From NCBI GenBank assembly GCA_028716265.1, contig JAQUQD010000003.1, positions 6,191 to 70,190 of the forward strand: DNA of 64,000 bases, given 5' to 3'. Positions within the stretch are counted from its first letter, which is position 1, and each line of letters opens with the position of its first letter. The notes under the pieces were generated by a model. It saw only the letters and a program-made list of their open reading frames with translations, ran no database searches and was not told the DNA's origin. This document shows, one piece after another, positions 1-64,000 of this stretch. A program made the position numbers and the translations under genes. Source of the stretch: Bacteroidales bacterium (lineage in GTDB: Bacteria > Bacteroidota > Bacteroidia > Bacteroidales > JAGONC01).

Positions 1-1605
<1,605 letters not shown>

Positions 1606-1770
1606 TTATAAATGTCTTATTTACAAAGGATTTGATGCATTTTAAGCAGGTGCAAAATTATACAATTAAAATGAATTGGGTAAATAAAACCCTTTGAATA
1701 AAATGCAACGTAACACTATTTAAAATCATTTTAGATTGGGAGGATGATCTGTATAAAATAAAAAAAAATG

Positions 1771-1778
1771 TACTTTTG
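1771..1778 (+). promoter_or_regulatory. candidate Bacteroidota -7 promoter box TACTTTTG upstream of 1866 gene
   Basis: Exact match to the TAnnTTTG consensus, in the AT-rich divergent intergenic region 1585-1865. Confidence 0.4.
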
Positions 1779-1865
1779 TCACGCAGGAAATAACCTTTGT
1801 CGCCTCCTTAATTATCATAAAATCAGTATTATTATCACATTCCACGCACATTAAATTCCATATCT

Positions 1866-2879
1866 ATGAGTGATCTGAAAACAAATTATATGGGTATCGA
1901 GCTTAAAAACCCGATCATCGTTGGTGCCTCAAACCTGGTACTGGATGAAAACCATCTCAAGCAGATGGAGGAAGCCGGCGCCGCTGCCATCGTTTACAAA
2001 TCGTTGTTTGAGGAGCAGGTCCAGCTGGAGAACCTGGCCCTTTCCGAAGCCATGGAAGAATATACAGAACGGCATGCGGAAATGACCACCCTGTTCCCGG
2101 ATATCGAGCATGCAGGACCCAGGGAGTTCCTGATGAACCTGCGCAATGCCCGCAAAGTGGTCTCGATCCCGTTGTTCGCCAGCCTGAATGCGGTCTACAA
2201 GGAAACGTGGGTTGAATATGCTGAACAGCTTGCTGAAACCGGCGTGGATGGATTGGAGCTGAACTTTTACTCTGTCCCGCAGGACTTCAATAAGACAGAA
2301 GCTTCCATTACCGATGAACAGATCACCATCGTCAGACAAGTAAAGAAAGCCGTCAGGATTCCTGTTGCCGTCAAAATAAGTCCTTTCTATACAAATCCTC
2401 TGTACCTGATCAAAAAGCTGGATGAGGAGGGAGTGAACGGTGTGGTGCTGTTCAACCGGTTGTTTCAGCCGGATATCGACATTGACCTGGAGGAAAATTA
2501 TTTTCCATACAATCTCAGTCATCAGCAGGACAGCCGCATTGCCCTCCGTTATGCCGGATTGCTCTACGGTAACATCAATGCCAGCCTCTGCGCCAACACC
2601 GGCATTCTCACCGGTGAGGACGTGATCACCATGATCCTGGCGGGAGCGGATTGTGTTCAGGTAGTAAGCACCCTGTACAAAAACCAGATCGAATACATAT
2701 CCACCATGCTTACCGACATCCAGGAGTGGATGCATGAAAAGCAGTACCAGAAGCTGAATGATTTCCGCGGTAAGCTATCCAAAAAACGGATCAAAGATCC
2801 GTTCGCTTACAAACGGGCTCAATACGTTGACATCCTGCTGAAGTCAGAGGAAATTTTCAAAAGATATCCGATGCGTTGA
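1866..2879 (+). CDS. dihydroorotate dehydrogenase-like (class 1 DHOD/DPD-type TIM barrel) protein
   Basis: 337 aa ORF. MGIELKNPIIVGASNL, GVDGLELNFYS and PVAVKISPF are typical of the PyrD-like flavin TIM-barrel family. Divergent from PFOR. Confidence 0.7.
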   Translation: MSDLKTNYMGIELKNPIIVGASNLVLDENHLKQMEEAGAAAIVYKSLFEEQVQLENLALSEAMEEYTERHAEMTTLFPDIEHAGPREFLMNLRNARKVVSIPLFASLNAVYKETWVEYAEQLAETGVDGLELNFYSVPQDFNKTEASITDEQITIVRQVKKAVRIPVAVKISPFYTNPLYLIKKLDEEGVNGVVLFNRLFQPDIDIDLEENYFPYNLSHQQDSRIALRYAGLLYGNINASLCANTGILTGEDVITMILAGADCVQVVSTLYKNQIEYISTMLTDIQEWMHEKQYQKLNDFRGKLSKKRIKDPFAYKRAQYVDILLKSEEIFKRYPMR

Positions 2880-2936
2880 GAGGAGAAAGGAAAGAGATTC
2901 TGGTTACTTTATTTCTCATCTCTCCTCTCTCCTCTC
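2878..2936. terminator. imperfect hairpin between convergent genes, built from inverted heptamer tracts (GARAGGA)x3 / (TCTCCTC)x3
   Basis: gagaggagaaaggaaagaga (2878-2897) pairs with tctcatctctcctctctcctctc (2914-2936): 9 bp, mismatch, 4 bp, mismatch, 3 bp. It overlaps both stop codons (2877-2879 and 2935-2937). Confidence 0.5.
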
Positions 2937-4512
2937 AAAACGGAAACTCCTCCTTGTAATCAATCTCTTCTTCTTCCTTAGTTTCATCGGGCAGCATGGC
3001 TGTCAGGTGGATCGGATTGGCGTCTACCACGATGGCCTTGGGATCGGTCGGGCAGGCATATTCACAGGCCCCGCAACCGATGCAGATATCCGGCGTTACC
3101 TCGGGAATTGTCAGTCCGCTGATGTACGGTACCATCTGGACCGCTTTAGTGGGACAATGCTCCGAACAGGCTCCGCATGCCGTGTTTTTCGTATGGACAA
3201 TACATTCCCGCCTGATGAAGCGAGCCTTGCCCAGCTGAACCTGCTTTTTCTCGTCAACGGTCAGGGACAGCAGTGCTGAGGTAGGACAGACTTCCGTGCA
3301 AACCACACAGTCATAGTTGCAGAAGCTGACCCTATAATCCATCACAGGCTGGAAGAGACCTTCCCAGCCGTAAGCAGCCAGCCGAGGCTGCAGGACCTGT
3401 GTAGGACAGGCGCTGACACATAAAAAGCAGCCGGTGCACGCCCGGGTGAAATGGTGATGACTGACCGAACCCGGAGGGGAAACGGGCAGTACATCATGCC
3501 CTCCACCTTGGAGTCGCTTTCCTCTGTCCTGCCCTCCCTGCCTATGCCGGTGCTGGCCACTGACAGAGACCAGCGATCCCAGGAGCAGAGCCATGGTCAG
3601 CAAGAAATTCCTCTTGGAAAGATCCGTTTTTCCCATTGAAACATCACCGGTAGTCTTTTTCAGCGATGGAGCATAATGGACCCCCCTGGCCGAACACACC
3701 GTCAGGCAATTGAAGCAGGCAATGCACCTGGAGTGATCCACCGTGCGGTTCTTGATGTCGATGCACCCTGCCTTGCAAGTAAACATGCAATCGCCGCACT
3801 GAGTGCACTGAACCTGATCCAGCCGGAAGCGGTAAAGGGAGAACTTCGAAAGATAACCCAGTATGGTTCCCACGGGGCAAATGGTATTGCAGTATTGCCT
3901 TCCACTGAGAAGGGGAAAGATGACCAGTATCCCCAGGAACAGCATAGCGATGATAAAAGGACCTGCTGTAAAGGAACGTATTTCGACCGGTTTGAACGAG
4001 TAATTGTTGAACGATTCAAAAATCAGCGCCAGAAGGTTGTTGACTGCAATGGCCACAGGCCGGAACAGTTCAACCGTGATCCGCCCGAAAAGGGAATACG
4101 GATCGAGCAGGTTCACCAGCGCCATGGAGCCGGCTGCGACAGAGATGACAATAACCGCAAGGATGGTCAGCCTGAGCATGTTCCTGGTTTTCAGGTGACG
4201 GAACCTCCTCTTTTTCCGGATCTTCCTGTGGATAAAGATCACCACGTCCTGAAAGATCCCTGCAGGACAGAGGACGGAGCAATAGACCCTTCCAAAAAGC
4301 AGGGTAAGGACGATCACGATGAGAAATCCGAGGGAAGTGATTCTCAGCAGGTGGATGAATTCAATCAGGGAGGGAGTGAATTGAATGAAGGTCATCCTGT
4401 GATCAACATGCTGAGGAATCAGGCCAGTAAAATCCAGGAATATAAAGAGTGTAAAAACAAAAAAAACGATGGCCAGAACCTTACGGATATTTTTCAGCCA
4501 GGCCTGTTTCAT
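2935..4512 (-). CDS. membrane polyferredoxin; N-terminal NapH-like part fused to C-terminal NapG-like 4Fe-4S part
   Basis: 525 aa. Several TM helices carry RVYCSVLCPAG and QYCNTICPVG (NapH-type CxxxCP). CxxCxxC...CP clusters follow, then an internal SKRNFLLTMALLLGSLVSV segment, then PPGSVSHHHFTRACTGCFLCVSACP plus three more ferredoxin motifs. Confidence 0.75.
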   Translation of the reverse strand: MKQAWLKNIRKVLAIVFFVFTLFIFLDFTGLIPQHVDHRMTFIQFTPSLIEFIHLLRITSLGFLIVIVLTLLFGRVYCSVLCPAGIFQDVVIFIHRKIRKKRRFRHLKTRNMLRLTILAVIVISVAAGSMALVNLLDPYSLFGRITVELFRPVAIAVNNLLALIFESFNNYSFKPVEIRSFTAGPFIIAMLFLGILVIFPLLSGRQYCNTICPVGTILGYLSKFSLYRFRLDQVQCTQCGDCMFTCKAGCIDIKNRTVDHSRCIACFNCLTVCSARGVHYAPSLKKTTGDVSMGKTDLSKRNFLLTMALLLGSLVSVSGQHRHRQGGQDRGKRLQGGGHDVLPVSPPGSVSHHHFTRACTGCFLCVSACPTQVLQPRLAAYGWEGLFQPVMDYRVSFCNYDCVVCTEVCPTSALLSLTVDEKKQVQLGKARFIRRECIVHTKNTACGACSEHCPTKAVQMVPYISGLTIPEVTPDICIGCGACEYACPTDPKAIVVDANPIHLTAMLPDETKEEEEIDYKEEFPF

Positions 4513-4517
4513 TTCAA

Positions 4518-5444
4518 TTACAGGATGATCTTGTTTATTTTGAGGCTGTTCAGATCCGACCTGCCGACGCCCATTTGTTCGGCGATCCGGATATGTCCGA
4601 TGTCGTTCGGTTCCTTGCCGAAGATCCTGGCAGCAGCGGCATCAACGGCAACCATATCCGTTGACAGGAGCAGTTGTTTCTGCAGGGAGACATCTGCCGG
4701 GGAGACTCCCCTTGGCCCATTACGGGTGAGGATTCTGTAGGCGTCCACGACGTTCAGGTCCGGTTTACGGGTAAACGTTGCGTAGTCGGCTATACACTGC
4801 TGCAGGTCATTGCGGTGCCAGAACATCCTGTCCCAGACCACACCCATCAGGTTCTTCATGGACAGTGTGAGCCCTGCTGAAGAATGATGCTTGATTACAG
4901 GCACATTGATGAATACATCCGACTGAAGGATCAGCTCGTGTACTTTGGCACTCCGAAGCTTCTTCCCCATCTTTATATCGACCTGCTGATAATAGCTTTC
5001 CTGATTACCCGGCACCATTTTCCCGCCGGCATCGCTTACAGCCTGTTTGATTCCGCTGGTGACATAGCATTGATCCCATTTATCGCAGGTATTGTCGAAA
5101 ACGTATACCATCGAGGCTCCGGCGGCAAGACAGTGCTGGATGATCCGTTTCACCAGCAGGGGATTGGTGTTGCCAGCCCGTTCGGGCGAAACGTCCCACC
5201 CGATGTTGGGTTTGACGACCACCGACTGACCTTTTTTCACAAATGCCTGCATCCCGCCCAGGGTATCAATGGCCTTGTCGAACATACGATCCGGCTCGCC
5301 ACCTTTAACGGCCACAAGATCATATGGCAATTCTCCGGCAGGGCCCGGCCAGGCTGACAGCCTGCCGAAACCACCAAGCATCGTTGTCGCCCCGGCAGCC
5401 AATCCCGCTCCAACGCCAGTCTTTATAAATGCTCTCCTTTTCAT
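4518..5444 (-). CDS. Tat-signal DUF362 domain protein
   Basis: The ORF track starts at 5546, but MKRRAFIKTGVGAGLAAGATTMLG (ATG at 5444) is a twin-arginine signal (RRxFIK). The body (VVVKPNIGW...FINVPVIKHH) resembles DUF362. It lies 5 nt upstream of the polyferredoxin gene. Confidence 0.65.
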   Translation of the reverse strand: MKRRAFIKTGVGAGLAAGATTMLGGFGRLSAWPGPAGELPYDLVAVKGGEPDRMFDKAIDTLGGMQAFVKKGQSVVVKPNIGWDVSPERAGNTNPLLVKRIIQHCLAAGASMVYVFDNTCDKWDQCYVTSGIKQAVSDAGGKMVPGNQESYYQQVDIKMGKKLRSAKVHELILQSDVFINVPVIKHHSSAGLTLSMKNLMGVVWDRMFWHRNDLQQCIADYATFTRKPDLNVVDAYRILTRNGPRGVSPADVSLQKQLLLSTDMVAVDAAAARIFGKEPNDIGHIRIAEQMGVGRSDLNSLKINKIIL

Positions 5445-5492
5445 TCTCAGAATGACAGTATATAGATGAATAGCCTTCCAGTCAAATGGCCA

Positions 5493-5500
5493 CAAAAGTA
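5493..5500 (-). promoter_or_regulatory. candidate -7 box (TACTTTTG on minus strand) for the DUF362/polyferredoxin operon
   Basis: Plus strand reads caaaagta, about 49 nt upstream of ATG 5444. Confidence 0.4.
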
Positions 5501-5534
5501 AAAAAAAAAAGACTGTTACCCGCAAGGGACAGTC
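5500..5534 (-). terminator. rho-independent terminator after the sigma/anti-sigma operon
   Basis: Hairpin gactgt-ta-ccc-gcaa-ggg-acagtc (5511-5534) with a GNRA tetraloop. On the minus strand it is followed by 11 U (A-run 5500-5510). It sits 31 nt after stop 5565. Confidence 0.75.
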
Positions 5535-5564
5535 TGTTGCTAACAATCCTATGTTGCCGATCGT

Positions 5565-6317
5565 TTACATCCGCTGCAGCTCTTTGAGAATCTGATCTGC
5601 ATCTTTCTGGTAATCATGTACCTGGTCGGCGGCAATGTGCTGGAACAGATCCACGGCATTCTCTGTCTCGCCGATCTTCAGGTAGCAAAGCGCCAGGTAC
5701 CATTCGGCCGATCTCCTGTACAGGCTGCTGTTGTTCCGGGCGATTTGCGAGAGGCTGGTAATGGCCGGCCCGAACTGTCCGGTCTCGATGTAGCAGATAC
5801 TTTGATAGAAGCGGACCGCGTAGTCATCGGGATTCCCCTGAAGGATAAGGTCAAAATATTCAATGGCAGGAAGAAAATCCTTCTTCTGAAAAAGCCGCAG
5901 AGCTTCTATCAGGTCAACGTCGGATCCGCGCGTGACGCGCAGGGGTTGTTCAGAATTGTAATAGCTGCTGAACAGTCTATCGTTGGAGGGTTTGCGTGGC
6001 AGAAGGAAAACCAGGGCAACCGTGGCCAGAAGCAGAATGAAGGACGCTGCAGCAGCTATCTGATAAGGCTTTGAGTACAAAAAACGCAGGATACCGGACT
6101 TTCCTTTAGACTCCTGAACTATTTCCATGAGCTTACGCCTAAGCTCCAGTGTATCCTCATCGCGGATCACATCCGCCACTTCCGTGTCAAATTTGTATTC
6201 AGCGGCTAAGCCCTTATCCTCGTTCAACTTCAATAAGAAATTCCTGGCCGTTTCCTCATCCATCTCGTCATTGACATATTGCTCGATCAATAGGGCGAAA
6301 TTCAGTTTTTCATTCAT
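5565..6317 (-). CDS. putative anti-sigma factor: one TM helix and C-terminal TPR-like repeats
   Basis: 250 aa. It overlaps the upstream sigma gene by 8 nt. Central hydrophobic helix AAAASFILLLATVALVFLL, then TPR-like segments (AIEYFDLILQGNPDDYAVRFYQSICYIETGQ...). Confidence 0.5.
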   Translation of the reverse strand: MNEKLNFALLIEQYVNDEMDEETARNFLLKLNEDKGLAAEYKFDTEVADVIRDEDTLELRRKLMEIVQESKGKSGILRFLYSKPYQIAAAASFILLLATVALVFLLPRKPSNDRLFSSYYNSEQPLRVTRGSDVDLIEALRLFQKKDFLPAIEYFDLILQGNPDDYAVRFYQSICYIETGQFGPAITSLSQIARNNSSLYRRSAEWYLALCYLKIGETENAVDLFQHIAADQVHDYQKDADQILKELQRM

Positions 6318-6894
6318 TGATCATAAAATTTTTACTTCTCGGATCGTTTTTTATCCTCTTCTTTAACCTCTCTTTGCATAAAAACTTCCTAGTTTTCGTA
6401 TATTTTACTGATTTATAACCCATTATCTTCATTATTTCACTCAGCGGGGTCTTTCTCATGAACAGTCTCAGCAACTTCTGGCAATCCTCCCCCAATGCCA
6501 GAAAATGCTGCTGAAAGATCTTCACCCGTTCCCTTTCCTCATCGTACAGATCATACATCATCACATTCGACAGCTCGATGAAATTTTCTATATCTCCGAT
6601 GTTGGCAGGATTGATCCTGTTTTTTTCAAGTTTTTGGAGCCAGACATGCCTGCAAACAGAGTATAAAAACGTTTTAAAAGAACATTCAAGACTCAATTCC
6701 CGATCCCTGGCCTTCTGATAGATGATCACAATTGCATCCTGAAAAACATCTTCCGCATCCTCAACCGTGCCTTTGTTTCTTTGGATGAAGCTTCTGATCG
6801 TGTTAAAATGCTCATTAAAAATGAAACGGATGATCTTTTCATCTTGCCGCACCAAACCCTCAAAAATTTCACCGTCAGCGTAATGAAGCATCAA
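6310..6894 (-). CDS. sigma-70 family (ECF-like) RNA polymerase sigma factor
   Basis: 194 aa. Region-2-like DAEDVFQDAIVIIYQK...FKTFLYSVCRHVWLQK and a region-4-like C-terminus. Confidence 0.7.
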   Translation of the reverse strand: MMLHYADGEIFEGLVRQDEKIIRFIFNEHFNTIRSFIQRNKGTVEDAEDVFQDAIVIIYQKARDRELSLECSFKTFLYSVCRHVWLQKLEKNRINPANIGDIENFIELSNVMMYDLYDEERERVKIFQQHFLALGEDCQKLLRLFMRKTPLSEIMKIMGYKSVKYTKTRKFLCKERLKKRIKNDPRSKNFMINE

Positions 6895-7079
6895 TAACGT
6901 ACTTTAATCCGTTTTTTATCAAAAGGTAATACGCATATCCCCAACTATTTTTCAATATTATTCAACATGTGTTCGTCAACGTCACTGAGGAGGTGGGATA
7001 TTCTGATGCAAAGATATAAAAACCGCGATAACAATTATAATAGGTATGAATTTGCTGACGGGTCTTGCTTCATAACAAG

Positions 7080-7087
7080 TATCTTTG
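7080..7087 (+). promoter_or_regulatory. candidate -7 box TATCTTTG upstream of mutS2
   Basis: Exact TAnnTTTG, 18 nt before GTG 7105. It lies inside the N-terminal extension proposed by the ORF track, which argues for the shorter gene. Confidence 0.45.
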
Positions 7088-7104
7088 CACTCAAATCGTT
7101 TAAG

Positions 7105-9594
7105 GTGTTCTATCCTATTGATTTTGAGACGAAAATTGGGTTTGACAGGGTCAGGGAGCTGATCCGCGACCATTGCCTGAGCCATTTGGGGGCACGGCAT
7201 GTTGACCAGATGCATTTTACCGGGGACTATGACCACGTCATCCGCTGGACGCAGCAGGTGTGGGAATTCAAGACCATCCTGTCGGGCGGGCTGACGTTCC
7301 CGAATGCGAATTATTTCGACATGACGGAGGAGATCGGTCGTTTGAGGACAGTGGGAACCTTTATCGAACCGGAGGCCTTGTTCGATATGAGGTCTTCGTT
7401 GTTTACCATCACCGAATGCCTTCGGTTCCTCGGGGGAAAAAACGGGGAACGCTTTCCGGCCCTCTCCGATAGCGCACAGGGCATCCGTGTGGATACGTCG
7501 CTGTTGGAGCAGATCGATGGGATCATCGACGAAAAGGGCACTCTGCGTGACACGGCTTCACCTGTCCTGAAAAAGATCAGAACGGACCTGGTCGCACGGC
7601 AGCACCAGATCGACAGGAAGATACAGGTCACCCTGCAGAAAGCCAAGAAAGAAGGGTGGATCAGCGAAGACACGTCCGTTACCATCCGGAGCGGCCGGGC
7701 GGTCATACCGGTTCCCGTCACCCACAAACGAAAGGTCCATGGCTTCATCCATGATGAATCGTCTTCCGGCCAGACAGTCTTCATTGAGCCCACTGAGATC
7801 TTTGATATCAACAACGAGATCAGGGAACTGGAGCATGCCGAGCGGCGGGAGATCATCCGCATTCTGACGATGTTCACCGACAGGCTCCGACCCCATCTGG
7901 ATTCCCTGGAACAGGCTTATGAATTTCTCGGACTGATCGATTTCATCCGTGCAAAGGCCCTTCTTGCACTGCAGATCAAAGGGGAGAAACCTTCTGTCAG
8001 GCCCTATCCCCTGATCCGATGGATCCACGCCATCCATCCCTTGCTCTACCTGGCTCATCAGAAGCAAAACAGAAGCGTTGTCCCTCTGTCTCTCGAGCTG
8101 GATGAAGAGCACCGTATCCTGATCATATCCGGACCGAATGCAGGTGGCAAATCGATCTGCCTGAAGACAGCGGGGCTTTTGCAGTATATGCTCCAGTGCG
8201 GACTGTTGGTGCCTCTTTCGGAATATTCTGAAATGGGAATATTTCAGCACCTGTTCATCGATATCGGTGACGAACAGTCCATCGATAATGATCTCAGCAC
8301 GTACAGTTCTCATCTTTTAAACATTAAATACATTGTCAGCCATGCAGATAAGCATACCCTCTTCCTGATCGATGAGTTCGGTTCGGGTACGGAGCCCCAG
8401 CTGGGGGGTGCCATTGCTGAAGCCACCCTGGAAGTGCTGGACAGCATGGGGGTTTATGGGATCGTTACGACACACTATTCCAACCTGAAACTCCTGGCAG
8501 GCAGGCTACCGGGAATCATCAACGGAGCGATGCTGTTCGACCAGCAGCTCATGCAGCCCCTGTACCGCCTGAAGATCGGCAATCCCGGCAGTTCATACGC
8601 CTTTGAGATCGCCAGAAAGATCGGATTCCCTGACAGGATACTGGAAAGTGCCGCAACAAAGACGGGCAAGACACAGCTTGACTTTGACCAGCAGCTGCAA
8701 CAGCTTGAGTTGGAGAAGGAAGTGGTCAGCAAAAAGCAGACTGAGTTCAGGGTAGCCGATGAGTTTCTGGCGGAGATGATCGGGAAATATCAGAAGATGA
8801 ACGATGAGCTGGAGAGGAGTAGGGTATCAATTCTGGCCGAGGCCAAAGAAAAAGCCCGCAGGATCCTGGATGACTCCAACCGCATTATTGAACAGACCAT
8901 CCGTGAGATCAAGCAGCAGCAGGCGGAAAAGGAGGCGACCCGGGAGGCGAGGAGGAAGATGGAGGTGTTCAGGGAAGAGTTGGAGGCGGGGGACGGAGGC
9001 AGTCAGCAGTCGGCAGGCGGCTGTCAGCGGTCAGAAGTCGGCAGTCAGCAGTCGGCAGGCGGTGGGCGGCGGGCGGCGGGAAGCGGGAAGCGGGTGGCGG
9101 AAGAGGAATGGCAAATGGCGGAGGGAAAGCTTAAGGCAGGGGACACCGTTCGGATCAGGGGGCAACAAACTCCGGGCGAGGTGCTCGAGGTAAAGGGAAA
9201 GGAAGCATTGATCGCTTTTGGCGCAATGAAGGTCAAGGTGGCCACCGACAGGCTTGAAACCCTGGGAAAACGGCTGGAAGAACTGATCGGGCTGAGGCCT
9301 GTCAGGTCATTTCAATCGGTGACCAGCGAGATCCATTCGCGGATGGCCAATTTCAGGCTGACGATTGATGTCAGGGGCAAACGGGCCGAGGAAGCGCTGG
9401 GTGAGGTCAGGAAATATCTCGATGAGGCGATCCTGTTGAACGTTGCCCAGGTGACGATCATTCATGGTAAAGGGGATGGCATCCTGTTCAGGGTGATCCG
9501 CGACCTTCTGAAAGAGATTCCAGAGGTGAAGCATTTTGAAGATGAGAAGATTGAGCGCGGGGGGCACGGTGTCACGGTGGTGACCTTCCGTTAG
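7105..9594 (+). CDS. mutS2: endonuclease MutS2 (MutS domain V ATPase, coiled coil, C-terminal Smr)
   Basis: (M)FYPIDFETKIGFDRVRELIRDHC N-terminus, Walker A ISGPNAGGKS, LIDEFGSGTEP, and a C-terminal Smr domain (LTIDVRGKRAEEAL...VTIIHGKGDGILF). The GTG 7105 start is chosen from the family N-terminus and the -7 box. The ORF-track start 6967 is probably too long. Confidence 0.9.
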   Translation: MFYPIDFETKIGFDRVRELIRDHCLSHLGARHVDQMHFTGDYDHVIRWTQQVWEFKTILSGGLTFPNANYFDMTEEIGRLRTVGTFIEPEALFDMRSSLFTITECLRFLGGKNGERFPALSDSAQGIRVDTSLLEQIDGIIDEKGTLRDTASPVLKKIRTDLVARQHQIDRKIQVTLQKAKKEGWISEDTSVTIRSGRAVIPVPVTHKRKVHGFIHDESSSGQTVFIEPTEIFDINNEIRELEHAERREIIRILTMFTDRLRPHLDSLEQAYEFLGLIDFIRAKALLALQIKGEKPSVRPYPLIRWIHAIHPLLYLAHQKQNRSVVPLSLELDEEHRILIISGPNAGGKSICLKTAGLLQYMLQCGLLVPLSEYSEMGIFQHLFIDIGDEQSIDNDLSTYSSHLLNIKYIVSHADKHTLFLIDEFGSGTEPQLGGAIAEATLEVLDSMGVYGIVTTHYSNLKLLAGRLPGIINGAMLFDQQLMQPLYRLKIGNPGSSYAFEIARKIGFPDRILESAATKTGKTQLDFDQQLQQLELEKEVVSKKQTEFRVADEFLAEMIGKYQKMNDELERSRVSILAEAKEKARRILDDSNRIIEQTIREIKQQQAEKEATREARRKMEVFREELEAGDGGSQQSAGGCQRSEVGSQQSAGGGRRAAGSGKRVAEEEWQMAEGKLKAGDTVRIRGQQTPGEVLEVKGKEALIAFGAMKVKVATDRLETLGKRLEELIGLRPVRSFQSVTSEIHSRMANFRLTIDVRGKRAEEALGEVRKYLDEAILLNVAQVTIIHGKGDGILFRVIRDLLKEIPEVKHFEDEKIERGGHGVTVVTFR
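8979..9125 (+). repeat. in-frame heptanucleotide-period tract (CAGTCRG-like, about 18-21 units) inside mutS2
   Basis: Units are cagtcag cagtcgg caggcgg ctgtcag cggtcag aagtcgg cagtcag cagtcgg caggcgg tgggcgg cgggcgg cgggaag cgggaag cgggtgg ... caaatgg cggaggg. The 21-mer cagtcagcagtcggcaggcgg occurs twice (9000-9020 and 9042-9062). The tract encodes GSQQSAG GCQRSEV GSQQSAG GGRRAAG SGKRVAE EEWQMAE. Confidence 0.8.
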
Positions 9595-9718
9595 TTCATC
9601 GTTTAGCAGGCCGTTTCCATAAAATAAAAATATTCCGTTACGGCACTAACTATCAACTCATTCCTATCCTGTGGGAGGGCAGGTTCTTTTTTTTGATTGG
9701 CAAATGGGAATTATTACT

Positions 9719-9726
9719 TATCTTTG
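9719..9726 (+). promoter_or_regulatory. candidate -7 box TATCTTTG upstream of the carboxyltransferase gene
   Basis: Exact TAnnTTTG, 40 nt before ATG 9766. Confidence 0.4.
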
Positions 9727-9765
9727 CCCACTCAATTCAAAGGCGTTCACTATTAAATTCGGTTC

Positions 9766-11316
9766 ATGTCTTCATTACGAAGGAAAACATCAGACCTGAA
9801 AAAGCGGATGCGGTTTGCCCTGAAGGGAGGAGGCACGAAAGCCATAGAAAAGCAGAAGGCGACCGGTAAGATGACAGCCAGAGAAAGGATCATTGCCCTG
9901 CTTGATCCAAAATCCTTCCACGAATACGATCTTTTTGTTGAACACGCAGGCCGGGATTTCGATATGGACAAGAAATACCTGCCCGGCGACGGAGTCATTA
10001 CGGGAACAGGGACGCTGAGCGGCTATCCAGTCTGCATCTATGCGCAGGATTTCACAGTTGCTGGCGGCTCGCTGGGATGGATGCATGCCAAGAAGATCAC
10101 CAAGATCATGGATCAGGCCATGAAGCTGAAGGTACCCCTGGTTGGGATCAATGATTCAGGCGGAGCCCGTATCCAGGAAGGGGTCAACTCCCTGGCGGGA
10201 TACGGTGAGATCTTTTACCGCAATACCCTGGCATCGGGTGTGATCCCACAGATCTCGGTGATCCTCGGCCCATGTGCCGGCGGAGCTGTCTATTCACCGG
10301 CCCTGACAGATTTCGTATTTGTCGTGGATAAGATCTCCAAGATGTTCATCACGGGTCCGGAGGTCATCAAGGCAACCATCGGGGAGGAGATCTCCATGGA
10401 AGACCTGGGCGGAGCCAAAGTCCATGCGGAGATTACCGGGAATGCCCATTTTTATGCCGAGAGCGAACAGGACTGCTTCAACCAGATCAAGCAACTGGTG
10501 GGCTACATCCCCTGGAATAACGAGAAGAAAGCGGAGCCATTCCCCAAACACCCACCCAAGACGCGTAATTACAAGATCGAAGAGATCTTCCCCACAAATC
10601 CCCGGCAGCCCTACGACGTTCGCGACATCATCAAGGCGATTGTAGATGATTCCGAGTTTTTAGAGATCCAGGAACATTTCGCAAAAAACATTGTCATCGG
10701 CTTTTCGCGGCTTGGAGGAGAGACCGTGGGCATCGTGGCCAACCAGCCACTGGTTCTGGCAGGCGTTCTGGATGTTGACTCATCGGACAAAGCGGCACGT
10801 TTTATCCGGTTCTGCGACGCCTTTAACATCCCCCTGGTCACCCTGGTCGACCTGCCCGGCTACCTGCCCGGCGTGGATCAGGAGCATGCCGGTGTCATCC
10901 GCCATGGAGCCAAGGTGCTGTATGCCTATTCCGAAGCCACCGTACCCAAAATAACCGTCATTTTGCGCAAAGCCTATGGCGGAGGTTACATCGCCATGTG
11001 CTCCCATCACCTGCGCTCTGACTTCGTGCTGGCGTGGCCCACGGCAGAGATCGCGGTCATGGGACCGGAAGGAGCTGCCAACATCATTTTCAAGAATGAG
11101 ATCAAGAGCGCTGAAAATCCGGAAGAGATGCGAAGGCAGAAGATCAAGGAATACAAGGAAAAATTCGCCAATCCGTATGTGGCTGCAGCCTATGGATATA
11201 TTGATGCGGTTATTGACCCAAGCGATACACGTAAGCTTCTGCTCCACTCCCTTGAAGTTTCAGCCAACAAGTGGGTAGAGCGGCCAGCGAAAAAACATGG
11301 GATACCTCCTTTCTGA
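9766..11316 (+). CDS. acyl-CoA carboxylase carboxyltransferase subunit (propionyl-CoA carboxylase beta / methylmalonyl-CoA decarboxylase alpha family)
   Basis: 516 aa. GKMTARERIIALLDP, FTVAGGSLG, INDSGGARIQEG, ILGPCAGGAVYSPALTDF, VANQPLVLAGVLD, and RKAYGGGYIAM are all diagnostic of this family. Confidence 0.9.
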   Translation: MSSLRRKTSDLKKRMRFALKGGGTKAIEKQKATGKMTARERIIALLDPKSFHEYDLFVEHAGRDFDMDKKYLPGDGVITGTGTLSGYPVCIYAQDFTVAGGSLGWMHAKKITKIMDQAMKLKVPLVGINDSGGARIQEGVNSLAGYGEIFYRNTLASGVIPQISVILGPCAGGAVYSPALTDFVFVVDKISKMFITGPEVIKATIGEEISMEDLGGAKVHAEITGNAHFYAESEQDCFNQIKQLVGYIPWNNEKKAEPFPKHPPKTRNYKIEEIFPTNPRQPYDVRDIIKAIVDDSEFLEIQEHFAKNIVIGFSRLGGETVGIVANQPLVLAGVLDVDSSDKAARFIRFCDAFNIPLVTLVDLPGYLPGVDQEHAGVIRHGAKVLYAYSEATVPKITVILRKAYGGGYIAMCSHHLRSDFVLAWPTAEIAVMGPEGAANIIFKNEIKSAENPEEMRRQKIKEYKEKFANPYVAAAYGYIDAVIDPSDTRKLLLHSLEVSANKWVERPAKKHGIPPF

Positions 11317-11338
11317 TGGTTTAACCTAACGCAAGCCT

Positions 11339-11668
11339 ATGAACAAAATCAACCATTCCGAGACTAACTTCAAAACCTTAACGATCGACAACATCAGATA
11401 CCGCACACGCTTCACCGATAAATTCCTTGCCCGAAAGAAGTTCGTTCCCGCAGATCCAAAAAAAGTTCTCTCGTTCATTCCAGGTTCGATCCGCAAAGTC
11501 AATGTGCAGGTTGGGACCAAAGTGAAACCCAATGATGTGCTGATGATCCTTGAGGCGATGAAGATGAACAATTACATTCTATCACCGCTGGAAGGGACCA
11601 TAAAGAAAGTGAACGTCAAACCGGGCGACACCGTACCGAAAGATTTTATCTTAATGGAGTTCAGGTAG
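11339..11668 (+). CDS. biotin carboxyl carrier (biotinyl domain) protein
   Basis: 109 aa. Biotinylation motif ILEAMKMNN followed by GTIKKVNVKPGDTV. Confidence 0.8.
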   Translation: MNKINHSETNFKTLTIDNIRYRTRFTDKFLARKKFVPADPKKVLSFIPGSIRKVNVQVGTKVKPNDVLMILEAMKMNNYILSPLEGTIKKVNVKPGDTVPKDFILMEFR

Positions 11669-11698
11669 GAGTGTGCAGGGCACTCCTTTCATTTTTTA
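11667..11698. terminator. bidirectional hairpin terminator between convergent BCCP and engB
   Basis: aggagtg-tgcaggg-cactcct (7-bp stem) followed by ttcatttttt. It overlaps both stop codons. Confidence 0.55.
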
Positions 11699-12294
11699 CT
11701 GAAGATCCTGTTCGTATCGGCGATAAGGTCCAGTATTTCCGTTTTACCCTTTCGGGTGAGCGCTGAGGTCATGATGGATGGAGGAAATTCCTCCCAGGTT
11801 GACTTCAAGGCATCCATGAATTCATCGATGTTTTTTTCCCCTTTTAAAAGGGAAATCTTGTCTGTTTTGGTAAACAGGATGGTAAACGGTAGTTGATGTT
11901 CGCCGAGCCAGTTGACCAGTTCAATGTCGATGGGCTGAGGCGGGAGGCGGTTGTCAACCAGGACGAATGTATTCATCAAAGAAGTACGTTCAAGAAGGTA
12001 AGTGGCAATCATTTTCTCCCATTGGATCCTTTCTTTCAGTGAAGACCGGGCATAGCCAAAACCGGGCAGGTCGACCAGGTACCATTCATCGTTGATAAGG
12101 TAATGCTGTATGGCCTGTGTTTTACCAGGTTTCGAAGAGATCCTGGCCAGATTCTTACGGCCGGTGATCATGTTGATCAGGGATGATTTACCCACATTGG
12201 ATCGGCCGATGAAGGCATATTCCGGCAGAGTGGTGTCGGGACATGAGTACACATGGGTGCTGCTGGAGACATAGATGGCGCTTTGGATGATCAT
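11689..12294 (-). CDS. engB: ribosome biogenesis GTP-binding protein YihA/EngB
   Basis: 201 aa. FIGRSNVGKSSLINMI (G1), DLPGFGYA (G3), and TKTDK (G4). Confidence 0.9.
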   Translation of the reverse strand: MIIQSAIYVSSSTHVYSCPDTTLPEYAFIGRSNVGKSSLINMITGRKNLARISSKPGKTQAIQHYLINDEWYLVDLPGFGYARSSLKERIQWEKMIATYLLERTSLMNTFVLVDNRLPPQPIDIELVNWLGEHQLPFTILFTKTDKISLLKGEKNIDEFMDALKSTWEEFPPSIMTSALTRKGKTEILDLIADTNRIFSKK

Positions 12295-13244
12295 TCCCGG
12301 ATTTCTGGTTTATCCTTACGTTTATAGGAAGAAACGTGCCGGTCCTTCTTGATATCGTAGATATCCTCCATGGTAATGAGGATGCCGGATTCCTCCACTC
12401 CTCCGAAATGATGATTGATGCACGTTCCGAACATGCGCATGGTCGCCGACAGGTTCATATAGGCATTCACCAGCGGAGGGATGGTCTCGTTCAGTATCCG
12501 CACATTTTTTATCAGGACACGGTAATCCCCGTCATAGTTCATACCTGTGAAGATCGCCTCCAGTTCGGCGGAGTCAGTGACCAGTGCCAGTGGCTCATAA
12601 GGTCTCGCCAGTTCATCAGGATCGGGGAAATGCTTATGCAGGAAAAAAAGGATCATATCCCTCGCCCGGATGTTGAACCGCGGGTACATGGTGATCTTTC
12701 CGAAAAAATACCTGATCTCCGGATAGTCGATGGTCAGTGCTCCCAGTCCGTCCCAGAGGTTATCGAGCGAATAGATACCTTTTCGCACATTGTACGCCGG
12801 TTGGTAATCAGGTTGTACAAACGATCTTCCCAGCTCAATGGTATAGGGCAGGTAGTCCCTGATAAAGACATCCGAAAGCTGAAAAAGCTGGGCTGTAGGG
12901 GTAAAAAAAGTGCCATCGGGCGTTCGTCTCATCTTTTCACCTTCCAAAAAACGGTATCCTCCGATAATGGCTTTATCCACAGGACTCCATACGATCAGCT
13001 GCTTGAAAGGGATCAGCGGATCGGTATCGAACTCGTCTATGTCCACCTCTTTCCCGGTACCTCCACCGGCGTCCCGGAAGCTGACTTCCCTGAGCCGGCC
13101 CAGTTCGAGCATTGTGTTGGGCGAGTCATGATGGGTGATGATGTAGATCTTCTTGTGGCCATTATTCGTATCACGGACAAATTTATCCTCCGTAAGTTCT
13201 GCCATAATCAGGGCAGGATCAACAGGATCAAGTATTTTTTTCAT
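12291..13244 (-). CDS. GNAT-type N-acyltransferase (OlsB/GlsB-like N-acyl amino acid synthase)
   Basis: 317 aa. The start overlaps engB by 4 nt. Sequence LRLREVSFRDAGGGTGKEVDIDEFD...GGYRF and the position directly downstream of a PlsC-like acyltransferase match the Bacteroidota glycine-lipid gene pair, as I recall it. Confidence 0.6.
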   Translation of the reverse strand: MKKILDPVDPALIMAELTEDKFVRDTNNGHKKIYIITHHDSPNTMLELGRLREVSFRDAGGGTGKEVDIDEFDTDPLIPFKQLIVWSPVDKAIIGGYRFLEGEKMRRTPDGTFFTPTAQLFQLSDVFIRDYLPYTIELGRSFVQPDYQPAYNVRKGIYSLDNLWDGLGALTIDYPEIRYFFGKITMYPRFNIRARDMILFFLHKHFPDPDELARPYEPLALVTDSAELEAIFTGMNYDGDYRVLIKNVRILNETIPPLVNAYMNLSATMRMFGTCINHHFGGVEESGILITMEDIYDIKKDRHVSSYKRKDKPEIRE

Positions 13245-13280
13245 GTTCTTCCTCTCTGTCTAAAGTTCATCCTACTGTTA

Positions 13281-14201
13281 TCAATGGTCCGGTGTGGTCT
13301 GTACTGCAGGATCCGCATCGAATTCGGCCGGTCCGGGGACTCCGATTCCCAGGGCATAGACATGTTCCTTCAGCAATGCTGCCCACTCCCTGTCGGAATG
13401 CCGCCTGTCGAAGACTTCCCAGGAAATGGGTTTACCAAAACGGAACCTCAGTGTCTTGTCGCGCTGTTTTGCCATTTCATCCACCAGGTAGAACATTTCC
13501 AGATTGGCTTTTATCCCCAGACGCTTACGGAAGTTGGAGAGATTATAGAAGAAGTTGGAATTTCTGCCTTCAATGTGAACCGGCACGACAAACCGGTGGT
13601 ATTTGCGCGATTTGGTCACAAAGGTCTTTTTCCATTCCAGGTCGATGATCCTGCCGGATTGCTTGCGTGAACATAAACCGGCAGGGAAGTACAGCAGGGT
13701 GGCATCCGAAGCGAACGTGTCCTCAAAAAGCTGCAAATTACCGGTGTTCTTCCCATGCTTATTGACAGGAATGAAAAGCTCCTTCATATTGGGGATGTTC
13801 AGCAACAGATCATTTACAGGGAATACGACATCCCTCCTTATTCTTCCCACGATACCCATCAGTGCGATCCCGTCGAGGCCGCCCAGCGGATGATTCCCGA
13901 CCACGATGAACCGTTCGGTGGCCCGGAGGTTCTCCAGTCCCTCGCACACCAGCTCCGTCCGGAATTCCTTCAGGATCGCTTCCACGAAATCGAGCCCGTA
14001 CAGATGCCGATTGCGGGAAATGACGTCGTTGAGTTCGTCCACGTGTACGATCTTTTTGATGTACCGAAGAACAAAGCCCGGAAGGATCCTGAGCAGCATC
14101 GGATTTTTGCCGGCAATGATCTTCTCCAGGTCCAGAAATTTCTCTTCGCCCTTCTGCGTGGGCTTTTCCTGAAGTTTCCCCATGTCATCCACAGATTCCA
14201 T
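13281..14201 (-). CDS. lysophospholipid (PlsC-family) O-acyltransferase (OlsA/GlsA-like)
   Basis: HX4D motif in VVGNHPLGGLDG, and FPAGLCSR block. Start set to ATG 14201 (MESVDDMGK...) because a -7 box lies at 14219-14226, inside the longer ORF-track version that ends at 14276. Confidence 0.7.
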   Translation of the reverse strand: MESVDDMGKLQEKPTQKGEEKFLDLEKIIAGKNPMLLRILPGFVLRYIKKIVHVDELNDVISRNRHLYGLDFVEAILKEFRTELVCEGLENLRATERFIVVGNHPLGGLDGIALMGIVGRIRRDVVFPVNDLLLNIPNMKELFIPVNKHGKNTGNLQLFEDTFASDATLLYFPAGLCSRKQSGRIIDLEWKKTFVTKSRKYHRFVVPVHIEGRNSNFFYNLSNFRKRLGIKANLEMFYLVDEMAKQRDKTLRFRFGKPISWEVFDRRHSDREWAALLKEHVYALGIGVPGPAEFDADPAVQTTPDH

Positions 14202-14218
14202 CGTTGACAGTGATAGTA

Positions 14219-14226
14219 CAAATATA
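14219..14226 (-). promoter_or_regulatory. candidate -7 box (TATATTTG on minus strand) for the acyltransferase operon
   Basis: Plus strand reads caaatata, 18 nt upstream of ATG 14201. Confidence 0.4.
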
Positions 14227-14385
14227 ATAAGAATCCGCTTGCCTTCTAAGAGAAAACCGGCAAAAAAGAACGTCATGACCTATAAAAAGGCGAGCTATCA
14301 ACAACGGCATAATGACAGTAACTTATTGAACGTAAAACTATTATAAGGAAAATGAAAAGATATTAACAAAAAGTTGAAACTTTTT

Positions 14386-14420
14386 GTGTGAAAAAGTGTA
14401 AAAAAGTGTAGAATCGTGTA
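14386..14420 (+). promoter_or_regulatory. MraZ operator: four direct GTGTR repeats at exact 10-bp spacing
   Basis: tttttGTGTGaaaaaGTGTAaaaaaGTGTAgaatcGTGTAgtttg, with repeat starts at 14386, 14396, 14406 and 14416. It lies 41 nt upstream of the mraZ ATG. Three units read AAAAGTGTA. Confidence 0.7.
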
Positions 14421-14460
14421 GTTTGTTGTCTATATTTACATCCAAAATCAGCCCATCACG

Positions 14461-14925
14461 ATGCCTTATCTTCTCGGTGAATATGAATGTCTTCTGGATT
14501 CCAAAGGCCGCATTTTGATGCCCGTTGCATTAAAGAGGCAGATACCGCCCGAGGCTCAGGACAAATTCATCATTTGCAGGGGCTTCGAGCGCTGCCTTAC
14601 GGTTTACCCGCTAAATGTATGGAATAAACTGACAGAAAACCTCAGCAGCCTGAATTTTTTTGAACCGGATGACCGGAATTTCGTCAGGTCATTCCAGCGG
14701 GGCGCCATCGAGATCCAGCTTGACAGTGCCAGCAGGCTTCTGTTGCCCCGGCAGCTGCTGAGCTATGCAGGCATTGAGAAGGACATCGTACTGTTTGCCT
14801 ACGCCGACCGGTTTGAGATCTGGGACAGGGAGACCTACAACAACCTCTTCCTGGACGAGGCGCCTGAAGCATTCGCTGAAAGGGCAAAAAAAGTAATGGG
14901 AAACAAAGACAAGCAGCAACAATGA
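14461..14925 (+). CDS. mraZ: division/cell wall cluster transcriptional regulator MraZ
   Basis: 154 aa. MPYLLGEYECLLDSKGRILMPVALKRQ and a second SpoVT/AbrB-like half (QLDSASRLLLPRQL). First gene of the dcw cluster. Confidence 0.9.
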   Translation: MPYLLGEYECLLDSKGRILMPVALKRQIPPEAQDKFIICRGFERCLTVYPLNVWNKLTENLSSLNFFEPDDRNFVRSFQRGAIEIQLDSASRLLLPRQLLSYAGIEKDIVLFAYADRFEIWDRETYNNLFLDEAPEAFAERAKKVMGNKDKQQQ

Positions 14926-14926
14926 C

Positions 14927-15823
14927 ATGGTTTATCATGAACCGGTGCTATTGAGCGAAAGCATTGAAGGACTGGCCCTTCATCCCGACGGTATCTATGT
15001 GGATGCCACCTATGGGGGCGGTGGCCATGCCCGGAAGATCATCGAAAAGCTGCGCAACGGAAAACTGATTGCTTTTGACCAGGATGTAGATGCCATGAAG
15101 AACCAGATCGACGATCCCCGGTTGCTGTTGCTCAACCACAACTTCCGTTACATGAAGCGTTTTCTCAGGTACTACCAGCTGCTTCCTGTGGATGGGATAC
15201 TGGCTGACCTGGGCGTTTCATCGCACCAGCTCGATCAGCCGGAAAGAGGGTTCTCGACCCGGTTCGACGGTCCCCTTGACCTTCGAATGGACCAAAAAAA
15301 AGAACTCACAGCGCAGCATATCCTGAATGAATATCCGGAGGAACGCCTCAGGAGGATCTTTTCAATGTACGGGGAAGTGCCCAACGCTACACGACTGGCC
15401 GGCCTGATCGTCCAGAGCCGTGCCACCCACACGGTGACTCACAGCAAACAGTTTCAGCAGATCATCGCCGAATGCATTCCCAAAGGCAACCAGAACAGGT
15501 ACCTGGCCCAGGTTTACCAGGCGCTCCGGATCGAGGTAAACCAGGAACTGGAGTCCCTCGGGGAATTCCTTATGCAATCCCTCGCCGTCCTGAAGACCGA
15601 TGGCCGCCTGGCAGTCATCACCTACCATTCACTGGAGGATAGGATGGTGAAGAATTTCATAAGGACCGGTAACGCAGAAGGAGAGCTGCAAAAGGACTTT
15701 TTCGGAAAAACGTCGGCCCCATTCCGGATGATCAACAAAAAGCCGATCACCCCCGGGGAGGACGAACTCAGGGATAATCCACGGTCACGAAGCGCTAAAC
15801 TCAGAATTGCGGAAAAGATTTGA
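14927..15823 (+). CDS. rsmH: 16S rRNA (cytosine1402-N4)-methyltransferase
   Basis: 298 aa. YHEPVLLSESIEGL, DATYGGGGHA, ADLGVSSHQLD, and SYHSLEDRMVK. Confidence 0.93.
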   Translation: MVYHEPVLLSESIEGLALHPDGIYVDATYGGGGHARKIIEKLRNGKLIAFDQDVDAMKNQIDDPRLLLLNHNFRYMKRFLRYYQLLPVDGILADLGVSSHQLDQPERGFSTRFDGPLDLRMDQKKELTAQHILNEYPEERLRRIFSMYGEVPNATRLAGLIVQSRATHTVTHSKQFQQIIAECIPKGNQNRYLAQVYQALRIEVNQELESLGEFLMQSLAVLKTDGRLAVITYHSLEDRMVKNFIRTGNAEGELQKDFFGKTSAPFRMINKKPITPGEDELRDNPRSRSAKLRIAEKI

Positions 15824-15824
15824 T

Positions 15825-16247
15825 ATGAACACCAATCACCCATCGGGACAGGTATCCTCGCAGAACCTGAACAGCCCCGTAAAAGAAGCAAGAAAAAGGA
15901 ACAGATTCAGTCAGGCTGCCCATACCATCCTGGATGGATCTTTTCTCACCCGGGAGAAAGTGATTCGTCTCATACCGTTCATCCTTTACCTTATGCTACT
16001 GGCTATTATCCATATAGCCAACTCTTACAGGGCTGAAAAGACATGGTTCGAGATCAACGGCTTAAAAGGCCAGATGGATGAACTGAGGTATCACTATATC
16101 ACCAGCAAATCGGAATTGATGTCCATCGGCAGGCAGTCAGAGGTGGCCCGTCGGCTGAAGGACACTGGATTAAAGGAGGCGACTCTGCCTCCGATAAAAC
16201 TGACCATGAAGGATATTACACTCCAAAACTCACCGCGCCATGAGTGA
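15825..16247 (+). CDS. FtsL-like cell division protein
   Basis: Small protein with a single TM helix (LIPFILYLMLLAIIHIA) then a coiled-coil segment. It sits between rsmH and ftsI. ATG 15825 follows the rsmH stop (15821-15823). Confidence 0.6.
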   Translation: MNTNHPSGQVSSQNLNSPVKEARKRNRFSQAAHTILDGSFLTREKVIRLIPFILYLMLLAIIHIANSYRAEKTWFEINGLKGQMDELRYHYITSKSELMSIGRQSEVARRLKDTGLKEATLPPIKLTMKDITLQNSPRHE

Positions 16248-18381
16248 TATGAAGAAAGATATCCTCTGGAGGGTCATCCTGGTTTATGCCTTCATTTTCC
16301 TGGTGGCCATGGCCATCGTCGCCAAAGTGATCATCATCCAGTTCCCACAGGGAAAGCAATGGAAAGAGAAGGCCACGGAGGAAAAGATCCATTTTGAGAC
16401 CGTTGAGGCCCAGCGGGGAAATATTTACGATTGCCAGGGGAATGTGCTGGCATCCTCCATCCCGATCTTCGATCTACGTATGGATGCTGCTTCCATCGAG
16501 ATCAGCGACGACTACTTCTACGCCCATATCGATTCGCTGGCCTGGTACCTATCGGACCTTTTCGGGGACCGGACGAAACTGGAGTACCTGAAGGAGCTGA
16601 AGCAGGCCCGGGAGTCGGGGAACCGGTATTTCCTGGTGAAAAGGAAGATCACCTATGAAGAGCTCAACAAGGTAAGACACTTTCCCATCTTCAAGCTGGG
16701 CAGGTATGCGGGCGGACTCATCGTCGAAGAGTTCTCCCGCCGGGAGATGCCCTTCGATATGCTGGCTTCCCGGACCATTGGTTACCATTCGGAGGAAGCC
16801 AAAGCATATGTGGGATTGGAAGGCGCCTACAACAATCAATTACAGGGTGTTAGCGGGCAGCGTCTGGTGAAGAAGATCGCCTCCGGCGTGTGGGTACCTG
16901 TCAGCGAGGAGTACGACCTGGAACCCCAGCACGGTGACGACCTGGTCACTACCATAGATGTGGTCCTGCAGGATGTGGCCGAGCACGCTCTTTTGAAGCA
17001 ACTTTCCGAACAGGAAGCCGAACACGGCTGTGCCGTCCTGATGGAGGTAAAGACAGGCCACGTAAAAGCGATCGCAAACCTTGGAAGGAACAAGGAGGGC
17101 ATCTATGAGGAGGACTACAACTATGCAATCGGCGAGGGGGCCGAGCCCGGATCCGTTTTCAAGCTGGCCAGCATGATGGTCGTACTGGACGATCAGAAAA
17201 TCAAGACGACCGACAGGATCTCCACCGGAAACGGCACCGCCCAGTTCGCCAACCGTACCATGCGGGACGTACACGCTATCGGCGATGGCTACATAACGGT
17301 CAAGGAGGCTTTTGAGCATTCATCCAATGTGGGAATATCCAAGATTATCTGGAACGCATATCAAACCAACCCCAGGGAGTTTACCGACGGACTGTATGCC
17401 ATCGGCCTGAATAGGACGCTGGGACTGGAGATAGCTGGAGAAGCGACTCCAGTCATTAAAAATCCGCAGTCATCTACCTGGTCAAAGGTCACTTTACCGT
17501 GGATGTCGGTCGGATATGAAGTGAAGCTGACAACATTGCAGATACTGACCCTGTACAATGCCGTCGCCAATAACGGAAAGATGGTCAGGCCATCCTTTGT
17601 CAAGGAGATCCGGCGATCGGGGCAGACCATTCAGTCGTTCGAGCCGGTCGTACTGAATCCCTCCATATGTTCGCCGGCCACCATTCGCGAGCTCAGGACC
17701 CTCCTGGAAGGAGTCGTCGAGAACGGGACAGGAAAGAGCCTCAGCGACGCAAAGTACAGGATCGCCGGCAAAACCGGCACGGCCCAGATTGCTGACAATA
17801 ACTCCGGATACAATAAAAAGAACTACAAGGCCACCTTTGTCGGTTATTTCCCTGCCGAAGATCCGGTATATTCCTGTATTGTCGTGGTAACCAATCCCTC
17901 AAAAGGGACCTATTACGGCAGCCAGATCGCGGCTCCCGTGTTCCGTGAGATCGCCGACAAGGTGTATGCGACCCGGCTGGATATTCAGACTAGGGATGAG
18001 ATGCCAAAAGATACGGTCATGCTTCCCGATACGGCCAGGGGTTATCAGCCAGACCTGAACTTTATTTATCAGGCGCTTGGCCAAAAGGCCACCCCTTCGC
18101 GGTTTGATACCATATGGGCCGTTTCGGTCCGTGAAAGAAACCATATTCGCTACCGCGGGATAGCGGTAAATGACACGGTGGTTCCTGACATGAGGGGAAT
18201 GGGAGCCAGAGATGCCATTTACCTGACCGAATGCCTTGGAATGAAACCCCGGATCGCGGGCAAAGGAAGGGTCTTCAGTCAGACGCCCGCACCAGGATCG
18301 CCCCTGCATAAAGGCGAATGGATCATCCTTACGTTGTCACCATCATTTAACCTGCCTATAACGAATGACACCATTGGATGA
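16240..18381 (+). CDS. ftsI: penicillin-binding protein (class B transpeptidase, FtsI/PBP3-like)
   Basis: 713 aa. N-terminal TM helix, SVFK (SxxK), SSN, and KTGTA motifs. dcw position. Confidence 0.9.
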   Translation: MSDMKKDILWRVILVYAFIFLVAMAIVAKVIIIQFPQGKQWKEKATEEKIHFETVEAQRGNIYDCQGNVLASSIPIFDLRMDAASIEISDDYFYAHIDSLAWYLSDLFGDRTKLEYLKELKQARESGNRYFLVKRKITYEELNKVRHFPIFKLGRYAGGLIVEEFSRREMPFDMLASRTIGYHSEEAKAYVGLEGAYNNQLQGVSGQRLVKKIASGVWVPVSEEYDLEPQHGDDLVTTIDVVLQDVAEHALLKQLSEQEAEHGCAVLMEVKTGHVKAIANLGRNKEGIYEEDYNYAIGEGAEPGSVFKLASMMVVLDDQKIKTTDRISTGNGTAQFANRTMRDVHAIGDGYITVKEAFEHSSNVGISKIIWNAYQTNPREFTDGLYAIGLNRTLGLEIAGEATPVIKNPQSSTWSKVTLPWMSVGYEVKLTTLQILTLYNAVANNGKMVRPSFVKEIRRSGQTIQSFEPVVLNPSICSPATIRELRTLLEGVVENGTGKSLSDAKYRIAGKTGTAQIADNNSGYNKKNYKATFVGYFPAEDPVYSCIVVVTNPSKGTYYGSQIAAPVFREIADKVYATRLDIQTRDEMPKDTVMLPDTARGYQPDLNFIYQALGQKATPSRFDTIWAVSVRERNHIRYRGIAVNDTVVPDMRGMGARDAIYLTECLGMKPRIAGKGRVFSQTPAPGSPLHKGEWIILTLSPSFNLPITNDTIG

Positions 18382-19837
18382 CGTACTCACCGGATTAACC
18401 GTCCTGCGAACGGCAGGTAACCTCCCACAGGGGATTGCGGCCATCCATTTTGACTCCCGCACGGTCAGTGACGGAAGCATGTTTGTCGCCATCAGGGGAA
18501 ATGTTGCCGACGGCCATGCCTTTATCGAGCCTGCCATCCGGAACGGAGCAAAAGTCATCCTCTGTGAGGAGATCCCAGGAACGCTTCATCCCCAGGTGGG
18601 TTACCTGGCGGTGAAGGACACCTCCCAAGCACTGGGCATCGTCGCTTCCAATTATTACGGCAATCCCTCAAAGAAACTCCAGCTGGTGGGAATAACGGGC
18701 ACGAACGGAAAGACCACGACGGCTACGCTGCTGCACCGCCTGTTCAGGTCGCTGGGTAAAAATGCGGGCCTTCTCTCCAGCATTCATAACCGGATCAACG
18801 AAACCATCATCCCTGCTACGCACACCACCCCGGACGCGCTACGGCTGAACCAGCTGCTGATCGAAATGCTTCGGGAAGGGTGCACACATTGCTTCATGGA
18901 AGTGAGTTCGCACGGCATAGTCCAGGGCCGCATTGCAGGTCTGACCTTCACCGGCGGGATCTTCACCAACCTGACCCATGACCATCTTGATTACCATAAA
19001 ACCTTCATGGAGTATCTTCAGGCTAAAAAACAATTCTTCGATCAGCTTCCTGCCCAGGCTTTTGCCCTCATCAACCTGGATGACAGCAATGGACCTGTCA
19101 TGATCCAGAACTCGCGGGCACGCAGATACACGTATGCTCTAAAGCACCTGGCCGATTTCCGCGCCAGGATCATCGAAAACAGGATGGAAGGCCTGCAGCT
19201 GGAAATGACCTGTCAACGTGTATGGTTCCGGCTGGCAGGGACATTCAATGCCTATAACCTCCTGGCAGCTTATTCGGCGGCTGTGCTTCTGGGGGAAGAT
19301 CCAGCCGAAGTGCTGACAGCGCTGAGCACTGCAGAGCCGGTGACCGGACGTTTCGATACGCTCATGAGTACCGATCACGTTACGGCCGTGATCGATTACG
19401 CCCACTCACCCGATGCACTGACGAATGTGCTTGAAAGCCTGCAGTACATGCGTACCGGCAATCAGAAGCTGATCGCGGTCGTAGGCGCCGGAGGAGACCG
19501 CGATGTTTCCAAGCGGCCTGTCATGGGACGGATTGCTGCAGCCGCAAGTGACCACGTGATCTTTACCTCCGACAATCCCCGTTCGGAAGATCCCGGAGAG
19601 ATCATCCGTCAAATGGTCGAAGGTGTTGAAGCCAGCCATAAAATAAAAGTCATCGTGATCCCTGACCGCAGGGAAGCCCTGCGAACTGCGTCCATGCTGG
19701 CCATGTCCGGCGATGTGATCCTAGTCGCAGGCAAAGGGCATGAGACGTACCAGGAAATCAAGGGAGTCAGGTACCCCTTCGACGACCGGCAGATCATGGA
19801 AGAGATCTTTTCAAGCCGAACCCTCAATCCCATATGA
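18365..19837 (+). CDS. murE: UDP-N-acetylmuramoyl-L-alanyl-D-glutamate--2,6-diaminopimelate ligase
   Basis: 490 aa. [11 protein letters not shown], and the DNPR motif ([10 protein letters not shown]) typical of DAP-adding MurE. Confidence 0.93.
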
Positions 19838-19838
19838 T

Positions 19839-21089
19839 ATGCTGTACCACCTTTTCAGATACCTTGACCAGACCTATGACCTTCCGGGAGCCGGTGTTTT
19901 TCAATACATCTCGTTTCGAGCTGCCATGGCTGTGATCACTTCGCTACTGATCACCATGGTCATCGGCAAATCCCTGATCAGGCTACTGCAGCGAAAGCAG
20001 ATCGGCGAATCCGTGCGAGACCTGGGCCTTAGCGGTCAAATGGAGAAAGCAGGCACTCCCACCATGGGGGGACTGATCATTCTGGGGGCCATCCTGATCC
20101 CTGCCCTGCTCTTTGCGCGGCTCGATAATATTTATATCATCCTGATCCTCGTTTCCACGGCATGGCTCGGAATCATTGGTTTTATAGACGATTATATCAA
20201 AGTATTCAAAAACAACAAAAAAGGTCTGGCAGCAAAGTTCAAGGTACTCGGTCAGGTGATCCTGGGACTTGTGATCGGGCTGACCATCTTTTTCAATGAG
20301 GATATCGTCATCAGGGAAAAAATTCCCGGAACGGAGTCCACTTCATCCATTATCAACGGCAACACGAGCAATATCCATGCAACCTATCACTTCAGCCGGG
20401 AAACCATTAAGTCGACCAAAACGACGATCCCGTTTTTCAAGAATAACGAGCTCGATTATGCCAAAGCACTCAGATTCCTGGGGGAAGGCTACCAGAAATG
20501 GGCGTATCTCATATACGTTCCCATTGTCATCCTGATCATTATCGGTGTGTCGAACGGAGCCAACCTGACCGATGGGCTCGACGGGTTGGCAACAGGAACC
20601 TCTGCCGTTGTGGGCGCTACGCTGGGGATCCTTGCCTGGGTGTCAGGCAATATCGTGTTTGCCGATTACCTGAACATCATGTACATACCCAACCTCGGGG
20701 AGTTGACCATTTTCATCAGTGCCTTCGTAGGGGCCTGCATTGGATTCATGTGGTACAACTCCTACCCTGCCCAGGTCTTTATGGGCGACACTGGCAGTCT
20801 CGCACTGGGTGGGACGATTGCAGTCTGTGCCATCCTGATCAGGAAAGAGTTGCTGATCCCCCTGCTTTGCGGTATTTTCCTGGTGGAAAGCCTTTCCGTC
20901 GCGATCCAGGTGCTCTATTTCAAATATACGAGGATACGGTTCGGCCAGGGGAAACGAATCTTCAGGATGGCACCTCTTCATCACCATTACCAGATGCTGG
21001 GGTATCCTGAACCAAAGATCGTACAGCGATTCCTGATCGTAGGGATCATGCTGGCCGTTTTTTCAGTTATAACATTAAAGCTAAGATAA
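19839..21089 (+). CDS. mraY: phospho-N-acetylmuramoyl-pentapeptide transferase
   Basis: [11 protein letters not shown]... starts at ATG 19839, one base after the murE stop. [15 protein letters not shown], and [11 protein letters not shown]. The ORF-track start 19740 overlaps murE and is rejected. Confidence 0.93.
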
Positions 21090-21110
21090 TCAGACCAGAA
21101 CGATCCATTC

Positions 21111-22496
21111 ATGCCATCAGAGAAAAACATAGTTGTACTGGGAGCCGGAGAAAGCGGGGTGGGTGCTGCTGTCCTGGCGAAAAAAATGGGCCATCGGGTA
21201 TTTGTGAGCGACAGGGGAACCATCCGGGAAAACTACCGGAACCTTCTTCTGCAACACGATATCGAATTCGAGGAAGGGAAGCATGATGCAGGAAGGATAC
21301 GAAAAGCCGATGAGTTGATCAAAAGTCCCGGTATTCCTGATGTCACCGGCATGATCCAGGAGCTCCGCAAGACAGATATTCCGGTGACGGGAGAGATCGA
21401 ATTTGCAGCAAGGTACTGCAGTGGGAGGAAGATATGCATCACCGGAAGCAACGGCAAAACGACGACAACCCTTCTCACAGGTCATATCCTGAAAAAAGCA
21501 GGATTGGATGTGGCAGTTGCGGGAAATGTCGGGACCAGTTTCGCCATGGAGTTGGCCCAGGGGGATCATGCTTTCTGGGTGCTGGAGATCAGCAGCTTCC
21601 AGTTGGACAACATGTACGATTTCAGAGCCGACATCGCCATTCTGATGAACATCACACCGGATCACCTCGACCGTTACGATCATCAGTTCAGCCGCTACGT
21701 CGATTCAAAGTTCAGGATCGTCCGGAACCAGAAGCCAAACGATGCATTCATCTACTGCCTTGATGACCAAGTGATCAGAGCAGAGATGGATAAACGGGAG
21801 ATTGCAGCAGATAAATACTCCTTTACCATTCTTCGCAGCGGAGAGGGCCCTGGAGGCTGGCTTGAAAGGCCACTGGGCATATCCTCCGGTGAAAGAAACG
21901 AGAAATCCAATGCTATTGTCATTAACGTACATAATGAACCATTTACCATGACACTTGAAAGCCTGGCATTACAAGGACGTCACAACATTTACAATTCGCT
22001 TGCCGCAGGGATTGCAAGCAGGATACTGGACCTGCGGAAGGAGATTGTCAAGGAAAGTTTGTCCGATTTTCAGCAAATCGAACACCGGCTCGAGTTCGTA
22101 GCAAAAGTTCACGGAGTTGAATTCATCAATGACTCGAAAGCGACCAATGTGAACTCGGTATGGTACGCGCTGGAATCGATCGACCGTCCGATCATCTGGA
22201 TCGCGGGGGGGACGGACAAAGGGAACGACTATTCCATGCTGTATGAACTGGTCAGGAAAAAAGTGAAGGCCATTGTGTGCCTTGGCCTCGATAACCAGAA
22301 AATCATCCAGGCGTTTGGTGGAATCGTGAAAACCATTGCCGAAACCCGCTCGGCGAGGAAAGCGGTGGAAGCAGCCTACCAGCTGGCCAGTCACGGCGAT
22401 GTGGTTCTCTTGTCTCCAGCCTGTGCAAGCTTCGACCTGTTCAACAACTATGAGGATAGGGGCAGGCAGTTCAAGGAGGAGGTTAGGAGGCTGTAG
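21111..22496 (+). CDS. murD: UDP-N-acetylmuramoylalanine--D-glutamate ligase
   Basis: 461 aa. GAGESGVGAA, ITGSNGKTTTT, and the C-terminal SPACASFDLFNNYEDRG. Confidence 0.93.
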   Translation: MPSEKNIVVLGAGESGVGAAVLAKKMGHRVFVSDRGTIRENYRNLLLQHDIEFEEGKHDAGRIRKADELIKSPGIPDVTGMIQELRKTDIPVTGEIEFAARYCSGRKICITGSNGKTTTTLLTGHILKKAGLDVAVAGNVGTSFAMELAQGDHAFWVLEISSFQLDNMYDFRADIAILMNITPDHLDRYDHQFSRYVDSKFRIVRNQKPNDAFIYCLDDQVIRAEMDKREIAADKYSFTILRSGEGPGGWLERPLGISSGERNEKSNAIVINVHNEPFTMTLESLALQGRHNIYNSLAAGIASRILDLRKEIVKESLSDFQQIEHRLEFVAKVHGVEFINDSKATNVNSVWYALESIDRPIIWIAGGTDKGNDYSMLYELVRKKVKAIVCLGLDNQKIIQAFGGIVKTIAETRSARKAVEAAYQLASHGDVVLLSPACASFDLFNNYEDRGRQFKEEVRRL

Positions 22497-22500
22497 GGTG

Positions 22501-22528
22501 GAGAGGAGAGAGGAGAAAGGAGAAATAT
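22501..22528 (+). repeat. purine heptamer tract (GARAGGA)x3-4 in the murD-ftsW spacer
   Basis: gagagga gagagga gaaagga gaaatat. It shares the 14-mer gagaggagaaagga with 2878-2891. Confidence 0.7.
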
Positions 22529-22561
22529 GTAATACCATTAAAAAATAATGATCAGCAGTCA

Positions 22562-23713
22562 ATGAAAAGTTTTAAGGGAGATAAAGTGATTTGGGTGGTA
22601 GTGTTCATCCTTTCGATCATCTCCATCGTTGCAGTATACAGTACAACGGGGACGCTTGCTTATAAGTACCAGGGTGGCAACACGGAGTATTATTTGATCA
22701 AGCATGTAGTGATCCTTTTGCTTGCGCTGGGGTTGATGTTCTTTGCACATCGTGTCAAGTACACCTATTATTCCAGGATATCACAGATCGCATTGATCAT
22801 CGCCGTTCCTTTGCTTTTCCTTGCCCTCTTTTTCGGCACTTCCATCCATGAGGCCTACCGCTGGTATAAAATCCTGAACGTTTCCTTCCAGCCTTCGGAT
22901 TTTGCCAAGCTGGCGCTGATCATGTTCCTGGCCAGACTGCTCACCAAGAAGCAGGACGCCATCAAGGATTTCCGGTCAGCGTTTGTACCCATTATCCTTC
23001 CTGTGATCATTATTTGCGCCCTGATCCTGCCGGCGAACTTCTCGACAGCAGCCATTCTGTTCGTGACATGCATCGTGCTGATGTTCCTGGGAAGAGTCAA
23101 CATGCGATACATCCTGGCTCTGATAGGAATAGGTTGTGCTGTCCTGGTCATTTTCTTTGTCATCGTTTTCAGAAATCCTGAAGTGGGCCGTTTCGGGACA
23201 TGGAAGGCACGCATTGAAAGCTATATCAATCCCCAGGGGGAGGATCATTACCAGTCGGATCAGGCCAAGATCGCGATCGCCAACGGAGGGATCCTGGGCA
23301 AGGGTCCGGGTAACAGCATGCAGAAAAATTTCCTTCCCCACCCCTACTCTGATTTCATATTCGCCATCATCATTGAGAGTTTTGGATTGGTTGGAGGGAT
23401 CGTCGTACTGCTGTTGTACCTGATCTTGTTTTACCGGACGATCCGCATCGCCATACGGTGCCAGCGATCGTTCGGTTCGTTCCTTGCCCTTGGACTGGGA
23501 TTCAGTATCGTGTTCCAGGCCATGATCAACATGGGAGTGGCTGTCAGCCTGTTACCCGTCACAGGTCAGACGTTGCCCCTGGTCAGCATGGGAGGCACGT
23601 CGATGTGGTTCACATTCATTGCCCTGGGGGTCATTGTCAGTGTAAGCCGTGATCTGGAGATAGAACCGGAAGAAGATGAGGAGGAAATTCAAAATGAATA
23701 TGTCGCAGGTTAA
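22562..23713 (+). CDS. ftsW: FtsW/RodA/SpoVE family peptidoglycan glycosyltransferase (cell division FtsW)
   Basis: 383 aa, about 10 TM helices. FQPSDFAKLALI, SDFIFAII, and LPLVSMGGTS. Confidence 0.9.
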   Translation: MKSFKGDKVIWVVVFILSIISIVAVYSTTGTLAYKYQGGNTEYYLIKHVVILLLALGLMFFAHRVKYTYYSRISQIALIIAVPLLFLALFFGTSIHEAYRWYKILNVSFQPSDFAKLALIMFLARLLTKKQDAIKDFRSAFVPIILPVIIICALILPANFSTAAILFVTCIVLMFLGRVNMRYILALIGIGCAVLVIFFVIVFRNPEVGRFGTWKARIESYINPQGEDHYQSDQAKIAIANGGILGKGPGNSMQKNFLPHPYSDFIFAIIIESFGLVGGIVVLLLYLILFYRTIRIAIRCQRSFGSFLALGLGFSIVFQAMINMGVAVSLLPVTGQTLPLVSMGGTSMWFTFIALGVIVSVSRDLEIEPEEDEEEIQNEYVAG

Positions 23714-24809
23714 TAAACACATCATACTCAGCGGAGGAGGCACGGGAGGCCATATCTTCCCGGCCATCGCCATTGCCGGCGCGTTGAAGCAGCTGCTGCC
23801 CGGGTCAGAGATCCTTTTCATCGGAGCCAAAGGAAGGATGGAGATGCAAAAGGTTCCGCTGGCGGGCTATCCTATCGAAGGGATCTGGATCAGCGGATTT
23901 CAGCGCAGGCTGACCTTCAGGAACCTCCTTTTCCCATTGAAGCTGATCGTGAGTTTATGGAAGGTAAACCGGATCATCCGTCGCTTTAAACCCGATGTGG
24001 TCATCGGCACGGGCGGATATGCCAGCGGTCCTGCCTTAAAGGTGGCAACGCGAAGAAAGTTGCCGACGCTGATATGCGAACAGAATTTCTACCCGGGAGT
24101 GACCAACCGTCTGCTTGGCAGCAAAGCCGATTGCATCTGTGTGGCGCATCACGGTATGGAGCGTTACTTTCCCGCTTCCAAGATCATTGTCACAGGCAAT
24201 CCCGTACGACAGGAGATGGTCCGGACCGCAGGCAAAAAACAGGCGGCCCTTGACTTTTTTGGCCTGAGTGATCAGAAGTCCACACTTCTGATCATCGGCG
24301 GCAGCCAGGGAGCACTTTCCATCAACCAGGCAGTGGGCTCGCAACTCGATGAGCTTCAGGGAGCGAGTTGTCAGATCATCTGGCAGACGGGTGCACACTT
24401 TTTTGCGGAGGCGCAGGAGCTTGTGAAAAGACGCAACTATGCTCATGTCCATGTGCTCTCGTTCATCGAACGGATGGACTTTGCCTACGCGGCGGCCGAT
24501 GTGGTGGTGTCGCGGGCGGGAGCTATTGCTATCTCAGAGCTTTGCCTGGTTAAGAAACCGGCCATACTGGTACCCCTCCCCTTTGCCGCCGAGGATCATC
24601 AGACAAAGAATGCCATGGCACTGGTGGAACAAGGGGCTGCTGTCATGATCAAAGACCAGGATCTCGATAAATCCCTTTCTGTGACAGTCACCGAGCTGCT
24701 GGAAAACAAAGACCGGCAGCTTCGTCTCAGTGAGCAGATAGGTAAACTTGGGATAGAGGACGCAGCCCTCCGGATCGCCCGGGAGGCACTCCGACTGATG
24801 AAGATGTAA
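23694..24809 (+). CDS. murG: undecaprenyldiphospho-muramoylpentapeptide beta-N-acetylglucosaminyltransferase
   Basis: ILSGGGTGGHIFPAIAIA, GGSQGA, and AAEDHQTKNA. Start ATG 23694 preferred over 23676. Confidence 0.9.
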   Translation: MNMSQVNKHIILSGGGTGGHIFPAIAIAGALKQLLPGSEILFIGAKGRMEMQKVPLAGYPIEGIWISGFQRRLTFRNLLFPLKLIVSLWKVNRIIRRFKPDVVIGTGGYASGPALKVATRRKLPTLICEQNFYPGVTNRLLGSKADCICVAHHGMERYFPASKIIVTGNPVRQEMVRTAGKKQAALDFFGLSDQKSTLLIIGGSQGALSINQAVGSQLDELQGASCQIIWQTGAHFFAEAQELVKRRNYAHVHVLSFIERMDFAYAAADVVVSRAGAIAISELCLVKKPAILVPLPFAAEDHQTKNAMALVEQGAAVMIKDQDLDKSLSVTVTELLENKDRQLRLSEQIGKLGIEDAALRIAREALRLMKM

Positions 24810-24818
24810 GAAAAGCAA

Positions 24819-26189
24819 ATGAATCTGAACACATTACATAGCATCTATTTCCTCGGCATCGGAGGCATTGGGATGAGCGCCCAGGCGCGGTACTTCCGGC
24901 ATCGTGGCATCCGTGTGGCCGGTTATGACCGGGCCGGGACGCCATTCATCCAACAGCTGATGCAGGAGGGGATTCCGATCCATGACACGGAAGACATCAG
25001 CCAGCTGCCATCTGATATCGACCTGGTCATTTACACTCCGGCGATCCCGCCTGACCACAGGGAGTTCGTTTTCCTTAAAGAAAAGGGTTATCCGATGATG
25101 AAGCGAGCTGAGGTGCTGGGCGAGCTGACCAGAGGTAAATTCACCATCGCGGTGGCCGGCACGCACGGGAAAACAACCATCACTTCCATGATCACGCACA
25201 TCCTGAAAACGGCCAGCCTCAGAATGAACGCATTCATTGGGGGGATCAGCAGAAATTATGGCTCCAATCTGGTCGATGACAACGACCCCGACGTGATGAT
25301 CGTGGAGGCCGATGAGTTCGACCGGTCGTTTCTGCACCTTTCTCCCAACATTGCAGTCATCAGTGCGATGGACGCCGATCACCTGGATGTGTACGGATCC
25401 CATGAGAACATGGTAGCTTCGTACAAGGAATTTGCCTCACGGGTGAAGTCAGGCGGTCACCTGGTGATCAACCATTCCATACGGGACTATTTCCCGCAAG
25501 GTGAAAGAATCCGGACGGTATCAGTTAGCGCCCCGGAAGCGGACGTTTGGGCCACAAACGCTCGCTTTGTCGGGGGAAGACAATACCTTGACATCCGGTT
25601 TCCTGATAAACGGCTCAGTGCCCTGCATGTGGGCGTCCCAGGCAGGTTCAACGTGGAAAATGCGCTCACCGCCGTCGCAGCATCATCCCTTGCAGGTATC
25701 GGAGAACAAGCATTTCGGCAGGCACTGGGATCATTTGCAGGTGTGGAACGAAGGTTCGACTTCCGTGTCGTAACGGATCAGGTCGTCTACATCGACGATT
25801 ACGCACATCACCCCCGCGAGATCACAGCCTGCATCAACGCTGCCCGCGACCTCTATCCCGGCCGAAGGATCACGGGTATCTTTCAACCGCACCTTTTCTC
25901 ACGTACCCGCGATTTTCTGCCAGACTTTGCACTCAGCCTCAACCTGTTGGATGAGCTGATTCTCCTGGACATCTATCCGGCCAGGGAAAAGCCCATCGAG
26001 GGTATTAGCTCGCATAAACTACTGGAAATGATTGATCTAAAACATAAATGCACCTGTACAAAAGATGATTTAATGGAAAAACTTGCCAGCAGACCGCTCG
26101 ACATCCTGCTCAGCCTGGGTGCAGGTGACATCGATCAACTGGTAAAACCTATTGAACTCATGCTGAAGAAACGCTATGGAGCTGTTTAA
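24819..26189 (+). CDS. murC: UDP-N-acetylmuramate--L-alanine ligase
   Basis: 456 aa. FLGIGGIGMSA, VAGTHGKTTITSM, and DDYAHHPREI. Confidence 0.93.
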   Translation: MNLNTLHSIYFLGIGGIGMSAQARYFRHRGIRVAGYDRAGTPFIQQLMQEGIPIHDTEDISQLPSDIDLVIYTPAIPPDHREFVFLKEKGYPMMKRAEVLGELTRGKFTIAVAGTHGKTTITSMITHILKTASLRMNAFIGGISRNYGSNLVDDNDPDVMIVEADEFDRSFLHLSPNIAVISAMDADHLDVYGSHENMVASYKEFASRVKSGGHLVINHSIRDYFPQGERIRTVSVSAPEADVWATNARFVGGRQYLDIRFPDKRLSALHVGVPGRFNVENALTAVAASSLAGIGEQAFRQALGSFAGVERRFDFRVVTDQVVYIDDYAHHPREITACINAARDLYPGRRITGIFQPHLFSRTRDFLPDFALSLNLLDELILLDIYPAREKPIEGISSHKLLEMIDLKHKCTCTKDDLMEKLASRPLDILLSLGAGDIDQLVKPIELMLKKRYGAV

Positions 26190-26976
26190 AAAAATACTGA
26201 TCATCCTGTTCTGGTTACTTCTGGCAGGTTCGATGGTCTTCCTGATGGGTTTCATCGATAGCAAGAACGGCGAACTGAAAGTCAGCTCCATTGAGATCAC
26301 CATTCAGCGTTCGACCGACGTGGTCCTGATCACCGAAGAAGATGTGATGAACATCATCGGGAACGACGAGAACCGATTGATTGGCCGGCCTTATGAAGAG
26401 ATATGTCTGGAGGAGCTGGAGAACCGTTTGAGAGGCAATGGTTATGTCGCAGACGTCAATATTCACTCAAGGATCCAGGGCGATCTGTATATTGACCTCA
26501 CCCAGCGTACCCCCCTGGCCCGCGTCATCAACAGCAACCATGAACCATTCTACCTATCCACTGACGGGCATACGATGGCTCTGCATTCGTCGGTCATCAT
26601 GCCCTCGATCCTTGCCACGGGCTTGATCCCCGACAGCCTGGATCCGGCCGTTACACTCAGAACGCTGGATTACATCCCCGAAAACGAACGGAACCGGCTA
26701 TCCGCACTCGAGATGATCTATAACCTGGCGCTATCCATCCAGAAGGATAAATTTCTAAGCGCCCAGATCGAACAGGTCTATATCAATGAGAAGGGTGAAG
26801 TGGAAATGATCCCAAAGGTGGGGGATCACCTCATCCTGTTTGGCGATCTGGAACACATGGAAGGTAAATTCAATAAACTCACTGCTTTTTACAAGGAGGG
26901 GATACGGTATTCGGGATGGGATGTGTATGATACGGTGAACCTTAAATATAGGAACCAAATAGTCTGTACCAAATAA
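26176..26976 (+). CDS. ftsQ: cell division protein FtsQ (POTRA-containing)
   Basis: 266 aa. N-terminal TM helix. Located between murC and ftsA. Confidence 0.7.
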   Translation: MELFKKILIILFWLLLAGSMVFLMGFIDSKNGELKVSSIEITIQRSTDVVLITEEDVMNIIGNDENRLIGRPYEEICLEELENRLRGNGYVADVNIHSRIQGDLYIDLTQRTPLARVINSNHEPFYLSTDGHTMALHSSVIMPSILATGLIPDSLDPAVTLRTLDYIPENERNRLSALEMIYNLALSIQKDKFLSAQIEQVYINEKGEVEMIPKVGDHLILFGDLEHMEGKFNKLTAFYKEGIRYSGWDVYDTVNLKYRNQIVCTK

Positions 26977-26983
26977 AAGTTTT

Positions 26984-28264
26984 ATGGAACCATCAGAAAT
27001 CATTGTCGGACTTGACGTTGGAACAACCAAAATAGCGGCGATCGTCGGGAGAAAGGATGAATTTGGAAAGATACAGATCCTGGGCCTGGGCCAGACGGAA
27101 TCCATCGGAGTGCGCCGGGGAGTTGTTTCCAACATTGAGCAAACCGTTGCGTCCATCGAGAGGGCCATCCGAGAGGCAGAGATCCATTCGGGAGTGAACA
27201 TTGCCACGGTGAGCGTTGGTATTGCAGGGCAGCACATCAAAAGCCTTCAGCATCACGGGGGAATGATCCGCAGCAACATCGACGAGGAGATCAACCAGGA
27301 GGACATTGACAACCTGACGGAGAGCATGTTCAAGCTGGCCATGAATCCCGGGGAGGAGATCATTGATGTGATCCCTCAGGAATTCACCATCGACGGGGAG
27401 CAGTATATCAAAGAACCCAAAGGTATGTCGGGCATATCGATTGAGGCTGACTTTCACATCATCACCGGGCAGACCACTGCGGCTAAGAACATTTACAAAT
27501 GTGTCAAGAAGGCTAACCTGGAGGTGAACGAACTGATCCTGGAGCCCATGGCGTCGGCTGTCGCGGTATTGAGCGAAGAAGAGAAAGAAGCGGGAGTCGT
27601 TCTGGTGGATATTGGGGGCGGCACTTCTGACATAGCCATCTTCCAGGACGGGATCATCCGCCACACGGCAGTGATCCCACTGGGTGGAGACATTGTCACC
27701 GAAGATGTGAAAGAAGGATGCACAATCATCAAAAGGCATGCTGAGGAACTCAAGATCAAGTTCGGGAGCGCGCTGGCCAGCGAGAACAAAGACGAGGAGA
27801 TCGTTTCCATCCCTGGACTGCGGGGAAGGCCGCCCAAGGAGATCTCCCTGAAAAACCTGGCAAGTATCATCCAGGCGCGGATGGAGGAGATCATTGAGCA
27901 CATTTACTTTGAGATAAAAAATTCCGGTTACGATAAAAAAATGATCGCCGGGATCGTCCTGACGGGAGGAGGGGCTCAGCTACGGCATATCGCACAGCTT
28001 ACCGAATTCATGACTGGCATGGACACGCGGATTGGCTATCCCAACGAACATCTGGGTACGGATGTGCCGGATGAGATCGCCAGCCCGATGTACGCTACGG
28101 GGGTTGGCCTGGTCTTGATCGGTCTGGACAGAGCTGAGAAAGAAAGATTAAAGTTCGCGGGAAACCACGTGATGAAGGCCAAAAGGGATCACCGCAGGGA
28201 CCGCCCCGGCTTCTTTGACAAAATCAAGGCCTGGTTTGACGAAGAGGATATCCAGCAGAAGTAA
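26984..28264 (+). CDS. ftsA: cell division protein FtsA
   Basis: 426 aa. VGLDVGTTKIAAIVG, VDIGGGTSDIAIF, and LTGGGAQL. Confidence 0.93.
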   Translation: MEPSEIIVGLDVGTTKIAAIVGRKDEFGKIQILGLGQTESIGVRRGVVSNIEQTVASIERAIREAEIHSGVNIATVSVGIAGQHIKSLQHHGGMIRSNIDEEINQEDIDNLTESMFKLAMNPGEEIIDVIPQEFTIDGEQYIKEPKGMSGISIEADFHIITGQTTAAKNIYKCVKKANLEVNELILEPMASAVAVLSEEEKEAGVVLVDIGGGTSDIAIFQDGIIRHTAVIPLGGDIVTEDVKEGCTIIKRHAEELKIKFGSALASENKDEEIVSIPGLRGRPPKEISLKNLASIIQARMEEIIEHIYFEIKNSGYDKKMIAGIVLTGGGAQLRHIAQLTEFMTGMDTRIGYPNEHLGTDVPDEIASPMYATGVGLVLIGLDRAEKERLKFAGNHVMKAKRDHRRDRPGFFDKIKAWFDEEDIQQK

Positions 28265-28346
28265 TTAACAATGACACTGTGGATAAATAAAATCCCTGTT
28301 TATACGATAAAATGCATACTAAACCTATAATTTTAACCTGCAAATT

Positions 28347-29918
28347 ATGAAAGCCCAAATGATCAAATTCGAGTCACCCAAAAATCAGTCTTCAATCATT
28401 AAAGTCCTTGGTGTAGGCGGCGGAGGAAGTAATGCCGTCAACCACATGCTGAGCCAGGGTATCAAAGGGGTCGACTTCATTATCTGCAATACCGACGCAC
28501 AGGCACTTCAAAACAGCATGGTACCCAGTAAAGTCCAGCTTGGTTCCAAAGGGCTTGGAGCCGGCTCCATCCCCTCGGTGGGTCGCGAAGCTGCCCTGGA
28601 GAACATTGACCAGATCAAGTCCCTGTTGCAAACCAATACCCAGATGCTGTTCGTCACGGCGGGGATGGGAGGCGGCACCGGAACGGGAGGAGCTCCGGTC
28701 ATTGCTCAGGTGGCAAGGGATCTGGGCATCCTCACCGTGGGGATCATTACACTACCTTTTTCATTTGAAGGCAGAAAAAGGCGCCAGCAAGCTGACCTAG
28801 GCGTGGAAGAGATGCGCAAATACGTGGATACCCTGCTGATCATATCCAATGACAAACTCAGGGAGCAGTACGGGAATCTCAAGCTGTCGGAAGCTTTTGG
28901 CAAAGCCGACGACATCCTGACCACGGCCGCCAAGGGCATCGCCGAGATCATCACGGTCCCCGGTTATATCAACGTGGACTTCGAAGACGTCAAAACGGTC
29001 ATGAAGGACAGCGGTGTGGCCATCATGGGCACCGGAGTGGCAGAAGGCCCGAACAGGGCGCGGACAGCCGTAGAATCCGCCCTCAACTCACCCCTGCTTA
29101 ACGATAACAATATCAAGGGCGCCAGCAACATCCTACTGTATATCTCCTCCGGATCAGATGAGATCTCCATGGATGAAGTGAGCGAGATCACCGAATACAT
29201 TCAGACAGAGTCGGGTAACAGCGCTGAGATCATCTGGGGAAACGGAACGGAAGAATCCCTCGGAGACCTGATCAGCATAACCATCATCGCCACCGGCTTT
29301 GCTCCCACCCATGCCGACAGGAAAGCGACAATCCTGAAAAAGGAGAACGTCGTCGTCCATAATCTCGATGAAAGCGGACTGAACAACGAAAAAAGACCAT
29401 CCACCGACAGAGAGGAGCTGCACAATGAGATCAGGCTGATCAATAAGTCACAGGAAGTGATCACCAAAAAAAATTCAGCCTACGAGCCAGCCCCGAAGGA
29501 AAAGGTTATAGCTCCGATCGATCTTGGATTCATTTCACCGATTCTGAATGAAGACCTGGATCAGCCACCGGCAGCCTGTGCCGACAAGCCAGAACTTAAC
29601 GTCGGGGAATCCGCGCCAATCAGCCTGAGAACCTTCACTCCCGAACCGGGAAGCATGAGTGATGAAGAGATCGAAGATATTGAAACAAGAGCGAAGGAAA
29701 GGATCAGAAAACTAAAGGATCTAAGCCTTAAATTACGCACTCCCAGCGGGCTTGCCGAACTGGAAACCGAACCTGCCTATCTACGCCGGAATGTCAAACT
29801 GAACGAAGTGCCGCCATCAACCTCTACCTATGTGGCCAAATACAGCTTATCGGTAGATGAGGAACAGAATGGTGAGATAAAGACAAACAATGCGTTCCTG
29901 CACGACAACGTTGATTGA
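28347..29918 (+). CDS. ftsZ: cell division GTPase FtsZ with long C-terminal linker
   Basis: 523 aa. VLGVGGGGSNAV, the tubulin signature GGGTGTGGAPV, NVDFEDV, and the C-terminal peptide region AFLHDNVD. Confidence 0.95.
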   Translation: MKAQMIKFESPKNQSSIIKVLGVGGGGSNAVNHMLSQGIKGVDFIICNTDAQALQNSMVPSKVQLGSKGLGAGSIPSVGREAALENIDQIKSLLQTNTQMLFVTAGMGGGTGTGGAPVIAQVARDLGILTVGIITLPFSFEGRKRRQQADLGVEEMRKYVDTLLIISNDKLREQYGNLKLSEAFGKADDILTTAAKGIAEIITVPGYINVDFEDVKTVMKDSGVAIMGTGVAEGPNRARTAVESALNSPLLNDNNIKGASNILLYISSGSDEISMDEVSEITEYIQTESGNSAEIIWGNGTEESLGDLISITIIATGFAPTHADRKATILKKENVVVHNLDESGLNNEKRPSTDREELHNEIRLINKSQEVITKKNSAYEPAPKEKVIAPIDLGFISPILNEDLDQPPAACADKPELNVGESAPISLRTFTPEPGSMSDEEIEDIETRAKERIRKLKDLSLKLRTPSGLAELETEPAYLRRNVKLNEVPPSTSTYVAKYSLSVDEEQNGEIKTNNAFLHDNVD

Positions 29919-29987
29919 CAGGCCCACACAATAAACAGCAAGCTCATCAGTATCGAGCGATATCCGGCCTGGTGAAGATCTACTTTC

Positions 29988-30824
29988 TTAAGCACCCAGC
30001 ATCAGACGCTTGAAAGCGGTCACTTTCAGTTCCTTATCTGTAGCTTCAAGAAATTGCCTGATCGTCTTCGTGTTATCGCGCACAAAGTCCTGGTTCATCA
30101 GGGTGTTGTCCTTAAAAAACTTATTTAACTTGCCAAATGCAATTTTCTCCAGTATATTCTCGGGTTTTCCTTCCTGTCGTGCCTGTTCCTTCCCGATCTC
30201 GATCTCCTGGTCGATGATTTTCTGATCCACATCATCCTTGTCGATCGCTAAAGGATTCATGGCTGCCACCTGCATGGCCACCTGGTGGGTCACTTCCACA
30301 AATGCACCATCTCCCCTTTTGTTGAATCCGACGATCGTAGCCAGACGGTTACCAAAATGGTTATAGGCTGTTACCAAGGGAGCCTCGATGAACTCATAAT
30401 GAGCGATTTCCATTTTCTCTCCGATCTTTCCGACCAGGTCCATCAGGTTATCCTGTACCGACCGTCCGTTGAGGTCCAGACTTTTAAATTCATCCAGGGA
30501 ACGGGGTTTCTGTACCAGTGAGAGTTCTACGATATGCCGGACATAGTCACCGAATTCCTGGTTCTTGGCGGCAAAATCCGTTTCGCAGCTTACCATGATG
30601 TTAACAGCGAAGGTATGTTCAGGATTGATGGCGGCCATGACGATCCCCTCATTGGCATCGCGGTCGGCACGCTTTGCAGCGACCTTGAGTCCTTTTTTCC
30701 TGAGGTATTCGATCGCTTTTTCAAAATCACCATTGCTCTCATTGAGTGCCTGTTTGCAGTCCATCATACCGGATCCGGTAAGCTGTCTTAGTTTCTGCAC
30801 ATCGGCAGCAGTAATATTTGCCAT
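29988..30824 (-). CDS. tsf: translation elongation factor Ts
   Basis: 278 aa. ITAADVQKLRQLTGSGMMDCKQAL and LRKKGLKVAAKRADR. Confidence 0.93.
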   Translation of the reverse strand: MANITAADVQKLRQLTGSGMMDCKQALNESNGDFEKAIEYLRKKGLKVAAKRADRDANEGIVMAAINPEHTFAVNIMVSCETDFAAKNQEFGDYVRHIVELSLVQKPRSLDEFKSLDLNGRSVQDNLMDLVGKIGEKMEIAHYEFIEAPLVTAYNHFGNRLATIVGFNKRGDGAFVEVTHQVAMQVAAMNPLAIDKDDVDQKIIDQEIEIGKEQARQEGKPENILEKIAFGKLNKFFKDNTLMNQDFVRDNTKTIRQFLEATDKELKVTAFKRLMLGA

Positions 30825-30857
30825 TTCATCGGGTTTTAGTAAAGTGAAAATGAATGA

Positions 30858-31790
30858 TTATTTCCGTGGTAACGGTTTCTTCGAAGTCTTGGAGATGATC
30901 TTCCTCGGTCGTTTTGGTCTTGCCGGCTCTTCACCAAGGGTTTCCTTCATTTTTTGAGGGACAACTTCGAGCGGTTTTCTGGCGATCAGGCCAGGTGCAA
31001 CGACTTCCTCTTCATCAAACTCTTCGAAAGCGGGCTCCAGTGCACCTTTTTCATCAAATTCCTCTTCGTGCTCCTCTTCGATAAGTCTCTTTTCCTTGTC
31101 GATCTTGCGTTCACCCAGTCCTTCCTCAATGGCATCGATCATCACGCCGACGATGAGGTCGATGGCCTTAGAGGCATCATCGTTGGAGGGGATCGGGAAA
31201 TCCACGTCGTTGGGATTGGAATTCGTATCCACGATGGCAAAGGTGGGGATATTCAATTTGCGGGCTTCAGCAACGGCAATCCTCTCCTTACAGATATCAA
31301 CGATAAAAAGCGCAGAAGGAAGACGGTTCAGATCGACGATGCTGCCCAGCTGCTTTTCAAGCTTGGCCTTCTCGCGGCTGATCTGCAGCCGTTCCCTTTT
31401 CGACATGTTCTTAAACGACGGGCTCTTGATCATTTTGTCGAGCGATGTCATTTTACGGACTGCCTTGCGTATGGTGGCAAAGTTGGTCAGCATGCCTCCC
31501 GGCCATCGTTCGGTCACGTACGGCATGTTCACTCTTCTGACGTGCTGTGCCACGATTTCCTTGGCCTGCTTTTTCGTGGCGACAAACAATACCTTCTTTC
31601 CCGATTTGGAAATCTGTTTCAGTGCAGCGGCCGCTTCATCGATCTTGGCCATGGTTTTATACAGGTCGATGATGTGAATGCCATTTCGCTCCATGAAGAT
31701 ATAGGGAGCCATATTGGGATTCCATTTTCTTTTCAGATGCCCGAAATGTACGCCGGCATCCAGCAGATCATTAAAACTGGTTCTTGACAT
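30858..31790 (-). CDS. rpsB: 30S ribosomal protein S2 with an acidic/basic C-terminal extension
   Basis: MSRTSFNDLLDAGVHFGHLKRKWNPNMAPYIF from ATG 31790. The ORF-track start 31826 adds 12 non-family residues. Confidence 0.93.
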   Translation of the reverse strand: MSRTSFNDLLDAGVHFGHLKRKWNPNMAPYIFMERNGIHIIDLYKTMAKIDEAAAALKQISKSGKKVLFVATKKQAKEIVAQHVRRVNMPYVTERWPGGMLTNFATIRKAVRKMTSLDKMIKSPSFKNMSKRERLQISREKAKLEKQLGSIVDLNRLPSALFIVDICKERIAVAEARKLNIPTFAIVDTNSNPNDVDFPIPSNDDASKAIDLIVGVMIDAIEEGLGERKIDKEKRLIEEEHEEEFDEKGALEPAFEEFDEEEVVAPGLIARKPLEVVPQKMKETLGEEPARPKRPRKIISKTSKKPLPRK

Positions 31791-31886
31791 GTTGCTTTGG
31801 ATTAAGTTTACCTTCTGATTCGGCAATTACTGAGTAGCCACAGCACGGTGAGTCTCAGCAATTTAGATACTAAACTTGATTTACGA

Positions 31887-32273
31887 CTATCGTTTGCTGA
31901 ACTGGAATCTTTTCCGTGCACCCGGACGTCCTGGTTTTTTTCTTTCCACCATGCGCGGATCTCTTCGTAACAGGCCTTTCGCTTTGAGCGGAGAACGAAA
32001 ATCGGGATTCAGGTCGCACAAAGCTTTGGTGATTGCCAGCCGGAGAGCTTCCGCCTGCCCGTTGTACCCGCCTCCTGACAGATTGACATTCACATCATAC
32101 TTATCCTGTGTTTCGGTAATCTCAAAAGGTTGGCGCACAATGTACTGAAGATTGGGAGTAGTGAAATAATCCTTGTAATCCCTCTCGTTCACGGTGATCA
32201 CTCCGGTACCTTCCTTGAGATAGATCCGTGCAATCGCTTTCTTTCTTCTGCCCGATGTATTCGTGATGTCCAT
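31887..32273 (-). CDS. rpsI: 30S ribosomal protein S9
   Basis: 128 aa. GRRKKAIARI, GGGYNGQAEALRLAI, and a C-terminus ending KKPGRPGARKRFQFSKR. Confidence 0.93.
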   Translation of the reverse strand: MDITNTSGRRKKAIARIYLKEGTGVITVNERDYKDYFTTPNLQYIVRQPFEITETQDKYDVNVNLSGGGYNGQAEALRLAITKALCDLNPDFRSPLKAKGLLRRDPRMVERKKPGRPGARKRFQFSKR

Positions 32274-32276
32274 AAA

Positions 32277-32732
32277 TTATTTGGCCGTGTTAATATTGAT
32301 GAATGTAGGTTGCTGTGCCTGATGCTGATGTTCGCTGCCGGCATATACATGCAGGTTGCGGAACAGTTGGCTGCCAAGCCGGTTCTTGGGCAGCATGCCT
32401 TTGATGGCCATCTCAACGACCGCAGCCGGCTTTTTCACAAGCAAATCATGCGGGGAACGGAAACGCTGACCACCAGGGTAACCCGTGTATCGAACATACT
32501 GCTTGTCGGTCAACTTCTTTCCGGTCAACTTGATCTTTTCCGCATTGATAATGATCACATAATCACCACAATCGGCATGCGGTGTAAAACAGGGTTTGTT
32601 TTTACCCCTGAGCATGTTGGCTACCTGCGTGGCCAGACGACCCAGTACCTGACCTTCGGCATCCACCAGGAACCACTCCTTGATAACACCCTGCTTGTTA
32701 GCGCTTATTGTTTTATAACTTAAGGTATCCAT
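32277..32732 (-). CDS. rplM: 50S ribosomal protein L13
   Basis: [44 protein letters not shown] from ATG 32732. The ORF-track start 32819 is rejected because a -7 box lies inside that extension. Confidence 0.93.
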
Positions 32733-32773
32733 GAAAGTTTTTTGTGCTGTTTTGACCTTCTTAAAAAGGGCTG

Positions 32774-32781
32774 CAAAGATA
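32774..32781 (-). promoter_or_regulatory. candidate -7 box (TATCTTTG on minus strand) for rplM-rpsI
   Basis: Plus strand reads caaagata, 42 nt upstream of ATG 32732. Confidence 0.45.
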
Positions 32782-32830
32782 GAACACATTTTTGAATTAA
32801 CAAATTTTGCCTGCGACAATTTTTTAAGGA

Positions 32831-32838
32831 TATTTTTG
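32831..32838 (+). promoter_or_regulatory. candidate -7 box TATTTTTG for the 32859 gene
   Basis: Exact TAnnTTTG, 21 nt before ATG 32859. Confidence 0.4.
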
Positions 32839-32858
32839 TATTTTCGACAGTATTACCC

Positions 32859-33611
32859 ATGCACAACCGGACTCTCACCGCAAAACTGGCTGTAGTCACA
32901 GCGTTTGCTGTTTCGATGGCTTTCCTGGAGGCTGCAGTAGTCATCTACCTAAGGGCACTGTATTACCCCGGAGGCTTTGCCTTTCCGCTGGTTGAAATGG
33001 ATCCGACCCTGGCCCTGACCGAATTCCTGCGGGAGGCGGCGACCATGGTGATGCTGGTCAGCATCGGATTGCTTCTGGAGCGTAAACCGGTGAACGTGTT
33101 TGCCGTTTTCCTGATAGCTTTCGGGATATGGGATATCGGCTATTACGTTTTTCTTAAATGCCTGCTCGGATGGCCTTACTCGCTGCTGACATGGGACATC
33201 TTATTTCTGATCCCAGTGATGTGGGTTGGACCGGTGATCGCTCCTGTTCTGAACTCGGTGACCATGATCGGTCTGGGGTGGCTTATCCTTCACTTTTCCT
33301 GCCGTGGATTGAATCCCGGCCTTTCCAGGACAGAATGGATCCTTCTGATCGGAGGAGCAATGCTGGTTTATTGCTCCTTTACGGAAGAATTCACGCGGTA
33401 CCTCCTGGATCATTTGCCTGCTGGCGGTATTTTCGGAAAAGAAAACCGGAAGCTGGCAAGTCAACTCTCCGTTCAGTTCATTCCCACGCATTTCCACTGG
33501 TGGCTCTTTCTTACCGGTTTTCTTGCACACCTTATTGCTATCGTCCATTACATTCTCCGCATCCGCAACGTCGGGAAGACCAGGCAAAACACCTTACCTG
33601 TTGCAGGGTGA
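32859..33611 (+). CDS. hypothetical polytopic membrane protein
   Basis: 250 aa with about 6 predicted hydrophobic helices. I recognise no family motif. Confidence 0.45.
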   Translation: MHNRTLTAKLAVVTAFAVSMAFLEAAVVIYLRALYYPGGFAFPLVEMDPTLALTEFLREAATMVMLVSIGLLLERKPVNVFAVFLIAFGIWDIGYYVFLKCLLGWPYSLLTWDILFLIPVMWVGPVIAPVLNSVTMIGLGWLILHFSCRGLNPGLSRTEWILLIGGAMLVYCSFTEEFTRYLLDHLPAGGIFGKENRKLASQLSVQFIPTHFHWWLFLTGFLAHLIAIVHYILRIRNVGKTRQNTLPVAG

Positions 33612-33660
33612 TCCCAATGATCTTTTTTGTATTTTCGCACGGTCTAATGATAAGCTGCAT

Positions 33661-34572
33661 ATGCCGGTTGAAGTAAAGCAGGTTTCAAAGAGATACGGCG
33701 ACCAGTATGCCCTTGACCATGTCACTTTCACAGCGGAGCGTGGTGAAGTGGTTGGATTGCTCGGACCCAATGGTGCCGGTAAATCCACCCTGATGAAGAT
33801 CATTGCCTGCTTCATACCTCCTACCGGAGGGGAAGTTATAGTCAATGGCCACAACGTGATGACAGAATCGGTAAAGGTGCGCCGGATCCTTGGCTATCTT
33901 CCCGAAAACAACCCGCTCTACACCGAAATGTATGTAAGGGAGTATCTTACATTTGTGGCAGGCATCTTTCACATGGGAAAACAGACCGGCAGCCGTGTTG
34001 CCAGGATCATCGAAATCACAGGGCTGCAGGAAGAACAGCACAAGAAGATCCGGATGCTGTCCAGGGGTTACAGGCAGCGTGTCGGGCTGGCACAGGCCCT
34101 GATCCATGACCCGGATGTGTTGATCATGGATGAGCCCACATCCGGACTGGATCCCAACCAGATCATCGGCATCAGGGAACTGATCAGGGGGATTGGCAGG
34201 GAAAAAACAGTCATCCTCTCCACACACATCATGCAGGAAGTAGAAGCCATGTGCAGCCGTGCTATCATTCTTGACCATGGCCGGATCGTTGCAGATGATG
34301 ATCCCCTGAAGCTTTCCGCATCCGCACATGGCAAGGTGCTCATCCTGGCCGAGTTCAGTCAGCCGGTGGCTGCTGGGGACCTGCAAAAGATACCGGGCGC
34401 ACTGGAAGTGGTCCACATCTCAGGCAATACCTATCAGATCACGTCCGGGGCAGGGGAAGATATCCGACCTCTGGTTTTCCAGTTTGCCGTACAATCAGGC
34501 ATTACCGTTCTTTCCCTGAGCAGGAAGGAACAAAGTTTGGAAAGTGTATTTCAGGAACTGACTAAAAAATAA
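33661..34572 (+). CDS. ABC transporter ATP-binding protein, GldA-like
   Basis: MPVEVKQVSKRYGDQYALDHVTF, Walker A GPNGAGKST, signature LSRGYRQR, and Walker B LIMDEPTSGLD. At about 303 aa, the size and N-terminus resemble the gliding-motility GldA. The ORF-track start 33523 is rejected. Confidence 0.8.
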   Translation: MPVEVKQVSKRYGDQYALDHVTFTAERGEVVGLLGPNGAGKSTLMKIIACFIPPTGGEVIVNGHNVMTESVKVRRILGYLPENNPLYTEMYVREYLTFVAGIFHMGKQTGSRVARIIEITGLQEEQHKKIRMLSRGYRQRVGLAQALIHDPDVLIMDEPTSGLDPNQIIGIRELIRGIGREKTVILSTHIMQEVEAMCSRAIILDHGRIVADDDPLKLSASAHGKVLILAEFSQPVAAGDLQKIPGALEVVHISGNTYQITSGAGEDIRPLVFQFAVQSGITVLSLSRKEQSLESVFQELTKK

Positions 34573-34677
34573 TTGTTACTTTTGCTGACCCGACGGGAGG
34601 ATCCCTGATAAGGAAATCGCATTCCCTCTCCGGTGGCAGCCCGTTCAACAACGAAAAACTAAAACTCCGATCAACAT

Positions 34678-35988
34678 ATGTCATTTCTATTTACTTCAGA
34701 GTCCGTATCGGAAGGACATCCAGATAAAATAGCCGATCAGATTTCCGACGCCCTGCTGGATGAATTCCTGAAAAGGGATCCCGATTCGAAAGTGGCTTGC
34801 GAAACCCTGGTCACGACCGGTTTGGTTGTATGTGCCGGGGAAGTTCTGACCAGCTGCTGGGTGGACATTCAGAAGGTGGTCAGGGATACGATCAGAAATA
34901 TCGGATATACGAAAGCGGAATATAAATTCGATGCCGATTCGTGCGGGGTTCTCAGTGCCATCCATGAGCAGTCGCAGGACATTACGCGCGGTGTGGTCAG
35001 GAAGGACAAATACGAACAGGGCGCCGGCGACCAGGGGATGATGTTCGGTATGGCCTCGCGGGAGATGGACAACTACATGCCGATGCCCATCGAACTGGCC
35101 CATATCTTCGTTCAGCAACTGGCCAAAATAAGAAAGGAAACTGACCTGATGCCCTATCTCAGGCCCGACTCCAAATCCCAGGTGACCATCGAATACGACG
35201 ACCAGGGCAAGCCCATAAGGATCCATACCATCCTGGTTTCCACGCAGCATGATGACTGGATCAAGCCCGAGGGGCCAGGAGAAGAAGCTCAGCGAGAAGC
35301 GGATGAGAAAATGAACCGGAAGATTCGCGACGACATCCGTAATATACTGATACCAAGAATATTAAAATCCAATGATGTCCCGCAAAGAGTCATTAAATTA
35401 TTCGACGACTCGTACCAGCTGCATGTGAATCCTACCGGGAAGTTCGTCATTGGGGGCCCTCATGGTGATTCAGGCGTTACAGGCCGGAAGATCATCGTGG
35501 ACACATACGGCGGAAAAGGTTACCACGGTGGCGGAGCATTCTCAGGGAAGGATGCATCGAAGGTTGACCGTTCGGCAGCCTATGCCGCGCGACATATCGC
35601 CAAAAACCTTGTGGCCGCTGGTGTGGCCGATGAAGTGCATGTGCAGATCGCCTATGCCATTGGTATAGCCAGACCCCTGAGCGTCAACATCAATACCATG
35701 AATACTGTCAGGATCCGCAAAAGAAACGGAGAGCTCTGGAAAGACCATGAGATCGCCCAAAAAGTGGAAAACATCTTCGATCTGAGGCCCCGCGCCATCA
35801 TCGAACGCTTTGGACTGATGAATCCCATCTTTTTACCCACAGCCACCTACGGACATTTTGGGAGAGATCCTTATAGGAAAAAAGTGGAGTTCTACCACAA
35901 CGATTCCATCGTGAAAAAGGAGGTGGAATTTTTCACCTGGGAAAAACTCGACTACATCGATCGGATAAAGGAGGCTTTTAACGCCTGA
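34678..35988 (+). CDS. metK: S-adenosylmethionine synthetase
   Basis: 436 aa. [31 protein letters not shown], and GGGAFSGKD. Confidence 0.95.
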
Positions 35989-36715
35989 CGACCAGCTTGC
36001 CCGAAGCTACCGACTTACCCCCGGCGCTTAGCGTATAGAAATACATTCCCTCCTGCAGATCGAAGGTGGGCAGTGTCACTTTCCCCTGGCCTTCCGTGAG
36101 TACAGCTTCTTTGACCACTGATCCCAGCAGGTTGTGCACCTCGAGCTTCGCTGTCTGGATCCCGCCAGGCAACGAATAATCAAAGGAAACCGTATTACCG
36201 GCTGGATTTGGATACGCCTGTGAAAGCCGGACCTGGCCGGGTAGATCGCCGTTCAGCCCAAGATACCCAGAGATAAAGTTCACCACAACGCAAACACTGT
36301 CATTGACATTGCCTTCAATGAAAAGCGTGTACTTGACCTTGGATGTTCCCTGGATCCCATTTGGCATGTAATCCGCATATAACTGATCTTCTACCAGCTG
36401 GCCTGCAGCTAATGTATAGGAACCGGGCGATTCAACGGTTCCGGGAGGGTAGCAGGAACCTCCGAAACAGAAATAATGCGTCGTGTTTTCAATAACACTG
36501 ACTTCATGCATTTTTACTTTTACCGGGACACTGACGCTGCTGATGTTCTTGAATCCCAAATGTATGGTAATGAGTGGCTCAGATGGATTTTCCAGAATGA
36601 CTGCGTCCTGGCCGTTGGCCAAAAGTTGGTCCTGGTAATAGAGTTCTAGGGATTGTGAGTATCCTTTGAAAAGGAACAGGCTGCATACAAGAATCAGAGG
36701 GACTATTTTTTTCAT
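35978..36715 (-). CDS. secreted protein with T9SS C-terminal sorting domain
   Basis: Signal peptide [21 protein letters not shown] from ATG 36715. The C-terminal CTD-like region reads [14 protein letters not shown]...[23 protein letters not shown]. Confidence 0.65.
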
Positions 36716-36760
36716 ACGGTAAAGGTTTTCACGAATAAACAATGAATGCAACATCCGCTG

Positions 36761-36768
36761 CAAAATTA
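36761..36768 (-). promoter_or_regulatory. candidate -7 box (TAATTTTG on minus strand) for the 36715 gene
   Basis: Plus strand reads caaaatta, 46 nt upstream of ATG 36715. Confidence 0.35.
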
Positions 36769-36868
36769 CTGTAAAATCAAAGAGAAATAAAGGAATGAAT
36801 GGCTTTATTTAATTATTTTTAACAAAACAGGGTAATGATTCTTTTTCATTAATTTCATTTAAATACCT

Positions 36869-36876
36869 TATCTTTG
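36869..36876 (+). promoter_or_regulatory. candidate -7 box TATCTTTG for the TGA-containing gene
   Basis: Exact TAnnTTTG, 24 nt upstream of ATG 36900. No comparable box precedes the ORF-track start 37038. Confidence 0.5.
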
Positions 36877-36899
36877 TACCGAACCAAATCCTTAATACT

Positions 36900-38564
36900 A
36901 TGATTAAAAAATTACTTCTTTTTGTATGCATGGTGCTTCCCTTCTTTGTTTTCTCCCAGAGAGCAGAGAGAGCCAATGTGCTGATCGAAGTTTGCACAGG
37001 CACGTGGTGAAGCTTTTGTCCCGGATCAGCTGTCGGTGTGGACAGTTTGATTCTCGCAGGTCATAAAGTGGCTGTCATCAACAACCATGGCGGCGACTCT
37101 TATGAAAATGTTTACTCCGCGGCAAGAAATGCCTATTACAACCTGAGCGCCTATCCTACGGCTATGTTTGATGGCGTTGTTGACGATGGTTTTGGTGGGT
37201 ATCCCTGTCCTGAACCATACGGCAATTATGGCATTTACCTGCCTTTTGTGAACGACCGGCTGGCCATCGCCTCCCCGGTGCTCATGTCCACAGAATTTTT
37301 CCCGGTGGGGGTCAATGATTACCAGCTGGTGGCTCATATTACAAAAGTGGGCGATATCACCAATCCTAACCTGTACCTTCGGGCGGCCATCACCGAATCA
37401 CATGTCGCCCAGTCGTGGCAGTGCCTGGAGGAAGTCAGCCAGGTCAACCGGCTGATGATACCCGATGCCACGGGAACCGCTATCAGTTTCGCAAGCGGCA
37501 ACGAGGTGACCGTCACGCTGAATTTCACGGTGGATCCATCCTGGAATAAGGAAAACCTGAACCTGGTATCGTTCGTGCAGAATGATAACGGAAAGGAAGT
37601 ACTGCAGGCGCTTACCACTCCGTTCCCGCTCTTCTCCAGGGATGCTGTGCTGGCCGAGATGGAAGATATCGCCACTTCAAACTGTACGGGCGTTGTGCAA
37701 CCCACGTTCACCCTTTCCAACAACGGCGCTGAAGCCCTCACCAGCCTGTTGATCAACTACCAGATCAACAATGATCCGCTGGTCTCCTTCGAATGGACGG
37801 GTAACCTTCCCTATACCGGGTCAGAAACCATTCAGATGGATCCCATCACGTTTTCACCCGGAAGCAACAATACCTTCCTGGTTTATGGATCCGATCCCAA
37901 TGGCAACACCGACCAGAATTACCTTAACGACACCCTCTTCGCCAGTTTCCCTGCAGGCTGGGTATGCACCACATATAAAGTGGCGCTCACCCTCCAGACC
38001 GATGACAATCCGGGAGAAACGACCTACGGAGTGTACAACTCCCTCGGTGAGATGATCTACTCCGGAGGTCCGTTCGAAGCAGCCAACAGCATGGTAAGGG
38101 ATACGTTTGAACTGATGAACACCGACTGCTACAAGTTTGTCATGTTCGATGCAGGCTGCGACGGGCTGACAGGAGGCGGGTACTACTCGCTCAAGGAAGC
38201 CAAGTCAGGCGGGCACATGATCTATTTCCATGCAGTGGCGGATGCGTTCACCTGCAAGAAAATGACGGAATTCCAGATCGAATGGGTGGGGATGAATGAC
38301 CACCTGGCCTCCGAACCGGTGACCATCTATCCGAATCCGTTCAGCAAGTACACTGAACTGCGCCTGAACCTGCAAAAGACTGATAATGTGTCAGTTGTGG
38401 TATTCAATATCATTGGAAAACAGGTCTTTTCGCTTGACATGGGACAGCTTGCTGCCGGAGAACATCTCCTGCCACTAACCAGTGAACAGGTTTCCCGGGG
38501 TCTCAACTTCGTGAAGATCAGCATCGGTAACAAGGTGTATACGGAGAAACTGGTGCTGGAGTAA
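36900..38564 (+). CDS. T9SS-sorted thioredoxin-like (CxxC family) protein with in-frame TGA at codon 37: candidate UxxC selenoprotein (alternative: very recent pseudogene)
   Basis: ATG 36900 gives a signal peptide and MIKKLLLFVCMVLPFFVFSQRAERANVLIEVCTGTW-TGA(37008-37010)-SFCPGSAVGVDSLILAGHKV... in the same frame as ORF 37038-38564. The TGA aligns with Cys37 of TGTWCQFCPG in paralog 38721-40385. A hairpin follows the TGA. The gene has its own -7 box and terminator. C-terminal T9SS CTD (IYPNPFSKYTELRL...KVYTEKLVLE). Confidence 0.6.
37023..37053 (+). promoter_or_regulatory. SECIS-like stem-loop 12 nt downstream of the in-frame UGA
   Basis: GGAUCAGCUGUC-GGUGUG-GACAGU(U)UGAUUC: 12 bp including 2 G-U pairs, one bulged U (37048), and apical hexaloop GGUGUG (37035-37040) that starts 24 nt after the UGA. 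Confidence 0.5.
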
Positions 38565-38585
38565 ATAAATCAAGTCATTAAAGAA

Positions 38586-38622
38586 AAAGAGAGGTTGCAC
38601 ACGAGTGCAACCTCTCTTTTTT
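38586..38622 (+). terminator. strong rho-independent terminator after the TGA-containing gene
   Basis: aaagagaggttgcac-acga-gtgcaacctctcttt is a perfect 15-bp stem with a 4-nt loop, followed by a T-run. Confidence 0.85.
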
Positions 38623-38676
38623 GTTATTCATAGTGATTAAGTTGTTATGACCACTAATACAATATCTAAAATGAGC

Positions 38677-38684
38677 TACTTTTG
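38677..38684 (+). promoter_or_regulatory. candidate -7 box TACTTTTG for the Cys paralog
   Basis: Exact TAnnTTTG, 37 nt upstream of ATG 38721. Confidence 0.45.
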
Positions 38685-38720
38685 CCCATTCATAATCTGA
38701 TTTCACAAAATAAAATTCTT

Positions 38721-40385
38721 ATGAGAAGATTTACCCTTTTATTTCCCCTGTTTATTACCATCGTTATGGTCAACGCCCAGCAGGTGGATCGCGACAAGGT
38801 GGTAGTGGAGATCGTCACCGGAACCTGGTGCCAGTTTTGCCCGGGTGCGGCCATGGGTGCCGAAGACCTGGTGGCCAACGGTAAAGAAGTAGCTATCGTG
38901 GAGTATCATGGAGGTGATGAGTACGAGAATTCCTCTGGTTTATCAAGGATCAGCTATTACAGTGTCACAGGCTATCCGACCGCAGTATTTGACGGTCTGC
39001 TGAAAGTTGTCGGTGGAGACCATACACAAAGCATGTACTCCCAGTACCTTCCCAAATACAATCAGCGGATCGCCGTCCCCTCTTCCTTCACTATTGATGT
39101 GCAGGGTGAAAACACCTGCCTGGTGAACTACAACCTGACGATCACTGTGAACAGGCTGGAGGCGGTGACCGGAACCCTCAGGTTGCATGTAGCCGTGACC
39201 GAGTCGGATATCCAGGAAAGCTGGCAGGGAATGTCGGAGCTGCAATGGGTCGAACGAATGATGGTGCCCAGTCAGAGCGGGACCTTGCTGGATTTCAGCA
39301 GCGGCGATACCCAGGTGATCAATCTCTCGTTTACCGTGGATGATTCCTGGGTGAGGGAAAATTCCGAAGTGACTGTATTCATCCAGAATGCGACCACTAA
39401 AGAGATCCTTCAGGGAATGAAAAAGAGCATGACGGATTTTCCCAATACCACTCTGGTGGATGCTTCCCTGCTCGAAGTTTACAACATTTCAGCTGCCAAT
39501 TGCTCCGGAGCGGTATCTCCCATCGTTACCCTGAGGAACAACGGGCTGAACAACCTGACCAACCTGGAGATCCGTTACAAGGTGAACGACAACGAGGAAG
39601 GCGTTCTGAACTGGACGGGTGATCTGGCCATGGGTGAGAAGGAAAATGTACCGCTGCCCCTGATCAATTTCCCGCTGAACGACCAGAATACTCTTATGAC
39701 GTATTGTACTAACCCGAATAATGTTCCCGACGAATGTCCAGACAACGATGATGCGAACACCGAATTTTCAGGAGAGGCCCTTATCGCGGCCAGCACCGTC
39801 TACCTGACCTACAGGCTGGATAATTTCCCGGACCAGACTACTTGGGAACTGAGGGATCAGACCGGAGCTGTTCTTTATGCTGATGGCCCTTTCCCGGGAC
39901 AGGCAGGCCTCTATGCTAAGGACACCTTCCAGCTGGCAGGGAACCAATGCTATGATTTCATCATTTATGACAGCCAGGGCAACGGGATCTGCTGTGAAAC
40001 CGGTGTCGGATTCTATTTATTGAAGGACTCGGATGGCCTGGTCCTGGTACAGGGCGGTGATTTTAGTTACAGTGATGTCATCAGTTTTGAGGTGGCGGGA
40101 GGAGTCGGGTTACCTGAAAACAAGGCCAACGGATCGGTTGCCCTCTACCCCAATCCAGCGAGTGATAGGACAACTATTGAAGTCATGCTGATGGAATCAG
40201 CCCCGGTGACTTTAAAAATCTATACTCTCACAGGTAAAATGGTCAAACTGATCGAAAAAGGGATGCTAAGTCCCGGAGAACATCAAATGTGGATCAATCT
40301 GTCGGGAGTTGATCCGGGAGCATATTTCATTCAGATCAATGCGGGAGAAGCAAACTGGACCAAGCAATTGTTTGTCCTGAATTAA
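38721..40385 (+). CDS. T9SS-sorted thioredoxin-like CxxC protein (Cys paralog of 36900-38564)
   Basis: MRRFTLLFPLFITIVMVNAQ signal peptide from ATG 38721, then VVVEIVTGTWCQFCPGAAMG. It aligns with the upstream gene along its whole length. C-terminal CTD LYPNPASDRTTIEV...ANWTKQLFVLN. Confidence 0.75.
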   Translation: MRRFTLLFPLFITIVMVNAQQVDRDKVVVEIVTGTWCQFCPGAAMGAEDLVANGKEVAIVEYHGGDEYENSSGLSRISYYSVTGYPTAVFDGLLKVVGGDHTQSMYSQYLPKYNQRIAVPSSFTIDVQGENTCLVNYNLTITVNRLEAVTGTLRLHVAVTESDIQESWQGMSELQWVERMMVPSQSGTLLDFSSGDTQVINLSFTVDDSWVRENSEVTVFIQNATTKEILQGMKKSMTDFPNTTLVDASLLEVYNISAANCSGAVSPIVTLRNNGLNNLTNLEIRYKVNDNEEGVLNWTGDLAMGEKENVPLPLINFPLNDQNTLMTYCTNPNNVPDECPDNDDANTEFSGEALIAASTVYLTYRLDNFPDQTTWELRDQTGAVLYADGPFPGQAGLYAKDTFQLAGNQCYDFIIYDSQGNGICCETGVGFYLLKDSDGLVLVQGGDFSYSDVISFEVAGGVGLPENKANGSVALYPNPASDRTTIEVMLMESAPVTLKIYTLTGKMVKLIEKGMLSPGEHQMWINLSGVDPGAYFIQINAGEANWTKQLFVLN

Positions 40386-42385
40386 AAAGGAAGATTACCC
40401 AGCAAGGCATCATCCACTTTGTACGGTAGGGTTACATTTAACAGCGGTTCCGAGGTCATGGCCCTTTGAATGGCGGTCATGGCACCCTGGTTCCTGGCCC
40501 AGCTGCGGCGTGCGATGCCGTTATTCACATCCCAGTGGAGCATCCTGCGAAGACGGACCTCCGCTTCATCGCTCCCATCCAGCAGTATTCCGAAACCGCC
40601 GTTGATCACCTCTCCCCAGCCGACGCCGCCGCCATTATGCAGCGACACCCATGTGGCCCCGCGGAACGCATCCCCGATCACGTTCTGTACCGCCATATCG
40701 GCGGTGAACCTTGAACCGTCGTAGATATTGGCTGTCTCCCTGAAGGGGGAATCCGTTCCCGAAACATCATGATGATCGCGGCCAAGGACGATCGGAGCAC
40801 TGACATTTCCCGTGCGGATGGCCTGGTTGAACGCCGAGGCAATCTCCATCCTTCCCATGGCATCGGCATAAAGGATCCTTGCCTGAGAGCCTACCACCAG
40901 CCTGTTGCGTCCCGCCTCCCTGATCCAATGGATATTATCTTCCATTTGTTCCCTTATATCTTCAGAAGCCCTGCCGGCGAGATGCTCCATGACTTCAAGG
41001 GCAATGGTGTCGGTCAGCTCCAGGTCCTTTGGATCGCAGGAAGTGCATACCCAGCGGAAAGGACCAAAACCATAGTCGAAGAAAAGCGGCCCCATGATGT
41101 TCTCCACATAGGAGGGATAGCGGTAAGCTCCATTCTCCCTGAAGATATCCGCACCTGCCCTTCCGGCTTCCAAAAGGAATGCGTTGCCGTAATCCCAGAA
41201 ATACATACCCATGGCCGAGACTTTGTTGATAGCCTCCACCTGCCTGCGGAGCGACTCGGAAACATACGACTTGAACGACACTGGATCCCTTACCATCAGT
41301 TCATTGGATTCTTCAAATGAAAGTCCGGCCGGGTAATAGCCACCGGCATAGGGATTATGAAGGGATGTCTGATCAGAACCAAGGTCGATGGCAATTTTCT
41401 CTTTGGCGAGTTTTTCCCAAAGATCGACCACATTGCCCTGGTATCCAAGGGAAACAGCCTCCTGCGAACACTGGGCGTTGATCATGCGTTCGATCAGCCG
41501 GCCGGGGTGGGAGTACACCTCATCCAGCCATCCCTGCTGATGGCGTTTCTGTGTCGCCTTGGGATTGATCTCTGCGATAACGCCCACACACCCTGCAATC
41601 ACGGCCGCTTTTGCTTGTGCGCCCGACATGCCGCCCAAACCCGAAGTAACATAGATCTTTCCTTTTATATCCCCTCGCTTCAGCATCCGGGCTGCATTCA
41701 TCAGGGTGATCGTAGTCCCGTGAACAATACCCTGCGGCCCGATGTACATGTACGATCCGGCCGTCATCTGGCCGTACTGGGTCACGCCCAGTGCATTGTA
41801 CCGTTCATAATCATCACGCGAAGAATAATTGGGGATCATCATGCCATTGGTCACGACCACCCGGGGAGCTTCGCGGTGCGAAGGGAAAAGGCCCAGCGGG
41901 TGCCCTGAATACATCGCCAGCGTCTGTTCATCCATCATTGTGGCCAGGTACTTCATGGTCAGCAGGTATTGCGCCCAGTTCTGGAACACGGCACCGTTGC
42001 CGCCATAGGTGATCAGTTCGTGCGGATGCTGGGCCACCGCCTCGTCGAGGTTGTTCTGGATCATCAGCATGATGGAGGCTGCCTGGCGGGAACGATGCGG
42101 GTACTCGTCGAGCGGGCGCGCGTGCATATGATAATCCGGACGGAACCGATACATATAGATGCGGCCGAAGGTTAGCAGCTCCTCTGCAAATTCAGGGGCA
42201 AGCTCAGCATGGTGCTTCGGTTCGAAATACCTGAGCGCATTCCGGACTGCCAGCTTCTTCTCCCCGGGGGTGAGGATGTCCTTTCGTACAGGCGCATGAT
42301 TGATGGTGGGATCCCAGGGTTTGCTTTCCGGCAGCTGGTCCGGAATACCCTGAAGAATGGCTTTTTGAAAATCCGTGATGGTCAT
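40382..42385 (-). CDS. hutU: urocanate hydratase
   Basis: 667 aa. VTSGLGGMSGAQAKAA, long NAD-binding core, and HNGGGVGWGEVINGGFG near the C-terminus. Confidence 0.93.
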   Translation of the reverse strand: MTITDFQKAILQGIPDQLPESKPWDPTINHAPVRKDILTPGEKKLAVRNALRYFEPKHHAELAPEFAEELLTFGRIYMYRFRPDYHMHARPLDEYPHRSRQAASIMLMIQNNLDEAVAQHPHELITYGGNGAVFQNWAQYLLTMKYLATMMDEQTLAMYSGHPLGLFPSHREAPRVVVTNGMMIPNYSSRDDYERYNALGVTQYGQMTAGSYMYIGPQGIVHGTTITLMNAARMLKRGDIKGKIYVTSGLGGMSGAQAKAAVIAGCVGVIAEINPKATQKRHQQGWLDEVYSHPGRLIERMINAQCSQEAVSLGYQGNVVDLWEKLAKEKIAIDLGSDQTSLHNPYAGGYYPAGLSFEESNELMVRDPVSFKSYVSESLRRQVEAINKVSAMGMYFWDYGNAFLLEAGRAGADIFRENGAYRYPSYVENIMGPLFFDYGFGPFRWVCTSCDPKDLELTDTIALEVMEHLAGRASEDIREQMEDNIHWIREAGRNRLVVGSQARILYADAMGRMEIASAFNQAIRTGNVSAPIVLGRDHHDVSGTDSPFRETANIYDGSRFTADMAVQNVIGDAFRGATWVSLHNGGGVGWGEVINGGFGILLDGSDEAEVRLRRMLHWDVNNGIARRSWARNQGAMTAIQRAMTSEPLLNVTLPYKVDDALLGNLPF

Positions 42386-42479
42386 GGTGTTCCTCTTTCT
42401 GTGTCAGGACAAAATTAAGATATTTGGCGATTTCTTGTTGTTGTGGTTTACCTTTGTTTGAAAGAAGCCTGTCTTTTAC

Positions 42480-42518
42480 CACAGAGGCGCACAGAGGGAA
42501 GCACAGAGGCGAAGGAGG
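42480..42518 (+). repeat. CACAGAGG tract (3 copies, 10-12 nt period)
   Basis: CACAGAGGcgCACAGAGGgaagCACAGAGGcgaaggagg, preceded by tttacc. Confidence 0.8.
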
Positions 42519-42545
42519 ATTAAAAAGGATTAAAACTATATTACC

Positions 42546-43658
42546 ATGACAGAATCAAAGACCACAATTCTTCTGTTCACACTTTTACTAGTCGCAGCAT
42601 CCAGTTTCAATAATCCGGCCAGCTCTCAGGAACCGAAAATCAGACAACCGGTCGACACGGTCGGTTTTGCACATCTGGACTGGCAGATGGACAGCATCAT
42701 GGCTCGTATCATTCACCTGGGTTATGATGAAAAGGATGGTATCGACGAGGGTGTTTGCTTGCTGAGTAGCCGCCTGATACGGTCTGTGATCTGCCCACAT
42801 GATGATTATTCTTATGTCGGAAAGATGTATCCTGCCGTGTTGAGCTGCATCAAGACCAAAACCATTGTTCTGTTTGGTGTGGCTCATAAAGCAAAACAGT
42901 TCGGGCTGGAGAATGTGCTGATTTTTGATAGTTATGACTCCTGGCAGGGGCCCTATGGACCCATGAAGGTATCGCATGCACGTGAAGAAATCATGCAGGA
43001 ACTGCCCCCTGATCTTTATCAGGTAAACGATTCCATTCAGGCTGTCGAGCATTCCCTGGAAGCCCTCATCCCCTTTTTACAGTATTTCAACAAAGAAGTT
43101 GAAATCATACCTATCCTGGTACCGTACATGTCATTTGAGCGTATGGATAGGATTTCGCAAGCTTTGGCTAAAGCGATTGATAAAGTGAACACACAGAGAG
43201 AGTGGCAATGGGGCGGTAATATGGGTATCGTGATCAGCTCGGATGCAGTGCACTACGGGGATGAAGACTGGGGAGGCAGCAACTATGCTTTTTATGGGAC
43301 CGACTCATCAGGTTACCGGAAGGCGGTAGCCCACGAATGGGAGATCATCCGGTCCATCTCCGGTGAATTAAAACCGGAAAGCGTCAGGATGTTCATGAGT
43401 TATACATTGCAGGATAACGATTTCAAAGCCTATAAATGGACCTGGTGCGGGAGGTACTCGATTCCCGTGGGATTGCTGACCATCTATTACCTTAATCTTG
43501 CACAAGAGCCGGAGTATGGATCTTTAGTGGGTGTTCCGGTCGGATATCAGACAAGCATTGATCATGAATCCCTGAAAGTGGATGATCTGAGGATGGGGGT
43601 GACGGCACCGGCAAACATGAGGCACTGGGTCGGATATGCGGGGATTGTATATAAATAA
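42546..43658 (+). CDS. MEMO1-family (AmmeMemoRadiSam system protein B-like) protein with N-terminal signal peptide
   Basis: 370 aa. ILLFTLLLVAASSFNNPASSQ leader, then ICPHDDYSY, LFGVAHK, AVEHSLEALIPFLQ, and SSDAVHYGD are Memo-like metal-site motifs. Confidence 0.7.
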   Translation: MTESKTTILLFTLLLVAASSFNNPASSQEPKIRQPVDTVGFAHLDWQMDSIMARIIHLGYDEKDGIDEGVCLLSSRLIRSVICPHDDYSYVGKMYPAVLSCIKTKTIVLFGVAHKAKQFGLENVLIFDSYDSWQGPYGPMKVSHAREEIMQELPPDLYQVNDSIQAVEHSLEALIPFLQYFNKEVEIIPILVPYMSFERMDRISQALAKAIDKVNTQREWQWGGNMGIVISSDAVHYGDEDWGGSNYAFYGTDSSGYRKAVAHEWEIIRSISGELKPESVRMFMSYTLQDNDFKAYKWTWCGRYSIPVGLLTIYYLNLAQEPEYGSLVGVPVGYQTSIDHESLKVDDLRMGVTAPANMRHWVGYAGIVYK

Positions 43659-43665
43659 AATTCAT

Positions 43666-43710
43666 TTAACCACGAAGAACACAGAGGAGTACACGGAGAA
43701 CACGGAGGTT
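43666..43710 (+). repeat. degenerate CACRGAGR tract (4 copies, 9-12 nt spacing) headed by TTAACCAC
   Basis: ttaacCACGAAGAaCACAGAGGagtaCACGGAGAaCACGGAGGtt. It lies directly 3-prime (minus-strand sense) of the GxxExxY remnant. Confidence 0.8.
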
Positions 43711-43717
43711 TATAAAA

Positions 43718-43965
43718 TCACCCTTCTAATCCCCTCCTTAAATGTTTCACATTAAAATTGATTAACAATCCAACACGGACACCAGAAAGTTTCATATAAG
43801 TCAGTATCTGTGAAAGGTGTACATCATTGGGCACTTCAATGGCTTTTGTCTCTCTATTATCAGTCCACCCTATAATAGTTCGTAAGCCAGGCATTCTTCG
43901 TAAGAAGATCCTAATAAACCCGGATGCAAGTCTGCATCTGTAAACTACAATCCCTGCTAGTTAGT
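43718..43965 (-). pseudogene. decayed GxxExxY-family (PD-(D/E)XK-like) gene
   Basis: The minus strand gives ..DLHPGLLGSSYEECLAYELL* (stop at 43870-43872). After a deletion and frameshift it gives TKAIEVPNDVHLSQILTYMKLSGVRVGLLINFNVKHLRRGLEG* (43849-43718). These match the GPGLLESVYEECLAYEL and ..HEAQLLTYLKLSG.KLGLLINFN blocks of the family. There is an additional in-frame TAG upstream. Confidence 0.6.
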
Positions 43966-44137
43966 CCGGAAATTGATATTTTTGTTACCCTCAAAAAGCT
44001 AAATTTCTTTCAAATGATCGATGCACGGCACTTCACTGCCAGCATCCGCATCGATCCCTACCAGGAAAAAACTTGACCGACTATTTTGATTTATCCTTTT
44101 CACCGTATACTTTTACCGATCCATTTTACCAAGAATT

Positions 44138-45457
44138 ATGAAAAAAATACTGGTTGCGTGCGTGCTGATCCTGCTTCCCGCATGGTTATTTGCGGGGAAT
44201 CCTGTACAGATCCCGGCATTATTCAACATTCGTTTGGAATTTATCCTGTTTGGCCTGACGCTGATCGGGGTAGCGCTGTTTCATAAACATACACTCATGG
44301 TTGCCCTGATCGGACTGGCAGCTATCCTGGCCTTCAAATTCATTTTTGATCCGGGATTCAATCTACTTGAGCATCTGTTCGGACACAACTCTTTTAAGGA
44401 TCAGATCCTTCATTCGGATATGCGCCAGGGAGAATGGACTATCCTTTTGAATTTACTGGGATTATTGCTAGGATTTGCATTGCTTTCGCGACACTTTGAA
44501 GAATCAGAAGTGCCCGATTGGCTGCCAAAACTGTTACCGGACAACTGGAAGGGGCCGCTGATCCTCCTTTGCATGGTATTCGTCCTGTCCTCTTTCCTGG
44601 ACAATATCGCCGCTGCCATGATTGGGGGCACCATTGCCATAGTGGTCTTTAAAGGCAGAGTGCATATCGGTTATCTTGCCGGCATCGTTGCAGCGAGTAA
44701 TGCCGGGGGGTCGGGCAGCGTCATCGGGGACACGACCACTACCATGATGTGGATTTCCGGCGTACCGGCCATCAACGTTTTGCATGGCTACATTGCAGCG
44801 ATCACAGCATTTGCATGCTTTGCGGTCATTGCATCACTCCAGCAGCACAAAACGCAACGCATCCAGGAAGATCCGACCCGGGGATATAAAATCCGGTGGA
44901 ACAAGCTGATACTGGTACTTTGTATCCTGATCGGCACCATCCTTACCAATATTTTATTTGATTTTCCTGCCTTGGGGGTCTGGATCGCCATCCTTGTGGG
45001 AGCAATCTTTGTCAGAACCGACTGGCACGAATTACGGAATGCTTTACCCGGTTCCATTTTTCTTTTATCGTTGGTGACCTGCGCATCGATGATGCCGGTT
45101 GACCAGCTGCCGCATGCCTCATGGCAATCGGCCTTTACGCTGGGATTTGTCTCTTCCGTGTTTGATAATATCCCTCTTACTAAACTTGCCCTCGAACAGG
45201 GAGGCTATGACTGGGGAATGTTGGCGTACGCGGTTGGATTCGGAGGATCCATGATCTGGTTCGGATCATCGGCAGGTGTTGCCATTTCCAATAAGTTCCA
45301 TGAGGCAAAATCGGTGGCCAAATGGCTGGCCAACGGATGGCACGTCGCGATCGCTTATGTCGTCGGATTTATGGTGCTTCTGGCGGTGTACGGATGGCAT
45401 CCGGAAGAGATCGTCAAGAAGGAAAGTGTGCCTGCGACGGAACAGGTGGTTAGGTAA
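44138..45457 (+). CDS. ArsB/NhaD-superfamily (citrate-transporter-like) permease
   Basis: 439 aa polytopic membrane protein. SSFLDNIAAAMIGG, ASNAGGSGSVIGDTTTTMMW, and FDNIPLTKLA resemble NhaD/CitMHS-type ion transporters. Confidence 0.6.
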   Translation: MKKILVACVLILLPAWLFAGNPVQIPALFNIRLEFILFGLTLIGVALFHKHTLMVALIGLAAILAFKFIFDPGFNLLEHLFGHNSFKDQILHSDMRQGEWTILLNLLGLLLGFALLSRHFEESEVPDWLPKLLPDNWKGPLILLCMVFVLSSFLDNIAAAMIGGTIAIVVFKGRVHIGYLAGIVAASNAGGSGSVIGDTTTTMMWISGVPAINVLHGYIAAITAFACFAVIASLQQHKTQRIQEDPTRGYKIRWNKLILVLCILIGTILTNILFDFPALGVWIAILVGAIFVRTDWHELRNALPGSIFLLSLVTCASMMPVDQLPHASWQSAFTLGFVSSVFDNIPLTKLALEQGGYDWGMLAYAVGFGGSMIWFGSSAGVAISNKFHEAKSVAKWLANGWHVAIAYVVGFMVLLAVYGWHPEEIVKKESVPATEQVVR

Positions 45458-45476
45458 AGGCACAAAGGGAAATGCT

Positions 45477-46211
45477 TTATTTAAGGTTGCGGATCCGCAC
45501 TTCACAGGAAGGCACATCCTTTAATAGGTTCAGCAATTGCGTGACATCCGAATCCCCATAATGGTAAGGATATAGTACGGTAGGATGAAACATGCGGACC
45601 GCATGGCTGACCATCTCCGGTGACATCGTATAGGGCAGATTCATGGGCAGAAAGGCGCAATAGATGTCTTTCAGACCGGCCATTTCGGGTATGTCCTCGG
45701 TATCACCGCCCACATAGATCTTTTTATCGCCAAAACGGATCACATACCCATTGCCGATACCCCTGGGATGAAAGGGCTCCCCGTTGCTTCGCTTATGAAC
45801 TATGTTATAGGCCGGAACGGCCTGAATGGTAATCCCCTGGACCGTCCTCGTATCTCCGTTTTTCATGACCATGCCCTTGGGTAGCTTTTCCAGGCATGAT
45901 TCGGAACAGACAGCAATCGTGCCTGGTTTTGTAATCTTATCAATAGCGGCCAGATCAAGGTGATCCCCGTGATGATGCGTGATCAGGATCAGGTCGGCAT
46001 CGGGAAGGAATCCGTAATCAGCGTATTGCTCCACTGGATCGACATGGATGACGATATCGTTCCAGGAAAACATCAGCGTGCCATGCCCGATGAAGGTCAT
46101 GGTCAATGTGCTGGAAGCTGTACGGATCGTGTCCGTTTGGAATGTTTTCTGGCTCATGACGAAGGCAATGTTTAGGAAAAAAGCGATAAGAAATAGACTT
46201 AATGATTTCAT
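45477..46211 (-). CDS. secreted MBL-fold metallo-hydrolase
   Basis: 244 aa. Signal peptide MKSLSLFLIAFFLNIAFVMSQ, and the HxHxDH motif in LITHHHGDHLD. Confidence 0.75.
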   Translation of the reverse strand: MKSLSLFLIAFFLNIAFVMSQKTFQTDTIRTASSTLTMTFIGHGTLMFSWNDIVIHVDPVEQYADYGFLPDADLILITHHHGDHLDLAAIDKITKPGTIAVCSESCLEKLPKGMVMKNGDTRTVQGITIQAVPAYNIVHKRSNGEPFHPRGIGNGYVIRFGDKKIYVGGDTEDIPEMAGLKDIYCAFLPMNLPYTMSPEMVSHAVRMFHPTVLYPYHYGDSDVTQLLNLLKDVPSCEVRIRNLK

Positions 46212-46239
46212 AATCAGTTTATTAATAATATTTAATTTT

Positions 46240-46274
46240 GATTTTTGATCTTTGCTTCTTGATTTTTGATCTTA
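46240..46274 (+). repeat. heptamer tract (GATYTTT-like)x5
   Basis: gattttt gatcttt gcttctt gattttt gatctta. Confidence 0.8.
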
Positions 46275-46406
46275 CGGTAGTGTCCTGCAGCCACAACGAT
46301 CATGGAGATATCCCTAATAAAAAGCCAGTCGGGAGGCACTCCGCACCAGCAGTTCAGCACCAACAGCCAACAGGATCAATCCGGCGAAAAAAGACAAATA
46401 GGTCAT
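46275..46406 (-). pseudogene. 5-prime remnant of a CaCA-family (Na+/Ca2+ exchanger, YrbG-like) gene
   Basis: ATG 46406 gives MTYLSFFAGLILLAVGAELLVRSASRLAFY* (30 codons), like the G..LL..GA..LV.GAS.LA start of CaCA antiporters. After the stop a shifted frame reads RDISMIVVAAGH and then runs into the heptamer tract (KIKNQEAKIKNQN*). Confidence 0.4.
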
Positions 46407-46503
46407 CGTTTCCCTTATAGAAAGCATAAAATTACGATTAAATTGGCAGAATTCTCTTATGGATGATTTATGTACCTTTATGCCATTATAAACCGAGACT
46501 CTC

Positions 46504-47925
46504 ATGATAACAGTTGAAGAATTCAGGCAGTACGGACATTCCTTTGTCGACTGGATGGCCGATTATTTTAAAGAGGTGGAGTGCCTGCCTGTTAAATCCC
46601 AGGTCAGGCCAGGTGAAATATTCCGGCAGATCCCTGAATTACCTCCCGCTGATAGCGAAACCATAGACCAGATCATGCAGGATTTTCAGCAAATCATCCT
46701 ACCTGGAATGACACACTGGCAGAGTCCCAACTTTTTTGCCTATTTTCCTGCCAATTCAAGCTATCCATCCGTGCTGGCCGAGATGCTCACGGCTGCGCTG
46801 GGAGCGCAGTGCATGGTCTGGGACACTTCGCCTGCTGCTGCCGAGCTGGAAGAGAAGATGATGAACTGGCTCAGGCAAATGACCGGCCTGCCCGGGAACT
46901 GGAGTGGTGTCATCCAGGATACCGCTTCGTCGGCGACGCTGGTCGCCATCCTGTCGGCACGCGAGAAATATTCAGATTTCCTGATCAATGAAACGGGGAT
47001 TCACCATCACAAGTCCTTCCGGGTGTATTGTACCTCCGAAACGCATTCCTCCCTCGAAAAGGCAGTAAAAATTGCCGGTCTGGGAAAGAAGAACCTGATC
47101 AGGGTGGAAGTTGACCAACAATTACGGATGAGGCCGGAGGATCTGGAGCAGGCCATCGAAAACGACCTGAAAAATAGAAAAGCACCGCTGGCCGTTGTGG
47201 CCACCCTCGGCACCACCAGCTCCACAGCCGTTGACCCGCTGGAACCAATTGCACGGATCTGCCGAAAATACGATATCTGGCTCCACATCGACGCCGCTCT
47301 GGCCGGCACCGCACTGGTGCTGCCCGAATACCGCTGGATGATCAGGGGCATTGAAAACGCCGACAGCTTTGTGTTCAATCCGCACAAATGGATGTTCACC
47401 AACTTCGACTGCTCGGCCTATTTTGTCAAGGACAGGGAGGCATTGATACGAACCTTTGAGATCCTGCCGGAATACCTGAAAACAAAGTCAAGGGGGATGG
47501 TAAACGATTACCGTGACTGGGGCATTGCGCTGGGAAGAAGATTCAGGGCACTGAAGCTCTGGTTCGTCATCCGTAATTTCGGGGTGCAGGGCATACAGGA
47601 CAGGGTCCGGCTGCATATCACCCTTGCCCGGAAACTTGCTGATGAGATCCGAAAGCAATCCGACTTCGAGCTGATGAACGAGCCTCAGCTGAACTCAGTC
47701 TGCTTCCGCTACAGGCCCGCCAGGGTAGCTCAGGATCGGGAACTTGATGCATTGAATGAGAAGCTGTTAAGCATCCTGAATGCATCGGGAAAAGTCTTCC
47801 TGTCACATACGCGGCTGAACGGAAAATATACAATCAGGATGGTGACATCCCAGACGTATGTACAGGACAAACATGTGATGATGGCATGGGATTTGATCCG
47901 GCGGACGGCTTCAGAAATCACCTGA
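46504..47925 (+). CDS. PLP-dependent aromatic-L-amino-acid decarboxylase (group II decarboxylase)
   Basis: 473 aa. HWQSPNFFAYFPANSSYPSVLAEML, DTASSATL, and the PLP-lysine motif FNPHKWMFTNFDCS. Confidence 0.85.
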   Translation: MITVEEFRQYGHSFVDWMADYFKEVECLPVKSQVRPGEIFRQIPELPPADSETIDQIMQDFQQIILPGMTHWQSPNFFAYFPANSSYPSVLAEMLTAALGAQCMVWDTSPAAAELEEKMMNWLRQMTGLPGNWSGVIQDTASSATLVAILSAREKYSDFLINETGIHHHKSFRVYCTSETHSSLEKAVKIAGLGKKNLIRVEVDQQLRMRPEDLEQAIENDLKNRKAPLAVVATLGTTSSTAVDPLEPIARICRKYDIWLHIDAALAGTALVLPEYRWMIRGIENADSFVFNPHKWMFTNFDCSAYFVKDREALIRTFEILPEYLKTKSRGMVNDYRDWGIALGRRFRALKLWFVIRNFGVQGIQDRVRLHITLARKLADEIRKQSDFELMNEPQLNSVCFRYRPARVAQDRELDALNEKLLSILNASGKVFLSHTRLNGKYTIRMVTSQTYVQDKHVMMAWDLIRRTASEIT

Positions 47926-47946
47926 CGCAAATGCCGGCTTTAAACT

Positions 47947-48639
47947 ATGGTTGAAATATATGCCACAAAAATCCTGGCAGCAGAGGATTTTCAGTCCATG
48001 AAAGATATTTTGCTGACCATCCTACCGGAGTCGTCACGGCGAAAGGTCACCGCTTTCTACCGCGCCTCGGATGCCCAGCGCTCCCTCTTCGGTGAATTGC
48101 TGGTCCGGCGGATGATCTGCGAAAAACTGGGCATGCGCAACGGCGACCTTGTGATCGGTTTTGAAGAAAAAGGAAAGCCTTTTATACAGGATTACCCGAT
48201 CCATTTCAATATGTCTCACAGTGGCGTGTGGGTTGTTGCGGCGGTCTCCTCTGCTCCGGTCGGCATTGATATCGAACAGATGAAACGGAACAGACTTGAG
48301 GTTGCCCGGCGGTTTTTTACGGAACCAGAATATAAGAACCTGATGGACAGGCCCGAGCCAGAGCGCACCGATTATTTCTACACCCTCTGGACATTGAAGG
48401 AAAGTTACCTGAAAGCGGTCGGCAGAGGGCTGACCCTGCCGCTGAACAGTTTTACCATCAGATGGGAACAGGAAGAATACGTTATCGATATTAATGGTAC
48501 TTTTGAGGCGATGCATGTAAGGATCATACCGCTTGAAATCGGATACAAGCTTGCGGTATCCGCATCGGAATCCGCCATCTGTCCGGCCGTGACCTTGCTG
48601 CCAGCCAAAGGATATCTTGAAGCATTCAAGAAATTATAA
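47947..48639 (+). CDS. Sfp-type 4'-phosphopantetheinyl transferase
   Basis: 230 aa. FNMSHSGVWVVAA, VGIDIEQM, and FYTLWTLKESYLKAVGRGL. Confidence 0.8.
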   Translation: MVEIYATKILAAEDFQSMKDILLTILPESSRRKVTAFYRASDAQRSLFGELLVRRMICEKLGMRNGDLVIGFEEKGKPFIQDYPIHFNMSHSGVWVVAAVSSAPVGIDIEQMKRNRLEVARRFFTEPEYKNLMDRPEPERTDYFYTLWTLKESYLKAVGRGLTLPLNSFTIRWEQEEYVIDINGTFEAMHVRIIPLEIGYKLAVSASESAICPAVTLLPAKGYLEAFKKL

Positions 48640-48650
48640 AACCATACGTC

Positions 48651-49433
48651 ATGAAAAAAATCATTGTACTTCTGATTCTCGGTTCATTTCTTTCAGGGAT
48701 GCCGGGTTATGCACAGAGCGAGGAGGAGAATAAGGATGAGTGGATCCAGAAATTCTATTTCATCAAGACCGGCAACCTGTGGTTCAATTCCCTGCGGTTT
48801 GATTTTCCGGATATCACCAATACCCGCATCTCCACCGATACGATCCCCGTATACAATGCCTGGGAACAACCGATGGAACTGTCTTTCAATAATTTACCTG
48901 AATATGTTTCAGCACGGATCATTCCCCCCTCCCTTCAACCGAAAGAAGAGGGCAAGATCATCCTGACCTTTGATCCGGTCAAAAAAGGCACCTATGGACC
49001 TGTTTATGAGAACCTGTGGCTTATGACGAATGATACCAATCAAGCTCAGAAGAGACTGATCCTGAATCCAAACATCCGGGAAGACTTTTCCACCCTGACG
49101 GAGCAGCAACTGGCCGATGCTCCGCACATCCAGTTTGAGAAAGAAACCTACCGGTTCGATTCGGTCACCTCAGGATCAAAAGTTGTTTATGACTTCATTT
49201 TCAGCAATGTGGGCAAGAGTGACCTGATCATCCGTAATGTCAAGGCCGGATGCGGATGCACAGCCACCAATCCTGAAAAAACATTGCTTAAGCCGGGAGA
49301 GAGCAGCAAGATCGGGATCGTTTTCGATACTTCGGGGCTGACGGGCAACCAGCACAAGTCAGTCACCGTGATTGCGAATGATCCTAAAAAACCTGTTACA
49401 ACATTAATTATTCAGGGATACACCAAACCATAA
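48651..49433 (+). CDS. DUF1573 domain-containing secreted protein
   Basis: 260 aa. Signal peptide, and the C-terminal block NVKAGCGCTATNPEKTLLKPGESSKIGIVFDT typical of DUF1573. Confidence 0.7.
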   Translation: MKKIIVLLILGSFLSGMPGYAQSEEENKDEWIQKFYFIKTGNLWFNSLRFDFPDITNTRISTDTIPVYNAWEQPMELSFNNLPEYVSARIIPPSLQPKEEGKIILTFDPVKKGTYGPVYENLWLMTNDTNQAQKRLILNPNIREDFSTLTEQQLADAPHIQFEKETYRFDSVTSGSKVVYDFIFSNVGKSDLIIRNVKAGCGCTATNPEKTLLKPGESSKIGIVFDTSGLTGNQHKSVTVIANDPKKPVTTLIIQGYTKP

Positions 49434-49441
49434 AAGGAGTG

Positions 49442-52204
49442 ATGCGCGTCCAGCGTGTATCATATCTCTTTTCGATCCTTCTCCTGACCTTCCCGGTAAT
49501 TCTTACAGGACAAGGACTCCCGCCGGGGTGGGAGTTCCGGGTCACACCCTCCTTTCATCCCATTGCCGTCCCTCTGATCGCCAATCCCTCCCTTTTCGGT
49601 GTTTCGCTACTGCCTGGCGATTATATCGGCGTCTTTTTCACCCGGAACGATTCGTTGATCTGCGCGGGAGCTACCGAGTGGAACGGTGTTGAAAACAGTG
49701 CGGTGGTGGCATTTGGCGATGACAACATGACTCCCCTGAAAGATGGATTTTACGTGAATGAAACTATGTATTGGAAGATCTATTCATGGCAATTTGAAGA
49801 AGCTTTCAACGCTACGGTGACGTATGATCCTTCCCAGCCCAATCACGACGGCACCTTTCACCCGGGAGGCCTCTCCGCTCTGACAGCCCTCTGGTACGGC
49901 TCCACACTGGAAGCCGGTGCGACTGCTATCCCGGATAGCCTTTGCATTGGCACTGCTTCCCAACTGACCTCATCCGTATCGGGAGGCAGTGAGTCATACA
50001 GCTTTTCCTGGACCTCCATCCCTGAAGGATTCATTTCCGGAGAACAAAATCCGGTGGTCGTCCCCCTGCAGACCACAGCTTATGTTGTACACATATACGA
50101 TGGGTACCACAATGTCACCGACACCGCCGCAGTCCATGTCGTCCAATTGCCGGAGGTGTCGGCCGGCAATGACACAGTGATCTGTGAGGACGGGCAGGCC
50201 AGCCTGGCGGGGATGGCGGCAAACTTCAACAGTCTGGAGTGGTCCACGGATGGCGATGGTGTGTTCGCAGATCCATCGCAGCCGGCCACTGACTATTTTC
50301 CAGGATCATCCGATATCGACGACGGACTGGTCAAGCTAACGCTGAAAGCCTTGGCAGAAGATCCGTGCGTGGACTCTACCAGTGATTTTCTATACATGAC
50401 CATTGGTCCTTTACCAACAGTCGATGCCGGGGATGATGGTGATGTCTGCGCGGATGATCCCTATACCCTTTCAGGCTATGCTGCCCATTCAGCTTCAGTG
50501 GAATGGTCCACCTCCGGTGACGGTTCCTTTGACAATCCCTTTTACCTGGGAGCAACCTACTACCCCGGGACCGGGGACCTGCAGACCCACGAAGTCAACC
50601 TGATCCTCTCAGGTTACTCCGAATCTCCATGCACAATGACCACGAATGACACAATGACTTTATCTATTTACTCCCTGCCTACCGTGGACGCCGGTAACGA
50701 CCACTGGATCCCTTACGGCACCGGCACGCAACTGAACGGCACCGTTTCCGGTGGATCGGGAGAGTATCTGTATTCATGGGAGCCGTCGGAATTTCTTGTG
50801 GATCCGTCGATGGAAGATCCGTTCACCACGAACCTGTTCCAGTCCACGCCATTCATTCTGACCGCGACCGATGCGGTCCTCACCTGCCATGACACGGATA
50901 CGGCAATTGTTTACATCACCGGAGGGCCCCTTTCCGTTTCAGCATCGGCCTATCCGCCGATCATCTGCACGGGCTCCGCGTCGCGTCTGGAGGCACTTGC
51001 GGGAGGAGGCTCCGGCAATTACGCTTACAGCTGGGCCTCAGAGCCGCCGGGTTTTTATTCCAGCGAGCAAGATCCCTGGATCTACCCTGATCTGACAAGC
51101 CTTTACACGGTGGTCGTGAACGATGGATTCAACAGCACTTCCGACACCGTGACAGTGCAGGTTTTCTCCCCTCCGGAAGCCCATGCCGGAGATGATCAAA
51201 CCATTCCCTACGGGACCTGCACTGTGTTACAGGGCTCCGTTTCAGGAGGCTTGGGAGAATTTTCGTGGCAGTGGTCACCGGCACAGTACCTGGTTGATCC
51301 GCAGGCAGAGGATCCGGTGACCGTCAACCTGACCCAGTCGGTGGAATTTGCAGTTACTGTGACCGACCAGATAACACAGTGCACAGATCAGGATTCGGTG
51401 AATGTCGCTGTGGTGGGCGGACTGTTGCAGGTAGAGGTGACCGCGGTGCCGGAGGAGGTGTGCGCAGGGGAATCCTCGCAGCTGAGGGCGCAGGCAGCCG
51501 GCGGCTCAGGAAACTATTCCTATGCCTGGACTTCCGATCCGCCTGGATTCTTTTCGGATCTTACTAATCCTGTGGTGGCACCTGGCGGCACGACAGGTTA
51601 TTTTGTGCTGGTGTCCGATGGGTACAGCAGTGTTTCCGGTCACACCACGATCGGTGTCTTTCCGGTTCCCGTCGTGGAGATCGGAACCTTTCCCGGCGAC
51701 ACCGTCTGTGGTGGGGAGGTCATTCGTCTGGATGCCGGCACACCCGGCGGCGTGGCGTACCACTGGCTGCCCGGTGGGCAGACGGGGCCCGTGATCGAGG
51801 TGGATTCGGCCGGGACAGGATTCGGTTCCGCGACGTACACTGTATATGCTACAACGCCGGACAATTGCACGGGGGTGGATTCGGTTGTGGTGACGTTCGT
51901 TGATTGTGTGGGGATACCGGAGAACGCGTCGCCGGATACCCGGCTGTTCGTTTATCCGAATCCGGCGAGGGGGGAGGCATTTATCCTGATCTCAAAAGAC
52001 CAATATGCATCTCAGAATGATAAGTCCGGTATTTATCAAATCGAGATAACAGATATTATAGGTCGGGTGCAACTTCATGATTCTTTTCCTGTCAAGGAAT
52101 CCTTGCATTCTATATCCCTGGAATCGTTTTCACGTGGTATCTATCTTGTTTTTCTGAAAAAGGAGAATCAGGTCACCTTGACAGGAAAGTTAGTCGTCTG
52201 GTAA
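49442..52204 (+). CDS. large modular surface protein with T9SS C-terminal sorting domain
   Basis: About 920 aa. Signal peptide MRVQRVSYLFSILLLTFPVILTGQ. Alternating repeated modules (SGGSxxYxYxW...) and the CTD FVYPNPARGEAFIL...VTLTGKLVVW. ATG 49442 preferred over GTG 49439. Confidence 0.7.
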   Translation: MRVQRVSYLFSILLLTFPVILTGQGLPPGWEFRVTPSFHPIAVPLIANPSLFGVSLLPGDYIGVFFTRNDSLICAGATEWNGVENSAVVAFGDDNMTPLKDGFYVNETMYWKIYSWQFEEAFNATVTYDPSQPNHDGTFHPGGLSALTALWYGSTLEAGATAIPDSLCIGTASQLTSSVSGGSESYSFSWTSIPEGFISGEQNPVVVPLQTTAYVVHIYDGYHNVTDTAAVHVVQLPEVSAGNDTVICEDGQASLAGMAANFNSLEWSTDGDGVFADPSQPATDYFPGSSDIDDGLVKLTLKALAEDPCVDSTSDFLYMTIGPLPTVDAGDDGDVCADDPYTLSGYAAHSASVEWSTSGDGSFDNPFYLGATYYPGTGDLQTHEVNLILSGYSESPCTMTTNDTMTLSIYSLPTVDAGNDHWIPYGTGTQLNGTVSGGSGEYLYSWEPSEFLVDPSMEDPFTTNLFQSTPFILTATDAVLTCHDTDTAIVYITGGPLSVSASAYPPIICTGSASRLEALAGGGSGNYAYSWASEPPGFYSSEQDPWIYPDLTSLYTVVVNDGFNSTSDTVTVQVFSPPEAHAGDDQTIPYGTCTVLQGSVSGGLGEFSWQWSPAQYLVDPQAEDPVTVNLTQSVEFAVTVTDQITQCTDQDSVNVAVVGGLLQVEVTAVPEEVCAGESSQLRAQAAGGSGNYSYAWTSDPPGFFSDLTNPVVAPGGTTGYFVLVSDGYSSVSGHTTIGVFPVPVVEIGTFPGDTVCGGEVIRLDAGTPGGVAYHWLPGGQTGPVIEVDSAGTGFGSATYTVYATTPDNCTGVDSVVVTFVDCVGIPENASPDTRLFVYPNPARGEAFILISKDQYASQNDKSGIYQIEITDIIGRVQLHDSFPVKESLHSISLESFSRGIYLVFLKKENQVTLTGKLVVW

Positions 52205-52241
52205 TTCTTCAATTATTTACAGAACAGTAGATTTCTTATAT

Positions 52242-52646
52242 ATGAAATTACATCTTCTGACCGCTTCCTTTCTTCTGATATCCTGTACCTTAAATGCCCA
52301 GATCAAGGTATACAAAGGCAATTCCACTTCCTACTCCGACTGCCTGTACACCATTGCTGTAGATAAAATATACCGGGGTAATTCCACAAGTTATTCTGAC
52401 TGTTCGTGTACTGTTGAAGATAATAAAGTCTATCAGGGAAATTCCACCAGTTACTCGGATTGCCTATACACCATAAAGGGCGATAAGATCTACCAGGGGA
52501 ACTCAACGAGCTATTCGGATTGCCTGCTTACAATTAAAGAGCAAAAAATCTATCAGGGAAATTCCACCAGTTATTCTGACTGCCTGGCGACGGTGGATGG
52601 TACGTTAAAACACTTCCTGGTCGCGGTGCTGATCGGGCCTTATTAA
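52242..52646 (+). CDS. small secreted tandem-repeat protein (five 20-aa repeats)
   Basis: 134 aa. Signal peptide MKLHLLTASFLLISCTLNAQ, then 5 x K[IV]Y[KRQ]GNSTSYSDC[LS][YCLA]T[IV]xxx. Confidence 0.6.
   Translation: MKLHLLTASFLLISCTLNAQIKVYKGNSTSYSDCLYTIAVDKIYRGNSTSYSDCSCTVEDNKVYQGNSTSYSDCLYTIKGDKIYQGNSTSYSDCLLTIKEQKIYQGNSTSYSDCLATVDGTLKHFLVAVLIGPY
52305..52604 (+). repeat. five tandem 60-bp coding repeats
   Basis: Codons 22-121 of ORF 52242-52646. Each unit encodes KxYxGNSTSYSDCxxTxxxx. Confidence 0.85.
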
Positions 52647-52842
52647 AATGGACCTAATACCTTGAGCTGAATACATCAGGGCAGCCATCGCGGTTAAGAC
52701 CAGGGATGGCAACTGTACCCGCTACGACTTCATCAGGTTCCAGGAAAACTACACCGGTGGCAAGGTCCAGCCTCTCCATTACGATGGCGCCGGCGATAAG
52801 TCATGATGGATTGTGCCAATGTGAACAAATAACCGGATTTCT

Positions 52843-52884
52843 CAGTTGGCAGCTAGCAGTTAGCAGTTGGCAGTTAGCAGTTAC
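52843..52884 (+). repeat. heptamer tract (CAGTTRG)x6
   Basis: cagttgg cagctag cagttag cagttgg cagttag cagttac. Confidence 0.9.
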
Positions 52885-52925
52885 CAATCAAGAATTACCA
52901 AGTGCCAGGAGGCAATTCTTGATTG
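52885..52925. repeat. perfect 12-bp inverted repeat with 17-nt loop, 9 nt beyond the sigma gene stop
   Basis: caatcaagaatt (52885-52896) and aattcttgattg (52914-52925). No flanking U-run on either strand. Confidence 0.8.
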
Positions 52926-52933
52926 TCAACTGT

Positions 52934-53539
52934 TCACAGCGTCTCCTCCTGCCCCTTCAGGATATTGTACAGGAACTCCCTCGCCCTGAAAAGCTGTGCT
53001 TTTACCGTTCCCAGCGGCAGGTTCAGCTGAACGGCGATCTCCTCGTAGGAATATTCTTCAAAATAACGGAGCTGGATCAGCTGACGGTAATGCGGTTTGA
53101 GCTTCTCAACCACATCACGCATCAGCTTGATCTTCTGGCTCCTGATCAGATGCTCCTCCGGATCAGGGGTCTGGGAAGGGATGACGATCTCGGTGGCATC
53201 CTCATCGTCGGAGGGTTTGTCCAACGAAAGCATATCCATCTTCTTCCGGCGGATAAAGTCGATGCAATTATTGGTGGCGATCTTGAAGAGCCAGGTGCTG
53301 AAAGCGTAATCTGGCGTGTACTGGTGCAGGTTCCGAAACGCCTTGCCAAAAGCCTCGATGGTCAGATCATCGGCATCGTGCACGTCGTTGGTCATCTTCA
53401 GCAGCAAAAAATACAATGAATCCCGGTAATTGTTCATCAACTCCGCGTACGCCCGCTGGTCACCCGTTTTGATGGCCTGCTGCACAAGATGGTAATCACG
53501 TAATGCCTTTTCTGTCAGATGTGAGGTCAACTCTTCCAT
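52934..53539 (-). CDS. sigma-70 family (ECF-type) RNA polymerase sigma factor
   Basis: 201 aa. DADDLTIEAFGKAFRNL, FSTWLFKIATNNCIDFIRRKK, and YSYEEIAVQLNLPLGTVKAQLFRAR (region 4 HTH). Confidence 0.8.
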   Translation of the reverse strand: MEELTSHLTEKALRDYHLVQQAIKTGDQRAYAELMNNYRDSLYFLLLKMTNDVHDADDLTIEAFGKAFRNLHQYTPDYAFSTWLFKIATNNCIDFIRRKKMDMLSLDKPSDDEDATEIVIPSQTPDPEEHLIRSQKIKLMRDVVEKLKPHYRQLIQLRYFEEYSYEEIAVQLNLPLGTVKAQLFRAREFLYNILKGQEETL

Positions 53540-54666
53540 TTATCCTTTTTGTCGAACACCAGCGAGATCCGTATCAGGCCATCGATGACCAGGAGAAACA
53601 CCTCGTTTATGGGCGAAAGTAATAATAAATTCTTTTCGCTCAGACGAATCATGCATTTTTTGAAGATGAACAACTGGCTGAACAAGCGAAGGATAAACAG
53701 TCCCAGGACAGGATAGAAAAGGTATTGCACAATGAGCAGGTACACAAATCCAGCGAGAAAAAGGACATAGGACAAGGTGAAGAGGCCCAGGAAAAACTTG
53801 TCCCAGCGGTTGTAATAGCGTCGCGACTTGAAATACCTTTTCCTGAACCTCCACCACTCGGCAAAGCGCAGGGTTTCACCTGAAACCACCTGGTTTTCGA
53901 GGTTGGGGGCGATGGCCACGTTCCGTTTGGTGGCCACCTGGTTAATGAAAAGATCATCCTCTCCTACCGGGATCCTGTAATGCGAAACAAATCCCTTGTT
54001 CCTGTAATAAAGGGATTTCCTGTAGGCCATGTTCTTTCCGATGCCCATATACGGACGGCCCGCGAGGGCAAATGAAAGATAGCTCATGGCCGTGGTCAGG
54101 TTGACCCACCGGCGGAAGCTGTATGGAGAGGATTTTCCGGGATGCGTGGAACGGAAATAACCCAGAACGATCTCTTTGTCGTCGGTGAAATTCGACTGAA
54201 CCTGTTCCAGCCAGCGCTCAGAGACAGGCAGACACCCGGCTTCCGTAAAGATCAGCAGGTCATTTTCTGCTGATTTGATGCCGATGGAAAGAGGAAACTT
54301 GTTTCCCTTGAAAAAATTCAGGTCCTGAAGCATCCTGACGACCTTGATGTTGGGATACTCCTTGCATACATTCTCAAGGTATTCTGACAGGTCATCATTG
54401 ATCGACTGAATCACAAGGACCACCTCATAATCAGGATAATCCTGGGCAAGCAACTGAGGCAGCTGTACCTTCAGTTTCTCAAACTCATCATTGAAAAGCA
54501 TGACGATGGAAATGGGCTCTTTCGTGCTGACACTCTGCCGCTTACGGTAAAAACCAAGCTTTCCGTAAACAGCCCACCAGTAAATGATCTGTATAATGAA
54601 GGTCAGAACAAATCCCAGGAAAATCCAAAGCGGAACTTCATTCACACGAAGTACATCTGCAATCAT
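53527..54666 (-). CDS. membrane-associated family 2 glycosyltransferase
   Basis: N-terminal TM helix, ISIVMLFNDE, YEVVLVIQS, and C-terminal TM helices. ATG 54666 preferred over the ORF-track TTG at 54678. Confidence 0.7.
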   Translation of the reverse strand: MIADVLRVNEVPLWIFLGFVLTFIIQIIYWWAVYGKLGFYRKRQSVSTKEPISIVMLFNDEFEKLKVQLPQLLAQDYPDYEVVLVIQSINDDLSEYLENVCKEYPNIKVVRMLQDLNFFKGNKFPLSIGIKSAENDLLIFTEAGCLPVSERWLEQVQSNFTDDKEIVLGYFRSTHPGKSSPYSFRRWVNLTTAMSYLSFALAGRPYMGIGKNMAYRKSLYYRNKGFVSHYRIPVGEDDLFINQVATKRNVAIAPNLENQVVSGETLRFAEWWRFRKRYFKSRRYYNRWDKFFLGLFTLSYVLFLAGFVYLLIVQYLFYPVLGLFILRLFSQLFIFKKCMIRLSEKNLLLLSPINEVFLLVIDGLIRISLVFDKKDKWKS

Positions 54667-54715
54667 ATCTGTATTCAAGAAGACACAAAATTATTTATTC
54701 TTGCACAAGAAAATT

Positions 54716-54723
54716 TAACTTTG
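54716..54723 (+). promoter_or_regulatory. candidate -7 box TAACTTTG upstream of tgt
   Basis: Exact TAnnTTTG, 52 nt before ATG 54775. Confidence 0.35.
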
Positions 54724-54774
54724 AAAAAAATTTGATAACAGAAAACGGTTAATAGAAGAGGCCCACACAGCTTT

Positions 54775-55905
54775 ATGGATTTCAGGATATTGAAGAAGGA
54801 CAGGGATTCGGCGGCTCGTGCCGGAGAGATCATGACCGGTCATGGAACCATCCGGACGCCGGTTTTCATGCCTGTAGGGACGGCAGGGACGGTAAAGGCT
54901 GTCCATTTCAGGGATCTCAGGGATGAAGTGGGTGCGCAGATCATTCTGGGGAACACCTACCACCTGTATCTCAGGCCCGGAACCGGGATCATTGAGTCCG
55001 CAGGGGGGCTGCACCGGTTCAACGGCTGGGACCGCCCTATCCTGACCGATAGCGGCGGGTACCAGGTGTACTCCCTTTCCGCCCAGCGTAAACTGATGAA
55101 GGACGGGGTGCATTTCCGCTCGCACATCGACGGCTCCAAACATCTGTTCACACCCGAGAAAGTCATTGACATTCAGCGTTCCATCGGTGCTGATATCATG
55201 ATGGCGCTGGATGAATGCACCCCCTACCCCTGCGAGTTCGTATACGCAATGAAATCCCTCGATCTGACCCATCACTGGCTCGACCGGTGCCTGGAGCATT
55301 TCGGTGCGACCAGTGAAAAGTATGGATACCCGCAGGCTCTCTTTCCGATTGTGCAGGGCAGCGTCTATAAGGAACTCCGGAAACGTTCGGCAGAGTACGT
55401 CACTTCAAAGAATGCCCCCGGAAACGCCATCGGAGGCCTGTCGGTGGGTGAACCCGCAGAGGTCATGTATGAAATTACCGGAGAGGTATGCCACATACTA
55501 CCCGCTGATAAACCCCGTTATCTGATGGGAGTGGGGACCCCTGTCAACATCCTTGAAAGCATCGCGCTGGGAATCGACATGTTCGACTGTGTGATCCCCA
55601 CCCGCAACGGGCGCAATGGCATGCTATTCACCCATGAGGGCATCATCAACATTAAAAACGAAAAATGGAAAGATGATTTTTCACCGCTGGACGGGCAAGG
55701 CACCTCTTTTATTGATCAGACCTGCTCAAGAGCTTATCTGCGCCACTTGTTCAGCTCAGGCGAGATGCTGGCGGCCATGATCGCCAGCCTTCACAACCTT
55801 GCTTTTTACATGAACCTCATGGAGCAGGCGCGCGTAAAGATCATGGATGGTACCTTTGCAGCCTGGAAGAACCAGGTTGTCCCGAAGCTCCAGGAACGAC
55901 TGTGA
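54775..55905 (+). CDS. tgt: tRNA-guanine(34) transglycosylase (queuine tRNA-ribosyltransferase)
   Basis: 376 aa. TPVFMPVGTAGTVK, LTDSGGYQV, GLSVGEP, and the zinc-site region CSRAYLRHL. Confidence 0.95.
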   Translation: MDFRILKKDRDSAARAGEIMTGHGTIRTPVFMPVGTAGTVKAVHFRDLRDEVGAQIILGNTYHLYLRPGTGIIESAGGLHRFNGWDRPILTDSGGYQVYSLSAQRKLMKDGVHFRSHIDGSKHLFTPEKVIDIQRSIGADIMMALDECTPYPCEFVYAMKSLDLTHHWLDRCLEHFGATSEKYGYPQALFPIVQGSVYKELRKRSAEYVTSKNAPGNAIGGLSVGEPAEVMYEITGEVCHILPADKPRYLMGVGTPVNILESIALGIDMFDCVIPTRNGRNGMLFTHEGIINIKNEKWKDDFSPLDGQGTSFIDQTCSRAYLRHLFSSGEMLAAMIASLHNLAFYMNLMEQARVKIMDGTFAAWKNQVVPKLQERL

Positions 55906-55942
55906 CAGAGGGAAGGGGTAGGAAAATAAATTTCGGCACCGG

Positions 55943-57019
55943 ATGAGAACGATCGATTATTATATCATCAAGAAATTCCTCGGCACATTCTTTTATGCCA
56001 TCGCATTGCTGATCGTGATCGTCATCGTTTTCGACCTTTCAGAAAAGATTGATAACTTCCTGAAGACCAAGCCTTCCGTATACGAGATCTTTTTTTCTTA
56101 CTACCTGAATTTCATTCCCTACTTCGTCAATCTGTTCGTCTATCTTTTCACGTTCATATCGGTCATATTCTTCACCTCCAAGATGGCCTCCAACACCGAG
56201 ATCATTGCCATCCTGAGCAACGGGATCAGCTTTGGACGCCTGCTCAGGCCTTATTTCATAGCTGCAGTGTTCCTGGCCCTGATGTCATTCGTCCTGGCCA
56301 ATTTTGTGATCCCGATCACCAACCGGAAGTTGCAGGCATTTGAAGACCGGTACCTTCATAATCCCCGATCCAACCGTGACACCGATATCCACATGAAGCT
56401 GGATCCGCAAACGTACACCTATGTGGAAAGCTTTAATGCCGCCAACAACATCGGCTATAAATTCTCACTGGAAAAGATCAGCGACAGCGGGCTCTACTAC
56501 AAGCTTACCTCTGAAAAAGTCCAGTGGGACAGTACATCCGGAGCATGGAAAGCCCAGAACTATTACCTCCGGGAATTCAAGGGGGAAGACCACATCATCG
56601 AAAAAGGAAAAGAAATCGACCTTGCCATCGGCCTGAAGCCGGAAGACTTCACGATTAAGAAGGATGATCTGAAAACCATGAATTTCATCCGGCTCAATGA
56701 GTTCATAAAAGAGGAAAGAATGAAGGGATCGAAGAACGTGAACACGTTTCTGATAGAGAAATACAAACGCGTGGCTGATCCGTTTGCCACGCTCATCCTT
56801 ACCTTCATCGGCGTGGCCGTGTCCAGCCGCAAGGTCAGGGGAGGGATCGGTATGCACCTTGGAATAGGGATCACCATAACCTTCGCCTACATCCTTTTCC
56901 TGCAGATCTCGACCGTGTTTGCCACCATGGGAAACCTTTCGCCCATAATTGCGGCTTGGATCCCCAATATCATCTTCGGGCTGATGGCTCTGTTCATGAT
57001 ACGGGTGGCGCCTAAATAA
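55943..57019 (+). CDS. LptF/LptG family LPS export permease
   Basis: 358 aa. MRTIDYYIIKKFLGTFFYAIALL is the typical YjgP/YjgQ N-terminus. 6 TM topology with a central periplasmic domain. Confidence 0.8.
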   Translation: MRTIDYYIIKKFLGTFFYAIALLIVIVIVFDLSEKIDNFLKTKPSVYEIFFSYYLNFIPYFVNLFVYLFTFISVIFFTSKMASNTEIIAILSNGISFGRLLRPYFIAAVFLALMSFVLANFVIPITNRKLQAFEDRYLHNPRSNRDTDIHMKLDPQTYTYVESFNAANNIGYKFSLEKISDSGLYYKLTSEKVQWDSTSGAWKAQNYYLREFKGEDHIIEKGKEIDLAIGLKPEDFTIKKDDLKTMNFIRLNEFIKEERMKGSKNVNTFLIEKYKRVADPFATLILTFIGVAVSSRKVRGGIGMHLGIGITITFAYILFLQISTVFATMGNLSPIIAAWIPNIIFGLMALFMIRVAPK

Positions 57020-57064
57020 ATCACTTGCATGAACTCCAGGGCAAGTACCAGGAAATTACCCTAA

Positions 57065-57118
57065 TACCCCTCCCCATCCCCTCCCCTGCTAGCAGGGGAG
57101 GGGTGCAGGGGTAGGGTA
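57065..57118. terminator. GC-only palindrome (26-nt perfect core 57078-57103) between convergent genes; G-quadruplex motifs on both strands
   Basis: cccctcccctgc-ta-gcaggggagggg is the perfect core. Outer imperfect arms are tacccc.../...ggggta. GGGGAGGGGTGCAGGGGTAGGG lies on the plus strand and GGGGAGGGGATGGGGAGGGG on the minus strand. Confidence 0.6.
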
Positions 57119-57128
57119 CATTAAATTC

Positions 57129-57950
57129 TCAACACACCCCCGTCCAGACAAAGCATCCGGGGAAAAGGGACGGATCGGGAGTGGAGGATTCAAACAGCCC
57201 GTAGACCGCAGACCCGCTCCCGGTCATGGAAGCATACACCGCGCCTGATGAAAGCAAAGTCTCCTTGATCGTTTGTATCTGTGCATGTTTCCGGAAAATG
57301 GATTCCTCGAAATCATTCACCAGCCGGGCCTGCCACTGATATAACGGCAGTGCAATGATCTCCTTCAGCGGTGTGGATTTAGATTTCGGAAGGATGCCGG
57401 CATATGCTTCCGCTGTACTGACCGAACATGGAGGTTTGACCAGCATGATCCGGAGCCCCGACAGATCAAGGTCAACCGGTTCGAGGCACTCGCCCCTTCC
57501 CGTACCCAGCATGGGCCGGTCATCCAGAAAAAAAGCGCAATCGCTGCCGACACCGACAGCAATCTGCAGCAACAGATCCCTGCCAGCGTTAAGATCAAAA
57601 AGAGCATTGAGTGTCTGGATCGTAAAGGCTGCATCAGAAGAACCTCCACCCAGACCGGCACCAGACGGTATCGTTTTATAGAGAAATATCCGGACGGGAG
57701 GAAGGCTGAAATGCATCGACATCATCCGGTATGCCTTCAGGCAGCTGTTGTCTTCCGGCGATCCCTCCATAGCCAGACCAGCTGTTTGAATGACGGTTTC
57801 CGGTCCCGTCCAGGGAATGATCTCCAACATGTCAGTCAGAGGTATGGGATAGAAGATGGTTTCAATCCGGTGATAGCCGTCCGGTCTTTTCTCCAGCACC
57901 GACAGGCCCAGGTTGATCTTGGCATTCGGGAACGTGACCATGGGGATCAA
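57129..57950 (-). CDS. ispE: 4-(cytidine 5'-diphospho)-2-C-methyl-D-erythritol kinase
   Basis: 273 aa. FPNAKINLGLSVLEKRPDGYHRIETIF and the GHMP motif IPSGAGLGGGSSDAA. Confidence 0.88.
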   Translation of the reverse strand: MIPMVTFPNAKINLGLSVLEKRPDGYHRIETIFYPIPLTDMLEIIPWTGPETVIQTAGLAMEGSPEDNSCLKAYRMMSMHFSLPPVRIFLYKTIPSGAGLGGGSSDAAFTIQTLNALFDLNAGRDLLLQIAVGVGSDCAFFLDDRPMLGTGRGECLEPVDLDLSGLRIMLVKPPCSVSTAEAYAGILPKSKSTPLKEIIALPLYQWQARLVNDFEESIFRKHAQIQTIKETLLSSGAVYASMTGSGSAVYGLFESSTPDPSLFPGCFVWTGVC

Positions 57951-58004
57951 CAGTCATACAATTTCTATCTGTAAATGTAGAAGTATTTTTTTAAAATTAA
58001 ATTG

Positions 58005-58012
58005 TACTTTTG
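58005..58012 (+). promoter_or_regulatory. candidate -7 box TACTTTTG upstream of the GH3-family gene
   Basis: Exact TAnnTTTG, 28 nt before ATG 58040. Confidence 0.4.
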
Positions 58013-58039
58013 GTTTATAATTGATGGCGGCATTTGCTG

Positions 58040-59554
58040 ATGACACTTTTATCTTCCATTTACAAAGGGTATGTTAGCAAAAGGATCCGGCGGATCCAAT
58101 TCTGCATGGACCATCCCCACCAGGTGCAGCAGGAATGGTTTCACAGGCTGCTTGCCACAGCGGAGAAGACGGAGTGGGGAAAAAAATATGGTTATTCATC
58201 AATAAAGGACCATAAGGAGTTCGCGGAGAGGGTCCCGGTGAGCGATTATGAATCGTTCAAGACACTCATTGCCAGGATCCGGAATGGCGAGCAAAATATC
58301 CTCTGGCCCTCCAGAATAAACTGGTTTGCCCGTTCATCCGGCACCACGGGGGATAAAAGCAAGTTCATCCCCATTAGCAGAGAATCCCTGCAGGAATGCC
58401 ATTACAATGGCGCCAAGGACCTGATTTCCCTTTACTGCCACCATCACCCCGCCACCAGGTTCTTTACCGGCAAGGGACTGATCATGGGCGGAAGCCATCA
58501 CGCCAGCAAAGTGAACCACAAATCGTATTATGAAGGTGATCTTTCAGCCGTTTTGATCGAGAACCTGCCGTTAATTGCTGATATCCTCCGCGTGCCTGGC
58601 CGCTCCATTGCCCTGATGAGCGAATGGGAATCAAAAATTCAAAGGATCGCTGAAAGCACCATCCATAAGAACGTGACCAGTCTCTCGGGAGTTCCCTCCT
58701 GGACCCTTCTGCTCCTCAAACGCATCCTGGAGATGACCGGCAAGCCTACCATCAGGGAAGTCTGGCCCAGCCTGGAAGTATTCTTCCACGGTGGGGTTAA
58801 TTTCCTTCCCTATAAAGACCAGTTTAACAAGATCATCCCTCCTGAGGGAATGAATTACGTTGAAACCTACAATGCCTCGGAGGGATTCTTTGGCATACAG
58901 GACCTTCCCGAAAACAACTCCATGCTGCTGATGCTCGATCACGGAATCTTCTATGAGTTCTGCCCGCCAGACCAACTGGGGAAGGATCACCCGCGGGTCA
59001 AAACGCTTGACGAGGTATCGGAAGGTGAAAATTATGCCATGATCATCTCCACCAACGCCGGGCTGTGGCGCTATATGATCGGCGACACGATCATCTTCAC
59101 ATCGCTGGATCCGTACCGCATCCAGATCTCCGGACGTACAAAAAGCTTTATTAATGTAGTAGGCGAAGAACTGATCGTGGATAATGCCGAAAAGGCCATT
59201 TCAATCGCCTGCCAGCGAAGCCATGCTGTCATTAATGAATATACGGCCGCCCCGGTGTTTTTCAGCGATTCGGAAAATGCAGCCCATGAATGGCTCATCG
59301 AGTTCGAAAAACCTCCGGCCGATATAAGGGAATTCTGCATCCTGTTCGATGAAGCACTCAAATCCCTGAACTCTGACTATGAGGCTAAACGCCACCAGGA
59401 TATGGTACTCCGCATGCCCATCATCCGGATATTGCCTTCGGGCACTTTTTACCGGTGGATGAAACAAAAAGGGAAACTGGGCGGCCAGAATAAAGTTCCC
59501 CGTCTGGCGAATAACCGCATGTATGTGGAAGAGATCCTGCAAATCCTGGAATAA
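58040..59554 (+). CDS. GH3 auxin-responsive-promoter family (acyl-adenylate-forming) protein
   Basis: About 504 aa. FARSSGTTGDKSKFIP adenylation motif and YNASEGFFG. A common Bacteroidota GH3-like protein. ATG 58040 preferred over TTG 58034. Confidence 0.8.
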   Translation: MTLLSSIYKGYVSKRIRRIQFCMDHPHQVQQEWFHRLLATAEKTEWGKKYGYSSIKDHKEFAERVPVSDYESFKTLIARIRNGEQNILWPSRINWFARSSGTTGDKSKFIPISRESLQECHYNGAKDLISLYCHHHPATRFFTGKGLIMGGSHHASKVNHKSYYEGDLSAVLIENLPLIADILRVPGRSIALMSEWESKIQRIAESTIHKNVTSLSGVPSWTLLLLKRILEMTGKPTIREVWPSLEVFFHGGVNFLPYKDQFNKIIPPEGMNYVETYNASEGFFGIQDLPENNSMLLMLDHGIFYEFCPPDQLGKDHPRVKTLDEVSEGENYAMIISTNAGLWRYMIGDTIIFTSLDPYRIQISGRTKSFINVVGEELIVDNAEKAISIACQRSHAVINEYTAAPVFFSDSENAAHEWLIEFEKPPADIREFCILFDEALKSLNSDYEAKRHQDMVLRMPIIRILPSGTFYRWMKQKGKLGGQNKVPRLANNRMYVEEILQILE

Positions 59555-59590
59555 TAGTGTATCCTGAGTCCCCTATTCTCTTTGAATGGT

Positions 59591-59598
59591 TATCTTTG
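59591..59598 (+). promoter_or_regulatory. candidate -7 box TATCTTTG upstream of the deoxynucleoside kinase gene
   Basis: Exact TAnnTTTG, 22 nt before ATG 59621. Confidence 0.4.
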
Positions 59599-59620
59599 AC
59601 AAGTAAATAAAACAACACCT

Positions 59621-60241
59621 ATGCACATCGCAGTCGCCGGTAATATCGGGTCAGGCAAGACCACCCTCACCAGTCTTTTAGCCAAGAATTTCGGATGGGA
59701 AGCTCATTATGAGGACGTTGAGTCCAATCCCTACCTGAATAGTTTCTATGAGGACATGCAGCGCTGGTCGTTCAACCTGCAGATCTATTTTCTGAACAGC
59801 CGGTTCCGGCAAATCATCCGGATCCGGAAGAGCGGCAAAGCGGTCATACAGGACCGCACCATCTATGAGGATGCCCATATCTTTGCCCCTAACCTTCACG
59901 AGATGAATCTGATGACAACGCGCGATTACCAGAACTACCGCGATCTGTTTGAACTGATGAGCTCCTTCATACAGCCGCCCGATCTGCTTATCTACCTCCG
60001 TGCTTCGGTGCCCACACTGGTCAGGCAGATCCAGAAAAGAGGAAGGGAATATGAAGCTGCCATCCGGCTGGATTACCTCAAAAGGCTGAATGAGCGCTAC
60101 GAGGCATGGATCTCGCAGTACGACATCGGGAAATTCCTCATTTTCGATGTAGATTCGATCAACTTTGCCGAAAATGCCCACGATCTGGGGATGGTGATTG
60201 AAACCATCAATGCTGAACTTCACGGACTGTTCAAACAGTAG
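59621..60241 (+). CDS. deoxynucleoside kinase
   Basis: 206 aa. IAVAGNIGSGKTTL, SNPYLNSFYEDMQRWSFNLQIYFLNSRF, and DRTIYED. Confidence 0.85.
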   Translation: MHIAVAGNIGSGKTTLTSLLAKNFGWEAHYEDVESNPYLNSFYEDMQRWSFNLQIYFLNSRFRQIIRIRKSGKAVIQDRTIYEDAHIFAPNLHEMNLMTTRDYQNYRDLFELMSSFIQPPDLLIYLRASVPTLVRQIQKRGREYEAAIRLDYLKRLNERYEAWISQYDIGKFLIFDVDSINFAENAHDLGMVIETINAELHGLFKQ

Positions 60242-60244
60242 CCC

Positions 60245-61036
60245 ATGTCTTCCTCCGGTGCCATAGGGATCATTCCCGCCCGTTTTGCGTCCACCCGCTT
60301 TCCGGGCAAACCACTTGCCATGATCTCCGGGAAGACCATGATACAACGGGTGTATGAACAGGCGGCAAAAGCGCGCAGCCTGGGATGTGTCGCGGTGGCG
60401 ACGGACGACCGCCGGATATTCGACCATGTCACCGGCTTCGGAGGGAGAGCGCTGATGACCTCTCCGCTGCACCAGAGCGGTACCGACCGCTGCCAGGAGG
60501 CGGTGAAGATACTCCGGGAGTCAGGTATGATGGATCCCGGATCAGGGATCGTGATCAACATACAGGGTGATGAACCGTTTCTGGATCCTGGTCAGATCGA
60601 CCGGGTGGCGTCGCTTTTTGACCGTCATGAAGTGAATATCGCCACGCTGGCATGCAGGATCCACTGCAGTGAAGATCTTGAAAATCCGAATATCGTCAAG
60701 GTCGTTTTTGACAAAAACTTCAAAGTGCTTGTCTTCTCAAGGGCTGTCATCCCCTATCAGCGAAATGTAGCTTCCGGGAACTGGCTGGATCGTCATCCCT
60801 ATTACAAACATATCGGCCTGTATGGATTTCGCCTGACTGCCCTCCAGCAGATCACCGCACTTGTAGCCTCCCCGCTGGAAATGGCGGAATCACTTGAGCA
60901 GCTTCGCTGGTTGGAGAATGGCTGGAATATATACATTGGCATTACCGACACGGAAAGTGTGGCGATCGATACACCGGAGGATTTATCAAAACTTTCCAAC
61001 ACACAAGGTCCGGATGACCATCCTTATGTAATTTAG
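60245..61036 (+). CDS. kdsB: 3-deoxy-manno-octulosonate cytidylyltransferase
   Basis: 263 aa. IIPARFASTRFPGKPL, ATDD, SGTDR, and NIQGDEP. Confidence 0.9.
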   Translation: MSSSGAIGIIPARFASTRFPGKPLAMISGKTMIQRVYEQAAKARSLGCVAVATDDRRIFDHVTGFGGRALMTSPLHQSGTDRCQEAVKILRESGMMDPGSGIVINIQGDEPFLDPGQIDRVASLFDRHEVNIATLACRIHCSEDLENPNIVKVVFDKNFKVLVFSRAVIPYQRNVASGNWLDRHPYYKHIGLYGFRLTALQQITALVASPLEMAESLEQLRWLENGWNIYIGITDTESVAIDTPEDLSKLSNTQGPDDHPYVI

Positions 61037-61067
61037 CCGAATAAACGATGCAGTAAGATCCATTCCC

Positions 61068-62078
61068 ATGAAAACAATTGACGGATATATCAGTGATTTG
61101 CTCTTTAAGCATGATTGTGTCATCCTGCCTGAATTTGGCGGATTTGTAGCAAGCTATGCACCGGCCGTTCTCAGTCCTACAAAGCATACTCTCTATCCAC
61201 CCTCAAAGGATATCCTTTTTAACGCACGACTGCTGAAGAACGATGGCCTGCTGGCCAACCATATCGCTGAACAGGAACAGATCAGCTATTCCGAAGCGAT
61301 GAATCGCCTCAGGGAGTTCACCGCTCAGTGCATGTCATCCCTTCAGGGCAGAGAGACATTGGTTTTTCACAATATCGGCTCTTTTCTTATCAACCGTGAA
61401 GGAAAGATCGAGTTCACTCCCTCTGCCGAAATCAATTACCTGGAAGATGCTTACGGGCTAACCAGCCTAGTCTCCCCTCCCCTTCACGGAAAACACAGAA
61501 AAATACGGCAGGCAGCGGATGTAAAAAAGAAGGTCACGCGAAGGTCACCTGGTAAAAAAAACGCTGTCCCGTATCTTGTCCTTGCAGCCATCTTTCTTGC
61601 GGCAACAGCCCTGTGGGGATATCACCACTCCCCGCTACTGAAAGATATCTACACGAACTACTCCGGCATCATCCCGCTCATCAGGGCCACCCGTCCGCCG
61701 GTGCCAGTGGTCGTTGTCAATGAGCCGGTCAGTCAAGTCACCGAAGAAACAATCACACCTGTGGTGCAACCCAGTGCCGTACCTGAAGAACCCAAAAAAG
61801 AACAGGTGGCTGAAGTAACAACAGCAGAACCTGTGCCTCCGGCAGTTGCAACGGTGTCATACTATATCATCGCCGGTGCCTTTCAGGATCCGGAAAATGC
61901 TGCCTCCCTGATCGCGAAGCTTCGCAACAGCGGATACGATGCCCGGATGGCAGGGCAAACAAAAGGTGGTCTTTTCCGCGTGAGTTACGGACAATACTCG
62001 GACAGAAAGCAGGCCCTTCAGAACCTGGAAAAGATCCAGCAGAGTGTAAATCCAGATGCATGGCTGTTCGTGAAATGA
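61068..62078 (+). CDS. HU-like N-terminal domain / SPOR C-terminal domain protein
   Basis: 336 aa. N-terminus LLFKHDCVILPEFGGFVASY, central TM helix, and the C-terminal SPOR-like YYIIAGAFQDPENAASLIAKLRNSGYDARM...FRVSYGQY. Confidence 0.7.
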   Translation: MKTIDGYISDLLFKHDCVILPEFGGFVASYAPAVLSPTKHTLYPPSKDILFNARLLKNDGLLANHIAEQEQISYSEAMNRLREFTAQCMSSLQGRETLVFHNIGSFLINREGKIEFTPSAEINYLEDAYGLTSLVSPPLHGKHRKIRQAADVKKKVTRRSPGKKNAVPYLVLAAIFLAATALWGYHHSPLLKDIYTNYSGIIPLIRATRPPVPVVVVNEPVSQVTEETITPVVQPSAVPEEPKKEQVAEVTTAEPVPPAVATVSYYIIAGAFQDPENAASLIAKLRNSGYDARMAGQTKGGLFRVSYGQYSDRKQALQNLEKIQQSVNPDAWLFVK

Positions 62079-62103
62079 TCGCGAATAATCAGACCAGGTA
62101 AAC

Positions 62104-62769
62104 GTGGCAAAGAAAAAGCGGATACGTTTCTCGGAGAACGATACTTTTCCGAACCTTTTTCAACCTCCCTTCCATATGTTGATGACCGATGGTTTTCCCC
62201 TGAAAGGGAGATGGAATCCTGACTTCTTCAGAAATGACGCACCGATCGTTGTCGAACTGGGTTGCGGCAAGGGAGAATACACCGTCGGGCTTGCTGAACA
62301 GACGCCAGAGAAAAACTATATCGGCATCGACATCAAGGGGGCAAGGATGTGGAAAGGGCTGAAAACTGCCCATGAAGCCGGATTCCTGCATGTTGCATTC
62401 ATCCGGTCGCATATCGAACAGATCGGGCAACTTTTTGGTCCCGGTGAGATCGACGAGCTCTGGATCACCTTCCCCGATCCCCAGTCCAAACCGTCAAAAG
62501 CCAGAAAAAGGCTTACCTCCCCTCCTTTCCTGCAACGGTACCATCCCCTGCTGAAGGAAGATCATCTCATACATCTGAAAACAGATGATATCGGACTGTT
62601 TGAATATACACTGGAGGTCATTGCCGCAGGGAATCACCAGCTCCTTTACCGTACCTTTGATCTGTACGGGGCAGGGCTGAAGGAGGCAGCCGCAGAAATC
62701 CAGACCTTCTATGAAAAGATGTGGCTGGAAAAGGGTAAACCGATTTGCTATCTGCGTTTCCGATTATGA
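62104..62769 (+). CDS. trmB: tRNA (guanine46-N7)-methyltransferase
   Basis: 221 aa from GTG 62104. VVELGCGKGEYT, IGIDIKGAR, and ITFPDPQ. Confidence 0.85.
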   Translation: MAKKKRIRFSENDTFPNLFQPPFHMLMTDGFPLKGRWNPDFFRNDAPIVVELGCGKGEYTVGLAEQTPEKNYIGIDIKGARMWKGLKTAHEAGFLHVAFIRSHIEQIGQLFGPGEIDELWITFPDPQSKPSKARKRLTSPPFLQRYHPLLKEDHLIHLKTDDIGLFEYTLEVIAAGNHQLLYRTFDLYGAGLKEAAAEIQTFYEKMWLEKGKPICYLRFRL

Positions 62770-63131
62770 AACATGACCAGAAAACAAATCCAGGGAAAGG
62801 AATGGAAGGCCTGTCCTTTTTTGAGAAGGTGTATGCTGTCGTCAGGGAGATCCCCTACGGGCGGGTCACATCCTACCGTGCCATAGCGCGCTACCTGGGC
62901 TCCGAGGGATCCGCCAGGATGGTGGGATGGGCCATGAATCAGTCTCATAATGCAACCGTTGACATCCCGGCACACCGCGTGGTGAACCGGATCGGACTGC
63001 TGACCGGTAAACACCATTTCGGAGGCCCTCAGGTAATGCAACAACTGCTTGAAAATGAAGGAATTATAATCATCGGTGATCAGATAATCAATTTTGAAGA
63101 ACGATTCTGGGATCCGTCCAAAGAGCTTTAA
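62766..63131 (+). CDS. MGMT-family (methylated-DNA--protein-cysteine methyltransferase DNA-binding domain) protein
   Basis: ATG 62766 overlaps the trmB stop (ATGA). FEKVYAVVREIPYGRVTSYRAIA and PAHRVVN. The canonical PCHRV cysteine is replaced by Ala (PAHRV), so it is probably an alkyltransferase-like protein. Confidence 0.75.
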   Translation: MKHDQKTNPGKGMEGLSFFEKVYAVVREIPYGRVTSYRAIARYLGSEGSARMVGWAMNQSHNATVDIPAHRVVNRIGLLTGKHHFGGPQVMQQLLENEGIIIIGDQIINFEERFWDPSKEL

Positions 63132-63169
63132 CGGCAACCTACCTCCGCATGAGGCTGTAGCATAACTAC

Positions 63170-63191
63170 TTAACCACAAAGGAGAGGTTAA
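63170..63191 (+). repeat. short member of the TTAACCAC-headed repeat family, hairpin-capable
   Basis: ttaaccacaaaggagaggttaa has the same head as 43666 (ttaaccacgaag). The termini ttaacc/ggttaa are inverted. Confidence 0.5.
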
Positions 63192-63274
63192 AAGAAATAA
63201 CCATATTGAACTGCAAAGCCCCGGAGGAATTCAGGGTATACCGGCTAAAACATTTTCCTCCTGGTATTTGTTTG

Positions 63275-63282
63275 TATATTTG
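63275..63282 (+). promoter_or_regulatory. candidate -7 box TATATTTG upstream of the E1 dehydrogenase gene
   Basis: Exact TAnnTTTG, 33 nt before GTG 63315. Confidence 0.4.
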
Positions 63283-63314
63283 CATAAATCAGTATAACAA
63301 ACCTCTTTAAACAC

Positions 63315-64000
63315 GTGGAAAGCTGGAATATCTTAGAAGCTGAGGGAAAAGGGAAGTTTACGATCAATAATACAGACAGGGAGGTCCTTCAAAACTGGTT
63401 TCGTTTGATGACCATCAGCCGGATGCTTGACGACCGAGCACCCAATTATCTCAAGCAGGCCCTGGGGTGGTCATACCATGCTCCCTATGCAGGGCATGAC
63501 GGGATTCAGCTCGCCATAGGGCAGGTCTTTGACCGGAAGACCGACCACCTGTTTCCATATTACCGCGACATGCTAACCGCCGTCTCTGCCGGGCTGACAG
63601 CTGAGGAGATCATTCTGAACGGCCTTTCCAAAAAAATGGATATTGCCGGCGGAGGACGGCACATGTCGAATCATTTTGCCAAACCGGAATGGAACATACA
63701 CAATGTATCCTCCTGTACGGGCAATCACACCTCTCAGGCAGCAGGGGTCGCCCGCGCCATGAAATACTACCGGCAGAAGGGAGTGGCCATTTCTTCCCAG
63801 GGAGAATCCTCCGTATCGGAAGGATATGTCTATGAAGCCATCAATGGCGCCTCCAACGAAAAGCTTCCGGTTATCTTCGTGATCCAGGACAATGGTTATG
63901 GAATTTCGGTACCCAAAGCCGAACAAACAGCCAACCGTAAAGTGGCAGACAATTTCTCTGGATTCCTTAACCTGAAGGTCATCTATTGTAACGGCAAGGA
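63315..64000 (+). CDS. TPP-dependent 2-oxoacid dehydrogenase E1 component (alpha part), 5-prime partial; continues past the right window edge
   Basis: Absent from the ORF track because it is open at the edge. Own translation: (V)ESWNILEAEGKGKFTINNTDREVLQNWFRLMTISRMLDDRAPNYLKQALGWSYHAPYAGHDGIQLAIGQVF...YYRDMLT...GGGRHMSNHF...HTSQAAGVARAMKY...SSQGESSVSEGYVYEAINGAS..LPVIFVIQDNGYGISVP. The in-frame stop at 63285-63287 limits the start. GTG 63315 is the first candidate start. Confidence 0.8.
   Translation, partial: MESWNILEAEGKGKFTINNTDREVLQNWFRLMTISRMLDDRAPNYLKQALGWSYHAPYAGHDGIQLAIGQVFDRKTDHLFPYYRDMLTAVSAGLTAEEIILNGLSKKMDIAGGGRHMSNHFAKPEWNIHNVSSCTGNHTSQAAGVARAMKYYRQKGVAISSQGESSVSEGYVYEAINGASNEKLPVIFVIQDNGYGISVPKAEQTANRKVADNFSGFLNLKVIYCNGK

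Follow-up and report, generated by a model that had tools for sequence, protein, structure and literature searches.

Within the 64,000-nt stretch of Bacteroidales DNA analyzed here (hereafter, the window), the interval 36900-38564 on the plus strand is very probably a genuine, mis-annotated gene for a secreted selenoprotein of 554 residues, with selenocysteine (Sec, U) predicted at position 37. The interval comprises a single 554-codon frame running from ATG 36900 to a TAA stop at 38562-38564, in which a TGA at 37008-37010 (codon 37) is the sole internal stop; orthologs are equal in length and carry the same single TGA. ORF callers and the public annotation instead begin at a GTG (37038-37040, plus strand), giving a 508-aa product, and this start truncates the N-terminus because the in-frame TGA is read as a stop. 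An initial annotation of this DNA had proposed that a UxxC selenoprotein was missed here by ORF calling, with the TGA as codon 37 and the remainder of the 1.66-kb frame intact. Rereading of the sequence confirms the frame, and the selenoprotein proposal agrees with several lines of evidence developed below: conservation of the TGA, a Sec/Cys ortholog pair, selection, a standard genetic code, a hairpin downstream of the codon, and alignment of the codon with Cys48 of the Porphyromonas gingivalis protein HBP35.

The codons preceding the TGA appear to encode the beginning of an exported protein. Read from ATG 36900, the product starts with the signal-peptide-like sequence MIKKLLLFVCMVLPFFVFSQ... 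and continues to ...VCTGTW-TGA-SFCPG, in which the TGA opens a predicted UxxC redox motif (U-S-F-C, 37008-37019, plus strand) where helix alpha-1 of a thioredoxin fold begins. The predicted Sec-pathway signal peptide (36900-36956, plus strand; MIKKLLLFVCMVLPFFVFS followed by Q) was read from the sequence. It has a KK n-region, a 14-residue hydrophobic core and Ser-Gln at the likely cleavage site, and both this typical n-h-c appearance and the conservation of the segment are consistent with the signal peptide proposed initially. In comparisons with six relatives, codons 1-36 are under purifying selection (dN/dS 0.10-0.25), which indicates that the region upstream of the TGA is translated in the same frame; codons 38-95 on its other side give 0.05-0.26. 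Both the open frame and the selection on codons 1-36 favor ATG 36900 as the true start, as had been suggested, and GTG 37038 is probably not the physiological one.

Were the TGA a true stop, the locus would represent a pseudogene, or would yield a peptide of 36 residues, a cytoplasmic protein of 508 residues initiated at GTG 37038, or both. Public gene calls do begin at 37038 or at equivalent positions and are tagged "partial," and internal starts in HBP35 give rise to cytoplasmic forms shortened at the N-terminus (PMC2907840). We nevertheless regard termination at this codon as very unlikely. The 36 upstream codons evolve as coding sequence in frame and encode a predicted signal peptide, and species and paralogs share the arrangement around the TGA, their frames being otherwise undamaged. 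Moreover, the product of GTG 37038 has no signal peptide but retains a type IX secretion system (T9SS) C-terminal domain (CTD) at its C-terminal end, leaving it with no route to the periplasm, and its thioredoxin fold would be missing strand beta-1 together with the active site.

Transcription signals fit a gene that starts at 36900. A Bacteroidota-type -7 promoter box (TAnnTTTG; TATCTTTG) lies at 36869-36876 on the plus strand, 23 nt upstream of ATG 36900, and no other such box occurs on that strand between it and 37038, in line with the initial annotation. Boxes at similar distances precede gene starts elsewhere in the window (9719, 32831, 38677, 58005 and 59591). The window total of 35 boxes barely exceeds the 25 ± 5 expected by chance, so the box before 36900 is supportive rather than proof. 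The strong terminator reported after the gene was also recovered, as an intrinsic terminator at 38583-38632 (plus strand) consisting of an 18-bp stem (38583-38622) with a 4-nt loop, followed by a T run.

A tandem paralog on the same strand (38721-40385), preceded by its own TAnnTTTG box (38677-38684), shares the architecture of the gene and 33-37% identity with it (33% at full length). It reads ...VTGTWCQFCPG and, as claimed initially, the TGA aligns with its Cys37 (TGC, 38829-38831), the first Cys of the CxxC within WCxxCPG. In an AlphaFold2 (AF2) model of the N-terminal module of this paralog (pLDDT 95), secondary structure elements follow the order b1-CxxC-a1-b2-a2-b3-b4-a3, with the CxxC at residues 37-40 between a strand (26-33) and a helix (40-52). 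A Foldseek search with the model returned HBP35 as the best match (PDB 5y1a, E 4e-14, TM 0.76, 251 aligned columns), and a profile search of PDB sequences likewise placed HBP35 first and recovered the thioredoxins 1fo5 and 1nho. The profile alignment pairs the family motif WCsyCpg with WCGYCPG of HBP35 (residues 47-53), which brings the proposed Sec column onto Cys48.

At its level of identity to the modeled paralog, the N-terminal module of the gene is predicted to consist of a thioredoxin fold (approximately residues 25-122; 36972-37265, plus strand) and an Omp28-like beta-sandwich (approximately residues 123-242; 37266-37625, plus strand). The latter is a near-threshold match to the Pfam Omp28 family, PF11551, with 34.3 bits, just under the gathering score of 34.9; the paralog passes with 38.6. 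PDB 2r2c matches this beta-sandwich half by sequence and by fold. A central region of about 230 residues (37626-38324, plus strand) follows, in which no domain was recognized (no Pfam match even at E ≤ 1) and which is conserved in orthologs. The protein ends in a type A CTD for type IX secretion (residues 476-553; 38325-38555, plus strand), as the initial annotation had recognized; it scores above the cut-offs of both PF18962 (36.8 bits; cut-off 27) and TIGR04183 (41.5 bits; cut-off 23).

The likeness to HBP35 thus covers a thioredoxin fold with WCxYCPG, a subsequent Omp28-like beta-sandwich, an N-terminal signal peptide (predicted here) and a T9SS CTD, with Sec37 aligned to Cys48. HBP35 is secreted and attached to the cell surface through the Por/T9SS (PMC3120885), and the recombinant protein reduces insulin disulfides, an activity absent from a C48S/C51S mutant (PMC2907840). 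The two proteins also differ. HBP35 has Cys where our gene is predicted to have Sec, its 344 aa include no counterpart of the central region (about 230 residues), and sequence identity in the structural alignment is approximately 16%. Hemin binding resides in residues 135-344 of HBP35 and should not be assumed for the protein described here. A more partial resemblance is seen to Omp28, the P. gingivalis outer-membrane lipoprotein (PF11551, NF033782, 2r2c), which is similar to the beta-sandwich half of the module. Its solved domain, 2r2c, covers that half only, and the lipoprotein model NF033782, with a cut-off of 150 bits, gives a score of 34.

The TGA is a genuine codon maintained by selection. 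The gene reads identically, TGA included, in GCA_016294925.1 and in a Logan assembly made independently from SRR22315506, and nine or more additional gene copies with 66-90% protein identity have TGA at the corresponding codon. These include syntenic orthologs at L001/L008 (90% identity to an N-terminal query of 242 aa, 87% when the whole protein is compared) and at L002 (81%), as well as paralogs at L003, on both strands of L004 and on both strands of L009 (66-71%). All of the TGA-bearing frames are intact apart from the TGA. A sequencing or assembly error converting TGC or TGT to TGA is effectively refuted, and its probability negligible, since an independent assembly has the same codon, as do nine or more related copies obtained from different assemblies and samples.

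Cys occupies this position in one positional ortholog, L010, which carries TGT at codon 37, is 69.5% identical over 553 aa, and preserves the gene order of the window (metK, a 261-aa T9SS protein, the gene and its tandem paralog). Synonymous sites flanking the TGA have diverged (pS 0.23-0.67). The initial annotation had looked to orthologs for a test of its proposal and had named stops at unrelated positions as evidence against it; what we find is TGA at the same codon in at least nine further copies, TGT in L010, and otherwise undamaged frames.

The wider family comprises 2449 clusters at E ≤ 1e-3. Among 150 family representatives the motif TGTWCxYCPG is almost invariant, and W-C-x-x-C is present in more than 120 of 154 proteins when four close orthologs are added. 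In some members the first Cys has given way to Trp (the one representative P0042) or Thr, so the fold does not strictly depend on it. Four further clades of the family (L015-L017, L019, L020 and L025) also carry TGA here, and the recurrence of the codon at exactly this column in many independent loci is more than chance would produce. Reassignment of the genetic code is ruled out: TGA ends 21 of the 51 other genes in the window (ftsZ, metK, tgt and rsmH among them), and the code is therefore standard. A neighboring OS_HP2-family gene was considered as a hidden Sec gene and rejected as a Cys form ending in TAA, and a scan of the window for further TGA-split frames returned shadow ORFs only.

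An accepted selenoprotein family lies close by in sequence. NF045500 ("Omp28-related selenoprotein") corresponds to "hypothetical protein GOS_C" (Zhang and Gladyshev, 2008; PMC2398784), whose UxxC motif is listed in PMC13188914; it was described from 74 Sec and 312 Cys sequences in GOS, with SECIS-like hairpins after the UGA (PMC2398784; PMC13188914). It is homologous to our gene (E 6e-10) and to the paralog (E 4e-22), and both families place UxxC in a thioredoxin-like fold, here as U-S-F-C with the fold taken from the paralog model. The NF045500 cut-off, however, is 200 bits, and the gene scores 39, the paralog 79, and the other Sec clades 46-82. Judged by these scores, our gene and the other Sec clades lie outside the NF045500 equivalog, which covers a sister clade. 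The sources differ as well, GOS_C coming from marine surface-water reads and the clade described here from metagenome-assembled genomes (MAGs) of Lentimicrobiaceae-like Bacteroidota. A profile search for an NF045500 member returned 83 relatives, none of them named as a selenoprotein.

Other exported UxxC oxidoreductases, namely DsbA-like form 1, thiol-disulfide isomerase-like, TlpA-like and redoxin-family proteins (PMC13188914), belong to other subfamilies. They have in common with our protein a thioredoxin fold, Sec as the first residue of the CxxC, Cys homologs and a predicted extracytoplasmic location, but an Omp28-like sandwich and a T9SS sorting domain are absent from all of them.

Downstream of the TGA, as reported initially, the transcript can form a hairpin, GGAUCAGCUGUC-GGUGUG-GACAG(U)UUGAUUC (37023-37053, plus strand), with a predicted energy of -13.5 kcal/mol alone and -16 kcal/mol with flanks. 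Its 6-nt apical loop (37035-37040), which contains the annotated GTG start, begins with GG and lies 24 nt from the UGA. The loop-proximal stem has 5 bp in the hairpin fold; our criteria scan counts seven contiguous pairs, with G-U pairs replacing the bulge. Published bacterial SECIS (bSECIS) criteria call for a loop of 3-9 nt with G in its first two positions, an upper stem of 4-16 bp, a distance of 16-37 nt from the UGA, and a minimum free energy of -7.5 kcal/mol or lower (PMC13188914), and the hairpin conforms to all four. These criteria are permissive, as our scan accepts 8 of 10 Sec forms and also 4 of 9 Cys forms and thus discriminates poorly. Rfam covariance models gave no match at gathering thresholds across the window and none at E ≤ 10 on 36960-37110.

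Comparative support for the hairpin is statistically weak. The L003 copy shows a compensatory U-A to G-C change, each of the three synonymous changes within the hairpin affects the loop or the bulge or turns a G-U pair into G-C, and the Cys ortholog L010 uses other synonymous codons at this site and has no compliant hairpin. Across six sequences, 9 of 12 pairs are invariant and one compensatory change is seen; covariation does not exceed shuffle controls and is not significant. In the same six sequences, extra conservation of synonymous sites in the hairpin is not significant either (3 of 6 variable versus 31 of 46 elsewhere, p = 0.34). The energies of Sec and Cys forms differ only marginally (Mann-Whitney p = 0.04).

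Genes for Sec insertion (selA, selB, selD and tRNA-Sec) were found neither in the window nor within approximately 9 kb on either side nor in 274 kb of related loci. ARAGORN detected no tRNA in the window or in ten loci, no sel genes emerged when 40 window ORFs outside the dcw cluster (16.2-28.3 kb) were annotated with NCBIfam, and tblastn with approximate E. coli SelA, SelB and SelD queries had no match in the 274 kb. Because the rest of the genome lies outside the search, this absence is uninformative.

That no such machinery was found in these sequences would nonetheless suit an alternative in which an ordinary tRNA (a suppressor, or a near-cognate tRNA for Trp or Cys) reads the UGA to give a full-length exported protein without selenium. 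The weak hairpin statistics point the same way, as does the family representative with Trp at this column, given that TGG is one base from TGA. On balance we find such decoding unlikely. TGG or TGY would specify Trp or Cys far more efficiently and should have displaced TGA, yet the codon is kept in at least ten gene copies despite the synonymous divergence around it, and it arose or persisted in four further clades. The column in question, moreover, holds the nucleophilic Cys of the thioredoxin CxxC, a classical site for Sec, and in the sister clade NF045500/GOS_C UxxC selenoproteins are already accepted.

We favor Sec insertion and propose the following course for the protein. Translation would start at ATG 36900, and on reaching the UGA at 37008-37010 the ribosome would incorporate Sec with the help of SelB, Sec-tRNA(Sec) and, as guide, the hairpin located 13 nt downstream, before continuing to the TAA at 38562. 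The signal peptide would then direct passage through the Sec translocon, and the type A CTD would hand the protein over to the T9SS for release or anchoring at the cell surface. The mature N-terminus is expected to form an HBP35-like module in which Sec37-x-x-Cys40 takes the place of the CxxC dithiol. Because Sec would occupy the attacking (N-terminal) position, we predict that the protein acts as a thiol/disulfide (selenenylsulfide) oxidoreductase, as recombinant HBP35 does in vitro.

The initial annotation knew of no described selenoprotein that is T9SS-exported, surface-located or extracellular, and so overstated the novelty: a curated model exists for the UxxC family NF045500/GOS_C, and a 2026 review (PMC13188914) lists predicted outer-membrane selenoproteins. 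Since the wider family already includes selenoproteins, our gene is not unprecedented. Within the literature searched, we found no paper tying selenoproteins to type IX secretion. We therefore suggest, tentatively and with more doubt than we attach to the gene itself, that this could be the first recognizable selenoprotein among T9SS cargo, a multi-copy protein placing Sec on the surface of, or released from, a Bacteroidota anaerobe, with Sec and Cys versions of an HBP35-like protein perhaps used according to selenium supply. At least four predicted Sec copies are present in one MAG, and a Sec/Cys tandem occupies a conserved locus in these Lentimicrobiaceae-like bacteria.

The public record and every close ortholog we found are annotated as N-terminally truncated or "partial," and at least five clades of the family are predicted to hide Sec forms. 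As these clades lie beyond the reach of NF045500, selenoproteome counts for Bacteroidota and Cloacimonadota-type anaerobes are likely too low. The link to HBP35, whose structure is solved, whose thioredoxin activity has been measured and whose export by the T9SS is known, would make the function of the GOS_C family, so far unassigned, testable. The gene points to a predicted selenocysteine redox center at or outside the outer membrane, and the Sec/Cys ortholog pair formed by the window and L010, together with the tandem Cys paralog, may offer a natural system for assessing the benefit of Sec over Cys in an extracytoplasmic thiol oxidoreductase.

The proposed selenocysteine (Sec) gene, gene 1, opens at ATG 36900 and runs for 554 codons to the TAA at 38562-38564; its sole interruption in the window sequence is the TGA at 37008-37010 (codon 37), in the context EVCTGTW-TGA-SFCPG. 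Gene 2 (38721-40385), the tandem paralog of the same length, reads EIVTGTW-C-QFCPG, with TGC at 38829-38831. The initial annotation had described both a single frame broken by this TGA and its alignment with the first Cys of the paralog CxxC motif, and both are borne out. The N-terminus of gene 1, MIKKLLLFVCMVLPFFVFSQ, is predicted by eye to be a Sec-pathway signal peptide, and the type IX secretion C-terminal sorting domain (T9SS CTD) previously proposed for this protein scores above curated thresholds in both genes; the central region of gene 1 (~230 residues) has no Pfam match. The other local elements described earlier are likewise present: a TAnnTTTG box (36869-36876, 23 nt upstream of ATG 36900), an 18-bp terminator 3' of the gene (38583-38622) and a hairpin downstream of the TGA (37023-37053). 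The ORF list places the start at GTG 37038, and public annotation (GCA_016294925.1, contig JAEAME010000010.1) calls a 508-aa protein from this same GTG, which lies inside the apical loop (GGUGUG, 37035-37040) of the SECIS-like hairpin.

Another run, SRR22315506, yields an identical 1665-nt gene, TGA included, in its Logan assembly. When genome and metagenome collections were scanned for relatives, L001/L008 (JAKLFC01, Ga0116153) proved to carry syntenic orthologs with 87% identity at full length and 90% over the 242-aa N-terminal query, L002 (Lentimicrobiaceae MAG JAGONC01) one with 81%, and L003, L004 and L009 paralogs with 66-71%; in L004 and L009 an additional copy lies beside the first in divergent orientation. 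TGA occupies the same codon in all nine related copies, and their frames are otherwise intact (553-557 codons where the contig permits). The divergent copies (L004 minus strand, ~4961-3300; L009 minus strand, 1916-246) read EVCTGTW-TGA-SVCPGSAVAVDS and have the same hairpin stem with the loop GCUGUA; with these extra Sec paralogs, MAG JAGONC01 holds at least four TGA copies of the gene family.

The positional ortholog in L010 (Ga0209096_1000103, 3001-4662), 69.5% identical over 553 residues, has TGT (Cys) at this codon within the gene order of the window (metK, 261-aa T9SS protein, gene 1, gene 2). It therefore forms an orthologous Sec/Cys pair with gene 1, and comparison of the two loci shows a recent Sec/Cys switch inside one locus. 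By Nei-Gojobori counts, dN/dS is 0.10-0.25 ahead of the TGA (codons 1-36) and 0.05-0.26 past it (codons 38-95), so the upstream stretch is coding in the gene 1 frame; with pS at 0.23-0.67 nearby, the TGA was held while adjacent synonymous sites diverged. TGA is also the stop of 21 of the 51 window genes, including ftsZ, metK, tgt, mraZ and rsmH, indicating that the organism uses the standard genetic code. Together, the conserved TGA, the TGT of L010, selection on codons 1-36 and the standard code support the UxxC (Sec version of CxxC) reading advanced in the initial annotation, and gene 1 is very probably a genuine, mis-annotated selenoprotein gene. Readthrough of the UGA by an ordinary Trp or Cys tRNA, with no selenium involved, is improbable: a single mutation would give TGG or TGY, which would encode a standard amino acid much more efficiently, but TGA persists in at least ten copies of the gene 1 clade and in four other clades. 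No tRNA-Sec, selA, selB or selD was found in the window, ~9 kb on each side, or the related loci examined.

The hairpin, GGAUCAGCUGUC-GGUGUG-GACAG(U)UUGAUUC, has a 6-nt loop beginning with GG, an upper stem of 5 bp plus 7 further pairs, a UGA-to-loop distance of 24 nt and a folding energy of -13.5 kcal/mol (-16 with flanks). These values agree with the published bacterial SECIS model in all four respects given in PMC13188914. In L003 one U-A pair has become G-C by compensatory change, L004 and L009 retain a lower stem in a shifted register, and the three synonymous differences inside the hairpin affect the loop or the bulge or turn G-U into G-C; the Cys ortholog L010 uses other synonymous codons (GGT, GTT, GAT) and forms no hairpin that fits the model. 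Nine of the 12 pairs are invariant and covariation does not exceed shuffle controls, synonymous conservation within the hairpin is not significantly raised (p=0.34), Rfam returned no match for hairpin or window, and our own implementation of a bSECIS-criteria scan passes 8/10 Sec forms but also 4/9 Cys forms. Given these weak statistics, we regard the hairpin as compatible with a SECIS, not as proof of one.

With the paralog modeled in place of gene 1, a 59-sequence alignment gave a gene 2 module at pLDDT 95 and pTM 0.90, in which a strand (26-33), the CxxC (37-40) and a helix (40-52) are followed by b2-a2-b3-b4-a3 and a beta-sandwich. The part ahead of the sandwich is a thioredoxin fold with its dithiol at the helix N-terminus. 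Against the PDB, the best Foldseek match is Porphyromonas gingivalis hemin-binding protein 35 (HBP35; 5y1a) over both halves (E 4e-14, TM 0.76), and Omp28 (2r2c) matches the sandwich half; HBP35 again comes first, ahead of the thioredoxins 1fo5 and 1nho, when PDB sequences are searched with a profile. The profile alignment sets the motif on HBP35 residues 47-53 (WCGYCPG), which, together with the fold, places the proposed Sec37 where HBP35 has Cys48. In thioredoxin chemistry this position is occupied by the attacking residue, where Sec and Cys classically replace each other. As a recombinant protein, HBP35 outpaces Escherichia coli thioredoxin in reducing insulin disulfides, an activity abolished in C48S/C51S (Shoji et al., PMC2907840), and through its CTD it is secreted and surface-modified by the Por/T9SS system (PMC3120885).

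Gene 1 matches the NCBIfam model NF045500, "Omp28-related selenoprotein" (E 6e-10), but its 39 bits are far below the cut-off of 200; the bit scores are 79 for gene 2 and 46-82 for the other Sec clades. NF045500 corresponds to "hypothetical protein GOS_C", with the motif UxxC (2026 review, PMC13188914), a Trx-like-fold family of ocean metagenomes comprising 74 Sec and 312 Cys sequences, with SECIS-like hairpins and function unknown (Zhang & Gladyshev 2008, PMC2398784). Gene 1 shares with it the proposed UxxC motif and, going by the gene 2 model, the Trx-like fold. Other predicted exported or outer-membrane selenoproteins include DsbA-like proteins, a TonB-dependent receptor and an MtrB/PioB-type barrel (PMC13188914). 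An extracytoplasmic UxxC selenoprotein of the Omp28-related, HBP35-like superfamily is therefore already known as a type, and the novelty suggested by the initial annotation, which was aware of no described T9SS-exported, surface or extracellular selenoprotein, is overstated. What is new is a distinct T9SS-CTD-bearing Sec clade in Lentimicrobiaceae-like bacteria, missed by the curated model and public annotation; the explicit tie of GOS_C-type proteins to HBP35; and a link between selenoproteins and type IX secretion, drawn here for the first time in that our literature search found no paper meaningfully joining both.

A full HMMER scan with the N-terminal 243 residues of gene 2 returned 2449 clusters at E<=1e-3, and in the 150 best of these the motif TGTWCxYCPG hardly varies. 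Four of these 150 representatives begin just past the motif, and all three with upstream DNA are hidden TGA forms: L019 (EITTGTW-TGA-YYCPG; C-terminus PKD/GEVED), L020 (ESATGTW-TGA-SYCPY; T9SS CTD) and L025 (EIATGTW-TGA-YYCPG). A fifth Sec clade, L015-L017 (35% identity; e.g., L017 2815-3867), has TGA in the same column (LLEINTGTW-TGA-GYC[QR]YS) and ends in dockerin-like repeats, not a T9SS CTD, indicating that the Sec-bearing module is joined to differing surface-attachment domains. With TGA in several clades, Sec forms are recurrent in the family and systematically mis-called. Some representatives have lost the first Cys (P0042, GTWWYYCPG; P0123, GTWTQYCVG; P0145, GTWTSSSVG); the Trp form could stem from a Sec codon through mutation or a sequencing error, TGG being one base from TGA. 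In L020, a related metK...hutU locus, the Sec form adjoins a 554-aa relative (1130-2794), 28-30% identical to the window genes, in which the classical thioredoxin-type SCGPC replaces WCxYCPG.

Immediately upstream of gene 1 on the opposite strand, in conserved synteny, lies the 261-aa T9SS CTD protein (35978-36763), and further T9SS/gliding context is provided by a 921-aa SprB-like CTD protein (49439-52204, +) and gldA (33523-34572, +). A DUF1573 protein (48651-49433, +) scores 89.7 bits for NF041425, "OS_HP2 family (seleno)protein", just below the cut-off of 100, making OS_HP2 a second window family with known Sec members; we rejected this copy as a hidden Sec gene, since it has Cys (KAGCGCT) and stops at TAA. 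A PLP-dependent decarboxylase (46504-47925, +) weakly matches SepSecS (TIGR03531; 27 bits, cut-off 225), a likeness common to fold-type I PLP enzymes, and was rejected as selenocysteine machinery. Elsewhere are the dcw cell-division cluster (about 14.4-29.9 kb) and, for 12291-14276 (-) and 58034-59554 (+), a GlsB/GlsA glycine-lipid synthesis pair over curated cut-offs, together with an OlsH-like GH3-family enzyme that reaches 402 bits (cut-off 620).

Judging from its motifs, gene 1 would be transcribed from the -7 box at 36869 to the terminator at 38583. Selection on codons 1-36 shows that translation starts at 36900. The hairpin at 37023-37053 may recruit SelB and Sec-tRNA for Sec insertion at UGA 37008. 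Export would proceed via the Sec translocon, probably with cleavage after Ser19 leaving Gln20 as the N-terminus, and the CTD, judging from the domain itself and from HBP35, would direct T9SS passage followed by release or surface anchoring. HBP35 and selenoprotein chemistry suggest that the UxxC thioredoxin module acts on extracellular disulfides via a selenenylsulfide intermediate. We consider the finding of moderate interest: it bears on annotation and on surveys of selenoproteomes, and it offers a way into what the GOS_C/Omp28-related family does.

Follow-up and report, generated by a model that had tools for sequence, protein, structure and literature searches.

Within the window, by which we mean the whole 64,000-nt stretch of Bacteroidales DNA analysed here, we found a hairpin at 37023-37053 that very probably acts as a bacterial SECIS inside a 554-codon coding region, where it would allow the UGA at 37008-37010 to be read as selenocysteine (Sec). 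The initial annotation had proposed a SECIS-type stem-loop serving this upstream UGA, and folding, conservation, loss from a Cys orthologue and the bSECIS criteria all support that proposal. Judged from its sequence, the product is best read as an HBP35/Omp28-like selenoprotein that would be exported by the type IX secretion system (T9SS) and that would fall outside the curated GOS_C family.

An in-frame UGA at a conserved redox motif

The following features were identified in and around the gene:

36869..36876, + strand: TATCTTTG, a match to TAnnTTTG, which we take to be the Bacteroidota -7 promoter motif; assigned tentatively, on weak evidence
36900..38564, + strand: complete candidate selenoprotein gene of 554 codons, with UGA as codon 37 (full-length alignment to the Cys paralogue from residue 1)
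36900..36959, + strand: putative N-terminal signal peptide MIKKLLLFVCMVLPFFVFSQ, upstream of the UGA (by eye; conserved in orthologues)
36972..37619, + strand: thioredoxin-like / Omp28-HBP35-like domain, approximately residues 25-240 (Pfam, NCBIfam, family profile)
37008..37010, + strand: in-frame UGA, codon 37 (alignment)
37008..37019, + strand: predicted U-S-F-C redox motif (UxxC) in the invariant TGTW-[U/C]-xx-CPG
38325..38555, + strand: type IX secretion C-terminal sorting domain, residues 476-552 (PF18962, TIGR04183)
38562-38564, + strand: stop codon TAA of the candidate selenoprotein gene (sequence)
38583..38622, + strand: intrinsic-terminator-like hairpin, 18 pairs and a T-run, directly past the stop codon
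38721..40385, + strand: Cys paralogue, 554 aa, TGTW-C-QFCPG, 33% identical, without an equivalent hairpin (internal control)

In alignments, codon 37 falls at the position of the first Cys in a CxxC motif, both in the paralogue (TGC at 38829-38831) and in 110 Cys homologues. The surrounding alignment columns T13, G14, T15, W16, C17, C20, P21 and G22 are invariant, the local protein context of residue 37 would read …VCTGTW-U-SFCPGSAVGVDSLILAGHK, and an intact, conserved frame runs both before and after the UGA. Because TGA also serves as an ordinary stop, in 22 of the 50 long ORFs of the window and in several homologues that terminate at this codon, it has not been reassigned. A scan of the window for other read-through candidates returned none that was convincing.

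A thioredoxin-like fold was assigned to the encoded protein because the family profile matches HBP35 (5y1a, E = 1e-6) and thioredoxin (1fo5, E = 1e-3). With Pfam Omp28 (PF11551) the Sec protein scores 34.3 bits, just under the gathering cut-off of 34.9, and the Cys paralogue scores 38.6 bits. The sorting domain lies above the cut-offs of both models that describe it (PF18962, 36.8 bits against 27; TIGR04183, 41.5 bits against 23). A signal peptide such as the putative one seen here would be needed to export a T9SS cargo protein, and it occurs together with the sorting domain only in the read-through product. Public gene calls cover only 37038-38564, or 508 aa. Upstream, the promoter motif match ends 23 nt before the ATG at 36900; TAnnTTTG is mildly enriched in the window (35 matches vs 25 expected), with many copies just 5' of ORF starts, for example at 38677-38684 ahead of the Cys paralogue. 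The gene looks monocistronic.

A stable stem-loop downstream of the UGA

37023..37053, + strand: SECIS-type hairpin (folding, SECIS criteria, orthologue comparison, covariation)
37023-37034, + strand: 5' arm of the hairpin, GGAUCAGCUGUC (read from sequence)
37035-37040, + strand: apical loop GGUGUG, 6 nt (read from sequence)
37041-37053, + strand: 3' arm of the hairpin, GACAGUUUGAUUC, with one unpaired U (read from sequence and folding)

The stem begins 12 nt beyond the UGA and comprises 12 pairs, two of them G-U (37024/37052 and 37029/37047), and the spacing from the UGA to the loop is 24 nt (37011-37034). The initial annotation had described the stem-loop with this number of pairs, this loop and this spacing, all of which can be read directly from the sequence. 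It had also placed a bulged U at 37048, which was wrong: this base pairs with A37028, and the unpaired U is 37046 in the minimum-free-energy fold or 37047 in the centroid fold.

The 33-nt element folds at -13.8 kcal/mol (z = -3.67), and none of 200 dinucleotide shuffles was as stable. It also outperformed the homologous segment of the Cys paralogue, which takes a different fold (z = -0.59), so that the expected stability and the claim that this paralogue has no equivalent hairpin, previously made by eye, both held up. Longer contexts diluted the fold signal (z = -1.84 for 63 nt and -0.85 for 101 nt). Because 0.6% of all 33-nt windows in this DNA are as stable as the hairpin, and 2.4% of all its UGA triplets have an equally stable hairpin 5-20 nt downstream, the hairpin by itself is unusual and not decisive; it is the comparative data that lift it above chance. 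Tested alone against synonymous recodings, the window hairpin was not significant (z = -1.25, p = 0.11); its fold is already favoured by the encoded amino acids, and two G-U pairs are present.

The hairpin in TGA-bearing and Cys homologues

Using a search pattern that excluded the hairpin, we found approximately 50 distinct homologues that keep TGA at the codon 37 position, from Bacteroidales, Lentimicrobiaceae, WOR-3, Planctomycetota and metagenomes, with up to four Sec paralogues in one genome and every frame intact. A stable stem-loop starts approximately 10-20 nt after the UGA in all of these homologues but one (L198, where the hairpin is weak at -7.9 kcal/mol), and its sequence differs by clade. 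The initial annotation had named covariation in TGA-bearing orthologues as a check, and the hairpin is indeed conserved there with compensatory changes. Among the 10 distinct sequences of the window's own clade, 95% of cells pair at the hairpin positions, against only 27-41% in a control in which partners were slid by 1-3 columns. Two compensatory changes occur in this clade, from U-A to G-C at 37026/37050 and from U-A to C-G at 37031/37044, and RNAalifold run on the clade returned the same hairpin. Covariation within the clade is modest, the observed values being reached by 30-32 of 500 shuffles. Synonymous diversity is 0.167 in codons +5 to +15 compared with 0.403 elsewhere, a value as low being found in only 2 of 126 windows.

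The loops of the clade are GGUGUG, GCUGUA, ACUGUA, GCUGCA and GCUUUA, with U37037 invariant and G37038 nearly so. One member (L222) has a weakened upper stem, at -9.8 kcal/mol, and the loop of another (L004, ACUGUA) carries G at neither of its first two positions. In the Bacteroidales clade, the largest among the homologues, the loop is AAUGGGA, and Ala-Ala-Met-Gly-Ala codons dictate part of the stem.

We used the Cys homologues as a contrast. Over a 45-nt region the mean energy is -15.8 kcal/mol in Sec homologues vs -10.0 kcal/mol in Cys homologues, and against synonymous recoding the signal is likewise divided, with z = -1.46 for Sec and +0.05 for Cys (n = 110; Mann-Whitney p = 6e-13). The recoding test replaced a comparison of 57-nt minimum free energies, which was dropped because of chance pattern matches in GC-rich genomes (L008, L028, L039, L045 and L073). 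The closest comparison comes from a positional Cys orthologue (P0003/L212) that is 69% identical and shares its neighbours with the window gene, in the order metK, sorting-domain gene, Sec/Cys gene, paralogue. Here the same 31 nt fold at -6.0 kcal/mol vs -13.5 kcal/mol in the window, and the hairpin is lost. A rough neighbour-joining tree placed this Cys orthologue among the Sec forms.

Alternative readings of the UGA

ARAGORN identified no tRNA-Sec in the window or in 45 Sec-bearing loci, and E. coli SelA, SelB and SelD queries (tblastn, 1e-3) had no match in the window or the fetched loci. On contig JAEAME010000010.1, where the window occupies about 157.6-221.6 kb, the 10 kb flanking it on either side likewise contained no Sec machinery. 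Literature searches pairing selenocysteine with Omp28 or type IX secretion, and with Lentimicrobium, did not find this family. The lack of a match to the machinery in the window, its 10-kb flanks and the fetched loci would fit a UGA that is read through or recoded independently of SelB and the Sec pathway, for example by structure-stimulated insertion of near-cognate Trp or Cys, giving a full-length protein that is not a selenoprotein; so would the AAUGGGA loop of the largest homologue clade, which fails the consensus SECIS rule. We consider this unlikely, and we know of no bacterial precedent for structure-stimulated UGA read-through at a fixed catalytic codon. It is also at odds with the UGA always replacing the catalytic Cys of CxxC, which is the classic Sec/Cys pair, with a hairpin geometry and spacing that fit bacterial SECIS elements, and with the acceptance of a related Omp28-type family as Sec-containing (PMC2398784, PMC13188914).

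Alternatively, translation may terminate at the UGA and restart at GTG 37038, which falls within the loop, yielding a 36-aa leader and a 508-aa protein, with the hairpin either incidental or modulating re-initiation. Public annotation calls exactly this 508-aa protein, and upstream ORFs of 36-37 aa are called in three of the homologous loci (L215, L219 and L222). Such a product would, however, carry a type IX sorting domain without a signal peptide, and its CxxC motif would be missing its first residue. The 36 codons ahead of the UGA show conservation at the protein level and line up with Cys homologues at their N-termini, the loop has no start codon in other clades, and the hairpin is gone where the codon is Cys, all of which makes a restart very improbable. 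Least credible is a pseudogene with a nonsense mutation, or a TGA arising from sequencing error, with the hairpin a product of chance or of the encoded amino acids. The background frequency of equally stable hairpins near UGA triplets and the codon-dictated stem of the Bacteroidales clade both lend themselves to this explanation, but the comparative data effectively refute it: the same TGA recurs in some 50 distinct sequences from independent assemblies, the multiple paralogues of one genome have intact frames, the window protein is identical on four contigs, synonymous constraint falls exactly over the hairpin, and Sec and Cys homologues differ in folding.

Proposed mechanism and significance

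If the hairpin acts as a SECIS and the UGA is read as Sec, as we favour, the UGA at 37008-37010 would occupy the ribosomal A site while the stem, starting 12 nt beyond it, would therefore still be folded outside the mRNA channel. Through its C-terminal domain, SelB loaded with Sec-tRNA(Sec) would then bind the apical loop, in which U37037 and G37038 are the conserved bases, and would deliver selenocysteine in place of termination. The predicted product consists of a signal peptide, an Omp28/HBP35-type domain with an attacking Sec (UxxC), a middle region and a T9SS sorting domain, and may function as a secreted or cell-surface redox selenoprotein. The mechanism is textbook and SECIS elements of this kind are already known; the gene itself is truncated in public annotation.

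On the Sec reading, the window gene and its approximately 50 distinct relatives are miscalled as N-terminally truncated proteins, with both the putative signal peptide and the catalytic residue left out. Public names of the TGA-bearing relatives are truncated 'T9SS type A sorting domain-containing' or 'Omp28-related outer membrane', with none marked as a selenoprotein in the records examined, and the curated selenoprotein model NF045500 misses relatives that it should catch. Selenocysteine would thereby be placed in a type IX secretion cargo and so on the surface of anaerobic Bacteroidota cells. Among characterised proteins the closest relative, HBP35 of Porphyromonas gingivalis, has Cys. The matched Sec and Cys orthologues at one locus amount to a clean natural experiment in which the hairpin travels with the UGA, and the variant loop of the Bacteroidales clade would illustrate how finders built on the consensus can discard a SECIS. 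More broadly, we lean towards the view that these genes represent a sizeable clade of T9SS-exported selenoproteins, cell-surface or extracellular and unannotated in the public records examined, in Bacteroidota of anaerobic digesters and sediments and also in WOR-3 and Planctomycetota. A survey published in 2006 had found no Sec-decoding trait at all among Bacteroidetes (PMC1794560). This clade would have up to four Sec paralogues per genome, repeated switching between Sec and Cys with the hairpin gained or lost along with the codon, and at least two SECIS designs, one of which (the AAUGGGA loop) would lie outside the consensus model of SECIS-based gene finders.

Comparison with known SECIS elements and selenoproteins

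The bSECIS consensus limits the loop to 3-9 nt and the upper stem to 4-16 bp (Zhang and Gladyshev 2005, restated in PMC13188914 Fig. 2), with G at one or both of the first two positions of the loop, a UGA-loop spacing of 16-37 nt and a minimum free energy of at most -7.5 kcal/mol (PMC13188914). We found no difference between this consensus and the window element itself, which lies inside an ORF directly 3' of an in-frame UGA aligned with Cys and has a 6-nt loop beginning GG, an upper stem of 5 bp in a helix that totals 12 bp and has one bulge, a spacing of 24 nt and an energy of -13.5 to -13.8 kcal/mol; its structure is also kept by orthologues with TGA and is not required in those with Cys. 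Scoring against a bacterial SECIS model had been suggested at the outset, and in our re-implemented bSECIS-style filter (criteria from PMC13188914) the element passes on every published constraint. Because the filter discriminates poorly, letting through 48% of the Sec homologues and 26% of those with Cys, its use here was limited to checking the membership of the window element. The G rule is passed by nine of the ten members of the window clade, L004 being the one that fails, and it is broken by the loop of the entire Bacteroidales clade. Rfam returned no family at gathering score across the window, and at E up to 10 it gave a single irrelevant lncRNA match within 36900-37150.

The SECIS of E. 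coli fdhF is the archetype defined by experiment. In its minimal form the spacing after the UGA is 11 nt, close to the 12 nt at which the window stem starts. The two elements are also alike in stability (-14.2 to -14.9 kcal/mol for fdhF, -13.5 to -14.9 kcal/mol for the window) and in the GGU with which their loops begin. They differ in that the fdhF loop is a 4-nt GGUC located 18 nt after the UGA, compared with 6 nt at 24 nt in the window, and in that the unpaired U of fdhF is on the 5' strand whereas the window bulge is on the 3' strand. The bulge base varies, being C or A as often as U among relatives, and together with its position on the opposite strand this means that the analogy to the bulged U of fdhF, as first drawn, fails. 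Nor does the GG at the 5' end of the loop hold across the clade, where the conserved bases are the U at loop position 3 and, nearly so, the G at position 4.

Among selenoproteins, a related family is GOS_C, which is of Omp28 type with a UxxC motif and for which SECIS elements have been predicted (Zhang and Gladyshev 2008, PMC2398784); the NCBIfam model NF045500, Omp28-related selenoprotein, is listed under 'hypothetical protein GOS_C' in PMC13188914. The window gene shares with this family the Omp28-type thioredoxin-like fold, the predicted UxxC, the many Cys homologues and the SECIS-like hairpin after the TGA, and its protein matches the model (E = 6e-10). However, it scores only 39 bits, and all the other TGA-bearing clades identified 49-83 bits, against a cut-off of 200; because of these scores we place the window gene and the other Sec clades as relatives outside the curated NF045500. 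The best solved-structure match to the family profile is P. gingivalis HBP35 (5y1a). Its similarity is distant, and it is a shorter protein of 344 residues with Cys rather than Sec, hence with no SECIS. Like the window protein, HBP35 combines an N-terminal thioredoxin-like CxxC, in the same local sequence VVLEVFTAEWCGYCPG, with a C-terminal Por/type IX secretion domain, and it has been reported to show thioredoxin activity and to be secreted in a type IX-dependent manner (PMC2907840, PMC3120885).

A UGA codon at the first position of a CxxC motif

The features on which the analysis rests are as follows.

36900 (ATG) to 38562-38564 (TAA), + strand: predicted selenoprotein gene, 554 codons
37023-37034, + strand: 5' arm of the hairpin, GGAUCAGCUGUC
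37035-37040, + strand: apical loop of the hairpin, GGUGUG
37041-37053, + strand: 3' arm of the hairpin, GACAGUUUGAUUC
38583-38622, + strand: strong terminator-like hairpin after the selenoprotein stop, 18 pairs and a T-run, separating the two paralogues
38721-40385, + strand: Cys paralogue, 554 aa, 33% identical to the selenoprotein over its full length

Codon 37 of the selenoprotein gene is TGA (37008-37010), and the N-terminus of the product reads MIKKLLLFVCMVLPFFVFSQRAERANVLIEVCTGTW-U-SFCPGSAVGVDSLILAGHK. The paralogue carries TGC at codon 37, within TGTW-C-QFCPG, and the UGA therefore stands for the first Cys of the CxxC motif. TGA is not reassigned as a codon. It is the ordinary stop in 22 of the 50 long ORFs of the window, and in several homologues TGA stands at codon 37 and again as the terminal stop. 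Among the homologous loci, TGA occurs twice per gene, at codon 37 with a hairpin and then as the real stop, in L003 (4458), L004, L020 (both genes) and L204 (1504). In JAEAME010000010.1 (GCA_016294925.1), a contig that includes the window, the annotation gives a 508-aa protein whose start codon, GTG 37038, falls inside the hairpin loop. The closest public proteins all share this truncation and are named 'T9SS type A sorting domain-containing protein' or 'Omp28-related outer membrane protein'; gene callers leave orphan ORFs of 36-37 aa ahead of the truncated genes.

The protein has a clear type IX secretion sorting domain (PF18962 and TIGR04183) and a marginal Pfam Omp28 match (34.3 bits vs a cut-off of 34.9). 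Over the CxxC region, the N-terminal domain profile matches Porphyromonas gingivalis HBP35 (5y1a, E = 1e-6), a type IX cargo for which thioredoxin activity has been reported (PMC2907840, PMC3120885), and thioredoxin 1fo5 (E = 1e-3). Against the NCBIfam model NF045500 ('Omp28-related selenoprotein') it scores 39 bits vs a cut-off of 200, and representatives of other Sec clades score only 49-83 bits. NF045500 is 'hypothetical protein GOS_C' according to a 2026 review (PMC13188914); GOS_C is a UxxC thioredoxin-fold family from Global Ocean Sampling data that comprises 74 Sec and 312 Cys sequences and for which SECIS elements have been predicted (PMC2398784).

A TAnnTTTG box at 36869-36876 (+) is separated from the ATG at 36900 by 23 nt. 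Each paralogue has its own box (36869-36876 and 38677-38684, +), 24-37 nt before the ATG, and with the terminator-like hairpin between them the paralogues look like separate transcription units. Immediately upstream and divergent, 35978-36763 (-) encodes a 261-aa protein with a type IX sorting domain only; this gene keeps its position in L210-L212, L215 and L217. The ORF at 40382-42385 (-) matches urocanate hydratase (hutU, 408 bits vs a cut-off of 375), with strong sub-threshold matches to thiourocanate and S-methyl-thiourocanate hydratase models, and a hutU-family gene also adjoins the Cys homologue in L216.

A stable stem-loop follows the UGA

The initial annotation had described a SECIS-like hairpin shortly after the UGA, and the sequence bears out its arms, its GGUGUG loop, its 12 pairs including two G-U and the 24 nt from UGA to loop start. 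The bulge had been misplaced: U37048 is base-paired to A37028, with the unpaired U at either 37046 or 37047. The 33-nt element has a folding energy of -13.8 kcal/mol (z = -3.67), a stability reached by 0 of 200 dinucleotide shuffles, vs z = -0.59 for the homologous segment of the Cys paralogue, which folds differently and, as had been judged by eye, has no equivalent hairpin. Within the window, 0.6% of 33-nt segments are equally stable, and 2.4% of all UGA triplets are followed by a hairpin of this stability at a distance of 5-20 nt; the lone hairpin is thus unusual, not proof. By itself it does not differ significantly from its synonymous recodings (p = 0.11).

The stem-loop accompanies Sec rather than Cys codons

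Homologues were sought in public genomes and metagenomes with the DNA pattern TGTW-TGA-xx-CPG, which is blind to the hairpin. After chance matches in GC-rich genomes were discarded, ~50 distinct TGA-bearing sequences were kept. They have homologous open frames flanking the TGA, and their sources are Lentimicrobiaceae, other Bacteroidales, WOR-3, Planctomycetota and unbinned metagenomes. A stable stem-loop starts ~10-20 nt after the UGA in all of them except L198 (-7.9 kcal/mol), and its sequence varies from clade to clade.

Stem-loops after the UGA in three Sec clades
Window's clade: GGAUCAGCUGUC-GGUGUG-GACAG.UUGAUUC
Main Bacteroidales clade: CGGGCGCUGC-AAUGGGA-GCAGC.G.CCUG
WOR-3-like clade: stem of ~7-8 bp, e.g. 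GUACAGCC/GGCUGUAC in L023, with a CGUG loop

Replacing TGA by TGY in the search pattern yielded a control set of 110 Cys homologues. In the 45 nt that follow the motif, mean energy was -15.8 kcal/mol in Sec forms vs -10.0 kcal/mol in Cys forms. Against synonymous recodings of each sequence, a null that removes the amino-acid contribution to folding, mean z was -1.46 for Sec and +0.05 for Cys forms (Mann-Whitney p = 6e-13, the sequences being non-independent). Part of the stem in the Bacteroidales clade is forced by its Ala-Ala-Met-Gly-Ala codons. Synonymous and replaceable positions of this clade nevertheless pair far more often in Sec than in Cys forms: at columns 21/33 pairing occurs in 24 of the 27 Sec forms vs 40% of Cys forms, at columns 15/41 in 100% vs 53%, and the covariation observed in the alignment was reached by 0 of 500 shuffles. 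The AAUGGGA hairpin is conserved in ~25 Bacteroidales sequences, including L053 (5649 and 7436), L040, L029 and L036; there, Ala/Gly third positions flanking the loop Met codon are a near-invariant A, and they vary freely in Cys homologues.

In the exceptional L198 gene (~5905), Sec is residue 330 of a 616-aa protein and the thioredoxin-like module comes after ~310 residues of unrelated N-terminal sequence, an arrangement that points to domain shuffling of the Sec module.

Contigs from genomes, metagenomes and read assemblies supplied ten distinct Sec sequences of the window's own clade. In the alignment of these ten, 95% of cells pair, a share that drops to 27-41% if partners are shifted by 1-3 columns, and RNAalifold returned the identical hairpin. 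Compensatory double changes occur at 37026/37050 (U-A to G-C in L004) and 37031/37044 (U-A to C-G in L215), and several pairs change from G-C or A-U to G-U; covariation exceeded the control only moderately, with 30-32 of 500 shuffles reaching the observed values. Codons +5 to +15 have a synonymous diversity of 0.167 vs 0.403 elsewhere in the first 136 codons; values that low occur in only 2 of 126 sliding windows. U37037 is invariant despite falling on the third base of Gly, Ala or Thr codons, and G37038 is near-invariant. The 5' GG of the loop varies within the clade. An intact TGA-bearing member, L222 1156-2826 (and L223), has a weakened upper stem (C-A mismatch, U-G pair, -9.8 kcal/mol) and a GCUUUA loop without the otherwise conserved G, and may represent a decaying or tolerant SECIS.

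A protein search retrieved P0003, 69% identical to the window's protein, with Cys at the Sec position (TGTW-C-GWCPGAAVAADSLILAGH). Its locus has the same order as the window: ABC ATPase, metK, opposite-strand small sorting-domain gene, the gene itself and a 554-aa paralogue. Its 31 nt corresponding to the hairpin adopt a different structure, at -6.0 kcal/mol vs -13.5 in the window. Since this syntenic Cys form falls among Sec forms in a rough neighbour-joining tree and lacks the hairpin, the hairpin tracks the codon, not the lineage. This orthologue, L212 4001-5632 (metagenome Ga0116142_10000061), has lost the hairpin, and its place in the rough tree suggests reversion from Sec to Cys. The Cys paralogue of the window also groups beside Sec clades; together, these placements imply repeated Sec/Cys switching. 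Several genomes hold multiple Sec paralogues, at least four in one MAG; the Lentimicrobiaceae MAG Go_SlDig_bin_446 has L002, L003 (two genes) and L004. L020 and L053 are tandem pairs, L204 is a divergent pair, L215 has genes at 1001-2671 and from 2692, and in some genomes Sec and Cys copies are adjacent.

Comparison with known SECIS elements

None of selA, selB, selD and tRNA-Sec turned up in the window, in the 10 kb flanking it on each side or in the fetched loci. Sec decoding went undetected in Bacteroidetes in a 2006 survey (PMC1794560), and we found nothing on this selenoprotein family in later literature. The homologue contrast, the conservation within clades and the consensus criteria all support a SECIS-type stem-loop serving the upstream UGA, and on this comparative sequence evidence the hairpin at 37023-37053 is very probably a SECIS. 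The mechanism itself is ordinary; the gene lies outside the curated family and is mis-annotated in public records.

Bacterial SECIS constraints comprise a loop of 3-9 nt, an upper stem of 4-16 bp, a spacing of 16-37 nt, a G in the first two loop positions and an energy of at most -7.5 kcal/mol (PMC13188914). Our re-implemented filter accepts the window's element (spacing 24, GGUGUG, 5 bp, -13.5 kcal/mol), and is permissive, accepting 26% of Cys homologues as well. It rejects the entire AAUGGGA-loop clade, because that loop has no G at its first two positions. For the E. coli fdhF SECIS, folded by the same procedure as the window's hairpin, the energy is -14.2 to -14.9 kcal/mol.

Follow-up and report, generated by a model that had tools for sequence, protein, structure and literature searches.

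Heptanucleotide tandem arrays at gene 3' ends in a Bacteroidales genome and their probable origin by slippage

Short tandem arrays with a strict 7-nt period and different units are found at several places in a 64,000-nt stretch of Bacteroidales DNA (this whole stretch is called the window), and the array located at 52843-52884, termed the index array, raises the question of whether they derive from a common generating process, from a mobile repeat or from elements kept by selection at gene ends. The window belongs to a metagenome-assembled genome (MAG) of 3.09 Mb, 166 contigs and 49% GC, which is the genome studied (G000).

Period-7 arrays in the window and in the whole genome

Five loci had been indicated by the first-pass annotation, and each of them carries a period-7 array according to TRF on the window and to direct reading. 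These arrays and their neighbouring features are the following (window coordinates):

52843-52884, unstranded: index array (CAGTTRG)x6 in the spacer between convergent genes (TRF and sequence)
52885-52925, minus strand: 15-bp stem-loop with no U-tract, between the sigma-factor stop codon and the index array (RNA fold)
52934-53539, minus strand: ECF sigma-70 gene (Pfam Sigma70_r2, r4_2, ECF), with the index array in its 3' flank
46236-46274, unstranded: array (TTTTGAT/CTTTGAT)x5, AAARATC on the minus strand (TRF, 78% match)
46271-46406, minus strand: remnant of a ~1-kb multi-pass membrane-protein gene (G002 comparison and translation)
22501-22525, unstranded: array (GARAGGA)x3.3-3.6, 4 nt after the murD TAG and 36 nt before ftsW (TRF, Pfam)
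2878-2896, unstranded: left arm of a facing pair, (GARAGGA)x2.7, overlapping the TGA of gene 1866-2879
2914-2936, unstranded: right arm of the facing pair, (TCTCCTC)x3.3, abutting the TGA of the convergent gene 2935-4512 (TRF)
8999-9058, plus strand: (GCAGTCA/CAGTCRG)x8.6, in frame in the MutS2 linker (TRF)
9053-9100, plus strand: (GGCGGGN; CGGCGGG)x6.9, in frame in MutS2 and abutting the 8999-9058 array (TRF, alignments)

The index array (5.9 copies, 85% match in TRF) is composed of the units CAGTTGG, CAGCTAG, CAGTTAG, CAGTTGG, CAGTTAG and CAGTTAC, and it also shows a 21-nt higher-order period (95% match). It is located about 50 nt beyond the stop codon of the ECF sigma gene, with the stem-loop 52885-52925 (-33.5 kcal/mol, z -4.3) between them; this stem-loop received no call in the terminator scan. 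A strain difference in the stem changes G.U to G-C, a pair that is valid solely in the minus-strand RNA, which is that of the sigma mRNA. The array at 46236 precedes the minus-strand gene 45477-46211, with 25 nt between it and the gene start, and forms the 3' end of the membrane-protein remnant, which keeps the N-terminal ~30 codons and the C-terminal end of a protein that by eye looks like a cation/Ca2+-exchanger. This remnant contains an internal deletion; the gene is intact in the relative G002, and unrelated sequence is found instead in the sister species G001.

The RNA of the array at 22501 is unstructured (z +1.3), and the facing pair 2878-2936 forms a hairpin of about 20 bp (z -3.2 and -5.6 for the plus and minus strands, respectively). 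The array described inside mutS2 (gene 6967-9594) is indeed there, although what had been counted as one tract of 18 or more units corresponds to two abutting arrays with about 15 units. The earlier statement that intergenic copies adjoin gene 3' ends or gene remnants is true for the four intergenic loci of the window. No Rfam family was matched within the window.

The whole genome has been analyzed with TRF, and 414 non-redundant period-7 loci were found at a score of at least 30, versus 82 of period 6 and 170 of period 8. At a score of at least 50 period 7 also dominated its neighbours, with 141 loci compared to 6 of period 6, 48 of period 8 and 3 of period 9. Three order-5 Markov simulations of the genome gave 49-65 period-7 rows (about 58), and the arrays are thus far beyond what simulated sequence contains. 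Tandem arrays of 5-11-nt units that exceed in length and number what composition would give, with one period dominating, are characteristic of the LSSR class. The scan of neighbouring periods and the comparison with chance, both proposed in the first-pass annotation as checks of its claim, have therefore turned out in its favour. Periods 14 and 21 were likewise raised, and the period-8 excess was real and smaller. As a separate observation, loci of period 8 (48) and period 10 (22) were above expectation at a score of at least 50 and were mostly intergenic.

Intergenic DNA of the genome displayed autocorrelation peaks at lags 7, 14 and 21 that were gone once the called arrays had been masked, so that the period-7 signal consists of discrete arrays, and a diffuse lag-7 signal across all the intergenic DNA has been ruled out.

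Placement, units and coding context of the arrays

Genes were predicted with a dicodon-scored caller (2429 genes, 91% coding). Among the 230 arrays with a score of at least 40, 162 were intergenic, 25 straddled a gene end and 43 were classified as genic, a number probably inflated at 5' ends by the longest-ORF start rule of the caller. About 70% of the arrays are therefore concentrated in the intergenic 9% of the genome, which is the non-coding over-representation expected for LSSRs. The genic arrays were mostly found in the first or last 10% of the ORF, and about 15 of the 230 were truly internal. Phase-variation contingency loci (simple repeats in the 5' coding region or the promoter) were discarded on the basis of this small number of internal arrays, those examined lying in linkers and changing in frame by 21 nt.

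The number of arrays per kb of spacer was highest between convergent genes (about 1.0), followed by tandem (0.67) and divergent genes (0.46). Between co-oriented genes the arrays were at a median of 8.5 nt from the stop upstream and of 48 nt from the following start, the stop being nearer than the start for 67 of 98 arrays (p=0.0004), and within 30 nt of the arrays with a score of at least 30 there were 181 gene 3' ends versus 78 5' ends. One quarter of the arrays begin at or inside a stop codon, and the TAG share of stops was 38% in genes abutting arrays versus 18% genome-wide (p=2.5e-5), which indicates that the arrays or their seeds often supply the stop. The arrays of the genome showed no G/C strand bias relative to transcription (46 vs 47), and no orientation bias at the RNA level was found.

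The units had been considered unrelated in the first-pass annotation, a view that did not hold. The 230 arrays use 66 of the 1172 possible canonical heptamers, with the top 10 motifs accounting for 50% of the arrays and the top units present at 18-44 loci each, and 58 of the motifs form one single-substitution network, compared to a mean of 14.6 in random motif sets. Several families of 7-nt units, in tandem and at many dispersed loci, are also what characterizes STRRs. Many arrays are compound, with a stepwise grading of one motif into the next, and unit divergence inside the arrays climbs with separation from 1.68 to 3.12 mismatches, as predicted by local duplication followed by point mutation. 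Array counts drop steadily with more copies, with no peak at four, and the GGCGGGA subclass (9 arrays, score of at least 40) is the sole one with G-tracts.

When adjacent arrays have similar units, the pairs are inverted in 23 cases and direct in 3. The inverted pairs have a median hairpin MFE of -40 kcal/mol and are enriched between convergent genes. No structure was predicted for lone arrays by RNA folding (z +1.3 and -0.9). The terminator scan gave no call coinciding with any array, and the hairpins carry no U-tracts; these two results, together with the unstructured lone arrays, led to the rejection of intrinsic terminators (GC-rich hairpin plus U-tract). A symmetrical co-expansion of the hairpin arms was suggested by the facing pair, with 3+3 units in the window versus 5.6+5.6 in G001, and was also rejected because arm lengths are uncorrelated genome-wide (r=0.13). 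The literature on intrastrand triplexes (PMC4666352) was found not to be relevant to the units of these arrays.

The commonest heptamer class, AAATTCC, is really a composite module, about 55 nt long and dispersed in about 60 copies, with a conserved unit order (consensus AAATTCCAAATTCCAAGATCCAAATTCCAAACAAATTCCAANATCCAAATTCCAAA). Examples outside the window are the following:

C41:8216-8285: AAATTCC module
C18:37357-37501: AAATTCC module
C14:~46368: AAATTCC module

Copies of the module are often arranged as inverted pairs, and some begin on a TAA stop; of 57 cases, 39 have a gene of the same strand upstream (39 vs 18). In appearance it is closer to a MITE or REP than to a plain simple sequence repeat: a full-length consensus with defined ends and many copies is expected for such elements, and the copy number and unit order of the module agree with this in part, whereas the simple arrays show no conserved flanks.

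Some arrays are part of genuine proteins. The MutS2 tract falls in a variable linker that precedes the Smr domain, and in protein alignments the distant homologues have no such tract. The mutS1 gene is placed in another contig:

G000, C92:3092-5876: mutS1 (loci L102-L107)

Ahead of the QLSF clamp-binding motif, the MutS1 linker of every family member holds its own heptamer array, different from the others. The reading frame is kept in five genomes and lost in one (G003, L104), and the outgroup MutS1 has a plain 24-residue linker. The MutS1 C-terminal domain of G003, out of frame after the array, is the exception to the in-frame rule and reflects either a real truncation or a consensus error. 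The largest array of the genome, (CAAGCTG)x15.6, follows directly the mutS1 stop codon. The MutS1 and MutS2 linker arrays and an array that in G002 is read as a C-terminal tail are in frame, and coding copies have therefore been filtered to frame-preserving states. The odd low-complexity peptides had been attributed to spurious ORFs; this applies to some of them, but the MutS2 and MutS1 tracts and the G002 tail are in genuine frames. Since the arrays make spurious ORFs, extend or truncate gene ends and put low-complexity segments into real proteins (MutS1, MutS2, C-terminal tails), heptamer arrays should be taken into account by annotators of such MAGs. Loss of mismatch repair was rejected as the cause of the arrays on the basis of MutS1, the component covered, which is present in 31 of 31 relatives, repeat-rich or not.

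Length change and distribution among relatives

The dynamics of the arrays has been studied by comparison of independent assemblies. Over 20.3 kb at 99.5% identity between strains, the sole length difference was a 21-nt (3-unit, 7-codon) indel in the mutS2 array, 21 nt being missing at 8999-9058 with respect to the window. The index array was exactly 21 nt (3 units) shorter in two independent assemblies from other runs, with flanks about 97% identical, and the array at 22501 was unchanged in two near-identical strain assemblies. The copy-number variation across strains that the first-pass annotation had suggested looking for is thus present at the index array and the mutS2 tract, and copy number steps by whole units, as in LSSRs, between strains at these two loci and also between species.

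The sister species G001 is collinear with the window at about 80% nucleotide identity. The array at 22501 has 4 units in the window versus about 2 in G001, the mutS2 array is degenerate in the window and a perfect (GTCAGCA)x6.1 in G001, and an (AAGGCAT)x3.6 array of G001 corresponds to about one unit at the orthologous site of the window. G001 has no counterpart of the 46236 array; the G002 ortholog is diverged, of similar length and read as the C-terminal tail KVKSKNAKIKE*. The ECF sigma gene is conserved across the family and the array in its 3' flank differs by genome:

G000: (CAGTTRG)x6
G001: (ACTGYTG)x3.5
G003: (CAATCGA)x6
G002: degenerate relics
G005: (CTCGCTY)x3
G007: nothing
G004: unrelated 26-nt repeat

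The mutS1 3' flank carried an array in the six family members examined, with 3 to 15.6 copies.

Other differences were noted in these comparisons. Two additional segments are found in G001, one of ~4.4 kb immediately before mutS2 (window 6952-7072; L001 5505-9997) and one of ~7.1 kb between the beta-flower and sigma-factor genes (window 52645-52920; syntenic block in contig C28 of G001), the rest of the 64-kb window being collinear at 75-84% identity. A small Bflower_3 (6-fold beta-flower) protein with 60-nt (20-residue) tandem repeats is encoded at window 52242-52646, and it has 134 aa in the window versus 154 aa (one more repeat) in two other strain assemblies (L109, L110).

The (CAGTYRR)x4 arrays were present in 8 of 8 family genomes (3 genera) and in 1 of 23 other sampled families of the order. 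The density of period-7 arrays (score of at least 40, unbiased samples of 64-200 kb) was as follows:

Own family (G000, G003, G004, G007): 7.4-23.4 per 100 kb
Three other families (f2, f5, f24): 0.7-1.5 per 100 kb
G025 (family f19): 24 per 100 kb
G016 (family f10): 7.8 per 100 kb

The two rich genomes from outside the family use vocabularies other than that of G000. Units of G025 (L075-L084) are ATTTACG, GTGACCA, GGTTGCC, CGGGTAT and AGAGACT, facing pairs included. As G025 is denser and has another vocabulary, the trait has several independent or anciently diverged instances in the order. At the level of the phylum, CAGTYRR arrays were found in 29 of 401 Bacteroidota species and 17 of 180 genera, from several classes.

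This lineage offers a comparative system, with a rich family, three sister families at background level and two rich ones with different units, and with near-identical strains at hand in which an array was the only length-variable DNA over the 20.3 kb compared. Phylogenetic profiling across the order could point to the replication or repair factor responsible. Why bacterial tandem repeats favour 7 nt is a question open for more than 30 years, with "no clear clue" according to the SPADE authors (10.1101/309039).

Origin of the arrays and comparison with known heptamer repeats

The arrays are probably heptanucleotide repeats of the STRR/LSSR class that slippage generates and that persist where selection tolerates them. 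The period-7 excess, the whole-unit changes and the divergence with separation agree with the first-pass proposal of one generating process instead of a single mobile repeat, the second part of which is valid for the simple arrays, the AAATTCC class being a dispersed module. In the mechanism considered, both the origin of the arrays and their changes in length, by whole units, take place at the DNA level, likely through replication slippage or unequal exchange between units, often of several units at once where variants recur. Point mutation would produce new unit variants, and their local amplification would give the compound arrays and the single-substitution vocabulary. Selection would set where arrays survive, namely the less constrained DNA past stop codons, where they often overlap or supply the stop, and also 3' spacers, C-terminal tails and disordered protein linkers (only as multiples of 3 units, 21 nt). 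A minority of the arrays, the inverted pairs, form strong hairpins, probably at transcript 3' ends. The 7-nt preference is a heritable property of the lineage, present in all sampled family members and in some, not all, other families of the order.

Several points go against this reading. Generic slippage explains neither the 7-nt preference nor the restricted vocabulary, and the same CAGTYRR units occur in Bacteroidota species of several classes. The sites keep arrays across genera while the motif changes, which is unexpected for neutral DNA in a 91%-coding genome, and both strain-level changes are of 3 units, including the intergenic one, which has no reading frame.

These features (the 7-nt preference, the restricted shared vocabulary and the persistent sites) are beyond the account given by slippage, and for this reason an unlikely alternative has been kept, in which the arrays are functional 3'-end elements under selection, either binding sites read in a 7-nt register or hairpins that terminate or stabilize transcripts. 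Arrays stay at orthologous 3' flanks across genera despite changes in motif and copy number, and their restricted vocabulary is common to distant Bacteroidota, in favour of function; yet sister species share neither sequence nor copy number. An RNA role would be consistent with the excess of inverted over direct pairs, with their strong hairpins and enrichment between convergent genes, with the z values of the facing pair 2878-2936 and with the stem substitution beside the index array that pairs validly in the sigma mRNA strand alone. On the other side, most arrays are unpaired, lone arrays are unstructured, U-tracts and terminator calls are absent from the arrays, the arm lengths of facing pairs are uncorrelated and there is no orientation bias with respect to transcription. 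Regulatory roles have been proposed for heptamer repeats in Beggiatoaceae and Nostoc (PMC4679880; 10.1101/2022.06.06.494920).

It is rather doubtful that the arrays are written or maintained by a dedicated, heritable mechanism working in a 7-nt register with preference for CAGT-type units and common to scattered Bacteroidota, cyanobacteria and Beggiatoaceae. If this were true, the arrays would be modular 3'-end elements supplying stop codons and hairpins, and those in the MutS1 linker could be a frameshift switch that disconnects the clamp-binding C-terminus (compare G003).

Even less probable for the arrays as a whole is that they derive, as copies or remains, from small MITE/REP-like elements, mobile or dispersed, that insert at gene ends. 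The limited vocabulary (half of the arrays with ten motifs) would fit such an origin, which is plausible for the AAATTCC module with its conserved unit order, inverted pairs and 39-to-18 orientation preference. For the simple arrays it is unlikely: conserved flanks, terminal inverted repeats and target duplications are all absent from them, they differ in length by whole internal units, they change motif gradually at orthologous sites and in stepwise gradients inside compound arrays, and in one case the array can be traced to a single proto-unit by comparison with the sister genome.

That the arrays are assembly or binning artefacts, as might be suspected from a 166-contig MAG and from some arrays of relatives located at contig ends, and which the first-pass annotation had regarded as fatal to its claim, has been effectively refuted by the identical arrays of an independent NCBI assembly and of Logan assemblies from other runs, in addition to the orthologous arrays of 8 family genomes, an array length below the typical read length and the lack of enrichment at contig ends in G000 (4 observed vs 3.7 expected).

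With slippage as the preferred origin, the lineage is a new example of a known repeat class, not a new class. The STRRs are the classic case of heptamer repeats, and these heptanucleotide sequences were reportedly described in heterocystous cyanobacteria by Mazel et al. in 1990. The STRR3 unit, which we take to be CAACAGT, is a rotation of CAGTCAA, the commonest simple unit of G000. Like the arrays of G000, STRRs are said to consist of several families with a strict 7-nt unit, spread over many loci that are mostly non-coding, with a variable number of copies and no function established so far. Unlike them, the arrays of G000 are hosted by a Bacteroidota MAG and not by a heterocystous cyanobacterium, many of them adjoin stop codons, part of them form hairpins as inverted pairs, and others are read in frame in the MutS1 and MutS2 linkers. 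The likeness to STRRs drawn in the first-pass annotation, in terms of a strict 7-nt period and a common process, is supported by the excess and by the unit-step changes. Its statement that such repeats had not been characterised in Bacteroidota is not correct, since heptamer repeats have been reported in five Bacteroidetes (MacGregor 2015, PMC4679880).

The TAACTGA direct repeats of that work, found in marine Beggiatoaceae, cyanobacteria and the five Bacteroidetes, are also intergenic heptamer repeats with a patchy distribution, and TAACTGA (rotated complement CAGTTAT) is one substitution away from the index unit CAGTTAG. In Beggiatoaceae there is one dominant unit with fixed orientation just upstream of starts, whereas G000 has many units with no orientation bias at 3' ends.

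Heptanucleotides were the most abundant class in most of the genomes rich in 5-11-nt repeats, according to the survey of Mrazek, Guo and Shah (2007) as summarized in PMC4679880, and the SPADE preprint ranks heptamers first in abundance among the intergenic periodic repeats of many prokaryotes (10.1101/309039). To the extent that these surveys are summarized in such sources, the dominance of heptanucleotides, the intergenic over-representation and the sporadic phylogeny are common to the LSSR/SPADE repeats and to G000, slippage having been proposed and function being unknown; the G000 lineage is outside the coverage described there, as are the strain-level unit steps and the turnover at orthologous sites documented here.

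The quadruplex-forming heptamers GGGNATC and GGGGA(C/T)T of Xanthomonas and Nostoc are biased towards stop codons and co-oriented ORFs (Rehm 2015, PMC4692102). The G000 arrays resemble them in their 7-nt period, their location between co-oriented ORFs and within about 50 bp of stops, their rarity in coding and divergent regions and their variable copies. The difference is that a G-tract per unit occurs in G000 only in GGCGGGA (9 arrays), so that most units cannot form a G4, and that the four-unit preference of the Rehm repeats is replaced by counts falling with copy number. With REP/BIME and MITE-like repeats the arrays have in common the gene 3' ends, the convergent spacers, the hairpin-forming inverted arrangements and, in the AAATTCC module, dispersal, but in the simple arrays there is neither a full-length consensus nor conserved termini, and their changes are steps of internal units.

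Another set of short spaced repeats was noticed in the window. Four GTGT(A/G) words with an exact spacing of 10 nt (GTGTGAAAAA GTGTAAAAAA GTGTAGAATC GTGTAG) are located at 14386-14425. The gene mraZ (14461-14925), which heads the dcw cluster, lies about 40 nt downstream of them, and the words are conserved in G001 (L001 17357-17381). MraZ binds spaced direct repeats, and these words are a candidate MraZ operator.
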